The position numbers and the translations under genes are program-made. Of a DNA stretch of 64,000 nt, positions 1 through 64,000 are shown one piece after another (position 1 is the first letter of the stretch; each line of letters begins with the position of its first letter). Below the pieces are notes generated by a model. That model was not told where the DNA came from. It did no database searches and saw only the letters and a list, made by a program, of their open reading frames with translations. Origin of the DNA: Alphaproteobacteria bacterium (GTDB lineage: Bacteria; Pseudomonadota; Alphaproteobacteria; RF32; CAG-239); contig JAZRCM010000002.1 in the NCBI GenBank assembly GCA_045659785.1, positions 68,196-132,195 on the forward strand, in the 5' to 3' direction.

Positions 1-946
1 CGGTCAACATCCAACCGTCAGCTGTACCGAAAGGACGGATGTTACGCCAGTTTGCAAGCGAACCCATGGTAAGAGCCTCGTTCATGAAGTTCATCTGCTC
101 GGCAGTGAACACCATCTTGCCACCACTCTTTACTGCCATGTGAATAGCGAGGTAGTAGCCACCGGCATTGGCGTTGTTAATCGGATAGAGAACCTCCTCG
201 CCGTCCTTGATAACCAAGAGCGAAGGACCATTCTCCATATAACCGAGAACAAGCACTACCTGTCCCTCTGCACGCATCTCACGGAGCTTTGCGATAGCTG
301 CATTCTGTGGAGCAAAGTCGTTAGACTTATCGCCACGAGTGCGAGAACGCAAGCCGTGGAATACTACGAAGGTATGGCGAGCGTCAGCCTCAAGCATAAG
401 GCGCTCAGCGGTGTCCTCAAACTGCTCGACAGAGTTCTCCTTCCAACCGGTAGGCTGAGTATAGTCAGCTACACGACCACCGAAGAAGAAATAATACTCA
501 GGTCGGTTCTCAAAGATTGAATCGAAAACCTCCTTAGTATTGTTGTCGATGAAGTCATGAGCCCACTCCTCCATCTGCTTCTTGGTAGGTGCTGCCACCA
601 TATCAGCAGGAACGAGAACGAGGTGACGACGTGTCGCTGCCTTGTACTTCTCCAACTCGCACTGAGGTGCGATGATAGTGAGAAGATGACAGTTGAGAGC
701 GTCGAGATCCTCTCCACTGAAACGATCAGTAGCAAGAATCATCTCCTGTCCGTCGCCGTACTTCTTGAGAAGTTCATATCCCATGTTACCTGCGGATACG
801 AGAACTGAGTCGTTAGGAATAGCTGTATTCTCGGAAGCATCAACTATGGTATCATTAGGACAGCAAGCTGCCATAGCTTTAACCGATGTGCTGTAACCCT
901 TGTTAGACTCCTCGTTTGTGAGGAAATAGTAATTTTTAGTAATCAT
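1..946 (-). CDS. hypothetical protein, C-terminus cut by window edge (at least 315 aa), compositionally foreign
   Basis: Hand translation of the minus strand from ATG 946..944 (MITKNYYFLTNEESNKGYSTSVKAMAACCPND ... RPFGTADGWMLT) stays open to base 1. It is absent from the ORF track because no stop lies inside the window. G+C is 33/60 in bases 1-60. Codons end in C/G (CTC, TTC, AAG, GAG). No Shine-Dalgarno (SD) sequence upstream. Track ORFs at 140-896 are shadow frames of it. Confidence 0.7.
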   Translation of the reverse strand, partial: MITKNYYFLTNEESNKGYSTSVKAMAACCPNDTIVDASENTAIPNDSVLVSAGNMGYELLKKYGDGQEMILATDRFSGEDLDALNCHLLTIIAPQCELEKYKAATRRHLVLVPADMVAAPTKKQMEEWAHDFIDNNTKEVFDSIFENRPEYYFFFGGRVADYTQPTGWKENSVEQFEDTAERLMLEADARHTFVVFHGLRSRTRGDKSNDFAPQNAAIAKLREMRAEGQVVLVLGYMENGPSLLVIKDGEEVLYPINNANAGGYYLAIHMAVKSGGKMVFTAEQMNFMNEALTMGSLANWRNIRPFGTADGWMLT

Positions 947-1027
947 AAGTATAAATAATTAATGGTTTAGGTCTTTATTATCCTAAAAAATAGACAAAAA
1001 GTCAAGATATAAATAATTCCCGTATCA

Positions 1028-1065
1028 AAAAAAATCGCCTTGAATTTCAAAGCGATTTTTTATTT
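1028..1065 (-). terminator. rho-independent terminator after the RND pump gene
   Basis: Hairpin aaatcgcc-ttgaatttcaa-agcgattt flanked by an A-run and a T-run, immediately 3' of the stop at 1066. Confidence 0.6.
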
Positions 1066-4000
1066 TTATTCCGCTATTTCTTTTTTAGGAAACAACTTTT
1101 CGGTTATTGTTTGGAACAATACATACAACATCGGAATAATTATCAAACCTGCGGCTGTACCAATTAACATTCCATAAAATACCGGAACACCGATTGCAAT
1201 ACGGCTGTTAGCCCCTGCTCCGGTTGCCACCACCATAGGTAACACACCTAAAATGAAAGTAAAGGCAGTCATCAACACGGCACGGAAACGTTCTTTTAGC
1301 CCTACTAATGCAGCTTTTGCTATTGAAGAACCTCTTTCTCTTTCTTCTTTGGCAAATTCTACAATCAAAATAGCATTTTTAGCAGCTAAACCGACTAACA
1401 ATACTAAACCGAGTTGAGCGTAGATAGACAATGGTAAGCTATGAATAAACAAACCTAACAAAGCACCTAACATAGCAACGGAAACTGATGCTAATACCGG
1501 AATTGGAGTTGACCAACTTTCATATTGTGCTACTAAGAACAAATATGCAAAAGTAATCGCCAACAAAATCAACGTTCCGATAGTTCCTTGGTTTTCTCTT
1601 TCTTGGAAGCTCATGCCGGACCAGTCAAAACTATAATCTTCTGACAAAGTTTCTCTTGATAATTGCTCTAACTTTGCCATTGCTTCACCGGTACTGATAC
1701 CCGGACGAGCAATCGCATTTATAGTAGCAGACGGATACTGATTATAACGAGTTACAACTCGTGGACCGAGATTTTTACGCAAGCTAATCATACCGCCTAA
1801 CGGAACCATTTTGCCTTCGGTGTTTTTTACATAAAGATTATTTATACTGTTAATATCTTTTCGGAAAGGCCAATCTGATTGAACCACAACCTTATTAACC
1901 TGAGTACCGAAGTTAACGTCATTGATATATGATGAACCGAGATATTGCCCCAATGCACCATAAATATCACCCACAGATGTTTTCATTGACTCAGCTTTTT
2001 CACGATTTACATCAACGAAAATTTGCGGAGTTTTCGCATTGTAGGTTGAAAAAGCATAACTCAAAATTCCCGATGTATTCATTCTGCCTAACAATGTTTG
2101 CAAAGCACCATCCAACAAAAGCGGATCACTGCTGTTTAATGCTTGCAAACGGAAATCCATACCATTTGTGCTACCTAACCCCGGAATAGCAGGAAACTCA
2201 AACATATTAACATTAGCTTCAGGTGTAGTTTTTGCAACTTCTGCTCTAACCCTATTTAAAATATTAGTTGACAGCAATGCTTCGTCGGTTCTTTCGCTCC
2301 AAGGTTCAAGAATAACAATCATAAATGCGGCATTTTCACCACCACCACCGATCATGCTCATACCGGAAATGTTCATCACGTGAGCCACACCTTGAGTTTT
2401 TTTAGCAATATTGGCAATACGTTCTACAACTTCTTCGGTACGATTACGAGATGCTCCTTCCGGTAATTGCATATCAATCATAAATACACCTTGGTCTTCT
2501 TCAGGAATAAAGCTGGTTTGACTAACATTTAATATTCCGCAAATACAAAAGATGATTAGTCCTAAAATTGTTGCAATTACACTGATTTTTTTGCTGGCAA
2601 ATGTCATAATTGCAGCATATTTGTCACGAGATTTATCCATAACATTTGAGAACCAAAACAACGGACCGCTTGTATATGGCTTTAATGGTCTCAACATTGT
2701 AGCACATAATGCCGGAGATAAAGTCAAAGCATTTAATGATGAAAATGAAACCGAAGCAGAAATTGCAATCGCAAATTGTTGATAAATTTTACCTGTAATT
2801 CCGCCCATAAATGCAATAGGAACAAAAATTGCCAATAATACCAAGGTTGTTGCGATAATTGCACCTGACACTTGTTCCATAGCCTTAATCGTTGCTTGTT
2901 TCGGAGAGAGATTTTCATTTTCCATAAGGAACAAAACACGCTCAACCACAACAATAGCATCATCCACGACCAAACCGATAGCTAATACCAAACCGAATAA
3001 GGTTAAAATATTAAGACTGAATCCCATTGCCAATAATACAGCAAACGTAGCAAATAATGACACAGGGATAGTTAAAGTCGGAACCAATGTTGAGCGCCAA
3101 TCTTGTAAGAAAATATAACAAACAAAAACCACCAAAACAAAAGTCAAGAGTAAAGTCCAAACAACTTCTTCAATGGATGTTTTGATATATTCTGTTGCGT
3201 CATAAGCAACTATAAGTTCAAAATCTTCCGGAAACATCGATTCTATACGAGCAATTTCTTTGCGTAAATTACTCATAGCTTGAATTGCATTGGCGCCCGA
3301 CAATAGGTTAACAGCAATAGCTACTGACGGAGCAAGGTCAAATTGAGATTTTGCACGATAATCTTCTTCACCGATTTCAATTCTGGCTACATCTTTCAAA
3401 CGAACCAATCCGCCTTCTTCATTAGTACGAACAATGATATTTTCAAAATCTTCAACTTTATTTAAACGACCGGTTGATTGCAGTGTATAAACCATTTGCT
3501 GTGTTCCGTCACCGGGCATAGCACCGACTTTACCTAATGATGGTTGAATATTCTGGCTTTTAATCGCTGCTGCAACTGCAGAAACAGGCATATTTAATGC
3601 TGCAATTTTATCAGCATTCAACCAAACACGCATTCCCAAAGGAGGGGCATAAACGTTAGCTTCGCCAACCCCGTTCACACGAATAAGGTTTTTCTTAATA
3701 TTGTTTTGAACGTAGTCACTCAATTGAAGTGTATTCATTGTCCCGTTAGGAGAACGAGCGGTCAAAAAACCTAAAATGTCGGTAGAACGGCGAAACACGC
3801 TAACCCCGTGTTGTTGTACTTCGGCAGGCAATTTTGATAATGCTTGTTGTACACGGTTTTGGGTTTTTACTTGTGCCAAATCAGGATCAATACCAACCTT
3901 AAATGTAACTGTTAAATGGTAGCTTCCGTTTGCATCAGATTTAGAATCCATATACAACATATCTTCAACACCATTAACCGCTTCTTCCAGCGGAATACCT

Positions 4001-4185
4001 ACGGTATTTGCCACAACTTCGGCACTTGCTCCCGGGTATGAAGCAGAAACCGTAATTGTCGGAGGTGTAACTTGCGGATATAACGAAATCGGCAAAGAAA
4101 AGAGGGAGATTGCACCGGCCAAAGTCAGCACAATCGAAATAACCATCGCAAAACGAGGACGTTCAATAAATATTCTTGAAAACAT
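1066..4185 (-). CDS. RND multidrug efflux permease (AcrB/HAE1 family)
   Basis: 1039 aa. N-terminus [23 protein letters not shown] and a 12-TM layout with two large periplasmic loops are typical of AcrB-type pumps. Lies last in the tetR-MFP-RND operon. Confidence 0.9.
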
Positions 4186-4188
4186 ATT

Positions 4189-5343
4189 TTATTTTCCTTC
4201 TGTCTTAACTTCTTCAGCACGAACTTTTTTGCCGTCGCTGACTTTTTGCAAGCCTTGAATAATAACTTTGTCGCCGTCTTTTAAGCCTGATTTTACAATC
4301 TGACGGGTTCCGAATACTTCACCTAACTCTACACGACGTTGTTCTACCAAGCTATCCTTATTAACAACCATAACATAGCTACCATGTTCATCTTGTCCTA
4401 CTGAAGCTTGAGAAACTGTCAAAGCGTTTTTAGTTATACCGGAATCGACATCAAGATTTACATAACTTCCCGGAACCAACAAACCGTCACTGTTATCAAA
4501 TTCCGCATAAACAGCCAAAGTTGCAGTTGCAGTATCAATAGAGTTGTCAACAAACTCATCGGTAGATGTCTTTCTGATAACTTCTCCGTTAGGGAGTTGA
4601 ACTCTAACTTTCAAATGTGTATCTCCGGAACGATTTTGCAAAAAGTTTGTTATTTGTTTATCTGTAACCGAAAAAGTAATTCTTATCGGATTAATTTGAA
4701 CAACTGAAGCTAAAATACCGGTTGCGGAACTAACAAAATTGCCTTCGGTAACTTTTGCTTTACCGATTTTTCCGGAAAACGGAGCTTTAATTTCTGCATG
4801 GTTTAAATCTATTTTGGCTAAAGAATAATTTGCTTCTGCTTGTTTTACGGCAGCTTGAGCTTGTAACAAACTTGAATAAGCTTCATCAAGTTTTGCTTCT
4901 GAAGCATATTTTTGTTGATTCAATGATTTTTGACGATGATAATCTTTTTCAATTTTGGTTAAACTGGCTTTTGCAGAATCTAATTCTGCCTTACGTAAAT
5001 CGGCTGTTGCCTGATATTTTTGTTTTTCAATTACAAACAAAACATCACCTTCATTAACCATTGAACCTTCGGTAAAAGTAACTTTTTCCATATATCCGCT
5101 GACTTGTGGTTGCAAACTTACGGAGTTGATGGCATCTACTTTACCTATAAAATTTTGTGACGGAGTAATATCTTGTTTTTTAACAGCTTCTACCAAAACC
5201 ATCGGTTCACCGGCGCCGCCCATAGCTCCCATCATTGCCGGCGGTGTAAAACGTGCTTTTAAAAACCATCCTGCTATTATGCATAAAACAATCAATAAAA
5301 ATTGTTTTAAGATTTTTCGATTACTCATTTGTCCTGTTTTCAT
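4189..5343 (-). CDS. RND efflux periplasmic adaptor (membrane fusion protein, AcrA/MexA family)
   Basis: 384 aa with an N-terminal anchor helix, a coiled-coil hairpin segment (AELDSAKASL...QAQAAVKQAEANYSLAKIDL) and a beta-barrel tail. 3-nt gap to the pump gene. AAGGA SD sits inside the end of the tetR gene. Confidence 0.85.
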   Translation of the reverse strand: MKTGQMSNRKILKQFLLIVLCIIAGWFLKARFTPPAMMGAMGGAGEPMVLVEAVKKQDITPSQNFIGKVDAINSVSLQPQVSGYMEKVTFTEGSMVNEGDVLFVIEKQKYQATADLRKAELDSAKASLTKIEKDYHRQKSLNQQKYASEAKLDEAYSSLLQAQAAVKQAEANYSLAKIDLNHAEIKAPFSGKIGKAKVTEGNFVSSATGILASVVQINPIRITFSVTDKQITNFLQNRSGDTHLKVRVQLPNGEVIRKTSTDEFVDNSIDTATATLAVYAEFDNSDGLLVPGSYVNLDVDSGITKNALTVSQASVGQDEHGSYVMVVNKDSLVEQRRVELGEVFGTRQIVKSGLKDGDKVIIQGLQKVSDGKKVRAEEVKTEGK

Positions 5344-5344
5344 T

Positions 5345-5968
5345 TTATTTTCCTTCTTTTTTCAGCCAGTTTAATATTATATCCAAACCATTAATAAAAT
5401 TTTTTGCTATGCTATAGTCTGAGTCTCTTTCAGATACATAAAAGTTGATTGCACCTTTCCACATATTGGTTATGAGTTGTGCCGTATCTTTTATATCGAC
5501 GGAAGCCGATATTTCTCCTTTTTTTTGCGCTGATGTCAAGGCATTGTGTACAGTTGTTATATGAAATTTTCTAATATCGCCTAATTCTGATAAAACCTTG
5601 TTGAAAACGGCATCTGACCATTCAACTTGCAACAATATAAAAAATATAAACTTCTGCAAAGCCGGATGTGTTTCCAAATAATTGGCCTCAAACACAAAAA
5701 AATCTCGCAATTCTTGCAAATTTGCGGGAGACGGATTGTTTGCTTTAGAATTTACAGACTTGATTTCTAAACGTTGTTTAATCAATTCGACCAACAAATC
5801 GCTCTTATCTTTAAAATGCCAATATACCGCCCCTTTAGTCATACCAATTCGAGCGGCAATATCATCAAAAGACGTTTTGGAAAAACCTTTTTCATAAAAG
5901 CAATCAAGCGCCGCTTGTAATATCTGCAGCCTTGTATTTTCTTTTTCTTCTTTGGTTTTACGAACCAT
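5345..5968 (-). CDS. TetR/AcrR family transcriptional repressor
   Basis: 207 aa. N-terminal helix-turn-helix (HTH) FSKTSFDDIAARIGMTKGAVYWHFKDK. Heads the efflux operon. Confidence 0.85.
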   Translation of the reverse strand: MVRKTKEEKENTRLQILQAALDCFYEKGFSKTSFDDIAARIGMTKGAVYWHFKDKSDLLVELIKQRLEIKSVNSKANNPSPANLQELRDFFVFEANYLETHPALQKFIFFILLQVEWSDAVFNKVLSELGDIRKFHITTVHNALTSAQKKGEISASVDIKDTAQLITNMWKGAINFYVSERDSDYSIAKNFINGLDIILNWLKKEGK

Positions 5969-6058
5969 TACAGCCTCAAACTATTCATACATTCCGATAG
6001 GTATGTATAATAATTTAAACTTTAAATCAAGCAAAAAATACTAAAAAATCAACAGATT

Positions 6059-7048
6059 TTATTTTTTATGCCCGCCATAACCTTGGCCTATTTTACGCCC
6101 TATAGATGATATTTTTTGTCCTATGTCACTTTGAGCGTGAATAGCTGCCGAGCTATTATTATCTTTTCCGGGATATAATTGATAAAGTTTTCTGTATTCT
6201 CCGGAATTTATATTAGGCATAACCACATTTGCTCCGGCTTGCAAAGCCATAATTCTGCCTTGAGGATGCAAAGCCTCCATAGCAGTAGTCGCAGGAATAT
6301 TTATATCAGGCAATAACAATCTCATAACAGCCATTGTTCTCAATGCTAAATTAAGTGATCCGCCCTGCTCTCCGCTCAACGGAGTTTGAGGATGTGGAAT
6401 AAACGGACCGATACCGGACATATCGACTTCTATATCTTTTAAGAAAAGCAAATCTTCTGCTATCGATTCAACTGATTGATTTGGCAAACCGACCATAATC
6501 CCTGAACCGAGTTCATAGCCTAATTCTTTTATCATCATAAGACAATCATAACGATTTTGCCAGCTCATATTAGGGTCTAATTTGTGATATAAGTCTTTAT
6601 CCGTTGTTTCAATTCTCATCAAATATCTGTCGGCACCTGCTTCACGAAATGCCCTATATTCTTCATAAGAACGTTCACCGATACTCAATGTTACAGCTAC
6701 ATCAAATTTCTTAATTTCCGAAATTATGTGACACATTCTGTCGATATTATAATACATATCTTCGCCTGACTGCATTACAATAGTTTTAAAGCCCATATTT
6801 GCGGCCTGTTCAGCTGTTGCAATAATTTCTTCCGGCTCCATTCTGTATCTTTGAGCTTCTTTGTTGCCGCTTCTGATGCCGCAATACAGACAATTATTAC
6901 GACATATATTTGAAAATTCTATCAATCCGCGTAAATGAATTTCATCACCGACATATTGTTTACGTACCTTATCAGCCTGTTCAAATAAGATGCTTTGATT
7001 TTCTTCATCACTTAATAATCGGATTATTTCATTTTTATCTAAATTCAT
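6059..7048 (-). CDS. hydE: [FeFe]-hydrogenase H-cluster radical SAM maturase HydE
   Basis: 329 aa. Matches remembered Thermotoga HydE almost motif for motif: VGDEIHLRGLIEFSNICRNNCLYCGIRSGN (CxxxCxxC), QSGED, AGADRYL, MVGLPNQ, GIGPFIPHPQTPL, IPATTAM, YQLYPGK. Confidence 0.8.
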   Translation of the reverse strand: MNLDKNEIIRLLSDEENQSILFEQADKVRKQYVGDEIHLRGLIEFSNICRNNCLYCGIRSGNKEAQRYRMEPEEIIATAEQAANMGFKTIVMQSGEDMYYNIDRMCHIISEIKKFDVAVTLSIGERSYEEYRAFREAGADRYLMRIETTDKDLYHKLDPNMSWQNRYDCLMMIKELGYELGSGIMVGLPNQSVESIAEDLLFLKDIEVDMSGIGPFIPHPQTPLSGEQGGSLNLALRTMAVMRLLLPDINIPATTAMEALHPQGRIMALQAGANVVMPNINSGEYRKLYQLYPGKDNNSSAAIHAQSDIGQKISSIGRKIGQGYGGHKK

Positions 7049-7108
7049 CGTCGTCTCCCTTGCTAAAGGCTAAACCAAAATTATATATTTAGCAATAGCT
7101 TTTAAGTA

Positions 7109-7138
7109 TTGACACAAGTCTTTGTTAAATGTTAGAAA
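7109..7138 (+). promoter_or_regulatory. candidate sigma70-type promoter for the Cys-rich small ORF
   Basis: TTGACA at 7109-7114, 17-18 nt spacer, TTAGAA/TAGAAA at 7132-7138. By-eye motif match only. Confidence 0.3.
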
Positions 7139-7163
7139 ATGAAAAAACTATAAGGAGAATAAT

Positions 7164-7331
7164 ATGAGAAATTGTAACAATCCCGACTGCAAATGCGAAA
7201 ATTGCCAATGTGGTGATAATTGTCAATGCGGAAAAGACGGAGAATGTAAATGTCCGAACCGTGAAGATAAAAAAGTTCAGGAAGAAAAACCAACAAAAAA
7301 ACGTTGTTGCTGTCGCAAAAAAGAACAATAA
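7164..7331 (+). CDS. metallothionein-like Cys-rich small protein (55 aa)
   Basis: Not in the ORF track (under 60 aa). AAGGAGA SD 5 nt upstream of the ATG. Product MRNCNNPDCKCENCQCGDNCQCGKDGECKCPNREDKKVQEEKPTKKRCCCRKKEQ has 12 Cys in CxC/CxxC arrays. Followed directly by a hairpin terminator. Confidence 0.7.
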   Translation: MRNCNNPDCKCENCQCGDNCQCGKDGECKCPNREDKKVQEEKPTKKRCCCRKKEQ

Positions 7332-7336
7332 AAAAA

Positions 7337-7362
7337 AGCCACGATTTTCGTGGCTTTTTCTT
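7337..7362 (+). terminator. rho-independent terminator
   Basis: agccacg-atttt-cgtggct followed by a T-run, 6 nt after the stop of the Cys-rich ORF. Confidence 0.75.
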
Positions 7363-7453
7363 TATATATAAATATCCCGTTATCTAAAAATTAATATTTG
7401 CAATATATAATTTGCTCGATTTATATAAATTAACAATATCTGGATGTTTTAAA

Positions 7454-10400
7454 ATGAATAACAAAGTTGAAAATGAAAATTTTGCCGCAGAAGAAGAAAA
7501 ATCTTGGTTCAGCAACAATCTGCATCGCTTAATGATTGTTGTCGGCGTATGTTGGTTTGCCATTGTTTTAATCTATATCACTCAATTTTTCGGTTGGTCT
7601 AATCTGTTTTTGATGATGCCGAATGAATTTGGTGTATTTTTGGCCGGTGTTTCTTTACCGTTGCCGATTATTTGGTTGGTTATGGCATTTATCGACAGGG
7701 AACGTAATTTCAAGCAAGAAGCAAAATTCTTGCGTGCATATATGAACCAGTTGGTATATCCTGAAGAAGGAAGCGCCGAAACCGCTAAAGCCATGGCTGA
7801 TGCTATTCGTTCGCAAGTTGATGAACTGCAAGAAGTTACACGTCTTGCCATGCAACAAACAGATACAATTAAAAAAGAACTCGGAGAACGTGTTGAAGAC
7901 TTTTCCAACCTGGTGCAAGTATTAGACAATTATTCAACAAAAAGTATTGTTGAACTTACCAATGGTGTAAAAACACTTACTCAAAGTTTTGACGGTGTTA
8001 CCGACAGAGCCTTCCAAACAACCAAAGAGCTCAATCAATGTATGGGCGAGTTTTCAGAAGTTGCAAACCATTTGCAAAATGACATTAGCGGAATTATAAA
8101 AGAACTCATTCCTGGTGTTCAAGAAATGAAAACTTCGGCTGACACAATCCAGAGTGTTGCCGAAACATCTACTCAAAGAATTTTGGAAGCAAATGAAAAT
8201 CTTAAAAATTACAGCTCTATTTCTGAAGAAAATTTCAACAAAGTTATTAATAAGCTTCAAAGTCAAGGACAGTTTTTGGAAGAGATTTCCGAAAAAGCTA
8301 TTAACAGCAGTCAAAACGTTGGTGAAAAAGTTAAAGTTATCACCATGGATATTGACGAATTACTTAAATCACAAACCTTGCACGTTGATGAATATGCAGC
8401 ATCTCTAGATGAAAATATTCGTGATATTTATAAGAAATTTGCCGAACACGGCGAAGTATTGAGCGGTGAAGTTGATAAAATTATTGCACGTTCCAATGTT
8501 ATTGAAGAAAGCATTTCTGTTCAAGTAAATGACCTTAAGAATGTGGCAGAAGACATCACAACAAGTTTAGATACTATCGAAACCACTCTTAAAGCTCAGT
8601 TTGAAAACTTGGATAATCGTAGCGACAGTGCTATTAACAGTATTCAAAAAGTTGTTGATGCGGTTGAAGAAAAGACAGAAAAACTTAAGTCTTACACAGA
8701 TAATGCTAATCAGCAAACATCTATTTGCGCCGATAATGTTGAAGCTCAGCACGATCGTATTCAAAAACTTACAGATGCTATTTTTGAAAACCTTAACGGT
8801 ATTACCAATCGTTTCGGCGAAAATATGGAAAGTGTTAAAAATACAGCTGATAGTGTTATGAATCAATTTAAGACACTTCGTGATGCATTGGAAGAACAAT
8901 CTGAAAAATTGTCTGAAACAAGTAATTTTGCAGTTACTCAAAGTAAAGTTGCCGAAACATCATTACAACAACAAAACAGACACATTAACAGTTCTATCAG
9001 CAAAATTGAAGAAACTAAAGCAGAACTCAAGCGTCAAATTGATGAACTGTCTCGTGCTGCTAATGTTATCACCGAAGAAGCAAATGATGCAGTTAGCCGT
9101 TTGAAAGAACAACTTGCCGCATCTGTTCAAGCTTCTACCGAAGTTGTTAACAAAACCAACGAAATCAATTTCAGTTTGGCACAAGGAGCAGAAAAATTTG
9201 TTGCAGTTACAGAACAAACTTTGGCTAAGGTTTCCGACCTCGATGATGTTATATCTTCACAAAATAACAAATTCGGAACCCTTGTTTCCTACATTGACGA
9301 AAAAACAACTCAAGTGTCTGAAGCTTTATCAATCCATGCTGATATGGTTGAACAAGCTGCAGCAAGTTCCGGCAATAAATTCAGCGAAATCTTATCTGCT
9401 TTTGAAAGTCAATCGACAATGCTTAACTCTGTTGCCGACAATACGGTGGGATATGTTTCTGATGTTGTTCAAGCTTTAGATGAAAAAGCAGAAAATATTA
9501 ATTTGTTATTCAAACATCAACAAAACGAATTTTTGGATGTATGCAGCAAGATTTCTGCCCATACAAATAATTTGAGTGCTTCCTTAAAAGAACAAATTGC
9601 TTCTATTGAAGAAAGCTCTGACCGTGTATTTGCTAAAATGTCCGAAATGGAACAAAATATCGGTAAACATGCCGAAGATGTGGCAGAAAAATCAACCTCT
9701 TCTATCGCAAGATTGGGAGAAATTGACGATGCCATTGCAGAACGCAATCAAAAACTCGAAAACAGCATCAATGAAATTTCAGGTAAAATGGCTAAAATTT
9801 CAAGCGAATTCGGTTTAAGTGTAAACAGCTTCAACGGTATATTAAAAGATATGAAGAGCAATTCCGACACAACAACATCTACCATTTTATTAAACGTTGA
9901 TAAAATTAAAAGTGCAAACAACGGATTTAATAAAGATGTGAAAGATTTTGTCGGTCAAGTTGACAATCACATGAACGGACTTAACGGTGTTATTGTTAAG
10001 TTAAGAGAGCATGCCGTTGACATTGAAAATGCTTTTGCCACTCAAAAAGAATTGCTTGCAGACGTAGCAAATAATGTTGCGGCACAAACTCGTTTGGGTG
10101 AAGCATCTATGTCTAAACAACATAAATATATGCAGGATATCGCTAAAGAAGTAAGCGATAAAATGAAAGAAATTTGCAATCAAATGAACGGAAATATTGA
10201 TGGTATTTACGAAAAAGCAGGAAAACTTTCTTTTGAAGTAAATGCTCTCGGTGAACGTTTATTGAGTGTTGGAGAAGAAATGTCCAAAACTTCTCAAAAT
10301 TCTATTGCCGATATTGAAAAAGTTCATTCTATTTTGGGTAAAAGTACCGACAGTATCATTGCTACTGCTGATGCTACCACTTCAAAAATGGAAAAGATTA

Positions 10401-11395
10401 TGAAGGACTATGAACGTCACTTGGCAAGCTTTAATACCGTTACGGCCGAAGCAAGTACCGGTGTGGTAGAGATTAATGAATTAATTGCATCACAAAACGA
10501 TAAAATGGTTCACATCTCACAAGATACACGTGCTTTGGTAGATTATTTTAACGGTATATTGAAAGATACCTCAGACCAATTAACCGAAAAAGCCAATATG
10601 GCTCATCAAAAAGTAAAAGGTTTGGGAGATGACTTGAAAGCGTTGGGTATGGAATTGGAAGATGCCGCAAATATCAGCTCCCAATATTTTGAAAAATCAG
10701 GTGATAAATTGCGTGCGACCATTATGGAAATTACAGCTAATGCAGAAAGAATTTCCAATGAACTAAAAGTTTCCGGTGAGAACTTCATGCAGCAATCTTT
10801 ATCTTTAAGCGAAACAACTGATGAAACACTTCATAAAGTTAATTCGGTTATGTCAAACATTAAAGGAAGTATTGATGATTTCAATACCCGTAGCGGCGAA
10901 ATTGTTGCCAATACCAGCAACTTCAACGGTGTATTACAAAAACAAATCGAATTACTTGATATCGGAGCTAAAAAAGCAAGTAAAGATTTGTTAGATATTG
11001 AGAAAAAATATCGTGATGCCAAAGTTGATACATTCTTGAAAAATGCTGCCGGTATTATAGAAAAAATGGAAACATTAGCTATTGATATCAATGCCGTATT
11101 TAATGCCGAAGCCCAAGAAAAACTTTGGAAGAGATATTATGAAGGCGAAACAGATGCATTTGTTCGCTACTTGGCTAAAAATATGACCCGCAAACAAGTT
11201 GTAGCAATTAAAGATGAATTTGAAAGAAATGCAGAATTCAGACGAGATGTTACAGCTTATATGAGCGAATTTGAAAACCTTATCAAAAAAGCTCGCAGTT
11301 GCGAAAAGTCAAGTGTATTACTCTCGGTTATTTCCGGAGCAGATATCGGTAAGATTTATTATATTATTGCTCGTGCTTTGGACAAGTTGAATTAA
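7454..11395 (+). CDS. giant membrane-anchored coiled-coil protein (1314 aa from ATG 7454; the track start at 7412 is TTG)
   Basis: Two N-terminal TM helices (LMIVVGVCWFAIVLIYITQFFGW; GVFLAGVSLPLPIIWLVMAFI, about 7520-7695). Then about 1100 aa that are almost Pro/Cys/Trp-free and rich in E/K/N/S/L/I, with heptad-like spacing. Then a distinct ~110-aa C-terminal domain (LWKRYYEGETDAFVRYL...GKIYYIIARALDKLN). Confidence 0.8.
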   Translation: MNNKVENENFAAEEEKSWFSNNLHRLMIVVGVCWFAIVLIYITQFFGWSNLFLMMPNEFGVFLAGVSLPLPIIWLVMAFIDRERNFKQEAKFLRAYMNQLVYPEEGSAETAKAMADAIRSQVDELQEVTRLAMQQTDTIKKELGERVEDFSNLVQVLDNYSTKSIVELTNGVKTLTQSFDGVTDRAFQTTKELNQCMGEFSEVANHLQNDISGIIKELIPGVQEMKTSADTIQSVAETSTQRILEANENLKNYSSISEENFNKVINKLQSQGQFLEEISEKAINSSQNVGEKVKVITMDIDELLKSQTLHVDEYAASLDENIRDIYKKFAEHGEVLSGEVDKIIARSNVIEESISVQVNDLKNVAEDITTSLDTIETTLKAQFENLDNRSDSAINSIQKVVDAVEEKTEKLKSYTDNANQQTSICADNVEAQHDRIQKLTDAIFENLNGITNRFGENMESVKNTADSVMNQFKTLRDALEEQSEKLSETSNFAVTQSKVAETSLQQQNRHINSSISKIEETKAELKRQIDELSRAANVITEEANDAVSRLKEQLAASVQASTEVVNKTNEINFSLAQGAEKFVAVTEQTLAKVSDLDDVISSQNNKFGTLVSYIDEKTTQVSEALSIHADMVEQAAASSGNKFSEILSAFESQSTMLNSVADNTVGYVSDVVQALDEKAENINLLFKHQQNEFLDVCSKISAHTNNLSASLKEQIASIEESSDRVFAKMSEMEQNIGKHAEDVAEKSTSSIARLGEIDDAIAERNQKLENSINEISGKMAKISSEFGLSVNSFNGILKDMKSNSDTTTSTILLNVDKIKSANNGFNKDVKDFVGQVDNHMNGLNGVIVKLREHAVDIENAFATQKELLADVANNVAAQTRLGEASMSKQHKYMQDIAKEVSDKMKEICNQMNGNIDGIYEKAGKLSFEVNALGERLLSVGEEMSKTSQNSIADIEKVHSILGKSTDSIIATADATTSKMEKIMKDYERHLASFNTVTAEASTGVVEINELIASQNDKMVHISQDTRALVDYFNGILKDTSDQLTEKANMAHQKVKGLGDDLKALGMELEDAANISSQYFEKSGDKLRATIMEITANAERISNELKVSGENFMQQSLSLSETTDETLHKVNSVMSNIKGSIDDFNTRSGEIVANTSNFNGVLQKQIELLDIGAKKASKDLLDIEKKYRDAKVDTFLKNAAGIIEKMETLAIDINAVFNAEAQEKLWKRYYEGETDAFVRYLAKNMTRKQVVAIKDEFERNAEFRRDVTAYMSEFENLIKKARSCEKSSVLLSVISGADIGKIYYIIARALDKLN

Positions 11396-11396
11396 A

Positions 11397-12359
11397 ATGA
11401 AAATTTTGGATTTTGACAGTCAGGTATTTTTAGCTCCAATGGCCGGCATCACGGATAAGCCATTGCGAAATCTGGTTCACTCTTTCGGTGGTGGAAATAT
11501 TGTTTCCGAAATGGTTGCTATCAATGCTTTGGAAAGAAAAAATCCTAAAACTTGTCGAATTGCCGATGTTAGAGATGAACCCTATCCGGTAGTCGTTCAG
11601 TTAGTGGGCGGAGATGCGGAATTGTTTGCAGATTCCGCCCGTTTGGCTGAAGAACTCGGAGCATACAGTATAGATATAAACATGGGCTGTCCGGTAAAAA
11701 AAATCGTCAATAACAATTCAGGTTCAGCCCTAACAAAAGATTTACCCCTTGCCTCAAAAATCATAAAATCCGTAGTTGATGCAACTCCTTTAAAGGTTAG
11801 TGTTAAATTTCGTTTAGGTTGGGATCATGAACATATTAACGTAGTTGATTTTGCCAAAATGTGCGAGGACAGCGGTGCTTCTTATGTTACGGTTCACGGC
11901 AGAACCAGAAGTGATTTTTATTCCGGAACGGCAAATTGGGATTTGATTGCAGATGTAAAATCGGCAGTTAAAATTCCGGTAGTCGGCAACGGCGATATTG
12001 TTGACGGAGCATCGGCAAAAAAAATGATAGATTATACCGGTGTTGATGCGGTTATGGTAGGACGTGCGACTCTTGGTGCTCCTTGGCTTGTTGCACAAAT
12101 TGATAATTATCTGAAAACGGGGATTGAAACACCTGTTGTTGATATAGAAAAAATAAAAGACATATTATTACTCCACATAAAAGGACTGAGGGAATACTAT
12201 GGTGATAAAACAGCCCTCGCCTTATCAAGAAAATATGTTTGTTGGTACTGTAAAGGATTACACGATGCCAAACGTTTTAGAGAACAATATGTGAGAACTA
12301 CCGATTTTGATACTGCTTTTGCAGTTGTTGATGAATATTTTTCGTCTTTAGGAGAATAA
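11397..12359 (+). CDS. dusB: tRNA-dihydrouridine synthase B (NifR3 family)
   Basis: 320 aa. LAPMAGITDKPLRNL, INMGCP, HGRTR and GNGDI motifs of Dus TIM-barrel flavoenzymes. Start lies 1 nt after the stop of the coiled-coil gene. Confidence 0.85.
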   Translation: MKILDFDSQVFLAPMAGITDKPLRNLVHSFGGGNIVSEMVAINALERKNPKTCRIADVRDEPYPVVVQLVGGDAELFADSARLAEELGAYSIDINMGCPVKKIVNNNSGSALTKDLPLASKIIKSVVDATPLKVSVKFRLGWDHEHINVVDFAKMCEDSGASYVTVHGRTRSDFYSGTANWDLIADVKSAVKIPVVGNGDIVDGASAKKMIDYTGVDAVMVGRATLGAPWLVAQIDNYLKTGIETPVVDIEKIKDILLLHIKGLREYYGDKTALALSRKYVCWYCKGLHDAKRFREQYVRTTDFDTAFAVVDEYFSSLGE

Positions 12360-12362
12360 TTT

Positions 12363-13721
12363 ATGAAAATAATTGTTGGTGGAGCCAATAGCATAAGCCG
12401 AAGCATAGTCGGATATTTGAGCCGAGGAAATAATGATATTATCGTTATTGATAACGATGAAAATGCGTTAAATCAAATTGCTCAAGAATGGGATATTCTG
12501 CCAATTCATGGTTTAGTTTCGCACCCTGATATATTGAAAAAGGCCGGAGCATCTAATGCAGATTTGCTTATTGCCGCAACCGACAGCGATGAAATTAATA
12601 TGGTGGCTTGTCAAGCGGCATATACTTTATTTGATATTCCCCGCAGAATTGCCCGTATTGACTCAAGGGTATATTTCAAAGCGGCATGGGGGAATCTGTT
12701 TGATGATAACAGTATTCCGGTTGATTTGGTATTTTCTCCGGAATATGAAATCGCTTCAGCCCTTATGAATGTTTTAAAAATTCCGGGAATGTCTGTCGTA
12801 TATCCTTTAGCTGATAAAAAACTTCAACTTTTATCGTTCCGTATAACCAAAAAATGTCCTTTGGTTCAAATTCCTCTAAGCCATTTAGAGCGGGCTGCTC
12901 CGGACTTAAATATAATGATTATCAGTATTGTTCGCGGCGGAAAAATAATTTACCCTAACGGTGATGATGAATTGCACGGCGGTGATGAAATAAGTTTGCT
13001 TGTAGAAAGTGATAAAGTAGATGATTTAGTTCATGATTTCGGATTAGAACATAAAGCTAATGAAAATATTGTCATTATCGGCGGAAATCAAATTGCTTTA
13101 TATTTAGCGGAAAAGCTTGAAATTGATGACAATATTGTCAGCACAAAAATTATTGATGATGATGTAAAATCAGCCTCATGGCTTGCGGAACATTTGAATC
13201 AAACCGCCGTATTCAGCGGTTCAATTATGAGTGAAGCAATTTTAGAAGAAACAGGCATAGATTCCGCTGATGCCTCCGTTGCCGTAAATATGGAAGATAA
13301 AGATAATTTGATAGCTTCCATGGTCGCTAAAAAGAACGGAGTGGATAATACCATCGCTTTGGTAACGGAACGCAGTGCAAATACTCAAATTATTAACATT
13401 GGCGAAAATATTTTGGTAGACCGTACATCTATCACTATGTCTTCTATCTTAAAGGAACTTCGCAAAGCAAACATCAACAATGCTTGTTCTTTAGGTGCTA
13501 ACTTGGGAGAAGTATGGGATATAACCATACATAATAACTCTACTCTTTCGGGAACAAAAATATCTGAATTACCGATGCCGGCAGAAAGCAGAGTATGCGC
13601 ACTTATCAGAGATAACACCGTTTATTTTGATTTATCGGATAAAGCCATTCAGATAAAAGACAGAATTATATGCTTCTGCTCTCCTTCTGCAATCAAAAAG
13701 ACTGAGAGAATATTTGCATAA
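12363..13721 (+). CDS. trkA: Trk potassium uptake system protein TrkA (double RCK domain)
   Basis: 452 aa with two tandem RCK_N/RCK_C units. ADLLIAATDSDEINMVACQ is typical of TrkA. GGAGAA SD. Confidence 0.8.
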   Translation: MKIIVGGANSISRSIVGYLSRGNNDIIVIDNDENALNQIAQEWDILPIHGLVSHPDILKKAGASNADLLIAATDSDEINMVACQAAYTLFDIPRRIARIDSRVYFKAAWGNLFDDNSIPVDLVFSPEYEIASALMNVLKIPGMSVVYPLADKKLQLLSFRITKKCPLVQIPLSHLERAAPDLNIMIISIVRGGKIIYPNGDDELHGGDEISLLVESDKVDDLVHDFGLEHKANENIVIIGGNQIALYLAEKLEIDDNIVSTKIIDDDVKSASWLAEHLNQTAVFSGSIMSEAILEETGIDSADASVAVNMEDKDNLIASMVAKKNGVDNTIALVTERSANTQIINIGENILVDRTSITMSSILKELRKANINNACSLGANLGEVWDITIHNNSTLSGTKISELPMPAESRVCALIRDNTVYFDLSDKAIQIKDRIICFCSPSAIKKTERIFA

Positions 13722-13803
13722 GACTAAAATCTTTCTTTACTATTAAAAATATGGTATTACAATCAGGGTACAAAAATAACAATAAATAATAAGGAAAAAA
13801 TAA

Positions 13804-14025
13804 ATGTCAGAAAGAAAAGTACAAGAAGATTTCTTGAACGATATCCAAAAAAACGAAATATCCGTAACTGTTTTTTTGATTAATGGTGTTAAATTACAAG
13901 GTGTTATCACTTGGTTTGATGATGCCACGATTTTGTTACGCAGAGACGGCCATACACAACTCATCTACAAACATGCCGTTTCGACAATTATGCCAAGCTC
14001 TGCTGTTGACATTGCAAGCGAATAA
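13804..14025 (+). CDS. hfq: RNA chaperone Hfq
   Basis: 73 aa. Sm1/Sm2 motifs [33 protein letters not shown]...[12 protein letters not shown]. Confidence 0.95.
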
Positions 14026-14030
14026 GTGCA

Positions 14031-15305
14031 TTGACAGGTTTCGAAAATAAAATAATCAGAACAAAAGCCGGCATTATCTATCCTAATGTCGGCAATTCTG
14101 ATTTATTGCCTGAAGACAGATTAGCCGAAACGAAGGGTTTAGCTGCGGCCATAAGTTTAGATATTCTTTATTCCGAAATCATAAAACTCCGCTCCATCAA
14201 ACCCGGAACTTTTTTCGGAAGCGGTATAATTGAAAAAGTAGCAAATATATGCAAAGAATCGCAATTAGAGCTATTAATAATAGATGCCGATTTAACGCCC
14301 ATACAACAACGAAATTTGGAAAAAGCACTCAATACAAAGATAATTGACCGAACTGCCCTCATTTTAGAAATTTTCGGAGAAAGAGCACAAACTCGTGAAG
14401 GTTGTTTGCAAGTAGAACTTGCTCATTTAACTTATCAACGAAGTCGTTTGGTTCGAAGTTGGACGCACTTGGAACGACAAAGAGGCGGTGCCGGATTTTT
14501 GGGAGGTCCGGGAGAAACACAAATTGAGCTCGACCGTCGTATAATTGACGATAAAATCGTAAAAATCAAAAAAGCTCTTGAGAAAATAAAACAAACTCGC
14601 GGTTTGCAAAGAAGTGCCCGTAAAAAAGTTCCCTACCCCATTGTCGCACTCGTCGGATATACAAACACCGGAAAATCGACATTATTTAATTATTTAACGC
14701 AGGCCAATGTGTTTGCGGAAAATTTGTTGTTTGCAACTCTCGATACGACCATGCGTCGGCTAAAACTTCCGTCCGGCAGAGAAGTTATTTTATCCGATAC
14801 GGTCGGTTTTATCTCTGATTTGCCCCACGAATTGATTATGGCTTTTCGTGCAACATTAGAAGAAGTTCTCGAAGCAGATATTGTTGTTCAGGTTCTTGAT
14901 GCCGCAAATCCGGAAAACAAAAATCAACGCAAAGATGTTTTGGAAGTTTTGCACCATTTAGGACTGGATAAAATTGAACATCAACGCAATTATGTAGAAG
15001 TTTATAACAAAACCGATTTATTGTCGCAAGAAACAATTAATCAACTGAAAAACAATAAAAATATTGTTCTAACTTCAGCAATAAACGGTAGCGGCTGCGA
15101 TAACCTTTTGAGCAAAATCGATAATATTTTGGGCGAAGAGTATAAAACGATAACTATGAGCATAAATGCTTCTGACGGCAAACTTTTGGCTTGGTTGCAT
15201 AAAAACGCAGAAATCATAAAATCTGATTTACAAGAAGACAAATTTTGCATTACCGCCCGTTTGACTGATGCGGATTATTCACGACTTCAAAAACAATTAT
15301 CATAG
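14031..15305 (+). CDS. hflX: GTPase HflX
   Basis: 424 aa. HflX N-domain, G1 GYTNTGKSTLFN, DTVGF, NKTD. Canonical position after hfq. TTG start assumed. Confidence 0.9.
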   Translation: MTGFENKIIRTKAGIIYPNVGNSDLLPEDRLAETKGLAAAISLDILYSEIIKLRSIKPGTFFGSGIIEKVANICKESQLELLIIDADLTPIQQRNLEKALNTKIIDRTALILEIFGERAQTREGCLQVELAHLTYQRSRLVRSWTHLERQRGGAGFLGGPGETQIELDRRIIDDKIVKIKKALEKIKQTRGLQRSARKKVPYPIVALVGYTNTGKSTLFNYLTQANVFAENLLFATLDTTMRRLKLPSGREVILSDTVGFISDLPHELIMAFRATLEEVLEADIVVQVLDAANPENKNQRKDVLEVLHHLGLDKIEHQRNYVEVYNKTDLLSQETINQLKNNKNIVLTSAINGSGCDNLLSKIDNILGEEYKTITMSINASDGKLLAWLHKNAEIIKSDLQEDKFCITARLTDADYSRLQKQLS

Positions 15306-15362
15306 TTGAAAACAAAAATTGAGCATATATATCTTTTCTGTCAGTTTTTAACGGAGGATAAT

Positions 15363-15734
15363 ATGCGTATATTGTTGTTGATATTGATGCTTTCCGCTTG
15401 TTCGACAAGTTCACCGGATATTGTTGAAAAACTAAATGTTATGGTAGGAACTTCGCAAGATAATTTAATTGACAGTTGGGGATTTCCTGATGAAAATTTT
15501 ACGGTCAATCCCGAAACGCAAATATTTACTTATATCGTTTATGCTCCGAAAGGAAAAGAAAATCCCTACTCTAATCAGGTTGTTTATAAAGCAATCGATA
15601 ATAACAATTACGGATTACCGCAATATAACCAAAGTTATTATTGCAAAATATCCTTCATAATCAGAGATAATATCGTTTCGTCATACAACTTCAACGGGGA
15701 TAATTGCGTAGCAGATATACTGCCATTAAATTAA
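15363..15734 (+). CDS. small lipoprotein, function unknown
   Basis: ATG at 15363 preceded by GGAGGA. MRILLLILMLSAC lipobox. The track ORF start at 15306 is an upstream extension. Confidence 0.65.
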   Translation: MRILLLILMLSACSTSSPDIVEKLNVMVGTSQDNLIDSWGFPDENFTVNPETQIFTYIVYAPKGKENPYSNQVVYKAIDNNNYGLPQYNQSYYCKISFIIRDNIVSSYNFNGDNCVADILPLN

Positions 15735-16373
15735 AACACAGCCGAATAAAATGGCGAAAAAGTGCATTATGGTTCCGGATAATACGAAAAAGTGCCAAAT
15801 TGCATGAGTATATTTTTTACTTTTCCATACGTAGAAAAACACCCCCAAAGTATAGCACAATCCTCCGATAATCAAAAAGATTGCGCCAAGTCTTGAGATG
15901 TTGGAAAACAGTGCTTTAGAAGCAAAAATAATCAACCATCCCATAAGCAGATATAAGCCTATTGACCAAACTTTTGTTCCGCTTCCCGATGTAGCAAGTT
16001 TTAAAATTGTTCCGGTCAGTGCCAAGCCCCATATTATCCCGAAAATTGTCCATCCTATTGTTCCCCGTAAGTTCACTAATAAAAACGGGGTATATGTTCC
16101 GGCTATCAAATAATAAATAGCGATATGGTCAAATTTTTTGAGAATTTTTTTGGCTTTTTCATTGGGAATTGCATGATAAAGAGTAGATGCAAGATATAAC
16201 AAAATCATTGAAGAACCGAAAATTGAAGAAGAAACTATTGTCCAAGCATTGCCGTATTTTGAAGCAAAGGATGTTAGAATAGTTAATGCGGCAATTCCTA
16301 ATGCAACACCGATACCATGTATTATGCTGCTCCAAATTTCTTCCTCAAGACTATATCTTCTTATAGTGTTCAT
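15726..16373 (-). CDS. hemolysin III / PAQR family membrane protein
   Basis: 7-TM protein. N-terminus YSLEEEIWSSIIHGIGV and C-terminal HAIWHFFVL match the HlyIII/YqfA pattern. ATG at 16373 chosen over the upstream extension. Confidence 0.8.
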   Translation of the reverse strand: MNTIRRYSLEEEIWSSIIHGIGVALGIAALTILTSFASKYGNAWTIVSSSIFGSSMILLYLASTLYHAIPNEKAKKILKKFDHIAIYYLIAGTYTPFLLVNLRGTIGWTIFGIIWGLALTGTILKLATSGSGTKVWSIGLYLLMGWLIIFASKALFSNISRLGAIFLIIGGLCYTLGVFFYVWKSKKYTHAIWHFFVLSGTIMHFFAILFGCVLI

Positions 16374-16527
16374 ATCTTGCATCCTTATTACAAAATAAAT
16401 TTTTATCACGCATTGTTTTTTTGTAAAGTAGGCACTTTTAGGGCTAATAGTTTCTCAAAAGAAACTATTGATTAATAAAATAATAAATATTGTATTTTAT
16501 ATTTTTCATAAAAAAGAGAGGTGCAAA

Positions 16528-17991
16528 ATGCTTTTAAGTCAAATTTTTCAAGGAATTGAAGTTAAAACATCATATCCGCACGATATAGATGTAAAATCGA
16601 TGGAATTAAATTCTAAAAAGGTAGAAAAAGGCGGTTTATTTATCGCTTTGAGCGGAAAAAAACAAGACGGAAAAAAATATATTCCCGATGCAATCACAAA
16701 AGGAGCTTCGGTTATTGTGTATGACGGAGAATTTGATGTTCCTCAAAATAGTGCGGTTGTTTTTGTAAAAACCGGTGGTGATATGAGAGAAAATATCGCT
16801 AAAATGGCTGCTAATTTTTATCCGCAAATCCCTACCCTTGTATCTGCCATAACCGGCACAAACGGAAAAACTTCCATTGCCGATTTTACACGTCAAATGA
16901 TGAGTATTTTAGGCTATAAATCCGCAAGTATAGGCACTATCGGCGTTGTATCTGATGTTATGGATAATATCGAAACACTAACCACTCCGGACAGCATTAC
17001 TTTGCACCAAATATTAACCGAATTAAAATCGGCCGGTGTTGATTATGTATCTATGGAAGCTTCTTCTGTAGGAATTGAACAATATCGTATGGATAACGTA
17101 AATATAAAAGTTGCCGGTTTTACAAACTTTACTCAAGACCATTTGGACTATCATTTGACAATGGAAAATTATCTTGAGGCAAAAAAACAGTTATTCTCTC
17201 GAATTTTGGAAAGTGACGGAACTGCAGTTTTAAATGCTGATATTAAAGAGTTTGAAGAACTCAAAGACATTTGCGATAAAAGGAATATTAAGGTTATTTC
17301 ATACGGATATAACGGAAACGACATAAAAATTATAAACAGAACCGCTCATGGCGACGGACAAAGCTTATGTCTGGAAATTTTCGGAGAAAAATATGATATA
17401 GAACTTCCGTTAATCGGCGAATTTCAAGCAATGAACGTTTTATGCGCCGTTGGTATGGTTACAGCCCTTAACGGCAAATTTGACGGTAAAATCGTGGATT
17501 ATTTACCAAATATTAAAGGTGCATGCGGAAGACTTGATAAGGTCGGAAAATTGAATAACGGAGCCACGATTTATGTAGATTATGCTCATACTCCCGACGC
17601 TTTAGAAAATGTACTTAAAACCATGCGTTGTCACACACAGAATAAATTGTGGGTTGTTTTCGGTTGTGGCGGAGACAGAGATAAAACCAAAAGACCTATT
17701 ATGGGAGAAATTGCACATAATTTGGCCGATAAAATTATTGTTACCGACGATAATCCCAGAAGTGAAGACGGCGAACAAATTCGTAAGGAAATTATGGAAA
17801 AATGTCCTGAAGCAACCGGTATCGGCGATAGAATTGAAGCTATTGAATATGCTATCTCTCATTTGGGACAAGGTGATATGTTGGTTATTGCCGGAAAAGG
17901 ACACGAAACAGGGCAAAAAATCGGCGACATCGAAATACCGATGAATGATATTGTCGAAGCAAAACGTTTGATAGAGAAATATAATAAATAA
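16528..17991 (+). CDS. murE: UDP-N-acetylmuramoyl-L-alanyl-D-glutamate--2,6-diaminopimelate ligase
   Basis: TGTNGKTS P-loop and Mur ligase middle and C-terminal domains. DDNPRSED (DNPR) motif indicates meso-DAP specificity. GAGAGG SD before ATG 16528. Confidence 0.9.
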   Translation: MLLSQIFQGIEVKTSYPHDIDVKSMELNSKKVEKGGLFIALSGKKQDGKKYIPDAITKGASVIVYDGEFDVPQNSAVVFVKTGGDMRENIAKMAANFYPQIPTLVSAITGTNGKTSIADFTRQMMSILGYKSASIGTIGVVSDVMDNIETLTTPDSITLHQILTELKSAGVDYVSMEASSVGIEQYRMDNVNIKVAGFTNFTQDHLDYHLTMENYLEAKKQLFSRILESDGTAVLNADIKEFEELKDICDKRNIKVISYGYNGNDIKIINRTAHGDGQSLCLEIFGEKYDIELPLIGEFQAMNVLCAVGMVTALNGKFDGKIVDYLPNIKGACGRLDKVGKLNNGATIYVDYAHTPDALENVLKTMRCHTQNKLWVVFGCGGDRDKTKRPIMGEIAHNLADKIIVTDDNPRSEDGEQIRKEIMEKCPEATGIGDRIEAIEYAISHLGQGDMLVIAGKGHETGQKIGDIEIPMNDIVEAKRLIEKYNK

Positions 17992-18012
17992 GCGCTATAA
18001 TCCTACAAACAA

Positions 18013-18052
18013 AAAACTCCGCAAGTTGTTAAAACCTACGGAGTTTTTGTTG
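18013..18052. terminator. bidirectional hairpin terminator between convergent murE and the 200-aa gene
   Basis: aaaaactccg-...-cggagttttt with an A-run and a T-run. Confidence 0.6.
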
Positions 18053-18068
18053 TTTTATCTGACGATTT

Positions 18069-18671
18069 TTATTCGATACAGCAGTCAACTGCTTTACGGA
18101 CAAATGCTTTTATTTTTGAAAAAGTATTTTTTTCTCCTGAAGCGGTAACTTCTTCTTTTACTTCTTCATTTTTTTCTTCTGCAACCTCTACCGGCTGAGT
18201 AAGTTCTTTAGTCAACTTTTTTACATCATCAAAGCTGTCTTCAATCCATTTAACATCTTCAAGATTGAGCAATTTCATATTCAATCCCCAGAATAAGCAG
18301 TAAAGTTCATAAGATTGATCAAAAAGCTTATATGCTTCTTTTTTATGACCTAAACTTTGTTGTTTGGTTCCTACTTCCATCAAACGCATAGAAGCAGACA
18401 ACAAGTGCTTAGAAATACACCAAACTTCTCCCTCATATTCGGGAATAACTTTCAACATAAGATTTTTACGAGTTTCTCTAACCTGCTCTATCAAATCATA
18501 ATATGAACTTTTTCCGGTTTTTGCACCCGAAAACATCAAATGTTCTTCAATGGATATTAAATTCATAATAGCTATGGTCAAATCTTGATCCGAAGACAAA
18601 TCTTTCGGATTTACTTTTTTAGTTGCATCAATTTTTTCTACAAATTCTTTTATTTTGTTTTCTTTTGACAT
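18069..18671 (-). CDS. hypothetical helical protein (200 aa)
   Basis: Long ORF with backbone composition. Predicted all-helical with an acidic tail. 9-nt gap from the upstream membrane-protein gene. No motif recognised. Confidence 0.6.
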   Translation of the reverse strand: MSKENKIKEFVEKIDATKKVNPKDLSSDQDLTIAIMNLISIEEHLMFSGAKTGKSSYYDLIEQVRETRKNLMLKVIPEYEGEVWCISKHLLSASMRLMEVGTKQQSLGHKKEAYKLFDQSYELYCLFWGLNMKLLNLEDVKWIEDSFDDVKKLTKELTQPVEVAEEKNEEVKEEVTASGEKNTFSKIKAFVRKAVDCCIE

Positions 18672-18680
18672 TGCTATCTC

Positions 18681-19211
18681 CTAGAAATTATACAACTCGT
18701 TTGCTTTTTGGCACAACGGATAATAGTTAAAATAAACGCTCAAAAGTGCTAATGCAAGTACGGGAACCGCAACTTTTTCGAACGGGAAATGTGCGTGTCC
18801 GCCATTTTTAGCTTTCATCCATTGATAAAAATTATTCGCTAAAATCAAAGTAACCGCACCAAGTATTACGCTAAACAAAAACGGATCAATGAAAAAGATT
18901 AAAATCGGTTCAGGATTATACACCAATTCTTTAATGTACATAAAACCTATCATCGCAACACTCAAGCTGATGAGCCAAAAATCACGACCGGGAAAATTCC
19001 ATTTTTTCTTATCAAACCAAGCTATTAACCAATATCCGAGAATAGCTAAAAACGCACCGGCCCAAACACCGATAACACTATCATCAACACCAAAATAACG
19101 AGCTATTTCCAGTGAGGCAGCTATCGCAACGGTACAAACCGCGCAAGCCGGATTAGCTAAAACCGGAGTTGAGAAAACCAGTAATAAAGCCAAAGTTATA
19201 AACATAACCAT
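18681..19211 (-). CDS. hypothetical integral membrane protein (about 176 aa, 5 TM)
   Basis: ATG at 19211 preceded by AAAGGA. Signal-like N-terminus ending in a CAVC motif. Co-oriented and nearly abutting the 200-aa gene. Confidence 0.6.
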   Translation of the reverse strand: MVMFITLALLLVFSTPVLANPACAVCTVAIAASLEIARYFGVDDSVIGVWAGAFLAILGYWLIAWFDKKKWNFPGRDFWLISLSVAMIGFMYIKELVYNPEPILIFFIDPFLFSVILGAVTLILANNFYQWMKAKNGGHAHFPFEKVAVPVLALALLSVYFNYYPLCQKANELYNF

Positions 19212-19325
19212 TTTTTGTTTTTCCTTTCTTTGCAAAAAAATTAGTTTTTATATAGCTTATTTACCTTGAAGTTGCAACAAATTTTCTTTTTTTATTCAAA
19301 ACATCGTTTTCGACAAAAAAAACTC

Positions 19326-19354
19326 TTGCAATTTTTGTCAAAATAAAATATTCT
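19326..19354 (+). promoter_or_regulatory. candidate backbone-type promoter in front of a foreign-composition ORF
   Basis: TTGCAA (19326-19331), 17 nt spacer, TATTCT (19349-19354). The same cTTGCAAt -35 box is seen upstream of tRNA-Pro. Confidence 0.35.
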
Positions 19355-19389
19355 ATTATCAGAAAAATCAATTAAAATATTCAATAATT

Positions 19390-20412
19390 ATGGACACTAA
19401 AATTCAATTTTTGTCGGACATGCTTTCGACAGAAGAACAAATCAAAGTTCTTGAGTCAGTTATTCAAAAAGGTAACTATGACAGACTTCCCGAGTTAGCG
19501 AGCAAAGGCTATTGCTTTAACATCTATCTGTTCGACCTTCTTCACAACAGCGGAGAGGACGAAGTGCTTGATAAAATCTGGGATACGGATTTTACGTTCA
19601 AGGGATTGAGCAAAACAGCACTGAACTATCTTATCATGTGCAAAGGAGAGACTGAATCAGCTCATTTTATAGCTGAGAGAATCGACAGATGCAAAGTATG
19701 GCAGAACTGCTATCAGCAGTTTACTCCTTCAATGTACGAGGAGGTAGAGGACTGGAAAGCTCTTTGCAAGAAAGGATGCTATGAGATTTTGGCCAAGCAC
19801 GGCAAGTTTGATCTCATCATCAATGACTTCAACGGACACTGTGCCTCGGTTATTCAAGGTTCAAGCGGTTTTATCTCTAAAGCTATAAAAATTCTTCGCC
19901 AGAACAATATGGCAGACAGAGTTTTAGAGCTTGGACAGTACGGATGGTTTATGTGTACAGAGTGGCAGGCCGAGGGTGTAAAAATCCTTATGAAAGCAGG
20001 CAAGCTCAATGTTATTTATGAACATTGCAAGAAGATAAGCTCTATTATCCCCGAACCTATTCGTCGTATGTGCGAAACCGAAGAAGGACGCGAGTTCTTG
20101 CGTAGCAAGGGAGAGTATTCATGGCTCGTTCAATGCGGATACCCAAAGATTCTTGTAGAAGACAAGAAGTGGGATTATCTCGCAAGACATCGCAAGTATG
20201 AGTTTATCGACTGGACTGCTTGGTTGGCAGCCGCTGTTGACTCGAAAGAAGTTTTTGAGGCAGCTGTCAGAGCTGAACAGTGGGAGTTCTTGACCGAGAA
20301 CAAGAAACGTTTGATGCTGATAAAGAACGGACAATTTAAATCCTTCTTCTCAACATTCAATGGCGTTTTTACGAAGAAACCCAAACTTATTGAAGATACA
20401 ATAATCGACTAG
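19390..20412 (+). CDS. hypothetical protein (340 aa), GC-enriched, no SD
   Basis: Long ORF. 26/60 G+C in sampled stretches against about 15-20/60 in neighbours. Cys/Trp-rich, helical-repeat-like sequence. Own GC hairpin terminator. No family recognised. Confidence 0.65.
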   Translation: MDTKIQFLSDMLSTEEQIKVLESVIQKGNYDRLPELASKGYCFNIYLFDLLHNSGEDEVLDKIWDTDFTFKGLSKTALNYLIMCKGETESAHFIAERIDRCKVWQNCYQQFTPSMYEEVEDWKALCKKGCYEILAKHGKFDLIINDFNGHCASVIQGSSGFISKAIKILRQNNMADRVLELGQYGWFMCTEWQAEGVKILMKAGKLNVIYEHCKKISSIIPEPIRRMCETEEGREFLRSKGEYSWLVQCGYPKILVEDKKWDYLARHRKYEFIDWTAWLAAAVDSKEVFEAAVRAEQWEFLTENKKRLMLIKNGQFKSFFSTFNGVFTKKPKLIEDTIID

Positions 20413-20432
20413 CAAGTTTGGTTGGTAACAAC

Positions 20433-20472
20433 AAAAAAAAGACATCGGATTTCACACCGATGTCTTTTTTTG
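20433..20472 (+). terminator. rho-independent terminator
   Basis: gacatcgg-atttcaca-ccgatgtc followed by a T7 run. Confidence 0.75.
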
Positions 20473-20590
20473 TGTGATAAATTTTGAATATCAAAAAACA
20501 ACACTTGAAAGAATCGGAAAAATATGAGATAGTGTCCGCATTGAAATCTATTATAAATAAATTATACTCACTTAAAATAACAATAACGTT

Positions 20591-20947
20591 ATGAAAACTA
20601 ATGTATCTAAGCAGCGCGTGATCGACACAGTAAAGATGTCTATCACTCTTGAGGAACTCAATTTCCGCGGTCCTCGTCTTTTGAATATGTGGCTTAAGGG
20701 CAGAATTTATCTCCCCGAGATTACTTCTGAATCTGAAGACAAGCTCAAACGATTGGCTTTCGACTTGAAAGGAACTGAAACGTTCAATCGTGACCTGTAC
20801 ATCTATGACGCATATATGAAGAATATCGTCAAGCGTGCATCAGAACAGCTCGATTGTCAGGTAGATTTTAAGCTCACTGCCGAAAGCACGGTCAACGACC
20901 TCTGCGATTGCTTCCTCAAAGCAATGAACCCCTATCTCACAGACTAA
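20591..20947 (+). CDS. hypothetical protein (118 aa), GC-enriched, no SD
   Basis: ORF with C/G-ending codon bias like the 340-aa neighbour. Own terminator. No family recognised. Confidence 0.55.
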   Translation: MKTNVSKQRVIDTVKMSITLEELNFRGPRLLNMWLKGRIYLPEITSESEDKLKRLAFDLKGTETFNRDLYIYDAYMKNIVKRASEQLDCQVDFKLTAESTVNDLCDCFLKAMNPYLTD

Positions 20948-20965
20948 CAGATATCTGTCAGATGC

Positions 20966-21005
20966 TAAAAGTCCTTTTCTTGTGCAAAGAAAAGGACTTT
21001 TTTAT
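20966..21005 (+). terminator. rho-independent terminator
   Basis: aaaagtccttttct-tgtgca-agaaaaggactttt followed by a T-run. Confidence 0.7.
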
Positions 21006-21010
21006 CAACA

Positions 21011-21045
21011 AAAAAGCCCCGAAATAAATTCGGAGCCCTTTTGCT
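21011..21045 (-). terminator. rho-independent terminator of tig
   Basis: Minus-strand hairpin gggctccgaa-ttta-ttcggggc followed by a T-run, 18 nt after the tig stop. Confidence 0.6.
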
Positions 21046-21062
21046 TTTTTATGAAAGGAAAA

Positions 21063-22388
21063 CTATTCTTCAGAAAAATTATATAATTCTTCTACAGAAA
21101 CTGTTTTTTCAGAAACACTCACCTTACTTAATACATGTTCGATAAGTTTTTCTTCCATAACCGGAGCTTTTAAAGCTTCAACAGCTTGAGCATTTTTAAG
21201 ATAGAAATCAAAAACAGCCTTTTCCTGTCTCGGATATTTTTTAGCTTCATTCATAATTGCAGCATTGATATCTTCCGGAGTAATCTTTACTTTAGCTTCT
21301 TCGCCAACTTCAGACAACAACAAACCGAGTTTTACACGACGAGTTGCAATCTTCTTATATTCTTCCATTAAATCTTTTTCCGGAGTATTTTTTTCGTGTT
21401 CGTCAAGTTGATTTGATTTTTTAGCGCGTTGATATTGTTCTTCAATGGTTTTGAACTCTGCTTCCACTAAACCGGCAGGAACTTCGAAATCATAAGCTTC
21501 ATCAAGCTTGTCTAAAAGTTGACGTTTAATTTTCATTTTAGAAGCATTTTCATAATCGGAAAGAATACGTTTTTTGATATTTTCTTTCAAAGATTCCAAA
21601 CTCTCTTCACCGACAGATTTTGCAAATTCATCATTGATTTCAATTTCTTTAGGTTGACGAATAGCTTTAACTTCAACGGCAAAAACAGCATCTTTACCTG
21701 CCAAGTTTTCAGCATGGTAATTATCAGGGAATTTTACTTTAACATCAACTTTGTCACCGGCTTTAACACCCATTAATTGATCTTCAAAGCCCGGAATAAA
21801 TGTGCCTGAGCCCAGTTCTAAAGGATAACCGTTGCCTTTTCCGCCCGGAAATTCTACACCATCAACAGAACCGACAAAATCAATCACTACACTGTCGCCT
21901 TTTTGAGCTGCATATTCTGCATCTTCAACCTTAACTGTTTCACGACGAGAGTGAACAATGTAGTCCATTGCTTTCTTAACTTCTTCTTCAGGAACTTCTG
22001 CCATCAATTTTTCAACTTTGATTTTTGAAAAATCACCGAGTTTGATTTCCGGTAACAATTCAGCAGTAATATCAAATTTAATATCTTTACCGTCTTCAAA
22101 TTTTTCAATTTTTACATTTGGTTGCATAGCCAAACGCAAATTATTTTCTTTAATAACATTGTTTGTTGCTTCATTGATAACTTCGTCAAGAGCTTCACCC
22201 AATACAGATGAACGATATTTTTGTTTCAACATTTCTTTTGGAGCTTTACCTGGTCTGAAACCGGGTAATTTGATTGTTTTTGCTAAATTGTTGAGTTTAT
22301 TTTCTACTTTTTCTTCAAAATCTTTATTTTCAATAGTAACTGTATATTTTTTTTGTAAGCCTTCAGCTTTTAATTCTTTTACTTTCAT
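21063..22388 (-). CDS. tig: trigger factor
   Basis: 441 aa from ATG 22388 (AGGAAGAG SD). Ribosome-binding motif GFRPGKAP, then an FKBP PPIase domain and a C-terminal arm. The track ORF extends spuriously through the tRNA gene. Confidence 0.9.
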   Translation of the reverse strand: MKVKELKAEGLQKKYTVTIENKDFEEKVENKLNNLAKTIKLPGFRPGKAPKEMLKQKYRSSVLGEALDEVINEATNNVIKENNLRLAMQPNVKIEKFEDGKDIKFDITAELLPEIKLGDFSKIKVEKLMAEVPEEEVKKAMDYIVHSRRETVKVEDAEYAAQKGDSVVIDFVGSVDGVEFPGGKGNGYPLELGSGTFIPGFEDQLMGVKAGDKVDVKVKFPDNYHAENLAGKDAVFAVEVKAIRQPKEIEINDEFAKSVGEESLESLKENIKKRILSDYENASKMKIKRQLLDKLDEAYDFEVPAGLVEAEFKTIEEQYQRAKKSNQLDEHEKNTPEKDLMEEYKKIATRRVKLGLLLSEVGEEAKVKITPEDINAAIMNEAKKYPRQEKAVFDFYLKNAQAVEALKAPVMEEKLIEHVLSKVSVSEKTVSVEELYNFSEE

Positions 22389-22422
22389 CTGTTTATCTCT
22401 TCCTTGTTGAAACATATAAGAA

Positions 22423-22507
22423 TGGTGCGGGCGAAGGGACTTGAACCCCCACGGCTTTCGCCACCAGATCCTAAGTCTGGCGTGTCTACCAATTCCACCA
22501 CGCCCGC
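22423..22507 (-). tRNA. tRNA-Leu (anticodon UAG)
   Basis: Hand-folded 85 nt. Acceptor GCGGGCG/CGCCCGC, anticodon arm CCAGA-CTTAGGA-TCTGG, long variable arm, T-loop GGTTCAAGTCC, encoded CCA. Confidence 0.9.
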
Positions 22508-22654
22508 ACTGAACTTTAGCTGATAGTATATATTTTTTTTTATAAATCAAGAATAAAAATCAAAAAAGTGGATTAAATTTTAAGCTTTTTCTTGCAAATT
22601 GACAATAAATATGTTTTTATCCGCCTAAAATGTTAATTTAATGAGTTGAAAAAT

Positions 22655-24241
22655 ATGACAAACAAAGTAAATCCTCGCAAAACTTTTGCGATTATTTCAC
22701 ACCCTGACGCGGGTAAAACAACTTTAACCGAAAAACTTTTGTTATTCGGAGGTGCAATTCAACAAGCCGGTGCCGTTAAAGCTCGAGGCGAAAACAGACA
22801 TGCTCGTTCCGACTGGATGAAAGTTGAACAAGAACGCGGTATTTCCGTTGCTTCATCAGTTATGAATTTTGAATACAAAGATATAACCTTTAATTTGCTC
22901 GATACTCCGGGACACGAAGACTTTTCTGAAGACACATATCGTGTATTGACGGCGGTGGATTCTGCAGTAATGGTTATTGACTCCGCTAAGGGTATTGAAA
23001 CTCAAACCAAAAAATTATTTGAAGTTTGTCGTTTGCGTAACGTGCCGATTATTACATTTATAAACAAACTTGACCGTGAAGGACGAGATCCGTTTGAACT
23101 TTTGGATGATATAGAAAAAACATTAGCTTTGGACGTTACTCCGGCAAGTTGGCCTATCGGTATGGGAAAAGATTTTTTAGGTTGCTATGACTTGATTAAT
23201 GACCAACTGATTTTAATGAACAAAACCGGTGATAAGTCTCAAATCAATGCCACCATTGAAACTTGCCAAGGTTTAGATGATGAAAAATTGGATAAATTAC
23301 TCCCTGCTCACGCAGTAGAAAAGTTGCGTGAAGATGTAGAGATGATCAGAGAACTATGCCCGGCTTTTGATAAACAAGCATATTTGGATGGTGCGTTAAC
23401 TCCGGTATTTTTCGGTTCGGCAATCAATAATTTTGGTGTTAAAGAAGTTTTGGAAGGATTGCATGAACTGGCTCCGCAACCGCTTCCTCGCCCTTCTGTT
23501 GAAAGAATGGTGCAACCTACAGATGCAAAAGTCAGCGGTTTTATTTTCAAAATTCAAGCCAACATGGACCCGAAACATCGTGACCGTATTGCATTTATGC
23601 GTATTTGCTCGGGGCACTTCAAAAGGGGAATGACTTTGCATCAGGTTAGGGACGGAAAACCAATAAAAGTTCCAACTCCGGTTATGTTTTTAGCTCAAGA
23701 AAGAGAATTGGCGGAAGATGCTTTTCCGGGCGATATTATCGGTATTCCCAATCACGGACAGTTACGTATCGGTGACAGTTTGACCGAAGGAGAAAAACTT
23801 CATTTTACCGGTATTCCGAGTTTTGCTCCCGAATTGCTAAAATCGGTACGTTCTCTTGACCCGCTGAAATCTAAACACTTGGGAGATGCTTTAAAACAAA
23901 TTGCAGAAGAAGGCGGTGCAAGCGTATTTAAACCGATTATCGGTTCGGAATGGATTGTCGGTGTTGTCGGTGTGTTACAATTTGAAGTTATGGCAGACCG
24001 TATCAAAAACGAATTCGGATTGCCGGTTATGTTTGAGCCGACACAATATTATACCGCTCGCTGGGTTTCTTGTGAAGACAAAGCTATGTGGAAAAAGTTC
24101 TGCGATACTAACCAAATGAATTTAGCAGCAGACAACAACGGACAAGATGTTTTCTTGGCTCGTAATGCTTGGCACTTGAATAAAATTAAAGAAGATTTTC
24201 CTCAACTTGTATTAAGCAAGACCAGAGAACAAACTTTTTAA
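22655..24241 (+). CDS. prfC: peptide chain release factor 3
   Basis: RKTFAIISHPDAGKTTLTEKLLLFGGAIQQAG, DTPGHEDF and NKLD GTPase motifs, with RF3-specific domains. ATG 22655 preferred; TTG 22646 is possible. Confidence 0.9.
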   Translation: MTNKVNPRKTFAIISHPDAGKTTLTEKLLLFGGAIQQAGAVKARGENRHARSDWMKVEQERGISVASSVMNFEYKDITFNLLDTPGHEDFSEDTYRVLTAVDSAVMVIDSAKGIETQTKKLFEVCRLRNVPIITFINKLDREGRDPFELLDDIEKTLALDVTPASWPIGMGKDFLGCYDLINDQLILMNKTGDKSQINATIETCQGLDDEKLDKLLPAHAVEKLREDVEMIRELCPAFDKQAYLDGALTPVFFGSAINNFGVKEVLEGLHELAPQPLPRPSVERMVQPTDAKVSGFIFKIQANMDPKHRDRIAFMRICSGHFKRGMTLHQVRDGKPIKVPTPVMFLAQERELAEDAFPGDIIGIPNHGQLRIGDSLTEGEKLHFTGIPSFAPELLKSVRSLDPLKSKHLGDALKQIAEEGGASVFKPIIGSEWIVGVVGVLQFEVMADRIKNEFGLPVMFEPTQYYTARWVSCEDKAMWKKFCDTNQMNLAADNNGQDVFLARNAWHLNKIKEDFPQLVLSKTREQTF

Positions 24242-24248
24242 CCGCAAA

Positions 24249-24284
24249 AAACTCTCCTAAAAACATTTTAGGAGAGTTTTTGTT
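24249..24284 (+). terminator. rho-independent terminator of prfC
   Basis: aactctcctaaaa-cat-ttttaggagagtt followed by a T-run. Confidence 0.75.
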
Positions 24285-25033
24285 TCCGAAACTACTTTTT
24301 AGAATTAAAGTAGTCATTATATTCCTTTTGCACCTGCTATATTCCGAACTCCTCAAATGTTTTCTTGTTTTCCTTTTCAATATTCATAACATAACGTGCG
24401 TAATTTTCATTAATTGAAATAACTTCTTTCCTTTTTCTCCAAGCAGTAACTTGAGACATTAAATTAATAACTTCATAAGATGATATATATAGTGAAAGAA
24501 AATCAATCAAAACCTAGCTTTATTGAAAAATATTTAACCTGAAAAAAGTCAATATGAATATCATAAGCAAAAATTTAGAACTAGAAATAAAACAACAATA
24601 TACATAAAAAGTTGTGCATAAAATACAATCATAAATTGACTTTATTGTTTTTTTATTGTATAAGGTGTGAACAAAAGAAAACCGATGAAGTTATTTTTTA
24701 TTGAGCAAGGAGTTAAAAAGCGGCAACCTTTTGTGAACATATTTTTAACATAATATATTAAAACAAATGGACGAATGTCAACACGATTGTATATGTCAAA
24801 TATCCTCAAGGGTGTTGGTAAATATGTGTAGTAAGTTTTATAGAAATATATTAAATTGTTGTTTAGGACTAATATATGCGTTATTTTCAGTTGCATATTT
24901 TGTCGCTCTTTTTGATGAAAGATTACATAAAGAATGGGTTGTTGAAGAACCTTTTTTATATACAAAGTAAATTGCATTATGTTGGTTTTATTATAACTAA
25001 TATCCTTATATTTCTGATTTTAAGAGAAAAAAC

Positions 25034-25576
25034 ATGAAGAAAGCACTTAATTATATAGTTAAAATAAATGAAAATTTTGCATTTTTTTTAATTGTAGTTT
25101 TTAGTTTTGCATTTATATTAGCCCCTTTTAACCCTTTTACTTTGATTAGTAAACAAGATTTTATTGAAAAAAACTTATACGTAGGATTTTTTTATTCCGA
25201 GTGTATATTTTCAATCTTTGGAATTTTAGCTCTTGTACATTGTTTTGCTTATTCGCATAAATGGAATAGAAAAATATTAATAACTCCTAATATTATCGCT
25301 TTAATTTTGTTACAGTATTTGTTTTATAAATGTCCTTTATTTTTTGAAGCAATTGTGAGATATATTTATGTAGATATATGCCTACTTCTTTTAATTATTT
25401 TATCATTTATGAAAATCAAATACATAAGGAATGTTTCTTACCTAATGCTCTTAGTTATATCATTTATTTGTATTCAATATATTCCCGAACAAGAAATGAA
25501 ACACTCCATACTTTTATGTCAAGAAAACAATAATTGCGAAAAAATAATCAAAACCGTGAAAACGCATGAATATTAA
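25034..25576 (+). CDS. hypothetical polytopic membrane protein (180 aa), extremely AT-rich
   Basis: ORF with 5 hydrophobic segments. Composition is well below the backbone. No family recognised. Confidence 0.45.
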   Translation: MKKALNYIVKINENFAFFLIVVFSFAFILAPFNPFTLISKQDFIEKNLYVGFFYSECIFSIFGILALVHCFAYSHKWNRKILITPNIIALILLQYLFYKCPLFFEAIVRYIYVDICLLLLIILSFMKIKYIRNVSYLMLLVISFICIQYIPEQEMKHSILLCQENNNCEKIIKTVKTHEY

Positions 25577-25582
25577 ATAAAA

Positions 25583-27472
25583 TTATTTATTCCAAGGGCG
25601 GTGTCCGATATAATCTCTTACCGTTTTAATTTTGTTTCCGTAAACGGCAAATCCCTGTGTTTGTACATAATCCACATTAGGGATTTTTATTTTATCTTTA
25701 TCATCTGTTTCCTCTATATTTGATGAAGCATATTTTGATAACCAATTTTGTTTTATCCACTTATTTCCGCCTTTAAATGCCTGTAATTTTCCGTTCTCAT
25801 TTTTAACGGCGATAGTTTTTCCATCACTTGCAACCATTAAATCGGGAACTTGAACCGTCATTATACTCAAAGCTCCTGCAAAAATAGCTATCCAGCCGAA
25901 ATGACGCCATTTTTGTTGCCACAAACACAACCACAAACCTCCGAATGTAATCAGCAATAATCCCCACAAAGGAAAAGAATATAATTCTATCGTAGCATTC
26001 GGTAATAATGACACATATTCGGTCAACTTATTTAGTTGCTCTACTCCCAAACCGGCAAGTTTCAACGGAATCTTTGCCAATCCCAAAGGAATTGTAAGCA
26101 GAGCAATAAGAATTGCCGGCATAATTATTAAACCGATTATCGGACCGGCTATAAAATTAGTGATTGATGTATATAAAGAAACACGATTAAAATGATAAAT
26201 TGCATAAGGAAGTGTGGCTAAACTTGCGATTAAATCAGCCAAAACAATACCTATCATATAGACAATAACACCTCGCAAAATTTTTATCGATAACGTTTTA
26301 TTTTCTCCCGACAAAAAGCGCTCAACTTTTCCGCCGAAACGTTCATAAAAAGCAACTAAAGCTACCACCGCAGCAAAGGAAAGTTGAAAACTTATGTTTA
26401 CCAAAGCTTGCGGAGATATAATTAAGATTATTAGTGCGGCAATCGCTAAAATTCGCATCGAAATCGCTTGTCTTTCAAAAATCACCGCAAGCAAAACCAT
26501 AAATGTCATAATATATGCTCTTTGTGTCGGAACTTCTGCTCCCGACACAAGCAAATAAACTGTACTGACAACAAAGGCTAAAACAGCAGCAACTTTTTTA
26601 GAGTTATATCGCAAGGAAAGAGCCGGTATCAATGCCATAAAAAATCGCACAAAGAAAAACATTAACCCTGCCAACATACTCATGTGCAAACCGGAGATTG
26701 AAAGAAAATGAGCCAAACCGGAATCTCGATAATTTTCAATTTGTTCTTGTGTCATAAAATCTCGGTTACCGGCCAAAACTGCCGATATAATCGCAGCTTG
26801 TTCCGACGGCAAATGGGAAGATATCGTATCAGTCATCCTTTTTCGCCATTTATCAATCAATCTTTTGAAATATCCGAAATCTTTATGACAACCAATTTCA
26901 AAAACAGATGTAGGAACATATCCGCTTCCGTTAATACCATCAAAAAACAAACGTCTGTCAGGTTGATAACCTCCGACTTGATTAGCTTTCATTATAGGAG
27001 ATACTTCAGCAACCAATTCTACGCATTTTCCAACCTCAATCGGTTGATTTTTTCTGATAACGGTTAAACGATATTGTCCCATAATTTTATCATTATGAAA
27101 ATTTTCCATATTACCTAAAACAATTCTCGGTCTGCCTCGATAATTGGTATCTGCGGACATAATTTGCCCACGAATATATACTGTTCCTTCCGGAGGTGTA
27201 GGTAATTTTTTCTCTAAAGAAATTGTTTTAAGTTGAACATCGGCAAAACCGATAACGATGACACCGATTAAAAATATTATCTTTAACAAAAAAGGATAAA
27301 ATCGAAAAACATAAGCCAAAAATAAAAGAGCTTCAATGATTGTCAAAGTTATCCATTTTGACGGTTCAGTCGGCAAATAAAAATACACTCCTACTCCGAT
27401 AGCAAAAAGAACCGGAAGCCACAGGAACCATCTTTCTCTTTCTTTGTAAAAAATATCTATAAGTTTATTCAC
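25583..27472 (-). CDS. comEC: ComEC/Rec2 family DNA internalisation channel protein, without the C-terminal metallo-beta-lactamase domain
   Basis: 629 aa. N-terminal OB-like DUF4131 region and the polytopic competence domain (GLAHFLSISGLHMSMLAG). No HxHxDH motif in the tail. Confidence 0.8.
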   Translation of the reverse strand: MNKLIDIFYKERERWFLWLPVLFAIGVGVYFYLPTEPSKWITLTIIEALLFLAYVFRFYPFLLKIIFLIGVIVIGFADVQLKTISLEKKLPTPPEGTVYIRGQIMSADTNYRGRPRIVLGNMENFHNDKIMGQYRLTVIRKNQPIEVGKCVELVAEVSPIMKANQVGGYQPDRRLFFDGINGSGYVPTSVFEIGCHKDFGYFKRLIDKWRKRMTDTISSHLPSEQAAIISAVLAGNRDFMTQEQIENYRDSGLAHFLSISGLHMSMLAGLMFFFVRFFMALIPALSLRYNSKKVAAVLAFVVSTVYLLVSGAEVPTQRAYIMTFMVLLAVIFERQAISMRILAIAALIILIISPQALVNISFQLSFAAVVALVAFYERFGGKVERFLSGENKTLSIKILRGVIVYMIGIVLADLIASLATLPYAIYHFNRVSLYTSITNFIAGPIIGLIIMPAILIALLTIPLGLAKIPLKLAGLGVEQLNKLTEYVSLLPNATIELYSFPLWGLLLITFGGLWLCLWQQKWRHFGWIAIFAGALSIMTVQVPDLMVASDGKTIAVKNENGKLQAFKGGNKWIKQNWLSKYASSNIEETDDKDKIKIPNVDYVQTQGFAVYGNKIKTVRDYIGHRPWNK

Positions 27473-27565
27473 CGATTTTTCCTCATATTTATTTAATAAG
27501 CTTTATATCAAAAATAAAAAAGTGCCAAACATTTTTATTTGGCACTTAGTGAAAATTTTTCTTCT

Positions 27566-27856
27566 TTAAGGAAGAATCTTTGATAACTTGAGATAAATCT
27601 CATCTAAATCCAGAATATTGACGAGGATTACATTGACGGCGGTGGCTGGTAAGCAACCCAAAAATTCGTCACAAGTAACTATCGTCGCAGCGCAGTTCAT
27701 CCCTTTTGTTTCGAGAGAACCCAGTACGTGGATACCATAGGGCTCATAAACAGATTGATAGTCTTCAACAAGAGTATCTACTTCGTATTGTTCCGTCCCT
27801 AAAAACAACGATGGCTTGTATTGTGCAAGCTCTTTTAATATATTACCTACATTCAT
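27566..27856 (-). CDS. hypothetical protein (96 aa), moderately GC-enriched, no SD
   Basis: ORF between comEC and elbB. Composition is higher than the flanks. A hairpin (gtgccaaa...tttggcac) follows the stop. Could still be non-coding. Confidence 0.4.
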   Translation of the reverse strand: MNVGNILKELAQYKPSLFLGTEQYEVDTLVEDYQSVYEPYGIHVLGSLETKGMNCAATIVTCDEFLGCLPATAVNVILVNILDLDEIYLKLSKILP

Positions 27857-27968
27857 ATATAAAAATTTTTTGTTGCAATTATGGTATCATTTTTTGTCTA
27901 AAAGTCAAATTTTATTTTTATTGAAATATATTTTTCTCACGATTATATTGTACGAAAGGAGAAAAAAG

Positions 27969-28628
27969 ATGAAAATTGCCGTAATACTTTCAGGATGCGG
28001 TGTGTTTGACGGCACCGAAATTCACGAAGCAACATGCACCCTGCTTAATATCGACAAGCAAGGAGCCGAATATCAATGTTTTGCCCCTAATATCCCGCAA
28101 ACAAAAGTGGTTAATCATTTTACTCATAAGACAGAAGAAAATGAAGAACGCAATATTTTAGTAGAAGCTGCACGAATTGCCAGAGGCAATATAAAAGATA
28201 TCAGAGATTTTAATATTGCAGACTTTGATGCGGTTATTTTTCCCGGTGGGAGCGGAGCAGTTACAAATTTGTGTGATTTTGCAGCAAAAGGACGCTATTG
28301 TGAAGTAAATCCGGAAGTTGTACGCGTAATAAATGACTGTTACGAAAGTCAAATGCCAATCGGTGCTATATGTATTGCTCCGGCATTAATTGCCCATGTT
28401 TTGGGAGAACATAAAATTACTGTTACAATCGGAAATGATAAAAAAGTTGCCTCAATTATTGAAGAAGATGGTGCAATCCACCAAGAATGTCGAGCTGATG
28501 AAGTTGCAGTTGATGAACAACATAAAATTGTCACAACTCCTGCATATATGTTAGCTAAATCCATAAAAGAGGTTGATAGCGGAGTTTCAAAATTGGTTGC
28601 AGAAATTATACGTTTAGGAAGCCAATAG
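27969..28628 (+). CDS. elbB: DJ-1/PfpI family isoprenoid biosynthesis glyoxalase ElbB
   Basis: MKIAVILSGCGVFDGTEIHE start typical of ElbB, and a nucleophile elbow IGAICIAP. AAGGAGA SD before ATG 27969. The track ORF start at 27816 is an extension. Confidence 0.8.
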   Translation: MKIAVILSGCGVFDGTEIHEATCTLLNIDKQGAEYQCFAPNIPQTKVVNHFTHKTEENEERNILVEAARIARGNIKDIRDFNIADFDAVIFPGGSGAVTNLCDFAAKGRYCEVNPEVVRVINDCYESQMPIGAICIAPALIAHVLGEHKITVTIGNDKKVASIIEEDGAIHQECRADEVAVDEQHKIVTTPAYMLAKSIKEVDSGVSKLVAEIIRLGSQ

Positions 28629-36535: not shown

Positions 36536-39500
36536 TTACCTCTCGTATTTTTCTTGAAGTTTTCTGGAGTGCTCTCTAAAGTCACGTCCGGCACCTCTTT
36601 CGCCTTCAACATGTTTTCCGCCTAACAGTGCAGCATTCATATCATATGTGCTTACTTTACTTCCCTCTTTTTGGTAGTGCCCGTCAAGTTTCGGATTGAG
36701 AGAAATATCACGAGAATGTTTATAAGCATCTCCTCCGGCAATTGTCATATCGGCATATTCGGTAAAGTGACTTAAGGTAATCGCATTAACATAGTTATCT
36801 CTGGTCAAATTACTTTGCATCAAACTTTGACGAACTTCACCGATAATCATTGCATGAGAACGAGTGTCTTTAGCTTTCCTAATTTCATAGTCTTTTTTCA
36901 CACGGTCAACATCTATGGTATCTCTATTTTTCATGTGAGGAAGATTTCTTTCAACAATCTCGTCAAGTTTAGCTCGACGATCAAGTAAAAATTGATTCAT
37001 ATCTTTATCCGGTGCAGCTACTTTTCGTTCTTCCTCAACACGAGCGCAATAGTTCAACCATTGTTGATTCTTGCCCTCTTCGGTAATAGGATCAATACCA
37101 TAGACAATCTTATATTCGTCTAACAGCATTTTTTCAACCGGATCAACAACAGGGATAACCGGATCAACGGGATCGATAATCGGATCAACAGGATCGATAA
37201 TCGGGTCAACAGGATCGATAATCGGATCAACAGGATCAACTTGTGGTTCTGCTTTTGCTTCTACTCTATCAGCTTTTGCACCGGGACGGAGTTTTTCTTT
37301 CAGTTTTTTAATCCAGCCAAATCCGAACATACCGCCGGCAACTTCCGGAGTATCATTAACCATATTAGGAGTTTTAATGACAGTAGCCTCCGTTCTAATA
37401 CCTGTATCTCCAGGATTAAAGGAATCCAAACCAGCTTTACCTACTTCCGGTGCAAGATTCGAATGTCCGTTTGCTTCCATAGCATGTTGTATGTTATCTA
37501 ACATCTTCATACCATCTGAAGTCAAATTTTCCCCATTAAGCAACGATTTATGCAATTCCAAATAATCTCCACCGGCAACCTCTCTTGGTGTCATTCCAGT
37601 ATATGGTCCTTTATCAATTTCATAGTCCATATACTTATGTTCTCGTACAAATGCCAAAAACTTACGCATTACCACTTCAGCATTACCCGTATCATCCTTC
37701 ATATTTACTTCTGATAAACGCCCATTTATTTGAGAAACCATGTGTTCTCGTTGTTCAGGCGTAAACCAATTTTGTTGAGTATAATTATCCGGATTACGAT
37801 ATGCAGGAATATCATGAGGGCCTTCTCCGGTATATTCATACATAGTATTGCCGTCATTTCTGGCTGTGACAGTCTTAATATGTTCGTCAGTATATGTTTT
37901 TACATCAGGACCTTTTTCCGTAACGAAACCTTCCTGATGTTGTGTCGGAGTGATGTCATATTCCATAGCATGGCTTCGTCCCCACAGACTTCCTCCTACT
38001 GCAGCCATTCCGTTTACGGCACCTAAAAAACCTGATACAAGGCGATTATGCCCTGAAATTCGATTGTCTTTATATACTTGTACCATTCTGGTTGCTGCAC
38101 CTAAGGACATAGAACCAACAACACAAGCGGTCGCCGCAGCAACGGCAGGACCTGCCATTTCAGGAGCATTAACACAACAAATTGCGGCAGAACCGATTGC
38201 TAGTGCCGAAGTGGCTAATTGGGCATGGAACATTTTGTCTTTCTTGAACTCTTTCCAACCATATTTTTTACCTTCTGCTTTTGCTTGTTTTTTCTTGCGG
38301 TGAATTTGCCATATTGCAACACCTGCCGAAATTGTAACAGCAGCCCCCAGAGCAACAGCGTTAGTAACGGCACCGACACCACCGGTACCGACAACATTGG
38401 CCAAAGTTCTACCTGCTACATACCCGATACCTAGTGTCACACCGGCCCCTAACAATGAACGTTTAATAGAACCTGATTTAACTTGTTTTACACTCGGACC
38501 TCTATTTTTAGCCTTTTTATCAAAATCTTTAATTTGAGCAAAAAGCTTAGCCTTGATAAATTGAGTATTGGCACGACCTAACTTACTGTCTAAACGATTA
38601 GCATAAACCTCAACTTGATTAACTTGTCTGTCAATAGCGGAAGAATAAGCCTCCGGAGAAATGCTCACCCCCGATTTCAGTTGTCGTTCAAAATCAGCAA
38701 ATTCTTGGTCTTTGTCTGAAGTAAACTTATTCGGATTTTCATAATGATTTCTGATTGCATCTTCATTATGAATTTCAAACAATTTGAAAGGCACTCTCTC
38801 TTTTAATTGTTCAACCATAAAGTCTTTTGTCAGCTTCTCTTTAGAACCGAGATTTTGCATCAAAACATCATTACCGGCCAATTTCAAAACTGTTTCAAGC
38901 TGACTTCCTTCTGCAACAACCATTCCCGGTTTCCATACATCACTCATACGTGCCGGATCATTTTCATCTTTTGTCGGATCAACGAATTGAGGTATCGGTT
39001 TACCTTCATTATCGGTAAATTTGAAGTTACTGACTGTTTCAAGAAGTTCCTTGCCTAAAGTTTCCTCATCAAACTTGATATTATTTAGAATTTTAGTTCC
39101 GTCATGAATCCTTTGAGCAAAATCAATAGCTGTATCTTTAGGATTTTCACCGTTAGGAATATTCCACATTTCATCAAACGGTTTAACTTTTTCATCCATT
39201 TTTTCGGTAGAAGCTTTTATTGACTCTATTCTGTCGTTATTTGCTTTAATTTCCGCCTCTATTTCGGCAATTCTTTCTGCATCTTTATTTTTATTGAGCC
39301 ATTTTTTCTCTTTTTCTAGTTTTTTGTTTGCTTCTTCAATATCTAACTGACGAACTCTAAACATGTGCATATAGCCATCATAAGCATCAGCAACATTGGT
39401 TATGTCTGTTAAATAGAAATTTTCATCATTAGCAAAATTGCTTTGTAATGAATCCATCTGTTCGCGAACAATATTGAGCTTACTTTCTAAATCCGCTTTT

Positions 39501-41410
39501 TCTTCTTCCTTAGCCGATTTCATACGTTCTTCTAAATTTTGATATGCATATACGGCTAACTCCGGTGTCAGCAAATCGGAATCTTCTGCATTTAAAAGTT
39601 TATCAACAACTCTGCTCTTATATTCTTTAGGCTTTTTAACTTTTGCTTCTGATTCTGCAACAAACATAAATGCCTCTTGAGCAGCGACTAAATCTTCTCC
39701 GAACAGTGCGGCTGAATGTTTGTCGGCATCTTCACGGCTGATAATTTCCATATCAACCATAGCATCTAACTGTTTTACGGCTAAACGTTGACTGTTTTCA
39801 AAGTTATTAGGACTTCTCAAACGAGCTCCTTGAGTATTTTGTTGCTCTCTTGTCTTTCCTTGTTCAATATCAGACAGTTCTTGCTGTTTTTCACCAATCG
39901 GTTGTTCATCTATCAACAACTCTTCGTCTTCACTAATTGTTCCTGATACATTTGTCGGCTCTTCTTTTTTTACACCTTCAGCAAGAGCAGCAGCCCCAAT
40001 TCCTGCCGCAGTAACACCGGCGGCAACAGCTAAACCTTTTTCGGCAAAAGCTTTTTTAACTCCGTTATTTGCGGTTCTCTCAAAGTCTTCATCTAATTTT
40101 TCTTTAGCTTTGCGTCTGTCTTCATCAGTTTTTAATGTCGGATTGTGCTCTATATATTCGTATAAAACACCCCATTGTTCTGCTGTTCTGTGTTTTCCGG
40201 CAACATTTGAACGAATATAACGATTATTTTCTTGAAGATAAGCTACTCGGTCTTTTTCTTCCGTTTGAACAGGAGTTTCTTGTTGTCCTCTTTCTTCAGC
40301 CGGTATATATGCAACTAAACCGGATTTTAACTTTCCATCTTCATCTAGGAGAATTTTTGCAGCGGCTTCATTATCCTTTATAACATGCGGGATATAATTA
40401 ATGGTTCTGTCTATATATTTGTCAACCGAACATTCATTTCTATCAATAGAAGTACTAATTTTTTTATTAAATTCTTCTACAGCTTGTTTTCTTTCTTCTT
40501 CTGTTTTAGCCGTAACAACTGAAGAAGTAAGTTCATCTATTGCCACATGTAAATCTTTTAAGTAATTATTCTGCGCTTTTACTTCTTTTTCTATTTTCTC
40601 AATTTTCTCATAAATACTGGCTTTTTCCTCAGTAACTTGCGGATTCAATTTTTCATAGGCCAAACGTTGACCGGCTAATTGTGCTTCGCTTGTTAAGTCA
40701 TATTTATTACCGCTTTCGTGACTTTGCAAATGACCTTGAGCATCAGCAACATACTCCTTTCCGAATTTGCTGATAAATTCGCCCATCGGAGCAATTGCAT
40801 CTGGGGTAACGCTGATACGACCTTCTCCATAGTCTTTGATGATTTTTGAACATAACTGAACATGTTCTTCAAAAAGTTGTCTGTGAATTTTTTCATAATT
40901 CGGATTATTGGCTTTAAGTATGTCACTATTCTCAACTTCTTCGGGCTTGAGCAAATAAATATCCATTTGTTTCATTAACAATTCGATGTCTTCTGCATTA
41001 TATTCCGTTTTTACATCGTCCATCGATTTGGTTTCTACACCTTTCATCATTGAGGTAACTCGGTTGGCAATTTCTTCATGAGAAGAATTTTCCGCCGTTG
41101 TATGGTCCGTATATACGGTTGTACCTATTGTGTCGTTGAACTTTTCAAGAACTTGTTTCTTTTCGTCTTCGGTAGAAGCATTTTCTAAACCTTTCTTCAA
41201 CTCATCGATAGCTTCTTTAAGCTTTACATCTTCATCTTGCTTAGATGACTTTTCTTTCTTAAGCTCATAAACTTTAGCTAAAATCTCATCTTTTTTAGCT
41301 TCGCTGATACCGGAGGTTTGATCCAAGTCATATCCGCTGTTAAGCAACAACCCCAAATCCTCATTAGAAATCCCTAAATCTGTAAGAGAATAAGTTTTTA
41401 CATCAGCCAT
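36536..41410 (-). CDS. giant paralogous-family protein (1624 aa) with glycine-zipper hydrophobic module
   Basis: Uninterrupted ORF, GAAAGG SD. N-terminal ~460 aa are homologous to the 805-aa protein at 46836. Gly/Ala-rich TM cluster at about aa 985-1145. DPVDPII x4 repeat near the C-terminus. No signal peptide. Confidence 0.85.
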   Translation of the reverse strand: MADVKTYSLTDLGISNEDLGLLLNSGYDLDQTSGISEAKKDEILAKVYELKKEKSSKQDEDVKLKEAIDELKKGLENASTEDEKKQVLEKFNDTIGTTVYTDHTTAENSSHEEIANRVTSMMKGVETKSMDDVKTEYNAEDIELLMKQMDIYLLKPEEVENSDILKANNPNYEKIHRQLFEEHVQLCSKIIKDYGEGRISVTPDAIAPMGEFISKFGKEYVADAQGHLQSHESGNKYDLTSEAQLAGQRLAYEKLNPQVTEEKASIYEKIEKIEKEVKAQNNYLKDLHVAIDELTSSVVTAKTEEERKQAVEEFNKKISTSIDRNECSVDKYIDRTINYIPHVIKDNEAAAKILLDEDGKLKSGLVAYIPAEERGQQETPVQTEEKDRVAYLQENNRYIRSNVAGKHRTAEQWGVLYEYIEHNPTLKTDEDRRKAKEKLDEDFERTANNGVKKAFAEKGLAVAAGVTAAGIGAAALAEGVKKEEPTNVSGTISEDEELLIDEQPIGEKQQELSDIEQGKTREQQNTQGARLRSPNNFENSQRLAVKQLDAMVDMEIISREDADKHSAALFGEDLVAAQEAFMFVAESEAKVKKPKEYKSRVVDKLLNAEDSDLLTPELAVYAYQNLEERMKSAKEEEKADLESKLNIVREQMDSLQSNFANDENFYLTDITNVADAYDGYMHMFRVRQLDIEEANKKLEKEKKWLNKNKDAERIAEIEAEIKANNDRIESIKASTEKMDEKVKPFDEMWNIPNGENPKDTAIDFAQRIHDGTKILNNIKFDEETLGKELLETVSNFKFTDNEGKPIPQFVDPTKDENDPARMSDVWKPGMVVAEGSQLETVLKLAGNDVLMQNLGSKEKLTKDFMVEQLKERVPFKLFEIHNEDAIRNHYENPNKFTSDKDQEFADFERQLKSGVSISPEAYSSAIDRQVNQVEVYANRLDSKLGRANTQFIKAKLFAQIKDFDKKAKNRGPSVKQVKSGSIKRSLLGAGVTLGIGYVAGRTLANVVGTGGVGAVTNAVALGAAVTISAGVAIWQIHRKKKQAKAEGKKYGWKEFKKDKMFHAQLATSALAIGSAAICCVNAPEMAGPAVAAATACVVGSMSLGAATRMVQVYKDNRISGHNRLVSGFLGAVNGMAAVGGSLWGRSHAMEYDITPTQHQEGFVTEKGPDVKTYTDEHIKTVTARNDGNTMYEYTGEGPHDIPAYRNPDNYTQQNWFTPEQREHMVSQINGRLSEVNMKDDTGNAEVVMRKFLAFVREHKYMDYEIDKGPYTGMTPREVAGGDYLELHKSLLNGENLTSDGMKMLDNIQHAMEANGHSNLAPEVGKAGLDSFNPGDTGIRTEATVIKTPNMVNDTPEVAGGMFGFGWIKKLKEKLRPGAKADRVEAKAEPQVDPVDPIIDPVDPIIDPVDPIIDPVDPVIPVVDPVEKMLLDEYKIVYGIDPITEEGKNQQWLNYCARVEEERKVAAPDKDMNQFLLDRRAKLDEIVERNLPHMKNRDTIDVDRVKKDYEIRKAKDTRSHAMIIGEVRQSLMQSNLTRDNYVNAITLSHFTEYADMTIAGGDAYKHSRDISLNPKLDGHYQKEGSKVSTYDMNAALLGGKHVEGERGAGRDFREHSRKLQEKYER
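37139..37240 (-). repeat. 21-bp coding tandem repeat (about 4.8 units)
   Basis: Units ggatcaac(a/g)ggatcgataatc at 37161, 37182 and 37203, a partial unit at 37224, and a degenerate unit at 37139. Encodes PVDPII-DPVDPII-DPVDPII-DPVDPV. Confidence 0.9.
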
Positions 41411-41545
41411 AACAACAACCTTTCAATAATAAAATTAGCCAATTATTTGCATATTAGCACATTTTTTTCAAAAACAAAAGCTTTTTTGTCTATTCTATGT
41501 TAAAGTTATGTTACAAAAAAGACACCTTTTCGGTGTCTTTATAAA

Positions 41546-42445
41546 TCAGTCGGTTATAATCCTTTGCCCCTTTTTAGCGGAAACGATAACTTTTTTTATT
41601 TCCATTTTATTCAGTTGTCGATATTCATCCAACGCAGCAGTCACAACCGCACCGAATAAAACCACCGCCCAAGATAAATACGTCCAAATGAGGAATATGG
41701 GAATAATCGCCAAAGCACCGTAAAGTGTGGAATATGTAGTGTTTGACATTACAAATGAACCAAATCCCATTCTTAAAAATCCGAACAAGATTACGGCAAC
41801 AACAGAACCGCAAAAAGCATTTAATATCGAAACTTTCTTATTCGGTACCAAAACATATACCAGCATCAATGTTGCAATAGTAATAAGCGGAGGAATAAAA
41901 TAGCCGATTACAAATTGAGAAGCTTCGCCGTCAACATCTACAAATTTTTTGAGAGTGTACAAATATCCACGCATGGAAAATGCCGTACCTAAAAGAAGCG
42001 GTCCCAATGTTATTACCGTCCAATAAAGTGTAACTTTAGTAGCAATCGGACGAGGCTGTGTCACCTTAAATATATAATTAAAACTGTCTTCAATAGTCGA
42101 TAACAACAAAATCGCCGTAACAGCAATACCACTAACTCCCATTGTACCGAGTTGACCGGAGTTTTTAACAATAACTTCAAGATATTGCCTGATTTCTTCT
42201 TCAAATGAAGGTGTTAAATTTTTAAACAGAAAATCAGCCAGCTGTGTTCTTACCGGATCAAAAACGGGAAAGGCGGAGAAAATGGCAATACCTATTGCTA
42301 ACAACGGAACAATGGCGATAAGTGATGTATATGCCAAGGAAGAGGCAACTCTGAAAACCGCATCAGCCTTTGCTCTTTTGGTTAAGAAAAACACAAAATC
42401 AGAAAAAAGCTTTACTTTCTTCGATATAAGGTTTTTAAACTCCAT
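41546..42445 (-). CDS. YihY/BrkB family membrane protein
   Basis: 299 aa from ATG 42445 (GAGGTG SD). RVASSLAYTSLIAIVPLLAI and 6 TM helices are typical of the YihY/virulence factor BrkB family. Hairpin terminator at 41515-41545. Confidence 0.8.
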   Translation of the reverse strand: MEFKNLISKKVKLFSDFVFFLTKRAKADAVFRVASSLAYTSLIAIVPLLAIGIAIFSAFPVFDPVRTQLADFLFKNLTPSFEEEIRQYLEVIVKNSGQLGTMGVSGIAVTAILLLSTIEDSFNYIFKVTQPRPIATKVTLYWTVITLGPLLLGTAFSMRGYLYTLKKFVDVDGEASQFVIGYFIPPLITIATLMLVYVLVPNKKVSILNAFCGSVVAVILFGFLRMGFGSFVMSNTTYSTLYGALAIIPIFLIWTYLSWAVVLFGAVVTAALDEYRQLNKMEIKKVIVSAKKGQRIITD

Positions 42446-42553
42446 AATCCACCTCAAATAAAAAAACAGTTTACAAAAAAAATTAAATCCTATAAATATT
42501 CAATCAAGTTCACTTAATATAATAGTTTAATAATAAAAGCAAAGGAAAAATAA

Positions 42554-43384
42554 ATGATTAGTAACCAACTGTTGATGAGTGGGAAAAAAGGACTTATTAT
42601 GGGCTTGGCCAATGACAAGTCTATTGCTTGGGGGATTGCTCAAGCTTTGAATGCTCAAGGTGCTCAAATCGCAATTTCATATCAAAATGAAACTTTGCAA
42701 AAAAGAGTTGAACCTTTAGCTGCTCAACTTGACCAAGAACCATTGTTGATTAAGTGCGATGTTTCCGACTCTGCAAGTGTTGAAGCTTGTTTCAAAGAAC
42801 TTGGCGAAAAATGGGGAAAAATCGATTTTGTTGTTCATGCCATCGGTTTTTCTGACAAAAACGAGTTGAGAGGTCGCACTATCGATACATCTTTGGCAAA
42901 TTTCACTAATACAATGCACATTTCTTGCTATTCGTTTTTAGAAGCTTGTCGTTGTGCATCTCCGATTATGAACGAGAACGGCTCTATCTTAACCCTTTCA
43001 TATTTAGGTGGAGAACGCGTATTGCCTAATTATAATATTATGGGTGTTGCAAAAGCTGCATTAGAGGCCTCTGTTCGTGCCGCAGCCGTAGATATGGGAG
43101 CTCAAGCTGTCAGAGTTAATGCTATTTCTGCAGGTCCGATTAAAACTTTGGCTGCTTCAGGTATCGGTGATTTCCGCAAAATTTTGCACTGGAACGAACT
43201 TAATGCTCCTTTGCGTCGTAACATCACTCAAGATGAAGTCGGTGGTATGGCATTAGCTTTGTTGTCAGGATTAGGTTCCGCAGTCAGCGGTGAAGTACTT
43301 CACGTTGATGCCGGATACCATATTGTCGGTATGATTAATCTTGATAATGCTCAAGAATGTGGAAAAATGCTCATCGAAGGCTAA
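42554..43384 (+). CDS. fabI: enoyl-[acyl-carrier-protein] reductase (NADH) FabI
   Basis: 276 aa. GKKGLIMGLANDKSIAWGIA, SYLGGERVLPNYNIMGVAKAALE (Tyr-x6-Lys) typical of FabI. Confidence 0.9.
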   Translation: MISNQLLMSGKKGLIMGLANDKSIAWGIAQALNAQGAQIAISYQNETLQKRVEPLAAQLDQEPLLIKCDVSDSASVEACFKELGEKWGKIDFVVHAIGFSDKNELRGRTIDTSLANFTNTMHISCYSFLEACRCASPIMNENGSILTLSYLGGERVLPNYNIMGVAKAALEASVRAAAVDMGAQAVRVNAISAGPIKTLAASGIGDFRKILHWNELNAPLRRNITQDEVGGMALALLSGLGSAVSGEVLHVDAGYHIVGMINLDNAQECGKMLIEG

Positions 43385-43473
43385 AACATACTTGATTTTA
43401 AAGCAGATAACCTTATTATGAGCCGTTGAAAAAACTCAATGGCTCTGTTTTTTTGAAAAAAGGAAATTTAATA

Positions 43474-43761
43474 ATGGCGATAGATACACAAACAGTAATA
43501 AAAATAGCTTCGCTGTCGCGTCTTAAGATAGATGAAGACAAAGTAGAAGCCACAAAAGATGAATTTAATAAAATTATAAATTGGGTGGAACAACTCAGCG
43601 AAGTTGATACTGACGGCGTAGAGCCGATGTTTGCCGTAAATGATACTCAACTTGCATGTCGTGAAGATGTGGTAGTTGAGGGAAATCAAGCCGATAAAAT
43701 TTTGAAAAATGCACCGATAGCAGAATATGATTATTTTGTTGTCCCTAAGGTTGTGGAGTAA
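43474..43761 (+). CDS. gatC: Asp/Glu-tRNA amidotransferase subunit C
   Basis: 95 aa from ATG 43474 (AAAGGA SD). [15 protein letters not shown]...[18 protein letters not shown] is the typical GatC pattern. Confidence 0.85.
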
Positions 43762-43766
43762 GAAAA

Positions 43767-45224
43767 ATGGCTGATATTACAAAATTAACTATCGCTCAAA
43801 CTTTAGATTGTTTGAAAAATAAAGAATTTACTTCTACCGAATTAACTCAGGCTTATATTAAGTCAATGGAAGATAATCGTGACTTAAATGCCTATGTTTT
43901 GGAAACACCGGAAACTGCATTGCAACAAGCAAAAATATCTGATGCAAAATATGCTGACGGAACAAATCGCACATTAGAAGGTATTCCTCTGGGTATCAAA
44001 GATTTATTTTGCACTAAAGACATCAGAACAACAGCTTGTTCTCACATGTTAGACAGTTTTGTACCGCAGTACGAATCTACCGTAACAAGCAAACTTTTTA
44101 ATGATGGTGCAGTTTGTTTAGGCAAGCTCAATATGGATGAGTTTGCTATGGGCGGAAGCAATGAAAACAGCTATTTCGGTCCGGTTATCAATCCGTGGCA
44201 CAGAGAAAGAAAGCTTGTTGCCGGAGGTTCTTCCGGTGGTTCTGCTGCGGCTGTATCTGCAAATATTTGTGCAGCTGCAACCGGAACTGATACCGGAGGT
44301 TCTATTCGTCAACCTGCCGCTTTTTGCGGTGTTACCGGTATAAAGCCGACTTATGGTCGTTGTTCTCGTTACGGAATTATGGCCTTTGCATCTTCCTTGG
44401 ACCAAGCAGGTCCTATTGCTAAAGATGTTCGAGATTGTGCCATTTTGTTAAAATCTATGGCCGGATACGATGCAAAAGATTCTACTTCCGTAAATATTTC
44501 CGTTCCGGATTTTGAAAAAGTTTTAGGAAATAGTGTAAAAGGATTGAAAATCGGTATTCCTGCCGAATATCGTCCTCAGGGCTTAAATGAGGAAATGGCT
44601 ACATATTGGGATAAAGGTATAGAAATATTAAGACAAGCCGGTGCGGAAATTGTAAACATTTCATTACCTCACACAAAATATGCTTTGGCCGCATACTATA
44701 TTATTGCACCGGCAGAAGCATCTTCAAACTTATCTCGCTATGATGGTTTGCGATATGGCTTGCGTGTAAACGGCAACAGCATTGATGATATGTATACAAA
44801 TAGCCGTACTTCAGGCTTCGGAAAAGAAGTAAAACGTCGTATTATGGTCGGAACTTACGTTCTTTCTGCCGGTTATTATGATGCATACTATATTAAAGCT
44901 CAAAAAGTTCGTCGCCTGATTAAAAATGACTTTAACAATGCTTTTGAAAAATGTGATGTAATCTTAACACCGACATCTCCGGTTACAGCATTCCCTATTG
45001 GCGATAAATCCATGCAAGAAAATCCGATAAATATGTGGCTTAACGACGTATTTACCGTTTCGGTAAACTTGGCCGGGCTTCCGGGAATGAGCTTGCCCGT
45101 AGGATTGTCAAAAGACGGTTTACCTATGGGATTACAATTAATCGGAAAATCTTTTGACGAAGAAACAATCTTTAAAACAGCACATATATTAGAACAAGAA
45201 ACAAAATTTGAGAGGCTGAAATAA
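43767..45224 (+). CDS. gatA: Asp/Glu-tRNA amidotransferase subunit A
   Basis: 485 aa. Amidase signature [13 protein letters not shown]...[13 protein letters not shown]. Confidence 0.95.
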
Positions 45225-45225
45225 A

Positions 45226-46671
45226 ATGATATTAGAAGGAAAAACAGGAAATTGGGAAATTGTTTGCGGTTTGGAAATTCACTGCCAAATAATTTCAAAA
45301 TCTAAAATTTTTAGTTCTGCTTCAACAAATTTCGGCTGTGATGCAAATCAAAATGTATCTTTTGTTGATGTGGCTATGCCGGGAATGTTACCGACATTAA
45401 ATATGGAATGTGTGAACCAAGCGGTTAAAACCGGTTTGGGATTGCGTGCAAAAATCAATAAATATTCGGTATTCTCACGCAAAAACTACTTTTATGCGGA
45501 TTTACCTCAAGGATATCAAATTACCCAATTTGAATATCCTATTGTAGGCGAAGGTGTTGTATCTATTGATTTAGAAGACGGAAGCACAAAAGATATCAGA
45601 ATTGAACGTATGCACATCGAACAAGATACGGGAAAATCTTTGCACGATATGTCTCCGACAAAGAGCTTTATCGACTTCAACCGTGCAGGCGTAGGTTTGA
45701 TGGAAATTGTTACTCGTCCGGACTTTAGTTCTTCGGAAGAAGCCGGAGCATTTTTGAAAAAATTACGCTCTATTCTGCGCTATTTAGGAACTTGCGACGG
45801 CAATATGGACGAAGGTTCTATGCGTTGTGATGCCAGTGTGTCTGTTAGAAAAACAGGAGAGACAGTTTTTCGTCCTCGTGCCGAAATTAAAAACGTAAAC
45901 TCGGTGAAATTTGTAATGCAGGCTATTGATGCAGAAGCAAGACGGCAAATTGAAGTTTATGAAAACGGTGAAGAATTTGAACAGGAAACTCGTCAGTTTG
46001 ATCCGGTTAGCGGACAAACTAAATTTATGCGCAAAAAAGAATTTGCTCATGATTATCGTTATTTTCCGGAACCGGATTTACCACCGCTTGTCTTGAGTGA
46101 TGAATATATAGAAGGTATAAAAAATCAGCTTCCGGAATTGCCTGATGCTAAAAAAGCTCGCTTTATTGAAACAATGGGGCTCACAAAATATGATGCAATG
46201 GTAATTTGTGAAAACAAAGAAACTGCCGAATTTTTTGAAAAAGCTGCAAACGGTCATGACGGTAAAAAAGTTGCAAACTGGTTGATGGGCGATTTTTTTG
46301 CAATGTTGAATCGCAAAAATCTGACCATAGACAATTCTCCGGTATCTGCAGAAAACTTGGGCAAACTGGTTGATTTAATCGAAAAGAACATAATCTCGGG
46401 CAAAATTGCAAAAGACGTTTTTGAAATTATGTCAGAAACAGGGGATGATCCTGAAAAAATCGTTGAAGAAAAAGGTTTGAAACAAGTTACGGATACTTCT
46501 GCAATTGAAGCTATTGTCGATATGGTTATTGCAAATAATCCGGATAATGTTACCGCTTTTCGTAACGGCAAGACCAACCTTAAAGGCTGGTTTGTCGGTC
46601 AGGTTATAAAAGAATCGAAAGGCAAAGCTAATCCGCAAATCGTCAATGAGCTTTTAGCTAAAAAATTATAA
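45226..46671 (+). CDS. gatB: Asp/Glu-tRNA amidotransferase subunit B
   Basis: 481 aa. [30 protein letters not shown], and a C-terminal YqeY-like tail. 1-nt gap from gatA. Confidence 0.95.
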
Positions 46672-46758
46672 GCAAAGCAGCCGAAAGGCTGCTTTTTGTT
46701 TATTAAATATTCATAAATATCTGTTTAAATCCAACTTATGGATAAAAATTTACAAAAA

Positions 46759-46786
46759 TTGACAAAAACACTTTTCTTTTTAAAAT
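46759..46786 (+). promoter_or_regulatory. candidate sigma70-type promoter of the 805-aa paralogue
   Basis: TTGACA (46759-46764), 16 nt spacer, TAAAAT (46781-46786), about 50 nt upstream of the ATG. Confidence 0.4.
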
Positions 46787-46835
46787 TTTTGTTGTATAGT
46801 AACATAAATGAATAAAATTTTGAGGGAGATTTAAC

Positions 46836-49253
46836 ATGGCAAAAACATATACACTTAACGACCTTGGTGTTACAATTGATGACTTAATATTGTTGCAAAG
46901 AACAGGGTACGAGTTTGATGAAGATGAAGGTATAACAGAAGAAAAAAGAGAAGAAGTTTTAGCTCGAATTTATGAAGCTAAACAAGCTCAAAAATCAAAA
47001 GAAGCAAAACCTGTTGTTCATGATGTTCCTACTGCAACTCCCGAACAAGCAAAACAAGCAAGATATGATGCCGAACACGGTAAGGAAGTTAGCTTGCAAG
47101 ATATGGCTTCAGTTGTAAAATCTTCAACATTGGTAAGTAATCCGTTGCGTGACCAACTCCCTAACGTTATAAAATCCGCAGTAGAAAAAGACAGCTTGAC
47201 TGCCGAAGAAACTGCTGCTTTAGGTTATTTGCTTGATGAACTTAACGGAAAACATGTAGGGGATAAGAAAAATCCTCACTCTATCCATGAATATAATAAA
47301 CGTTTTGCCGATATGCCGGAATTGTTGGAACAGGCTGATAAAAAATTGAAAGAAGCTTCCGAAAATGTTACTCCCGCCGCAGAAAAAACATATACAAAAG
47401 AAGAAATTGAAGAGTTGTTGACTGCCGGTGAAGTTTATCTTATGAAACCGACTGAAGCTTTTGGAAAAGAAGGCGAAAAAGAAAATGTTGCGGATGCGCA
47501 TAATGACGGATTTGCAGACCATGTAACAAAAATGTCTGCACTCATCAAAGATTATGGCGAAGGCAAAGTTGATGTTGCTCCCGATGCACTTTTAGGTATG
47601 GATAAACTTGTTGCATTATACGGAAAAGAATATGCAAGAGGAAAATTATTTAAAAATGATATGTCCTATGATGTAACACAAGATGCTGCAAATGCAGCAC
47701 AACGTGTAGCTTTTGAAAAGAAATTACACGGCATTAAAACTCCAACTCAACGTTGGGAAGAAGCTAGAAGAAGAAGTCAAGGCATTGAAAACCACGTTAA
47801 AGTTTTAGATGAAATAATTCCCGAATTAGCTGTATCTATTACTTCTGCAAAATCAGAAGATGAAAGGAAACAAGCTATTGAAGAATTTAATAAAAAAATT
47901 AGTATTTCTCTTGATGCAAACGACCTTCCCGCTGAAGTTTTTATGGAAAAAACAAAGGGATATATTGCTCATGAATTAAAAAATAATGAATATGCTGATG
48001 CAGCAAAAATTCTTCTTGATGACAATGGAAATTTAAAAGATGGTTTGATTACATATATCCCGGCTGAAGAAAGAAAACAACAAGCATCTCCTGTTCAAAA
48101 AGAAGAATACAGCAAAGAAGAAATTGCTGAAGCAATGAAGAAGAAACCGGCAGACAGAACTTTGCGTGATTGGATTATTATCAAACATGCTATTCAAAAT
48201 CATCCGACACAATCGGAAGGTCAAAAAGCTTATGCTATAAAGAGCCTTACCGACCAAGCTCGTACATACAAAATGACTGATCCGAAAAAGACAACTGATG
48301 AAGAGCTGAAAGATGCTGACGAATTTATGCAAGAATTCGGTTATGATTATGACAAAAAAGGACGTGCTTCAACTAACCCGATTGCTCGTAAATGGAAAGA
48401 TGCAATTGATAAACGCATAAAAGAACAAGAGCAAGATAGAGGTAGAGGCGGACCTACAATAATTCCTGTTGTTATTCCTCATGGTAATGAAGGCAATGAT
48501 AATCTGGTTGTTCCTTCTGATGATAAGGGGAATGAAAACATAACTCCTTCAGACGACAAGAAGAAAAAAGGACTCTTCGGATGGATTGGAGAAAAAGCTA
48601 AAATAGCATGGGATTGGACTAAACGAAATGCTAAAGAAGTAGCCCTTATCGGAACGGTTGCACTTTTAGGATTGTTAGGTACTAAATCTTGTGAAAACAG
48701 CGAAAAAGATGATGTTAAGAAGGATAATATAGAAAATACCATATCAATGCCGGAAACTACACTTCCTGAGGTGGTTGTAGAAGGGAAAGAAACTTATAAT
48801 AAAGATATGGCTCTTCAATATTGCAAACGCATGGGATTTCAAGAGAATATGTCTGAAGATGATGCTATTGCATCATATCTGATTAGTAGGGCAACTTACG
48901 CCACAGTAAAGGATAAATATGCTTCACATATGGGTATAGATGCACTTTCTATTGATGAACAAATGGCTGTATTAGCAACCGTGCGAGGTAACACTCCTAA
49001 AAATGCTCCGGTTATTGATGCTATATTGAATGCTCGTGAAGTTAGTATACCCCGTGTAGCAAAATTAAAATCCGAAACCGCAAAATTTGTTGTAAAACAA
49101 GAAAACGGAACTATTCAATATCGAAATCCGGAAGATTTCACAAAAGAAACCGGAACTCAAAGTATTGAAGTTAGTAAAGATAAGTTAGCACAACAGGTTG
49201 AAGCGGTAGGTTATGTTGCACAAATGCGAGGAGGCAACCAAGGTAACGGCTAA
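46836..49253 (+). CDS. paralogous-family protein (805 aa) with a single TM helix
   Basis: GAGGGAG SD. N-terminal ~460 aa are homologous to the 1624-aa protein (MAKTYTLNDLGV.., IKDYGEGKVDVAPDA, ERKQAIEEFNKKIS, AAKILLDDNGNLKDGLITYIPAEER). LFGWIGEK motif, then TM VALIGTVALLGLLGT (about 48636-48680). Confidence 0.85.
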   Translation: MAKTYTLNDLGVTIDDLILLQRTGYEFDEDEGITEEKREEVLARIYEAKQAQKSKEAKPVVHDVPTATPEQAKQARYDAEHGKEVSLQDMASVVKSSTLVSNPLRDQLPNVIKSAVEKDSLTAEETAALGYLLDELNGKHVGDKKNPHSIHEYNKRFADMPELLEQADKKLKEASENVTPAAEKTYTKEEIEELLTAGEVYLMKPTEAFGKEGEKENVADAHNDGFADHVTKMSALIKDYGEGKVDVAPDALLGMDKLVALYGKEYARGKLFKNDMSYDVTQDAANAAQRVAFEKKLHGIKTPTQRWEEARRRSQGIENHVKVLDEIIPELAVSITSAKSEDERKQAIEEFNKKISISLDANDLPAEVFMEKTKGYIAHELKNNEYADAAKILLDDNGNLKDGLITYIPAEERKQQASPVQKEEYSKEEIAEAMKKKPADRTLRDWIIIKHAIQNHPTQSEGQKAYAIKSLTDQARTYKMTDPKKTTDEELKDADEFMQEFGYDYDKKGRASTNPIARKWKDAIDKRIKEQEQDRGRGGPTIIPVVIPHGNEGNDNLVVPSDDKGNENITPSDDKKKKGLFGWIGEKAKIAWDWTKRNAKEVALIGTVALLGLLGTKSCENSEKDDVKKDNIENTISMPETTLPEVVVEGKETYNKDMALQYCKRMGFQENMSEDDAIASYLISRATYATVKDKYASHMGIDALSIDEQMAVLATVRGNTPKNAPVIDAILNAREVSIPRVAKLKSETAKFVVKQENGTIQYRNPEDFTKETGTQSIEVSKDKLAQQVEAVGYVAQMRGGNQGNG

Positions 49254-49267
49254 CCATAAACACAGAG

Positions 49268-49298
49268 AAAAGCGGGGAAAACTTTCCCCGCTTTTTTG
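49268..49298. terminator. bidirectional hairpin terminator
   Basis: agcgggga-aaactt-tccccgct with a flanking A-run and T-run, between convergent genes. Confidence 0.75.
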
Positions 49299-49318
49299 TG
49301 CCTTGCTAAATATTTTGA

Positions 49319-50308
49319 TTATTTCAGCTTTGTGATAATTTTATCAGCAATATCTAAATATGCCTTTGCAAATTCACTATCAGGCTCAGCAATAACAATG
49401 GGTTTTCCCTCGTCTGCATGAGTACGAATTTTTATATTAAGCGGAACTTCACCTAAGAAATCGACCTCAATTTTCTTTGCTGTATCTTGAGCACCGTGTT
49501 CTCCGAATACATATTCCTTATGTCCGCATTTTTCACAAAGATGATAGCTCATATTTTCAACCACACCCAAAATCGGAACATTTACGGCTTTGAACATATT
49601 TACACCTTTAACCGCATCTATCAACGCAATATCCTGCGGAGTAGAAACAATAACCGCACCATTAAGTCTGACTTGTTGAGATAAAGTTATTTGAATATCT
49701 CCAGTTCCCGGAGGCATATCTATAACCATAATATCAATTTCGCCCCAGTTTACGTCACTTAACAGTTGTTGCAATGCTCCGCAAGCTTTCGGACCTCTCC
49801 AAATCAGTGGTGTATCTCGAGAAACAAGAGTTCCGATAGACATACTCTTAATCCCCATAACATCAAAAGGCTCAAAGGTTTGACCATCATAAGAAACAGG
49901 AACAACACCTTCATATCCGAGCATTGTCGGAATTGACGGACCATAAATATCAGCATCGAATAAAGCAACTTTTTGTCCTTGTCTTTTCAGAGCAAGTGCA
50001 ATATTAACGGCTGTTGTCGATTTTCCGACACCGCCCTTACCTGAAGCAACCGCTATAATTTTCTTAACACCTCTGATTTTCCAGTGTTTATCTGCTTCAC
50101 TGTCTTTTGTTGCCGTATATACAACAGAAACCTTTTCAACTCCGTCAAGGGTTAATAATTCTTGTTTTAAGCTCTCTGATTTTTGAGCATCTTCCGGTAT
50201 ATTTATCAGTGTTACAATAGCTCTTCCCTTAAATAAGTTGACACTTTCTATATATTCCGATGCAAAATATTTTTCCGCAACTGCCTTAATTACAGCATTA
50301 TCTGTCAT
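49319..50308 (-). CDS. apbC: Fe-S cluster carrier ATPase ApbC/Mrp
   Basis: 329 aa. Deviant Walker A ASGKGGVGKSTTAVN, DMPPGTGD, and CxxC (CEKCGH). Confidence 0.9.
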   Translation of the reverse strand: MTDNAVIKAVAEKYFASEYIESVNLFKGRAIVTLINIPEDAQKSESLKQELLTLDGVEKVSVVYTATKDSEADKHWKIRGVKKIIAVASGKGGVGKSTTAVNIALALKRQGQKVALFDADIYGPSIPTMLGYEGVVPVSYDGQTFEPFDVMGIKSMSIGTLVSRDTPLIWRGPKACGALQQLLSDVNWGEIDIMVIDMPPGTGDIQITLSQQVRLNGAVIVSTPQDIALIDAVKGVNMFKAVNVPILGVVENMSYHLCEKCGHKEYVFGEHGAQDTAKKIEVDFLGEVPLNIKIRTHADEGKPIVIAEPDSEFAKAYLDIADKIITKLK

Positions 50309-50411
50309 ATTAAACCTCCTGTTGATATTATGACATCGCTAATTGTTTTTAGAATGTTTATAATATATATTGAAGCAATGCAATAAAATAAACTGTAATG
50401 AGGTAAAAAAT

Positions 50412-51437
50412 ATGGCAAATATGAAAAATCCGTGGGATAATGAAAATATTGAAAATCCTTGGGATAACAAGGAACCGGAAAAAATAATCAAATTTCAAAA
50501 GATAAAAAAGACACAAAAGCCGAACCTTAATATTCGTCCGGCTTGGTGGATACTTATTGTTATTGCTTTGTGGTTAGCTACCGGTTTTTATCAGGTTCAA
50601 ACCAACGAAAACGGTGTTGTCCTTCGTTTTGGAAAATATGTAGATACTACAGCCCCCGGACTTCATTATCACCTGCCCTACCCGATTGAAGAGGTTATTA
50701 AAGTCAGTATGACTCAAGAAAGAAGTATAAATCTGGGTGGTAACGATACCTCAGCACACAACTATCGTGATAATGCATTTACCGAAACTCATATGCTCAC
50801 CGGTGATGAAAATATCGTAGATATTAACCTCACTGTAGTTTGGCGTATTAAAAACGCAAACGATTTCTTGTTTAATATGAGAAGTCCGGAAGAAACCGTG
50901 CGTGTTGCTGCACAATCAGTTCTTCGTGAAATTGTCGGACAATCAGAGATGATGCCTATCATTTCCGGCGACCGTGGTAAAGTTGAAGATGATACAAAAT
51001 CAGAATTGCAAAAAGTTCTTGACGATTTCGGTTCAGGTGTTGAAATCGTGCGTGTAAAATTGCAAAAAGCAGACCCTCCTAAACAAGTGGTAGATGCTTT
51101 TAACGAGGTTCAACGCGCTAAAGCTGATATGGAAAGATTTAAAAACGAAGCAGAAGCTTATCGTAACGAAGTTGTTCCTAATGCTCATGGTCAAGCTTCA
51201 CAAATTTTACAAAGCGCAGAAGCTTATAATCAGGCCGTTGTAAATAAGGCAACCGGTGAAGCTGACAGATTTAATTCCGTTTATAAAGCATATAAAAAAG
51301 GTAAAGATGTAACAATTCGCAGACTCTATTTGGAAACAATGGAAGAAGTTTTGAAAAAGTCTGATAAAGTCATTGTTGACCCTTCGACTAAAGGTTCTAA
51401 CGTTTTACCGATTTTACCATTGAATACAGTTAAATAA
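50412..51437 (+). CDS. hflK: FtsH protease modulator HflK
   Basis: SPFH/band-7 domain after one TM helix. GAGGTAA SD before ATG 50412. Followed by hflC. Confidence 0.85.
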   Translation: MANMKNPWDNENIENPWDNKEPEKIIKFQKIKKTQKPNLNIRPAWWILIVIALWLATGFYQVQTNENGVVLRFGKYVDTTAPGLHYHLPYPIEEVIKVSMTQERSINLGGNDTSAHNYRDNAFTETHMLTGDENIVDINLTVVWRIKNANDFLFNMRSPEETVRVAAQSVLREIVGQSEMMPIISGDRGKVEDDTKSELQKVLDDFGSGVEIVRVKLQKADPPKQVVDAFNEVQRAKADMERFKNEAEAYRNEVVPNAHGQASQILQSAEAYNQAVVNKATGEADRFNSVYKAYKKGKDVTIRRLYLETMEEVLKKSDKVIVDPSTKGSNVLPILPLNTVK

Positions 51438-51450
51438 GAGGAGTACAAAA

Positions 51451-52317
51451 ATGAACGATAAAACAAAAATATTTTTAAGCAGTATTGCTCTTTTAGTTGT
51501 ATTTTTAATTTCAACCAGCGTTTATATTGTAAATCAGGCAGAACAAGCTATTGTTTTACAATTTGGCCGTCCGGTAAGATTAGTTCAAGAACCGGGACTA
51601 AAATTCAAAATGCCGTTTATCCAAAATGTCGTATTTTATGATACTCGTTTGCTTAACTTAGACCCTCCTGCACAAGAGGTTGTTCTTAATGATAAAAAAC
51701 GTTTGGATGTGGACAGCTTTACTCGTTATAAGATTGTTGACCCGATTAAATTTTATGCAACAGTCAGAACGGAATATCAAGCTCAAAGCAAATTAGCGGA
51801 AATCGTAAATTCGTCTATCCGCAAAATCTTGGGTAGAAGCACTTTGCAGGAATTGTTATCTGAAAAAAGAACCAAAATTATGGAAGATATAAGTGCTGCA
51901 GTTAAAGTTGATGCAACACAAATCGGTGTAAGTGTAGCTGATGTTCGTATTCGTCGAGCAGATTTGCCTTTAGAAGTGTTACAAGCAATCAATGCTCGTA
52001 TGAAAACAGAACGAGAAAGAGAAGCTAAAGAATTTAGAGCTCAAGGAAGCCAAGAAGCACAAAAAATTAAAGCAAGTGCCGATAAAGAAAAAACCATAAT
52101 TTTGGCAAATGCCGAAAAGCAAGCTCAAATTATTCGTGGTCAAGGCGATGAGAAGGCTATTGAAATATGGAACAATGCTGCCGGAAAAGATATTGCTTTC
52201 TTTAATTTTTATCGCTCATTGGAAGCTTATAAAAATGCTTTGGCTAATGGTAATTCTTCTATGGTATTATCTCCGGAAAGTGACTTTTTTCAATTTTTCA
52301 GAAAGGCTATGAAGTAA
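51451..52317 (+). CDS. hflC: FtsH protease modulator HflC
   Basis: 288 aa. N-terminal TM helix plus an SPFH domain. GAGGAG SD. Confidence 0.85.
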   Translation: MNDKTKIFLSSIALLVVFLISTSVYIVNQAEQAIVLQFGRPVRLVQEPGLKFKMPFIQNVVFYDTRLLNLDPPAQEVVLNDKKRLDVDSFTRYKIVDPIKFYATVRTEYQAQSKLAEIVNSSIRKILGRSTLQELLSEKRTKIMEDISAAVKVDATQIGVSVADVRIRRADLPLEVLQAINARMKTEREREAKEFRAQGSQEAQKIKASADKEKTIILANAEKQAQIIRGQGDEKAIEIWNNAAGKDIAFFNFYRSLEAYKNALANGNSSMVLSPESDFFQFFRKAMK

Positions 52318-52321
52318 AAAG

Positions 52322-53752
52322 ATGCTAAAAAAAATCTGTTATATATTATCAATACTATTGCTTTCTAACTCTGCAAATGCTCAATACGGTTTTCCATCTT
52401 TTGCGGATTTGGCTGAAAGATTGCTTCCGACAGTTGTAAATATTTCAACAATTCAACAAACGGAAAAATTAGATATTGCTATCCCCGAAGGAGCTAACGG
52501 AGAAGCTGCGGCAGCGCAAGCCGGAATTTCCCCTGAAGCTGCTGATTATATTGAAACAGAAAGCAATTTACGACAAGCTTTAGGCTCCGGTTTTATCATT
52601 GATGAACAAGGATATATTATCACTAACTATCATGTTATAGAAAATGCAAGTTCCATTAATGTAGTATTGTTTGATAATACCGAGGTTGAAGCAGAAATCA
52701 TCGGTGGAGATGAAAAAACAGATTTAGCATTAATAAAAATTGAACCTCCGTTTGAACTGAAAAAAGTAGTATTCGGTAACTCTGATGATTTAAGAATCGG
52801 CGATTGGGTTCTTTCTATCGGAAATCCTTTCGGTCTGGGCGGAAGTGTAAGTGCAGGTATTGTTTCGGCAAAATCAAGAGACATTGCAGCAGGACCTTAT
52901 GATAATTTTATTCAAACCGATGCTTCTATCAATCAAGGAAGTTCAGGCGGTCCGATGTTTAATATGAATGGTGAAGTGATAGGTATTAATACCGCTCTGT
53001 TTTCTACTACCGGGGCCAGTATGGGGGTTGGTTTTGCAATCCCTATTAATACAGCGGGATGGATTGCCGGTCAGCTAGAACAAAACGGAAAAGTAAAACG
53101 CGGATGGATAGGAGTAAGAATACAACCGGTAACAAAAGATATTGCCAAAGCAATTAACCTTAACGATGTTCACGGAGTAGTTATATCCGAAGTTAGTGAA
53201 GACAGTCCGGCAGCAAAGGTAGGATTGACAGTCGGAGATGTTATTCTTAATATAGAAAAGGCAGAAATTAATAATCCGAAAGACTTTTCAAGAATGATTG
53301 CAGAAAGTAAAATCGGCAAAGAAATCACTTTACTGGTTTGGAAAAATCAGCAACTTGAAACCGTTAATATTATGATTAAAGAAATGCCTGCGGCTCCATC
53401 TTTGGTCAAACCGCAAAACCCCGATGAGATGGATGATAATGATAAAATTTCTCATGAAATAGGTATAAAACTATTGGAAATTTCTCCGGAAATATTGGAT
53501 ATATTTGAACTTTCTTCTTCAACATTAGGACTTGTGGTTGAAGGTGTTGAAGCTAATTCTGATGCAGCATTGCAAGGTATCAAGAAAGGTGATGTAATCA
53601 CCCAAATTGACAATAAAGATGTGCTTACAACCGATGCTGCCATTAACTATATAAGAGAAGCAAGACGAGCTAAACAACCGGTTAAATTGACTATCCAAAA
53701 CCAAGAAGAAGGAACCATGGGAACTGTTACCGTAAGGTTGAAAAAACGATGA
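52322..53752 (+). CDS. degP: periplasmic serine endoprotease DegP/HtrA (two PDZ domains)
   Basis: 476 aa. Signal peptide, catalytic triad contexts (TNYHV, DLALIK, GSSGGPM), and two PDZ segments. Confidence 0.9.
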   Translation: MLKKICYILSILLLSNSANAQYGFPSFADLAERLLPTVVNISTIQQTEKLDIAIPEGANGEAAAAQAGISPEAADYIETESNLRQALGSGFIIDEQGYIITNYHVIENASSINVVLFDNTEVEAEIIGGDEKTDLALIKIEPPFELKKVVFGNSDDLRIGDWVLSIGNPFGLGGSVSAGIVSAKSRDIAAGPYDNFIQTDASINQGSSGGPMFNMNGEVIGINTALFSTTGASMGVGFAIPINTAGWIAGQLEQNGKVKRGWIGVRIQPVTKDIAKAINLNDVHGVVISEVSEDSPAAKVGLTVGDVILNIEKAEINNPKDFSRMIAESKIGKEITLLVWKNQQLETVNIMIKEMPAAPSLVKPQNPDEMDDNDKISHEIGIKLLEISPEILDIFELSSSTLGLVVEGVEANSDAALQGIKKGDVITQIDNKDVLTTDAAINYIREARRAKQPVKLTIQNQEEGTMGTVTVRLKKR

Positions 53753-54204
53753 GCAGAGTTGACTTTTATCATTTACAAAATAAACGTTTAGAAGATGTTT
53801 TGCCCAAACTTCTTGAAAAAGTTTATGCGATAAATAAACGCGCTGTCGTAAGAATTGGTAATAACGAACGTGTAGATTTTTTGAACAGTTTGCTCTGGAC
53901 GTATGATGAACAGTCATTTTTACCGCACGGAAGCAAAAAAGACGGTATGTCAGAAATGCAACCGATATGGCTTACCTCCGAAAATGACAATCCGAATGAA
54001 GCTGAGTTTTTGTTTTTGGTGGATGGTGCGGAGGCAACAGTTGAAGAAGTGCAAAAATATGAAAGAATTTTTAATATCTTTGACGGTAATTCTGCGGAAA
54101 GCTTAAATAAGGCTCGTGCATTTTGGAAAGAACTCAAACAACAGTCCGTTGATATATTTTATTGGCAACAAAATCAAGCAGGAACATGGGAACAAAAAGG
54201 ATAA
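53749..54204 (+). CDS. holC: DNA polymerase III chi subunit
   Basis: 151 aa. VDFYHL...LLWTYDEQSFLPHG chi signature. ATGA start/stop overlap with degP. Confidence 0.8.
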   Translation: MSRVDFYHLQNKRLEDVLPKLLEKVYAINKRAVVRIGNNERVDFLNSLLWTYDEQSFLPHGSKKDGMSEMQPIWLTSENDNPNEAEFLFLVDGAEATVEEVQKYERIFNIFDGNSAESLNKARAFWKELKQQSVDIFYWQQNQAGTWEQKG

Positions 54205-54208
54205 ACAA

Positions 54209-54838
54209 ATGGATACCGACTTCCTAAAAAAGAATAATTTGGCAGAAATAAAAAATAGCGAATATTTTATCGTTGATATGATGTATGCTGTTCCTGAAAA
54301 TATTACATCACATCCGGTATATGAAGAAGTCGGTTTCGGAAATAAGGCTTATGCGCATATTGATGTTGTTAACAGATTAGATAAAATTACCGAAGTGTTG
54401 CAAAAATTAAATCTCAAAATAAGAATAAGAGATGCTTATCGTCCTCCTGTTGCTCATCAAAGATGTCTTGATTTAATTCCGGTTAAGGGAGTATTTGCCT
54501 CAAAACCGGAAAATTCATTACACTGCTATGGTGTAGCTATCGATTGTTGCCTTACCGATATGAGAGGAAATAATTTAAAATTTCCTACCGAAATTGATGC
54601 TTATGATAAAAAATATGCACGTCAAATTGCATTCGGTAAAACTGATGAATATTATAAACATTTTGAAAAGGCATCGATTAATTTTTATAGTCCAAAAATG
54701 TTTGAAGAAATTAAAAATAGAGAGTTATTACAAAAAATTATGCGAGATTGCGGATTTGAGGGCATTACTTCTGAATGGTGGCATTTTCAAATTCCAAACG
54801 GAAAAGAAAAATATAAATTAATTGAATGGAATGACTAA
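54209..54838 (+). CDS. D-alanyl-D-alanine dipeptidase (peptidase M15D, VanX/DdpX family)
   Basis: ATG 54209. IRDAYRP, SLHCYGVAIDC (H-x6-D zinc ligands) and SEWWHF (E..H) motifs. Confidence 0.75.
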   Translation: MDTDFLKKNNLAEIKNSEYFIVDMMYAVPENITSHPVYEEVGFGNKAYAHIDVVNRLDKITEVLQKLNLKIRIRDAYRPPVAHQRCLDLIPVKGVFASKPENSLHCYGVAIDCCLTDMRGNNLKFPTEIDAYDKKYARQIAFGKTDEYYKHFEKASINFYSPKMFEEIKNRELLQKIMRDCGFEGITSEWWHFQIPNGKEKYKLIEWND

Positions 54839-55285
54839 ATGATAGTACAAATTTTGCTTATCGCTTTGTTAATTGCGGCTATATTTTGGGTAGATAACCC
54901 CAAAATATACAAGAGTCTTTTTATTGTTCTGAACATTTTGTTACTGACCTTAATTTATAATACTTTTATCATATATACTGCCGATTTTGAACAATCACCA
55001 TGGTATGAAAACGGTAAAATTTCATATATGGCTGTTGTTCTTGAAGTTTTGTGGTTGTTGGGAATAAATGTTATTTTCGCCCTTTTAAGAAAAAAAATAT
55101 TTATAAGTGCCGATTTATTATCTATACCCTTTTTAGCAGCTCTTGTGATGGGCGGGTATCTGATATTTTATCTTAATCCTCCCTACTGGTTTTGTGTTAG
55201 CGGTGCTATCATAAGTTTGGTGCTTTTTATCAGCATATTAGTTTTATTTATCAAAAATTTTGATAAAACAATAAGAGGAAAATAA
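54839..55285 (+). CDS. hypothetical membrane protein (148 aa, 4 TM)
   Basis: ORF starts directly after the preceding stop. Hydrophobic throughout. Hairpin terminator at 55286-55322. Confidence 0.55.
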   Translation: MIVQILLIALLIAAIFWVDNPKIYKSLFIVLNILLLTLIYNTFIIYTADFEQSPWYENGKISYMAVVLEVLWLLGINVIFALLRKKIFISADLLSIPFLAALVMGGYLIFYLNPPYWFCVSGAIISLVLFISILVLFIKNFDKTIRGK

Positions 55286-55337
55286 AAAAATCCCGTGGCC
55301 TACATAAGCGACGGGATTTTTAGCAAAGTCAGGCAGT

Positions 55338-55751
55338 TTAAAGTTCTACAAAACCTCCTCCTTTTTTGTAAACAATGAGTTTTTTGCCCTTATACACTTT
55401 TTCGTTTCTCTTGTACTTATTAGATTTGAAATAAGTAAGAATGAGAAACAAAATGCTAAGTATGGCACCTCCAATCCAAAAACCGATAAATGAATCCGGA
55501 GAAAAGGTAAAGCAAATCAGACCTATTGTCATATACACAACCAATCCTGTACAGAAAACAAAACATTGTCTGATATAATTCTGCATATCTTTTTGATTGG
55601 TAATAAAAGACATTGCCTCTTTTTCCGAAGGACTAAAGATTACACTGTCTTTATAAACAGTCTGAATGTGAAGTCCTACCTCTTTCGGAGTGTTGTTGAA
55701 CCTAATCTGAAAAGCTGCTACTGCCTTGTCAATTAAACTTTGTTTTTCCAT
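55338..55751 (-). CDS. hypothetical membrane protein (137 aa from ATG 55751)
   Basis: ORF with a soluble N-terminal half and two TM helices. An upstream GTG extension to 55796 is possible. Confidence 0.5.
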   Translation of the reverse strand: MEKQSLIDKAVAAFQIRFNNTPKEVGLHIQTVYKDSVIFSPSEKEAMSFITNQKDMQNYIRQCFVFCTGLVVYMTIGLICFTFSPDSFIGFWIGGAILSILFLILTYFKSNKYKRNEKVYKGKKLIVYKKGGGFVEL

Positions 55752-55837
55752 AAACTGCGATGATTTAATTAAATTAATAATAAAATTCAAGAGCACAAGA
55801 GTATCATAATTTTATATTAATACAAGTTATTTTTTGC

Positions 55838-55866
55838 TTGCAATTTATTGTTTTGAGATATATAGA
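55838..55866 (+). promoter_or_regulatory. candidate promoter upstream of the tRNA-Pro fragment and tRNA-Pro
   Basis: TTGCAA (55838-55843), 17 nt spacer, TATAGA (55861-55866). The predicted transcription start site (TSS) lies a few nt before the fragment start at 55877. Confidence 0.4.
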
Positions 55867-55876
55867 AGTAACTATT

Positions 55877-55921
55877 CGGGACGTAGTTCAGCCTGGGTTC
55901 TGCGCTTGCATGGGGCTGAAG
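55877..55921 (+). pseudogene. decayed 5' two-thirds copy of tRNA-Pro(GGG)
   Basis: cgggacgtagttcagcctgg (20/20) and gcgcttgcatgggg (14/14) are identical to the intact gene at 56116. The D-stem 3' strand is destroyed (gttct instead of tagag... ) and the T-arm is absent. Confidence 0.75.
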
Positions 55922-56115
55922 TTATAAAAAGTCTTTAGTAAAGAGTTTTTACAACTTCAGAATATAAATCGTTGCAGAGCTTGTGAACGACAGAGAACAA
56001 AAGTGATGCTTATGATTTGTTTGACCGAAGCAAAGTTAGTTTTGCAATCAAATGCAAAACTTACGGAGCAAGACAAGAAGTCGCGACTTCTTGCACTGAT
56101 TATTATAACGGAACT

Positions 56116-56192
56116 CGGGACGTAGTTCAGCCTGGTAGAGCGCTTGCATGGGGTGCAAGAAGTCGCTGGTTCGAATCCAGTCGTCCCGACCA
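56116..56192 (+). tRNA. tRNA-Pro (anticodon GGG)
   Basis: Hand-folded 77 nt. Acceptor CGGGACG/CGTCCCG with C1-G72 and A73 (Pro identity features). Anticodon arm CTTGC-ATGGGGT-GCAAG with G37. T-loop TTCGAAT. Encoded CCA. Confidence 0.9.
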
Positions 56193-56203
56193 CAAAAATA
56201 ACA

Positions 56204-56232
56204 AAAAGCCGTCAGATTTGACGGCTTTTTAT
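56204..56232. terminator. bidirectional hairpin terminator
   Basis: aagccgtca-gatt-tgacggctt with an A-run and a T-run, between tRNA-Pro and the convergent 56249 gene. Confidence 0.75.
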
Positions 56233-56248
56233 TATTAAAACTTTATTT

Positions 56249-57187
56249 CTATTCATACAAACGTTTATAATTTCCTGTTTTTAGATAATGTTCAAATGCT
56301 GTTTCTTCATCTTTCCGACGTTGGACGTGTCCTACCATTTTATCTATATCATCAGCTTTATCAGGCCAAAAATCATACAAAGTTTTGCCTCCAATAAAAT
56401 CGGATGCCACTAATGCCGAACTTTCCGCCTCTTCATCATTACGAACAAAGTAATATCTCACCAGTTGGTTTTCTCTTCCCGGATGGGTTCTTAAAAAATC
56501 TAAATCAAGCTGACTTACTTCCGGAATGTCTTTTTGACAGTCACCAATAATATTCCAAAAATATTTTGAAGCACACTCAACCTGTTCACTTTCTCTGTCT
56601 ATTCCTTCATTTTTTAAATTTTCATTTATAAGTATAACCACTTTGCTTTTTCTTTTTAGAGCTTCAACAATTTCTGTTACCGCTACACCTCGTCCACCGG
56701 TACATATAAGTATGTTTGAGGCATTGGCTGTTGCTTCCGCATAGGTTCTTGTATCCGGAAAAACATGAATGGGAACTTGGGAGTATTTTTTCATATTCAA
56801 GTCTTTTCTAAAAGAACTTAAATCTGTATTTTCCCAATATTCTTCCGTTGTGAAAAATGCTACATTTTTAGAGTTTAATCCGCTTACTTGAGTTGTTATA
56901 TCATAAATTGAACCGGTTTGTAATGCAGGAGTAGTAATATATCCGGTTTTACCGGACTTTAACCTCTTGTTCAATGCCGAAAGAAATTTAGCCGTTAAGT
57001 CCTCATAACCTTCTTGCGGAGCCGAATATCCTGCTGTTGCAATTCGATAAGTTTTCTCTCCTATGCTTGACTTAAGAATATCTGTTACATCCGAAGTATC
57101 ATGGTATATTACATTGCAGTCTTCCTTGCCATATTTCTTATGCAACGAATTCCTCATAGTTTTTATTTTTTCCATGATATAGGACAT
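56249..57187 (-). CDS. LOG/SLOG-like Rossmann-fold protein (312 aa from ATG 57187; the ORF extends to 57238)
   Basis: YRIATAGYS ... ILICTGGRGVAVTEIVEALKRKSKVVILINE resembles the PGGxGTxxE nucleotide-binding loop and strand order of the LOG / SLOG / DprA superfamily. A C-terminal ~110 aa has no recognisable domain. Confidence 0.5.
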   Translation of the reverse strand: MSYIMEKIKTMRNSLHKKYGKEDCNVIYHDTSDVTDILKSSIGEKTYRIATAGYSAPQEGYEDLTAKFLSALNKRLKSGKTGYITTPALQTGSIYDITTQVSGLNSKNVAFFTTEEYWENTDLSSFRKDLNMKKYSQVPIHVFPDTRTYAEATANASNILICTGGRGVAVTEIVEALKRKSKVVILINENLKNEGIDRESEQVECASKYFWNIIGDCQKDIPEVSQLDLDFLRTHPGRENQLVRYYFVRNDEEAESSALVASDFIGGKTLYDFWPDKADDIDKMVGHVQRRKDEETAFEHYLKTGNYKRLYE

Positions 57188-57274
57188 GGTACTAATCTCT
57201 ATTGGTTTAAAATTGATACTGCAATTATTAAAATACACTATATTTGCTGTCTTGTAAATATAAATACATATAAA

Positions 57275-57304
57275 ACAAAAACCGTCAAATTGACGGTTTT
57301 TTGT
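57275..57304 (-). terminator. hairpin terminator
   Basis: aaaaccgtcaa-at-ttgacggtttt, 22 nt after the stop of the 57326 gene. Its core is almost identical to the hairpin at 56206. Confidence 0.7.
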
Positions 57305-57325
57305 GTAATCGGTTGCTTAATCAGG

Positions 57326-58099
57326 TTAATCCATCCAAGACTCTTCTATACCCGGTGATAATAATGCATCTTTTCCAAGAACGATTTGACACTGGAATAT
57401 AGGCTTTCCAAGACTTCTGTCTCTGAATTCCGCGTCTTTATAATTATTATACTTTAGGACTTTGTAGGTAAAAGAATACTCTGTTCCCAAATCATCTCTA
57501 TCAAGGTATGAATTTAAGTAAAGAAAACGCCATTCATCTACGATAACCGCAGGATAAACTGCTACGTTGCTGTCGTCTCGTTCATCGATATAATCCCAAA
57601 AAATTTGTCCTATCTCATCCTCATCTTTATAATGTACTTCTCTCATATGGAAACTGGCATTTGTAGATAATATGAAATACAAACCACCATCATCCGGAGA
57701 TAAACCATCACCGTATGGGGCATATTCATATCTTTGCCCATAAAGTAAATACATCCAAGCAGCTTCTATGTGTTTGCCGTGTATAAATTCATTTTCATTG
57801 CAAAGAGCAACGGAGAAAGACATTGGAAGAGCCGGCTCAAAAAGATATTTGGTTAAGTTATGGTCCTTGTATTTTTCATCCAACCAATTTTTTATCATAA
57901 CCATAGCATCTTTCCAGTGGCGAGCTGTTCCGATAGGAGTGAAGAAGTTGATAATAAAACGAGCAATACCGTTTGTGTCAGTTATCAAATCCAAAAAACC
58001 TACGGCTTTTGACACATCTTGCGTAATCATAAGATTTTCATCTACATAGCAGAGATTTTGGAGCAACCTTTTTCTGTCATAATTTTTAATAAGATCCAT
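57326..58099 (-). CDS. hypothetical protein (257 aa from ATG 58099)
   Basis: Long ORF with backbone composition. Acidic and aromatic-rich. No TM helix, signal peptide or motif recognised. No clear SD. Confidence 0.55.
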   Translation of the reverse strand: MDLIKNYDRKRLLQNLCYVDENLMITQDVSKAVGFLDLITDTNGIARFIINFFTPIGTARHWKDAMVMIKNWLDEKYKDHNLTKYLFEPALPMSFSVALCNENEFIHGKHIEAAWMYLLYGQRYEYAPYGDGLSPDDGGLYFILSTNASFHMREVHYKDEDEIGQIFWDYIDERDDSNVAVYPAVIVDEWRFLYLNSYLDRDDLGTEYSFTYKVLKYNNYKDAEFRDRSLGKPIFQCQIVLGKDALLSPGIEESWMD

Positions 58100-58184
58100 A
58101 AGCAATAATATTTTTGTGTTAATAATTTCATTTTGTCCGCATTATATCGTTTTTCGATTGTAAGTCAAATTAAAATTGGTATAG

Positions 58185-58227
58185 AAAAAGCACCTTATCC
58201 GATAACAGACAAGGTGCTTGTTTTTTT
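58185..58227 (-). terminator. hairpin terminator
   Basis: Minus strand aagcacctt-...-aaggtgctt followed by a T-run, 14 nt after the stop at 58241. Confidence 0.7.
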
Positions 58228-58240
58228 AGATTATGAAGTT

Positions 58241-58987
58241 TTATTCATATTCTTTTGATTTTACGCCACCGGAACGTGACATTTTCATTTTTACTGCATT
58301 AGGTGAAATTTCCGGTGTATATGGTTGAACTATCGGAGATTTTTCTTCTCGTCTTCTAAAAGATGCTAATGCTAATTCTTGCGTTTTTGTCGGTCTTCCT
58401 TGAGCTTTCATTTGTTCAATATTGGCTTCTAACTCTTCGGGTGTAATCAAAAATACATGACTATCCCAATATTTCTGACATTTTGCAATAAATTCTGTAT
58501 CATCAGGGCTACGTTTTGCCACACTTTCAGCAAAGGGCATTCCTTCGTCACCGAAAATCATCGTATAAATTCCGGCATTACCAGTCGGACCATAATGACC
58601 CATAATAACCTGAGCAACATTGGTTTTCGGCATATCTTTTTCTGAAATCAATGCAACTCTGATTTTGGCTTCCCCCTCTGTTCCCGGCTCACGAATAGTA
58701 GAGAAAACGGTGCTTTTATCTAAATTTTCAATCGGATATACAGCATTTGTTCCGATAGGTCTATCTGCTTCCATCGCAAACACCATACGTCCCGGTGTAC
58801 CTTTTTCATCAATAGCGGCTTGATAGGCTTTATCTGTTTCCTTAAGCAAATTTAGCATAAACTTGTCTGATACATCCTCGAGTAATTTAGAACCGATAGT
58901 AGTAGAACCCTTACCATGTCTTCCGGCAATATGTTGTTGGTAGTATTGTGAATCCTCGTTGGTAGGCAAAAGGTTTACTTTTTCCAT
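58241..58987 (-). CDS. hypothetical protein (248 aa)
   Basis: Long ORF with a strong GGAGG SD. No TM helix or signal peptide. Basic, disordered-looking C-terminal tail. No motif recognised. Confidence 0.6.
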   Translation of the reverse strand: MEKVNLLPTNEDSQYYQQHIAGRHGKGSTTIGSKLLEDVSDKFMLNLLKETDKAYQAAIDEKGTPGRMVFAMEADRPIGTNAVYPIENLDKSTVFSTIREPGTEGEAKIRVALISEKDMPKTNVAQVIMGHYGPTGNAGIYTMIFGDEGMPFAESVAKRSPDDTEFIAKCQKYWDSHVFLITPEELEANIEQMKAQGRPTKTQELALASFRRREEKSPIVQPYTPEISPNAVKMKMSRSGGVKSKEYE

Positions 58988-59149
58988 AAATTCCTCCTTT
59001 TATTATCTATCTCTACTCCGATTATAATACTGAGATAAATTAAAATCAATATATTTTGTCAATTTTTTCTAAAAAGCATTTTTATCGGTTGATTTTCAAG
59101 ATAAAAAATTATACCATTTTTCAAACAATAAATAATAAAGGAAATTTTG

Positions 59150-59947
59150 ATGATTGAAGATGGTGCTATAATCGCTGAAGATGTAAAAATCGGTCATAAT
59201 ACAATAATAAAACCAGGTGCAAAAATCGGAAAAGGAACGACTATCGGAGATTTTTGTTATATTGATTCAAATGTCACAATCGGCGAAAACAATTTTATCG
59301 GAACTGCCGTTCATATCAAAGGAAATGTATTTATCGGCAACAACAATCATATTTTAGATAATACCATAATCGGTTTATCGGGAAAACATATCGGCTATCA
59401 CTTTTATAAAGGTAAAGTTATTATCGGAAATGATAATTTTATCAGTAACGGATGCAGTATTGATTGCGGCAACAACCATTTATCACTCAAGCACCCTGAA
59501 TTATTACGTTATTCTCTCGTTGATTTAGATAATGATGAAAGCCTCGAAGATGCTACCATTATCGGAAACAGATGTTATATTTTAAACAATGTAACTATTC
59601 ATCATAATTGTCGAGTTGGTTTAGGCGATTTGCCGGATTGTAACGGAGAATATGATACCGTAATTTGCACCGGCTGTTGTCTTAACGGTTTTGTTCAGGT
59701 TAGAAAAGGAGCAGAACTCAGTAGCGGAACTTTTGTGAGAGAATTTGCCTCTTTAGGAGAAGGATGCTTTACGGCAATGTTGCAATATGTCGTAAAAGAT
59801 GTTCCTCCATTTGCATTTATTTTAAAAAACAGAAATGCCAAACGAGCTGAAAGATTAATCGAAAAATTTAATTGTTCCGAAGAAACGATAAAAAATATTA
59901 CCGACATTTTTAAACACAAAAGAAGCGGTCGTTTGAATATGTATTAA
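59150..59947 (+). CDS. left-handed beta-helix acyltransferase, divergent LpxA-like paralogue
   Basis: Hexapeptide repeats throughout. IGNRCYILNNVTIHHNCRVG, VVKDVPPFAFI and the C-terminal helical segment AERLIEKFNCSEETIKNITDIFKHKRSG parallel E. coli LpxA ([56 protein letters not shown]). Confidence 0.6.
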   Translation: MIEDGAIIAEDVKIGHNTIIKPGAKIGKGTTIGDFCYIDSNVTIGENNFIGTAVHIKGNVFIGNNNHILDNTIIGLSGKHIGYHFYKGKVIIGNDNFISNGCSIDCGNNHLSLKHPELLRYSLVDLDNDESLEDATIIGNRCYILNNVTIHHNCRVGLGDLPDCNGEYDTVICTGCCLNGFVQVRKGAELSSGTFVREFASLGEGCFTAMLQYVVKDVPPFAFILKNRNAKRAERLIEKFNCSEETIKNITDIFKHKRSGRLNMY

Positions 59948-61518
59948 ACCAACTCAAATGAATTTATTGATACTACCGGTGATACATTTCTTTTATTCTT
60001 CCTGGCTATAATTTCATTTTCTAAAGTTTTGCTGGCTTCGCTGTTTGGGTTGTCATACCCTCTTTTTTTCTTCCACATCGTATATTTAGGATTTTCTGTT
60101 CTTACTCCATTTTTTCGAGCAGTCAAAAAATAGGTATTGGAATAATTGTTTGCACAATATTCATCAAAAGTTTCACTTGGCTGTCTCCCCGTTTTGATTT
60201 CCATGCCATATTTTTGTTCGTATAATTCTCTATTATATTCTCTTGCCATATAATTTTCTTTTTCAATAGCCAGCATCATTTTAGCATTTCTTACATATTG
60301 CTCAACGGGATTAGGAATAACCGCCAAACTAAATTTATCTGTTCCAAGTTTTCCGCCGTCTTCCCTATATCCGTCAGCACATCCGTTGTACATAAAGTTA
60401 TTTAAACAATCTTTTGTAACTGCGGTAATAACTGCATTTCTGTATATTTCTTGAAACACTTTATTATCAGGATATAGTTTTTGAAACTCAGCAATAAAGC
60501 TATCCATTTTTTCATACTTTTTTGACTGTTTAATTTCTTCAATAGCATCTGCAAATTGCTTTTTAAGTTCAGGATGATTATCATTATCGCAAATCCTATC
60601 TATTTTAGATATAAGTCTAAAATCTGTTAATGCGTATCGTAATCCGGAATGAGCTGTATCACTTTCTCTTTTTACAATCTCATTACTGACTGATTTAAAT
60701 GCAATTACCGACGATTGATTTTCACCGAAATAAAAATCCAGTATTTTTTTACCCGCTAAATATACCTTTTGATATTCCTCCGGAGAAAGATTTTTTGCAG
60801 TAAGGCATTCTTGAAACTTTTCCGTAAAATGTTCATTTATAGAGTGCGTTTCTTTATGAGAATGAGTATCTCCTCCTAAGCTATAAACCAATCTCTCCGG
60901 AGCATATAAGGCATAACCGAAACTTGCCTTACTCAGTTCGCAGAACAGCAAATTACCTGTTTGATAAGGTTGATACATGCCTACACTTCGCAATATTTTA
61001 TATTCTTCTTTAAAAAGTTCTTTGTTTATATCAAAGCCATTGGTTTGTATTTCATTAAGCAAGGCACCATTAAAAGAATGAGTATGAAAACGATTATTTG
61101 CACAATTAAGTTCTATTGATTTTAGTATAACTGCAGTTTGTTCTAAAGTTAGGGGTTCTTTCATACCTTGTTTTTGCATGTGATGTTGCATAATAGCCGG
61201 TAAAACGTGGTCAGCAAAGAACACCTGCATCCCATCTATTTTACTGTTATTTGATGATTGGTATATCTTATCGGAATATTCAGCAAAATCTTTAGCCAAT
61301 TTTTCTACCATTTCTTCAGACATATCCCCGGTTGCTGTGACATATGCCTGTAAAACATTTCCGAAATTTTGAAAATTTGATGTAGCCCTTGATAATGTTG
61401 GAGAATCATTGAGCATATTTTTTACAACCGGATTGTTATATGCCATTTCAAAGTATGAGCTAATATCTTCTTTACTTAATTTCTCAATTTCATATTTATC
61501 CCATTTGATTTTTTGCAT
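59944..61518 (-). CDS. hypothetical protein (524 aa)
   Basis: Long ORF, GAGG SD, backbone composition. No TM helix or signal peptide. No motif recognised. 4-nt convergent overlap with the LpxA-like gene. Confidence 0.6.
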   Translation of the reverse strand: MQKIKWDKYEIEKLSKEDISSYFEMAYNNPVVKNMLNDSPTLSRATSNFQNFGNVLQAYVTATGDMSEEMVEKLAKDFAEYSDKIYQSSNNSKIDGMQVFFADHVLPAIMQHHMQKQGMKEPLTLEQTAVILKSIELNCANNRFHTHSFNGALLNEIQTNGFDINKELFKEEYKILRSVGMYQPYQTGNLLFCELSKASFGYALYAPERLVYSLGGDTHSHKETHSINEHFTEKFQECLTAKNLSPEEYQKVYLAGKKILDFYFGENQSSVIAFKSVSNEIVKRESDTAHSGLRYALTDFRLISKIDRICDNDNHPELKKQFADAIEEIKQSKKYEKMDSFIAEFQKLYPDNKVFQEIYRNAVITAVTKDCLNNFMYNGCADGYREDGGKLGTDKFSLAVIPNPVEQYVRNAKMMLAIEKENYMAREYNRELYEQKYGMEIKTGRQPSETFDEYCANNYSNTYFLTARKNGVRTENPKYTMWKKKRGYDNPNSEASKTLENEIIARKNKRNVSPVVSINSFELV

Positions 61519-61589
61519 ATATCAATCCTCATATCAAATTATTGTACTATGTTTTAACATAAAATTAGATTATATGCAAATTAAAACAA

Positions 61590-61626
61590 AAAAAAAGAGC
61601 CGGATACAAAATCGGCTCTCTTTTTA
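61590..61626 (-). terminator. hairpin terminator
   Basis: Minus strand agagccg-attttgtat-cggctct followed by a T9 run, 15 nt after the stop at 61641. Confidence 0.75.
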
Positions 61627-61640
61627 ATAGGGATAAAAGT

Positions 61641-62129
61641 TTAGCAACTCTCATAGGTCTTGTCTGCTCTCTTGATGGCAACTTTCAAAAAGTTTTCAGA
61701 GAGGGACAAGCTGTCTTCCGGCGTAATCTTGTAGCAACAAACCGACTCATCAAAACCTTCTATTTCGTAGATAACTGCATATTTTTCGCCTTTTTCGGCT
61801 TCAAATACTTCAACAGTTGCTCCAAAACCTCGATCATAGCCAAAAGTAAAGGTCTTAATTTTCATATCACGGCACTTGCACACCGAATGACAATGCTCAA
61901 TGCGACCTTGTTTGATGAGCAACAACTCGGTTTTACCTTCGCGATTCAAACAAGTGGCAACATCAAAATCTTCATGCTGCGAACTTCCCGAATAGCTGAT
62001 AGCCTGATACATAACGCACTCGATGAATTCGATACGTCTAAAGGTGTCCGATACAAAATCGTACTGTCTGATAACAACTCCGTTGTCATACTTAAACACC
62101 TGATTACGAGAAACTTCTTGAGCTTTCAT
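61641..62129 (-). CDS. hypothetical Cys-rich protein (162 aa), GC-enriched, no SD
   Basis: ORF with C/G-ending codons and 10 Cys, including CHSVCKC. Own terminator. Confidence 0.55.
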   Translation of the reverse strand: MKAQEVSRNQVFKYDNGVVIRQYDFVSDTFRRIEFIECVMYQAISYSGSSQHEDFDVATCLNREGKTELLLIKQGRIEHCHSVCKCRDMKIKTFTFGYDRGFGATVEVFEAEKGEKYAVIYEIEGFDESVCCYKITPEDSLSLSENFLKVAIKRADKTYESC

Positions 62130-62262
62130 ACACTAAAGTTTTAAAGGATTAATTATATAATGAAAAATTCTGTCAATACGACAGTTATATCATTCTTTAT
62201 TTAATTTGCAACAAAGAACACCGCCCGAAACGGACGGTGTTTAATAGGCATAACAGAAAAAG

Positions 62263-63075
62263 TTATCTTCTTCTGCTTGTAGAGTTCGATGTCCCCTGAC
62301 GAGAACTACTCTGACTTCCTGAACTTCTTACTGTTGTACTCTGCCCTCTTGATGAAGATGAACCTGTTCTTACAGATTGACCGCTAGGAGGGGTTGGACG
62401 AGAAGAAGAACCGACATTACCATTGTTGTTTCTCGGAGGTCTTTGAGGATTGGGATTTCCGACATTGCCGTGATTATTACCTATAGGCCTTTGAGGATGA
62501 GAATTTCCCACATTTCCGTTGTGATTTCTTGGCGGATTGTGAGGAGGATTCACCCCTGGATTAGGTCTTGAAGGTCGATAATGCTGATACGGCGGATTTG
62601 GATGATGCATATGGCTAGGCTTTGGTTTCCACGCAGGTGGAGTACTTTTGTGCCAGAACCAATTTCGCAAATCCAAGCATCTTAAATTGCTCACTGCGTA
62701 GTGTATGTCCCAGAAAGCCGGACGAGTATAAAGCTCTACCGTAATTCTGCTCGGATAGTAGAACCAATTTTTCCTCTTTCCTACAACATAGTAGCCTAAA
62801 ACGCCCTCATATACATAAGGGCTGTAGCTGATTATCACATCATTGCCGATAGACCAAGGTTTGAGCTCCGGCAGGTTGTGATAAGAATAGCCATAAGGCG
62901 TTACAAGCAGATAGCCTCTGTTAGTTGTTTCAAAAACAGAGTACGAGTTAAAATGCCACTGATTACCAGTTAACACCACTCCGTCCTCTAAGTACACATT
63001 GTCGAGATAACTCTGTGCGCTAACGGTGGTAAGAGATACCATTACGACCGCAAGCATAAGAAAAATCTTTTTCAT
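62263..63075 (-). CDS. secreted repeat protein (270 aa), GC-enriched, no SD
   Basis: Signal peptide MKKIFLMLAVVMVSLTTVSAQ. Tyr/Trp-rich domain, then Pro/Asn/His-rich 16-aa repeats and a Ser/Arg/Gly tail. GC hairpin at 62214-62243 after the stop. Confidence 0.65.
   Translation of the reverse strand: MKKIFLMLAVVMVSLTTVSAQSYLDNVYLEDGVVLTGNQWHFNSYSVFETTNRGYLLVTPYGYSYHNLPELKPWSIGNDVIISYSPYVYEGVLGYYVVGKRKNWFYYPSRITVELYTRPAFWDIHYAVSNLRCLDLRNWFWHKSTPPAWKPKPSHMHHPNPPYQHYRPSRPNPGVNPPHNPPRNHNGNVGNSHPQRPIGNNHGNVGNPNPQRPPRNNNGNVGSSSRPTPPSGQSVRTGSSSSRGQSTTVRSSGSQSSSRQGTSNSTSRRR
62411..62554 (-). repeat. 48-bp coding tandem repeat x3
   Basis: ccgacatt / ccgacatt / cccacatt unit starts at 62411, 62459 and 62507. 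Encodes NGNVG-x4-PQRP-x3 three times. Confidence 0.8.
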
Positions 63076-63260
63076 AGCGCTTAATAATATTAAAGTTTGA
63101 CATAATTCTTATATTTTCCTCTATTTTAGTCTAATTAATTTAAAATTTCAAGCACAAAATCCGCAATATGAAAAATGTAACAAATTTTACATTTTTTATT
63201 TGAATATTCCGAAATTTAAATATATGCTGAATTATCTTTAAACTATAGGGAGTTTTTCTT

Positions 63261-64000
63261 ATGAAATCTAAGCTTGTATATACCCTTTTAGCCGGAACGT
63301 TTTTAACATCTTCGGCCGTTGCGGAAACAACTGAAGTTACCGCAGATTATCTTAACTCACTTACATCCCCTAATATCGCTTGGGATGAAAGTAATAAGTC
63401 TGATTACAGTTCCGTATTGATTGGCGGTAATGAGTTCTTTTTCGGATACACCGGAGATGAAGACAAAGCAGCTATCGGTTTAGGATATGAAGGCTCAGGC
63501 TGGTTAACCGGCGGAGCCTTTTATAACAGTAGCAATATGGGAGATTTAACTGCAGACTTTTTGGAAAACTATTTGTTATCTTCAGATAGTGATGCACTCG
63601 GTGGGGCGATTTATAATGACTACGGTAACATAAATGATATTACAGGTAACTTTGTAGCTAACTACGCAGAAGGCAGTTATGCTTACGGTGGTGCTCTTTA
63701 CAACTATATGGGAGTTATAGACGATATAAACGGCAGTTTTATCGGCAACTATGTTAACGGAAGCAATTATGCATACGGTGGTGCGATTTATAACTACGGT
63801 ATCTCAAATATTGATGATATTACCGGCAGTTTTATCGGCAACTATGCTCGCGGAAGTAATGATGCCTATGGTGGTGCCGTCTTTAATGATTACAATGGTC
63901 TTATAGGAGTAATTACCGGAGATTTCATTAATAACTATGTTCAAGGTGGCGATGCTTATGGCGGTGCGATTTATAACAGAAGTTATATGGGAGACATTAA
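63261..64000 (+). CDS. polymorphic outer membrane protein (Pmp)-repeat passenger domain, probable autotransporter, 3' end outside the window
   Basis: GGGAG SD, signal peptide MKSKLVYTLLAGTFLTSSAVA. At least five ~30-aa repeats with GGA(I/L/V)(Y/F)N plus (F)xxN(Y) (for example YGGAIYNYG...ITGSFIGNY). Open to base 64000, so absent from the track. Confidence 0.75.
   Translation, partial: MKSKLVYTLLAGTFLTSSAVAETTEVTADYLNSLTSPNIAWDESNKSDYSSVLIGGNEFFFGYTGDEDKAAIGLGYEGSGWLTGGAFYNSSNMGDLTADFLENYLLSSDSDALGGAIYNDYGNINDITGNFVANYAEGSYAYGGALYNYMGVIDDINGSFIGNYVNGSNYAYGGAIYNYGISNIDDITGSFIGNYARGSNDAYGGAVFNDYNGLIGVITGDFINNYVQGGDAYGGAIYNRSYMGDI

Follow-up and report, generated by a model that had tools for sequence, protein, structure and literature searches.

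Two large open reading frames (ORFs), here called LONG and SHORT, are real, functional, and fast-evolving genes of two old families that have only an ∼110-aa module, module C, in common. They are the only two copies of a module-bearing gene in the window, the 64-kb stretch of DNA that was analyzed. Both families are restricted to an uncultured gut-associated lineage of Alphaproteobacteria. The coordinates, strands, and lengths given for the pair in a first-pass annotation were confirmed, as were its quoted peptides, all found in the translations, and the five genes that it placed between them.

Genes and transcription units of the locus

The locus is laid out as follows.

36497..36530, minus strand: terminator-like hairpin after LONG
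36536..41410, minus strand: LONG gene, 1624-aa protein (ORF and translation; orthologues at 78 to 89% identity)
41466..41489, minus strand: SHORT-type promoter motif upstream of LONG, the same motif as ACAAAAAnnCTTTTnTTTTTnAAA
41515..41537, minus strand: terminator-like hairpin in the yihY/LONG gap, GACACC-GAAAA-GGTGTC plus a T run (read from the sequence)
41546..46671: housekeeping block bracketed by LONG and SHORT, with yihY (minus) and fabI, gatC, gatA, and gatB (plus) (NCBIfam)
46674..46695, plus strand: terminator-like hairpin in the gatB/SHORT gap
46762..46785, plus strand: SHORT promoter motif ACAAAAAnnCTTTTnTTTTTnAAA, overlapping TTGACA-16-TAAAAT (46759-46786)
46836..49253, plus strand: SHORT gene, 805-aa protein (ORF and translation; 24 homologues)
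49268..49295, no single strand: two-way terminator-like hairpin after SHORT

The pair had been described as transcribed divergently. They do lie on opposite strands, but each trails a codirectional neighbor (LONG is downstream of yihY and SHORT is downstream of gatB), and the divergence point of the locus is the yihY|fabI gap. Both genes are set apart from the upstream neighbor by a terminator-like hairpin, and each is served by a promoter-like site of its own; across the 623 kb of loci analyzed, the promoter motif was found only 5′ of genes of the SHORT type and of the LONG genes in this clade. Each ORF is followed by a terminator, and the next gene is proS or apbC. A further gene, 2.5 kb away, has an ADP-ribosyltransferase exoenzyme-type match.

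The dN/dS values of the two genes range from 0.05 to 0.40, compared to 0.02 to 0.05 for neighboring genes at similar dS, and nonsynonymous change is 3- to 10-fold faster than in those neighbors. SHORT spans the whole range (0.05 to 0.40), while LONG, compared with L001 and L002, gives 0.07 to 0.30 with a peak of 0.28 to 0.30 in its variable domain. Purifying selection thus acts on both genes. Decaying or spurious frames without function might be suspected from the lack of a domain match of any kind and from long charged low-complexity stretches, but this explanation is already contradicted and has a negligible chance of being correct: frames of 700 to 1,600 codons are intact across dozens of genomes, dN/dS is well below 1, the domains of SHORT are modeled confidently by AF2 (mean pLDDT, 75.5), and the promoter motifs and terminators of both genes are conserved.

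Two families and their shared modules

BLASTP with composition correction aligned LONG residues 5 to 425 with SHORT residues 3 to 458 (158 of 475 positions identical, 33%; 213 bits; E = 3e−61). The collinear N-terminal region of ∼460 aa that had been recognized by eye is therefore homologous, and the similarity stays significant under a formal alignment. Because BLASTP found no significant alignment between the two proteins beyond this region, the C-terminal parts are unrelated, as had been proposed. No part of either protein was placed by Pfam, NCBIfam, PHROGs, PADLOC, PDB sequences, or Foldseek, which agrees with the first-pass view of an uncharacterized family whose shared module fits no known one and which lacks a signal peptide or recognizable catalytic motif; a hydropathy scan found no N-terminal hydrophobic segment in LONG or SHORT. 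The parts of SHORT, all on the plus strand, are as follows.

46836..46991, plus strand: module A (aa 1-52; alignment A2 and HMM)
47019..47375, plus strand: module B (aa 62-180; HMM)
47388..47711, plus strand: module C (aa 185-292; HMM E = 5e−40; AF2 pLDDT mostly 80 to 92)
47751..48104, plus strand: cassette D (aa 306-423)
48111..48437, plus strand: module E, type 1 (aa 426-534; alignment A2 and HMM)
48558..48704, plus strand: KKKKGLFGWI amphipathic stretch, 15-residue hydrophobic segment (aa 602-616), and Cys619
48768..49232, plus strand: C-terminal domain G (aa 645-799; AF2 model), putatively periplasmic

Cys619 is invariant in alignment A1, and the amphipathic/hydrophobic/Cys arrangement recurs in distant relatives (P0029, P0032, P0034, P0042, P0045, P0052, and P0060). 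Domain G is mainly helical with a small hairpin (pLDDT ∼82 to 92 over most of it, less near the C-terminal end); its alignment A8 contains no invariant acidic residue, and it had no PDB match. LONG is built as follows.

41249..41404, minus strand: module A (aa 3-54; HMM from SHORT-type sequences, E = 1e−25)
41081..41227, minus strand: partial cassette-like unit ASTEDEKKQVLEKFNDTIGTTV (aa 62-110), where SHORT has module B
40658..41005, minus strand: module C (aa 136-251), the ∼110-aa core common to the wider families (HMM E = 4e−41; alignment A3)
40268..40636, minus strand: cassette D (aa 259-381), an in-frame insertion
39950..40234, minus strand: module E, type 2 (aa 393-487), with an Ala/Gly-rich hydrophobic end (aa 459-477) (HMM)
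38486..39913, minus strand: charged helical body (aa 500-975), putatively cytoplasmic
37979..38470, minus strand: cluster of ∼five hydrophobic helices (aa 981-1144) with two Lys/Arg-rich loops (hydropathy scan and sequence)
37247..37960, minus strand: variable domain (aa 1151-1388), dimorphic core at aa ∼1200-1310
37136..37237, minus strand: Pro-rich spacer (DPVDPII)n, a 21-bp tandem repeat
36539..37135, minus strand: C-terminal domain (aa 1426-1624; alignment A7)

Residues 63 to 117 of LONG match the modD HMM (conditional E = 1e−4), and the modB match is weak. From aa 512 onward, LONG aligns at 42% identity with LONG-type proteins encoded beside dnaJ. The AF2 model of LONG is unusable as a whole (pLDDT 39); the helical body consists of long helices with pLDDT of 60 to 87 only for aa ∼595 to 745, and the five helices of the hydrophobic cluster also appear, at low confidence. 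An (L/M)FG(F)GWI motif had been noted beside hydrophobic segments in both proteins. This holds for SHORT, where GLFGWI (aa 579-584) immediately precedes the sole hydrophobic segment, but in LONG, MFGFGWI (aa 1361-1367), within the MFGFGWIKKLKEKL stretch of the variable domain (aa 1361-1374), lies ∼215 aa past the cluster and just 5′ of the Pro-rich repeat. TRF delimits this repeat at 37139-37237 (4.7 copies, 88% matches), and its copy number and sequence vary in P0002, P0003, P0044, and P0046. The C-terminal domain is present in 20 GTDB species of gut or rumen Alphaproteobacteria and had no PDB profile match.

A search of 1.84 billion proteins matched 37 representatives. Genome matches were gut or rumen alphaproteobacterial MAGs without exception, and the plasmids and phages searched gave no match. 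SHORT-type genes lie after gatB in 8 genomes, and SHORT appears to be the orthologue of the gene always found there and the resident gene of this site. LONG appears to be the orthologue of a protein of 1,150 to 1,570 aa encoded beside dnaJ in other species, usually followed by a partner gene: outside this clade, dnaJ is upstream in 16 of 20 LONG-type loci and the partner gene is downstream in 12 of 20. RGIG4207 and RGIG9009 have one LONG-type locus apiece. SHORT-type genes and the LONG gene of this clade carry modules A and E and the promoter motif, all of which the 20 LONG types of other species lack; modules A and E were undetectable in the dnaJ-locus proteins, module A even at E ≤ 10. This clade's LONG adjoins the SHORT locus and proS, the ancestral downstream neighbor of SHORT.

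A partly demonstrated account of this pattern is that LONG moved, in this clade, to an inverted position beside the yihY-gatB block, where its 5′ end would have gained modules A and E and a promoter motif, all of the SHORT type. Module C of LONG is 41% identical to SHORT types and 38% identical to LONG types, an order found in 388 of 500 bootstraps, so module C does not settle the graft model. The near-equal distance would also fit one ancient inverted duplication followed by divergence and C-terminal replacement, with modules A and E and the motif ancestral and lost from the dnaJ-locus genes, and 33% N-terminal identity with well-diverged DNA speaks for age. We consider such an origin unlikely: it requires that each of the 20 LONG-type loci from beyond this clade lost these features, and it leaves unexplained both the position of LONG beside the SHORT locus and proS and the tracts of 75 to 85% nucleotide identity that vary between genomes. 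Of the old duplication read earlier from this pair, the N-terminal homology stands, but a single event is too simple an account: the wider families share only module C.

Segment exchange and allelic variation

LONG, SHORT, and their alleles go on exchanging segments. Cassette D, ∼120 aa in frame, is missing from the three sister-species LONG orthologues (not found in P0001-P0003, L001, and L002) and present in the close strain L040. Every close relative of SHORT likewise lacks it; among SHORT-type proteins, P0004-P0012, L001, L002, and L040 have a 24-aa acidic linker instead, P0015, P0017, and P0021 have one copy, and P0014 has two. The LONG and SHORT cassette tracts share 66 to 81% nucleotide identity (third-position agreement, 0.7 to 0.89) versus 46 to 62% elsewhere; this stretch is the only DNA-level likeness of the two genes (261 bp at 74.7%; inverted repeat at 40256-40378/47985-48107, 79%). 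The cassette came in by a later exchange. The blocks singled out earlier as best conserved, EERKQA.EEFNKKIS and AAKILLD...IPAEER, are present but sit in this cassette.

Tracts shared between the two genes differ from genome to genome; in L001, the genes are alike over 212 bp at 84.9% in module E. Type 2 module E also occurs in some SHORT alleles (P0009, P0010, P0012, P0022, and L001), and among SHORT alleles each of the two module E types is found with each of the two membrane-segment variants. Compared with L040, whose yihY-gatB block is 97.9% identical, sharp divergent tracts lie within a frame of 98 to 100% nucleotide identity, among them the LONG variable domain (54 to 89%) and 39601-40011 of LONG. 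LONG residues ∼1200 to 1310 fall into two allele classes, 51 to 53% identical, that are incongruent with the rest of the gene. Dimorphism between strains is not what one usually sees in a plain housekeeping scaffold. These sequence patterns indicate that segments are still exchanged, apparently by gene conversion between copies and by allelic recombination. Polymorphism and recombination at the locus are supported, but the variation is internal (cassette, module E, and LONG aa ∼1150 to 1390) rather than in a swapped C-terminal “toxin” tip.

This distinction bears on the first-pass proposal of polymorphic effectors or surface proteins. On such a reading, the shared N-terminal module would serve in trafficking, a second element would insert into the membrane, and interchangeable C-terminal effector domains would be sent into other cells or onto the surface. 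A common N terminus with unrelated C termini, mosaic alleles with one dimorphic domain, the raised nonsynonymous rate, and the nearby exoenzyme-type match are all in favor of this proposal, as is the joining of module C to at least four unrelated C-terminal regions among relatives. Every testable feature failed, however, and membership in such a family is not supported and rather improbable. Pfam and NCBIfam found no signal peptide or known trafficking domain (PAAR, Rhs, LXG, TPS, MuF, etc.), neither ORF is followed by a small immunity-like gene, and orthologues occupy fixed core-genome positions in many species. The C-terminal domains stay conserved from one orthologue to the next, without any conserved residues of catalytic type, and dN/dS is below 1 throughout.

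Predicted topology and comparison with known systems

Our preferred, still tentative, reading is that these are lineage-specific modular inner-membrane proteins, LONG being grafted, that act as envelope-spanning scaffolds. Because neither protein matches any known domain, the role as a scaffold or tether is one that we infer; neither protein resembles TonB, TolA, or any scaffold domain by sequence or fold. Anchoring in the inner membrane is suggested because the hydrophobic segments (one in SHORT, ∼five in LONG) and the charge distribution fit it. Lys/Arg-rich stretches precede the SHORT segment (KKKK...KRNAK) and the first LONG helix, and the LONG cluster loops HRKKKQAKAEGKKYGWKEFKKDK and KDNRISGHNR are also Lys/Arg-rich; by the positive-inside rule, both proteins would therefore be N-in, C-out, a topology predicted from hydropathy and charge.

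The acidic all-alpha N-terminal regions (A-B-C-D-E in SHORT; A, the partial D-like unit, C, D, and E in LONG), together with the ∼480-aa helical body that follows module E in LONG, would be cytoplasmic, where module C would dock a partner. SHORT would cross the membrane once and place a 185-aa helical domain in the periplasm, while LONG would cross ∼five times (aa 985-1144) and expose the variable domain, a TonB-like Pro-rich spacer, and the conserved 200-aa C-terminal domain. These extracytoplasmic modules would touch envelope components, and phages or bacteriocins exploiting the modules may, for example, subject them to diversifying or balancing pressure. A membrane architecture is supported by the Pro-rich repeat before the LONG C-terminal domain, by the occurrence of module B in the C-terminal tail of a TrbL/VirB6-like protein, and by relatives of ∼550 aa in which module C is joined to a hydrophobic segment and to C-terminal domains of other kinds. 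Against it count the SHORT hydrophobic stretch, which at ∼15 residues is short for a membrane helix, and the weakly hydrophobic fifth LONG helix; if that helix does not span the membrane, the entire C-terminal third of LONG is cytoplasmic. LONG GFGWIKKLKEKL resembles cytoplasmic amphipathic membrane-targeting helices and, as such a helix, would clash with a periplasmic location of that region.

VirB10 and TonB have a Pro-rich spacer, as does LONG. It is nevertheless very doubtful that the two proteins are parts or substrates of a Rickettsiales (rvh)-style type IV secretion system, with N-terminal modules that would be the cytoplasmic docking modules of extended VirB6 paralogues: neither has a TrbL match, module B is the sole shared module and is lacking in LONG, no type IV secretion gene occurs in the window or in related loci of the same clade, and the genes are fixed beside gatB or dnaJ, outside such operons. 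Such a role is suggested by P0040, a 1,012-aa protein whose TrbL/VirB6 match is below the Pfam threshold and whose C-terminal extension is matched by SHORT module B (HMM E = 7e−25; 33% identity over 110 aa). Four large ORFs, P0040 among them, form a tandem run; one of those downstream of P0040 passes the Pfam TrbL gathering threshold (27.8 bits versus a cutoff of 25.9), and the TrbL matches of another downstream ORF and of P0040 itself are weaker. This run resembles the arrays of 674- to 1,154-aa VirB6 paralogues with divergent flanks in Rickettsia (PMC2653234).

Two giant genes around the fabI-gatCAB block

The two ORFs LONG and SHORT share a collinear N-terminal region, with residues 5 to 425 of LONG aligning to residues 3 to 458 of SHORT at 33% identity over 475 columns (BLASTP with composition correction, E = 3e-61). 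This confirms a homology that the first-pass annotation had proposed by eye. Its description of the C-terminal regions as unrelated also holds, as BLASTP found no significant LONG/SHORT alignment outside the N-terminal region. A third copy of either gene was absent from the window by tblastn.

36536-41410, minus strand: LONG, 1624 aa
46836-49253, plus strand: SHORT, 805 aa

Between them sit yihY (minus strand) and fabI, gatC, gatA, and gatB (plus strand), with proS and apbC/hflKC flanking the pair on the outside. The two genes had been described as bracketing this housekeeping block and being transcribed divergently away from it; the bracketing stands, but yihY is upstream of LONG and gatB upstream of SHORT, each pair being co-directional. 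A terminator-like hairpin separates each giant gene from its upstream neighbor, and both giant genes have a promoter-like site of their own and a 3' terminator.

Alignments and HMMs divide the common region into five modules, A (~50 aa), B (~120 aa), C (~110 aa), D (120 aa, hereafter the cassette), and E (~100 aa). Module B is complete in SHORT only, and module E occurs in two variants. Module C is the real family core and is present in ~50 collected proteins, some of which are ~550 aa long and carry a hydrophobic segment and other C-terminal domains. A word-based profile search with the module C alignment returned only fragments. Two matches on ENA contigs of 0.6 to 3.7 kb (P0062 and P0063) fuse module C fragments in frame to a Firmicutes-type SpoIIID; they are most likely assembly chimeras rather than real architectures. 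Module A repeats in the relative P0060 were not significant (E = 0.04 against 62 sequences). A Cys-His peptidase assignment for the C-terminal domain of the ~550-aa relatives was dropped, as it had only the motif G.C[YF][RK]..K..F ... H.HGH and no Pfam or PDB support; the neighbors of these genes (ihf/HU, MerR, DUF2157, and GDYXXLXY) gave no functional lead.

No known domain was recognized in either family, in agreement with the first-pass view that they are uncharacterized. Scans against Pfam, NCBIfam, PHROGs, and PADLOC, in which a match had to reach the curated score of its family or E ≤ 1e-3, gave nothing usable for LONG, SHORT, and ~25 relatives. The best Pfam matches of LONG and SHORT had E values of 0.05 to 0.09, far under the cut-offs; the best NCBIfam match scored 15.5 bits against a cut-off of 162, the best PHROGs match had an E value of 0.065, and PADLOC gave zero matches. 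Profile searches of the PDB with five alignments (A2; A3, module C; A7, LONG C-terminal domain; A8, SHORT C-terminal domain; and A9) found nothing at E < 0.01, and a PDB sequence search with LONG was empty. An AlphaFold2 model of SHORT from 32 sequences was fairly confident (mean pLDDT of 75.5) and consists of a string of small helical domains and short hairpins, with residues 536 to 651 disordered around a hydrophobic segment. The best Foldseek E values for the whole model were 0.03 (PDB) and 0.0055 (BFVD), all matches being generic helical repeats with TM-scores of ≤0.16. The model of LONG residues 425 to 1624, from six sequences, was unusable (pLDDT of 39) and was kept out of the fold search.

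Two further ORFs of the window were noted.

32766-34001, minus strand: 411-aa ORF 2.5 kb from the LONG 3' end, matching Pfam ADPrib_exo_Tox (ADP-ribosyltransferase exoenzyme) at E = 8e-12
7412-11395, plus strand: 1327-aa giant ORF with sub-threshold or borderline coiled-coil-type matches (DUF948, ATG17-like)

The 411-aa ORF adjoins a cold-shock gene in the window and in RGIG4207, while more distant relatives have clpP/clpX-sized genes in its place. The 1327-aa ORF is unrelated to LONG or SHORT by BLAST. Window DNA is 36% G+C, and positions 24001-26000 form an AT-rich stretch (28.5% G+C) that includes an ~800-bp gap from prfC (22646-24241) to a 180-aa ORF adjoining comEC. A replication origin near ~42 kb was rejected: the cumulative GC-skew minimum just tracks gene orientation, and the number of DnaA-box-like sites matches chance (22 versus 18.7 expected).

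Distribution and the two gene families

The nearest genomes are ruminant-gut MAGs labeled "Alphaproteobacteria bacterium." Relatives are few: an exhaustive search by profile through 1.84 billion representative proteins yielded only 37 of them at E ≤ 1e-3. When genomes were scanned with the C-terminal domains of LONG and SHORT and with the ~550-aa family, only gut or rumen Alphaproteobacteria MAGs were reached, plus one Bacteroidaceae-labeled bin; the source samples were human, Hadza, ruminant, and chicken, and one matching MAG is "Candidatus Scatocola," which NCBI assigns to the Rhodospirillales. A contig with the order fabI-gatCAB-SHORT-proS (L031, CAVIWQ010000030.1) is filed in a bin named Bacteroidaceae and is probably mis-binned, because this gene order is alphaproteobacterial. 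No similar sequence was found in plasmid and phage collections by tblastn. Although widespread in humans, ruminants, and poultry, the uncultured Alphaproteobacteria of the gut and rumen are almost unstudied, and two of this lineage's largest conserved proteins comprise at least seven sequence modules without a detectable relative of known function among the 1.84 billion proteins.

The origin of the pair in one old duplication, as first suggested, gives way to two orthology groups with distinct conserved positions, at gatB and at dnaJ. A SHORT-type gene follows gatB in all eight genomes examined, and in more distant species murC and a convergent yihY are followed by fabI, gatCAB, and SHORT, all reading toward a convergent proS. 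LONG-type genes (1150 to 1570 aa) were found in 20 GTDB species, including two represented by MAGs of the clade formed by the window, RGIG4207, RGIG9009, and the close strain L040. At the 20 LONG-type loci outside this clade (18 from the genome scan and 2 metagenomic contigs), dnaJ lies upstream in 16 and a partner gene of 560 to 700 aa downstream in 12. Only in the clade is LONG found between proS and yihY without the partner gene, and a second LONG-type locus was not found in RGIG4207 or RGIG9009.

The dnaJ-locus LONG-type proteins carry module C; modules A and E are undetectable in them, even at E ≤ 10. A promoter-spanning motif, ACAAAAAnnCTTTTnTTTTTnAAA, is found in 623 kb of fetched loci only 5' of SHORT-type genes and of the clade LONG genes. 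Because modules A and E and this motif are absent from the dnaJ-locus genes, we infer that clade LONG is a LONG-type body with an acquired SHORT-type 5' end. Ancestral presence of A, E, and the motif, followed by repeated loss, remains a rival because module C alone gives no decision: in clade LONG it is 41% identical to SHORT-types versus 38% to LONG-types, with 388 of 500 bootstraps. The overall evolutionary picture is well supported, and LONG appears to be a gene rebuilt with its neighbor's promoter and N-terminal modules.

Two observations concern the LONG-type loci themselves. The partner gene (L007 7821-9938, L008 6241-7950, and equivalents in L011 to L020) is conserved directly 3' of the LONG-type gene; it has no Pfam match and no relative in the window, and it shares a stretch of ~120 aa with P0060 residues 130 to 249 (E = 1e-6). 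In UBA3773 (L024 4218-11145), a second ORF overlaps the end of the LONG-type gene and repeats the Pro-rich spacer and C-terminal domain (four matches to the A7 HMM; ~three copies look complete by eye). The cause is a frameshift in the MAG or else a beads-on-a-string extension of the domain.

Exchange tracts, allelic mosaic, and selection

In the window, the cassette is the sole tract that LONG and SHORT still share at the DNA level (261 bp at 74.7%). Sliding windows of 30 codons across it gave 66 to 81% nucleotide identity with third-position agreement of 0.7 to 0.89, and the two cassettes are mutually closest (50% amino acid identity versus 21 to 40% to all others). In RGIG4207 the two genes share module E instead (212 bp at 84.9%), and RGIG9009 has no such tract. 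The cassette is missing from both genes of RGIG4207 and RGIG9009 and is present once or twice in distant SHORT-types; the idea that both genes carry it or neither does was rejected because L040 carries the cassette in LONG alone. Module E variant and membrane-segment variant occur in all four combinations among the SHORT alleles.

The region is 98 to 100% identical to that of L040 except for sharply bounded tracts.

37351-38400: 54-89% identical
39601-40011: 60-89% identical
41362-42111: 89-94% identical, 3' half of yihY and LONG promoter region
SHORT cassette: indel

The tract at 41362-42111 suggests that recombination reaches past the giant genes into the housekeeping block. LONG residues 1200 to 1310 fall into two classes that are 51 to 53% identical, the window and P0002 in one and L040, P0001, and P0003 in the other, and the latter class is nearer (63%) to a distant dnaJ-locus protein. 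The gene body of LONG groups differently, with the window joining L040 and P0001 at 99 to 100%. Such strain-level allelic dimorphism marks the protein parts under selective pressure.

Compared with two sister species, dS was similar across genes (0.3 to 1.3 for most segments), while dN/dS was 0.02 to 0.05 for the neighbors and 0.05 to 0.40 for segments of SHORT and LONG. Therefore, LONG and SHORT are functional and under purifying selection but much less constrained than their neighbors. The highest ratios were in the SHORT linker and hydrophobic segment, SHORT C-terminal domain G, LONG residues 1151 to 1395, and SHORT module E against L001, the sister species in which the E variant differs. 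LONG and SHORT are a genuine gene pair of uncharacterized families with an unusual mosaic history.

Predicted topology and comparison with known systems

The N-termini of LONG and SHORT are hydrophilic (MADVKTYSLTDLG and MAKTYTLNDLG, respectively). Past the common region, SHORT has KKKKGLFGWI and a hydrophobic segment, then an invariant Cys and a helical domain of 185 aa.

48639-48692, plus strand: SHORT hydrophobic segment and Cys (aa 602-619), ~15 residues, the only such segment in SHORT-type proteins

On the N-terminal side of this segment lies KRN.KK, and two or three residues past its end comes an invariant Cys-Ser, then a polar linker; the segment resembles a signal peptide, yet lies 600 residues into the protein. 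A lipobox ([LVI][ASTVI][GAS]C) is absent before the Cys, where SHORT has G-T-K-S and its relatives have A-K-S, M-R-G, or S-N. LONG continues with a charged helical body of 480 aa, followed by ~five hydrophobic helices whose loops include Lys/Arg-rich ones. Next comes a variable domain, which a (DPVDPII)n spacer (a 21-bp tandem repeat in the DNA) separates from a conserved domain of 200 aa; in the relatives P0003 and P0044 the Pro-rich spacer is of the PKP/PEP type. The (L/M)FG(F)GWI motif had been noted in both proteins beside a hydrophobic segment, and it is indeed common to both, but in LONG, where it reads FGFGWI, it lies ~215 aa from the hydrophobic cluster.

Kyte-Doolittle hydropathy and the positive-inside rule predict an N-in, C-out topology for both proteins, and the least constrained parts are mostly those that this prediction places outside the cytoplasm. 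LONG and SHORT may be envelope-spanning scaffolds in which module C would be a cytoplasmic docking domain. If so, they offer entry points to the lineage's envelope organization and its interactions with phages or bacteriocins; if not, annotation still gains a set of new, well-delimited domain families.

A population-level extension, which we consider improbable, is a variable envelope locus. Here module C would be a docking domain of the cytoplasm not seen before, tying several unrelated extracytoplasmic modules to a single envelope machine specific to the lineage. The exposed parts would be LONG residues 1150 to 1390, whose two deeply divergent allele classes are shared between species, and the cassette with its presence/absence variation. 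Phages or bacteriocins could keep these parts polymorphic through an arms race, or the parts could serve in kin recognition, and exchange between the two inverted paralogues could supply new module combinations. In a bolder variant, the SHORT sequence KRNWKK, 15 hydrophobic residues, xxC-S would act as an internal lipoprotein-like export and processing signal.

Module B alone points to a possible link with a type IV secretion system. It recurs in the C-terminal extension of P0040 (1012 aa), a TrbL/VirB6-like protein (PF04610, E = 4.7e-4) in a run of four large tandem ORFs (L006 1543-11385; 1012, 435, 804, and 1010 aa) in DNA of 42.5% G+C. The 1012-, 435-, and 1010-aa ORFs have TrbL/VirB6 matches; only that of the 1010-aa ORF, which also carries Peptidase_M23, passes the Pfam threshold. 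The run resembles the rickettsial RvhB6 paralogues (PMC2653234), and SHORT module B is homologous to part of the VirB6-like C-terminal extension in this tandem array. Unlike RvhB6a-e, LONG and SHORT lack the multi-pass TrbL/VirB6 domain (PF04610) by Pfam and lie outside type IV secretion gene clusters.

The first-pass annotation had likened the pair to polymorphic effectors, and a common N-terminal region, unrelated C-termini, and mosaic alleles arising by recombination are indeed shared with Rhs, CDI, MafB, and LXG toxins. Membership in this group is not supported. Pfam found no secretion or trafficking domain (signal peptide, TPS, PAAR/Rhs, LXG, or WXG) in the N-termini, no toxin domain was found in either protein, and there is no immunity gene 3' of either: a terminator is followed by convergent proS after LONG and apbC after SHORT, and the neighbors in other species are proS or a convergent 205-aa ORF. 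Unlike these toxins, LONG and SHORT are core-genome orthologues under purifying selection with conserved C-termini, which within the clade are homologous among orthologues (89 to 93% for the A7 domain and ~70% for G). The tips are not swapped; all swapped segments are internal (the cassette, module E, and LONG residues 1200 to 1310).

TonB/TolA-type proteins have a cytoplasmic N-terminus, an inner-membrane anchor, a Pro-rich extended spacer, and a compact C-terminal domain, and such periplasm-crossing proteins are exploited by phages and bacteriocins. The predicted anchor and the repeat-encoded Pro-rich spacer before a compact C-terminal domain resemble this plan, as well as FtsN and RodZ, in architecture only: TonB_C, TolA, and SPOR domains were not found in LONG or SHORT by sequence or fold. 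Set against the hallmarks of the TonB family (TonB_C, an N-terminal signal anchor with the SHLS motif, and ExbBD partners), the Pro-rich spacer is the one feature that looks TonB-like. The predicted cytoplasmic part is 460 to 980 aa rather than a few residues, LONG would have ~five membrane helices, and there are no exbBD genes in the window and no ExbBD or TolQR genes near LONG or SHORT.

Polar or envelope landmark proteins of Alphaproteobacteria (the PodJ, TipN, and FimV/HubP class) are large, evolve fast, and are specific to their lineages; their cytoplasmic region is helical or coiled-coil, and they have one or more membrane anchors and a periplasmic C-terminal domain. LONG and SHORT have no sequence similarity to this class, and Sel1/TPR, LysM, and peptidoglycan-binding domains were not detected in them, but by analogy they would share its overall layout, with no enzymatic motifs.
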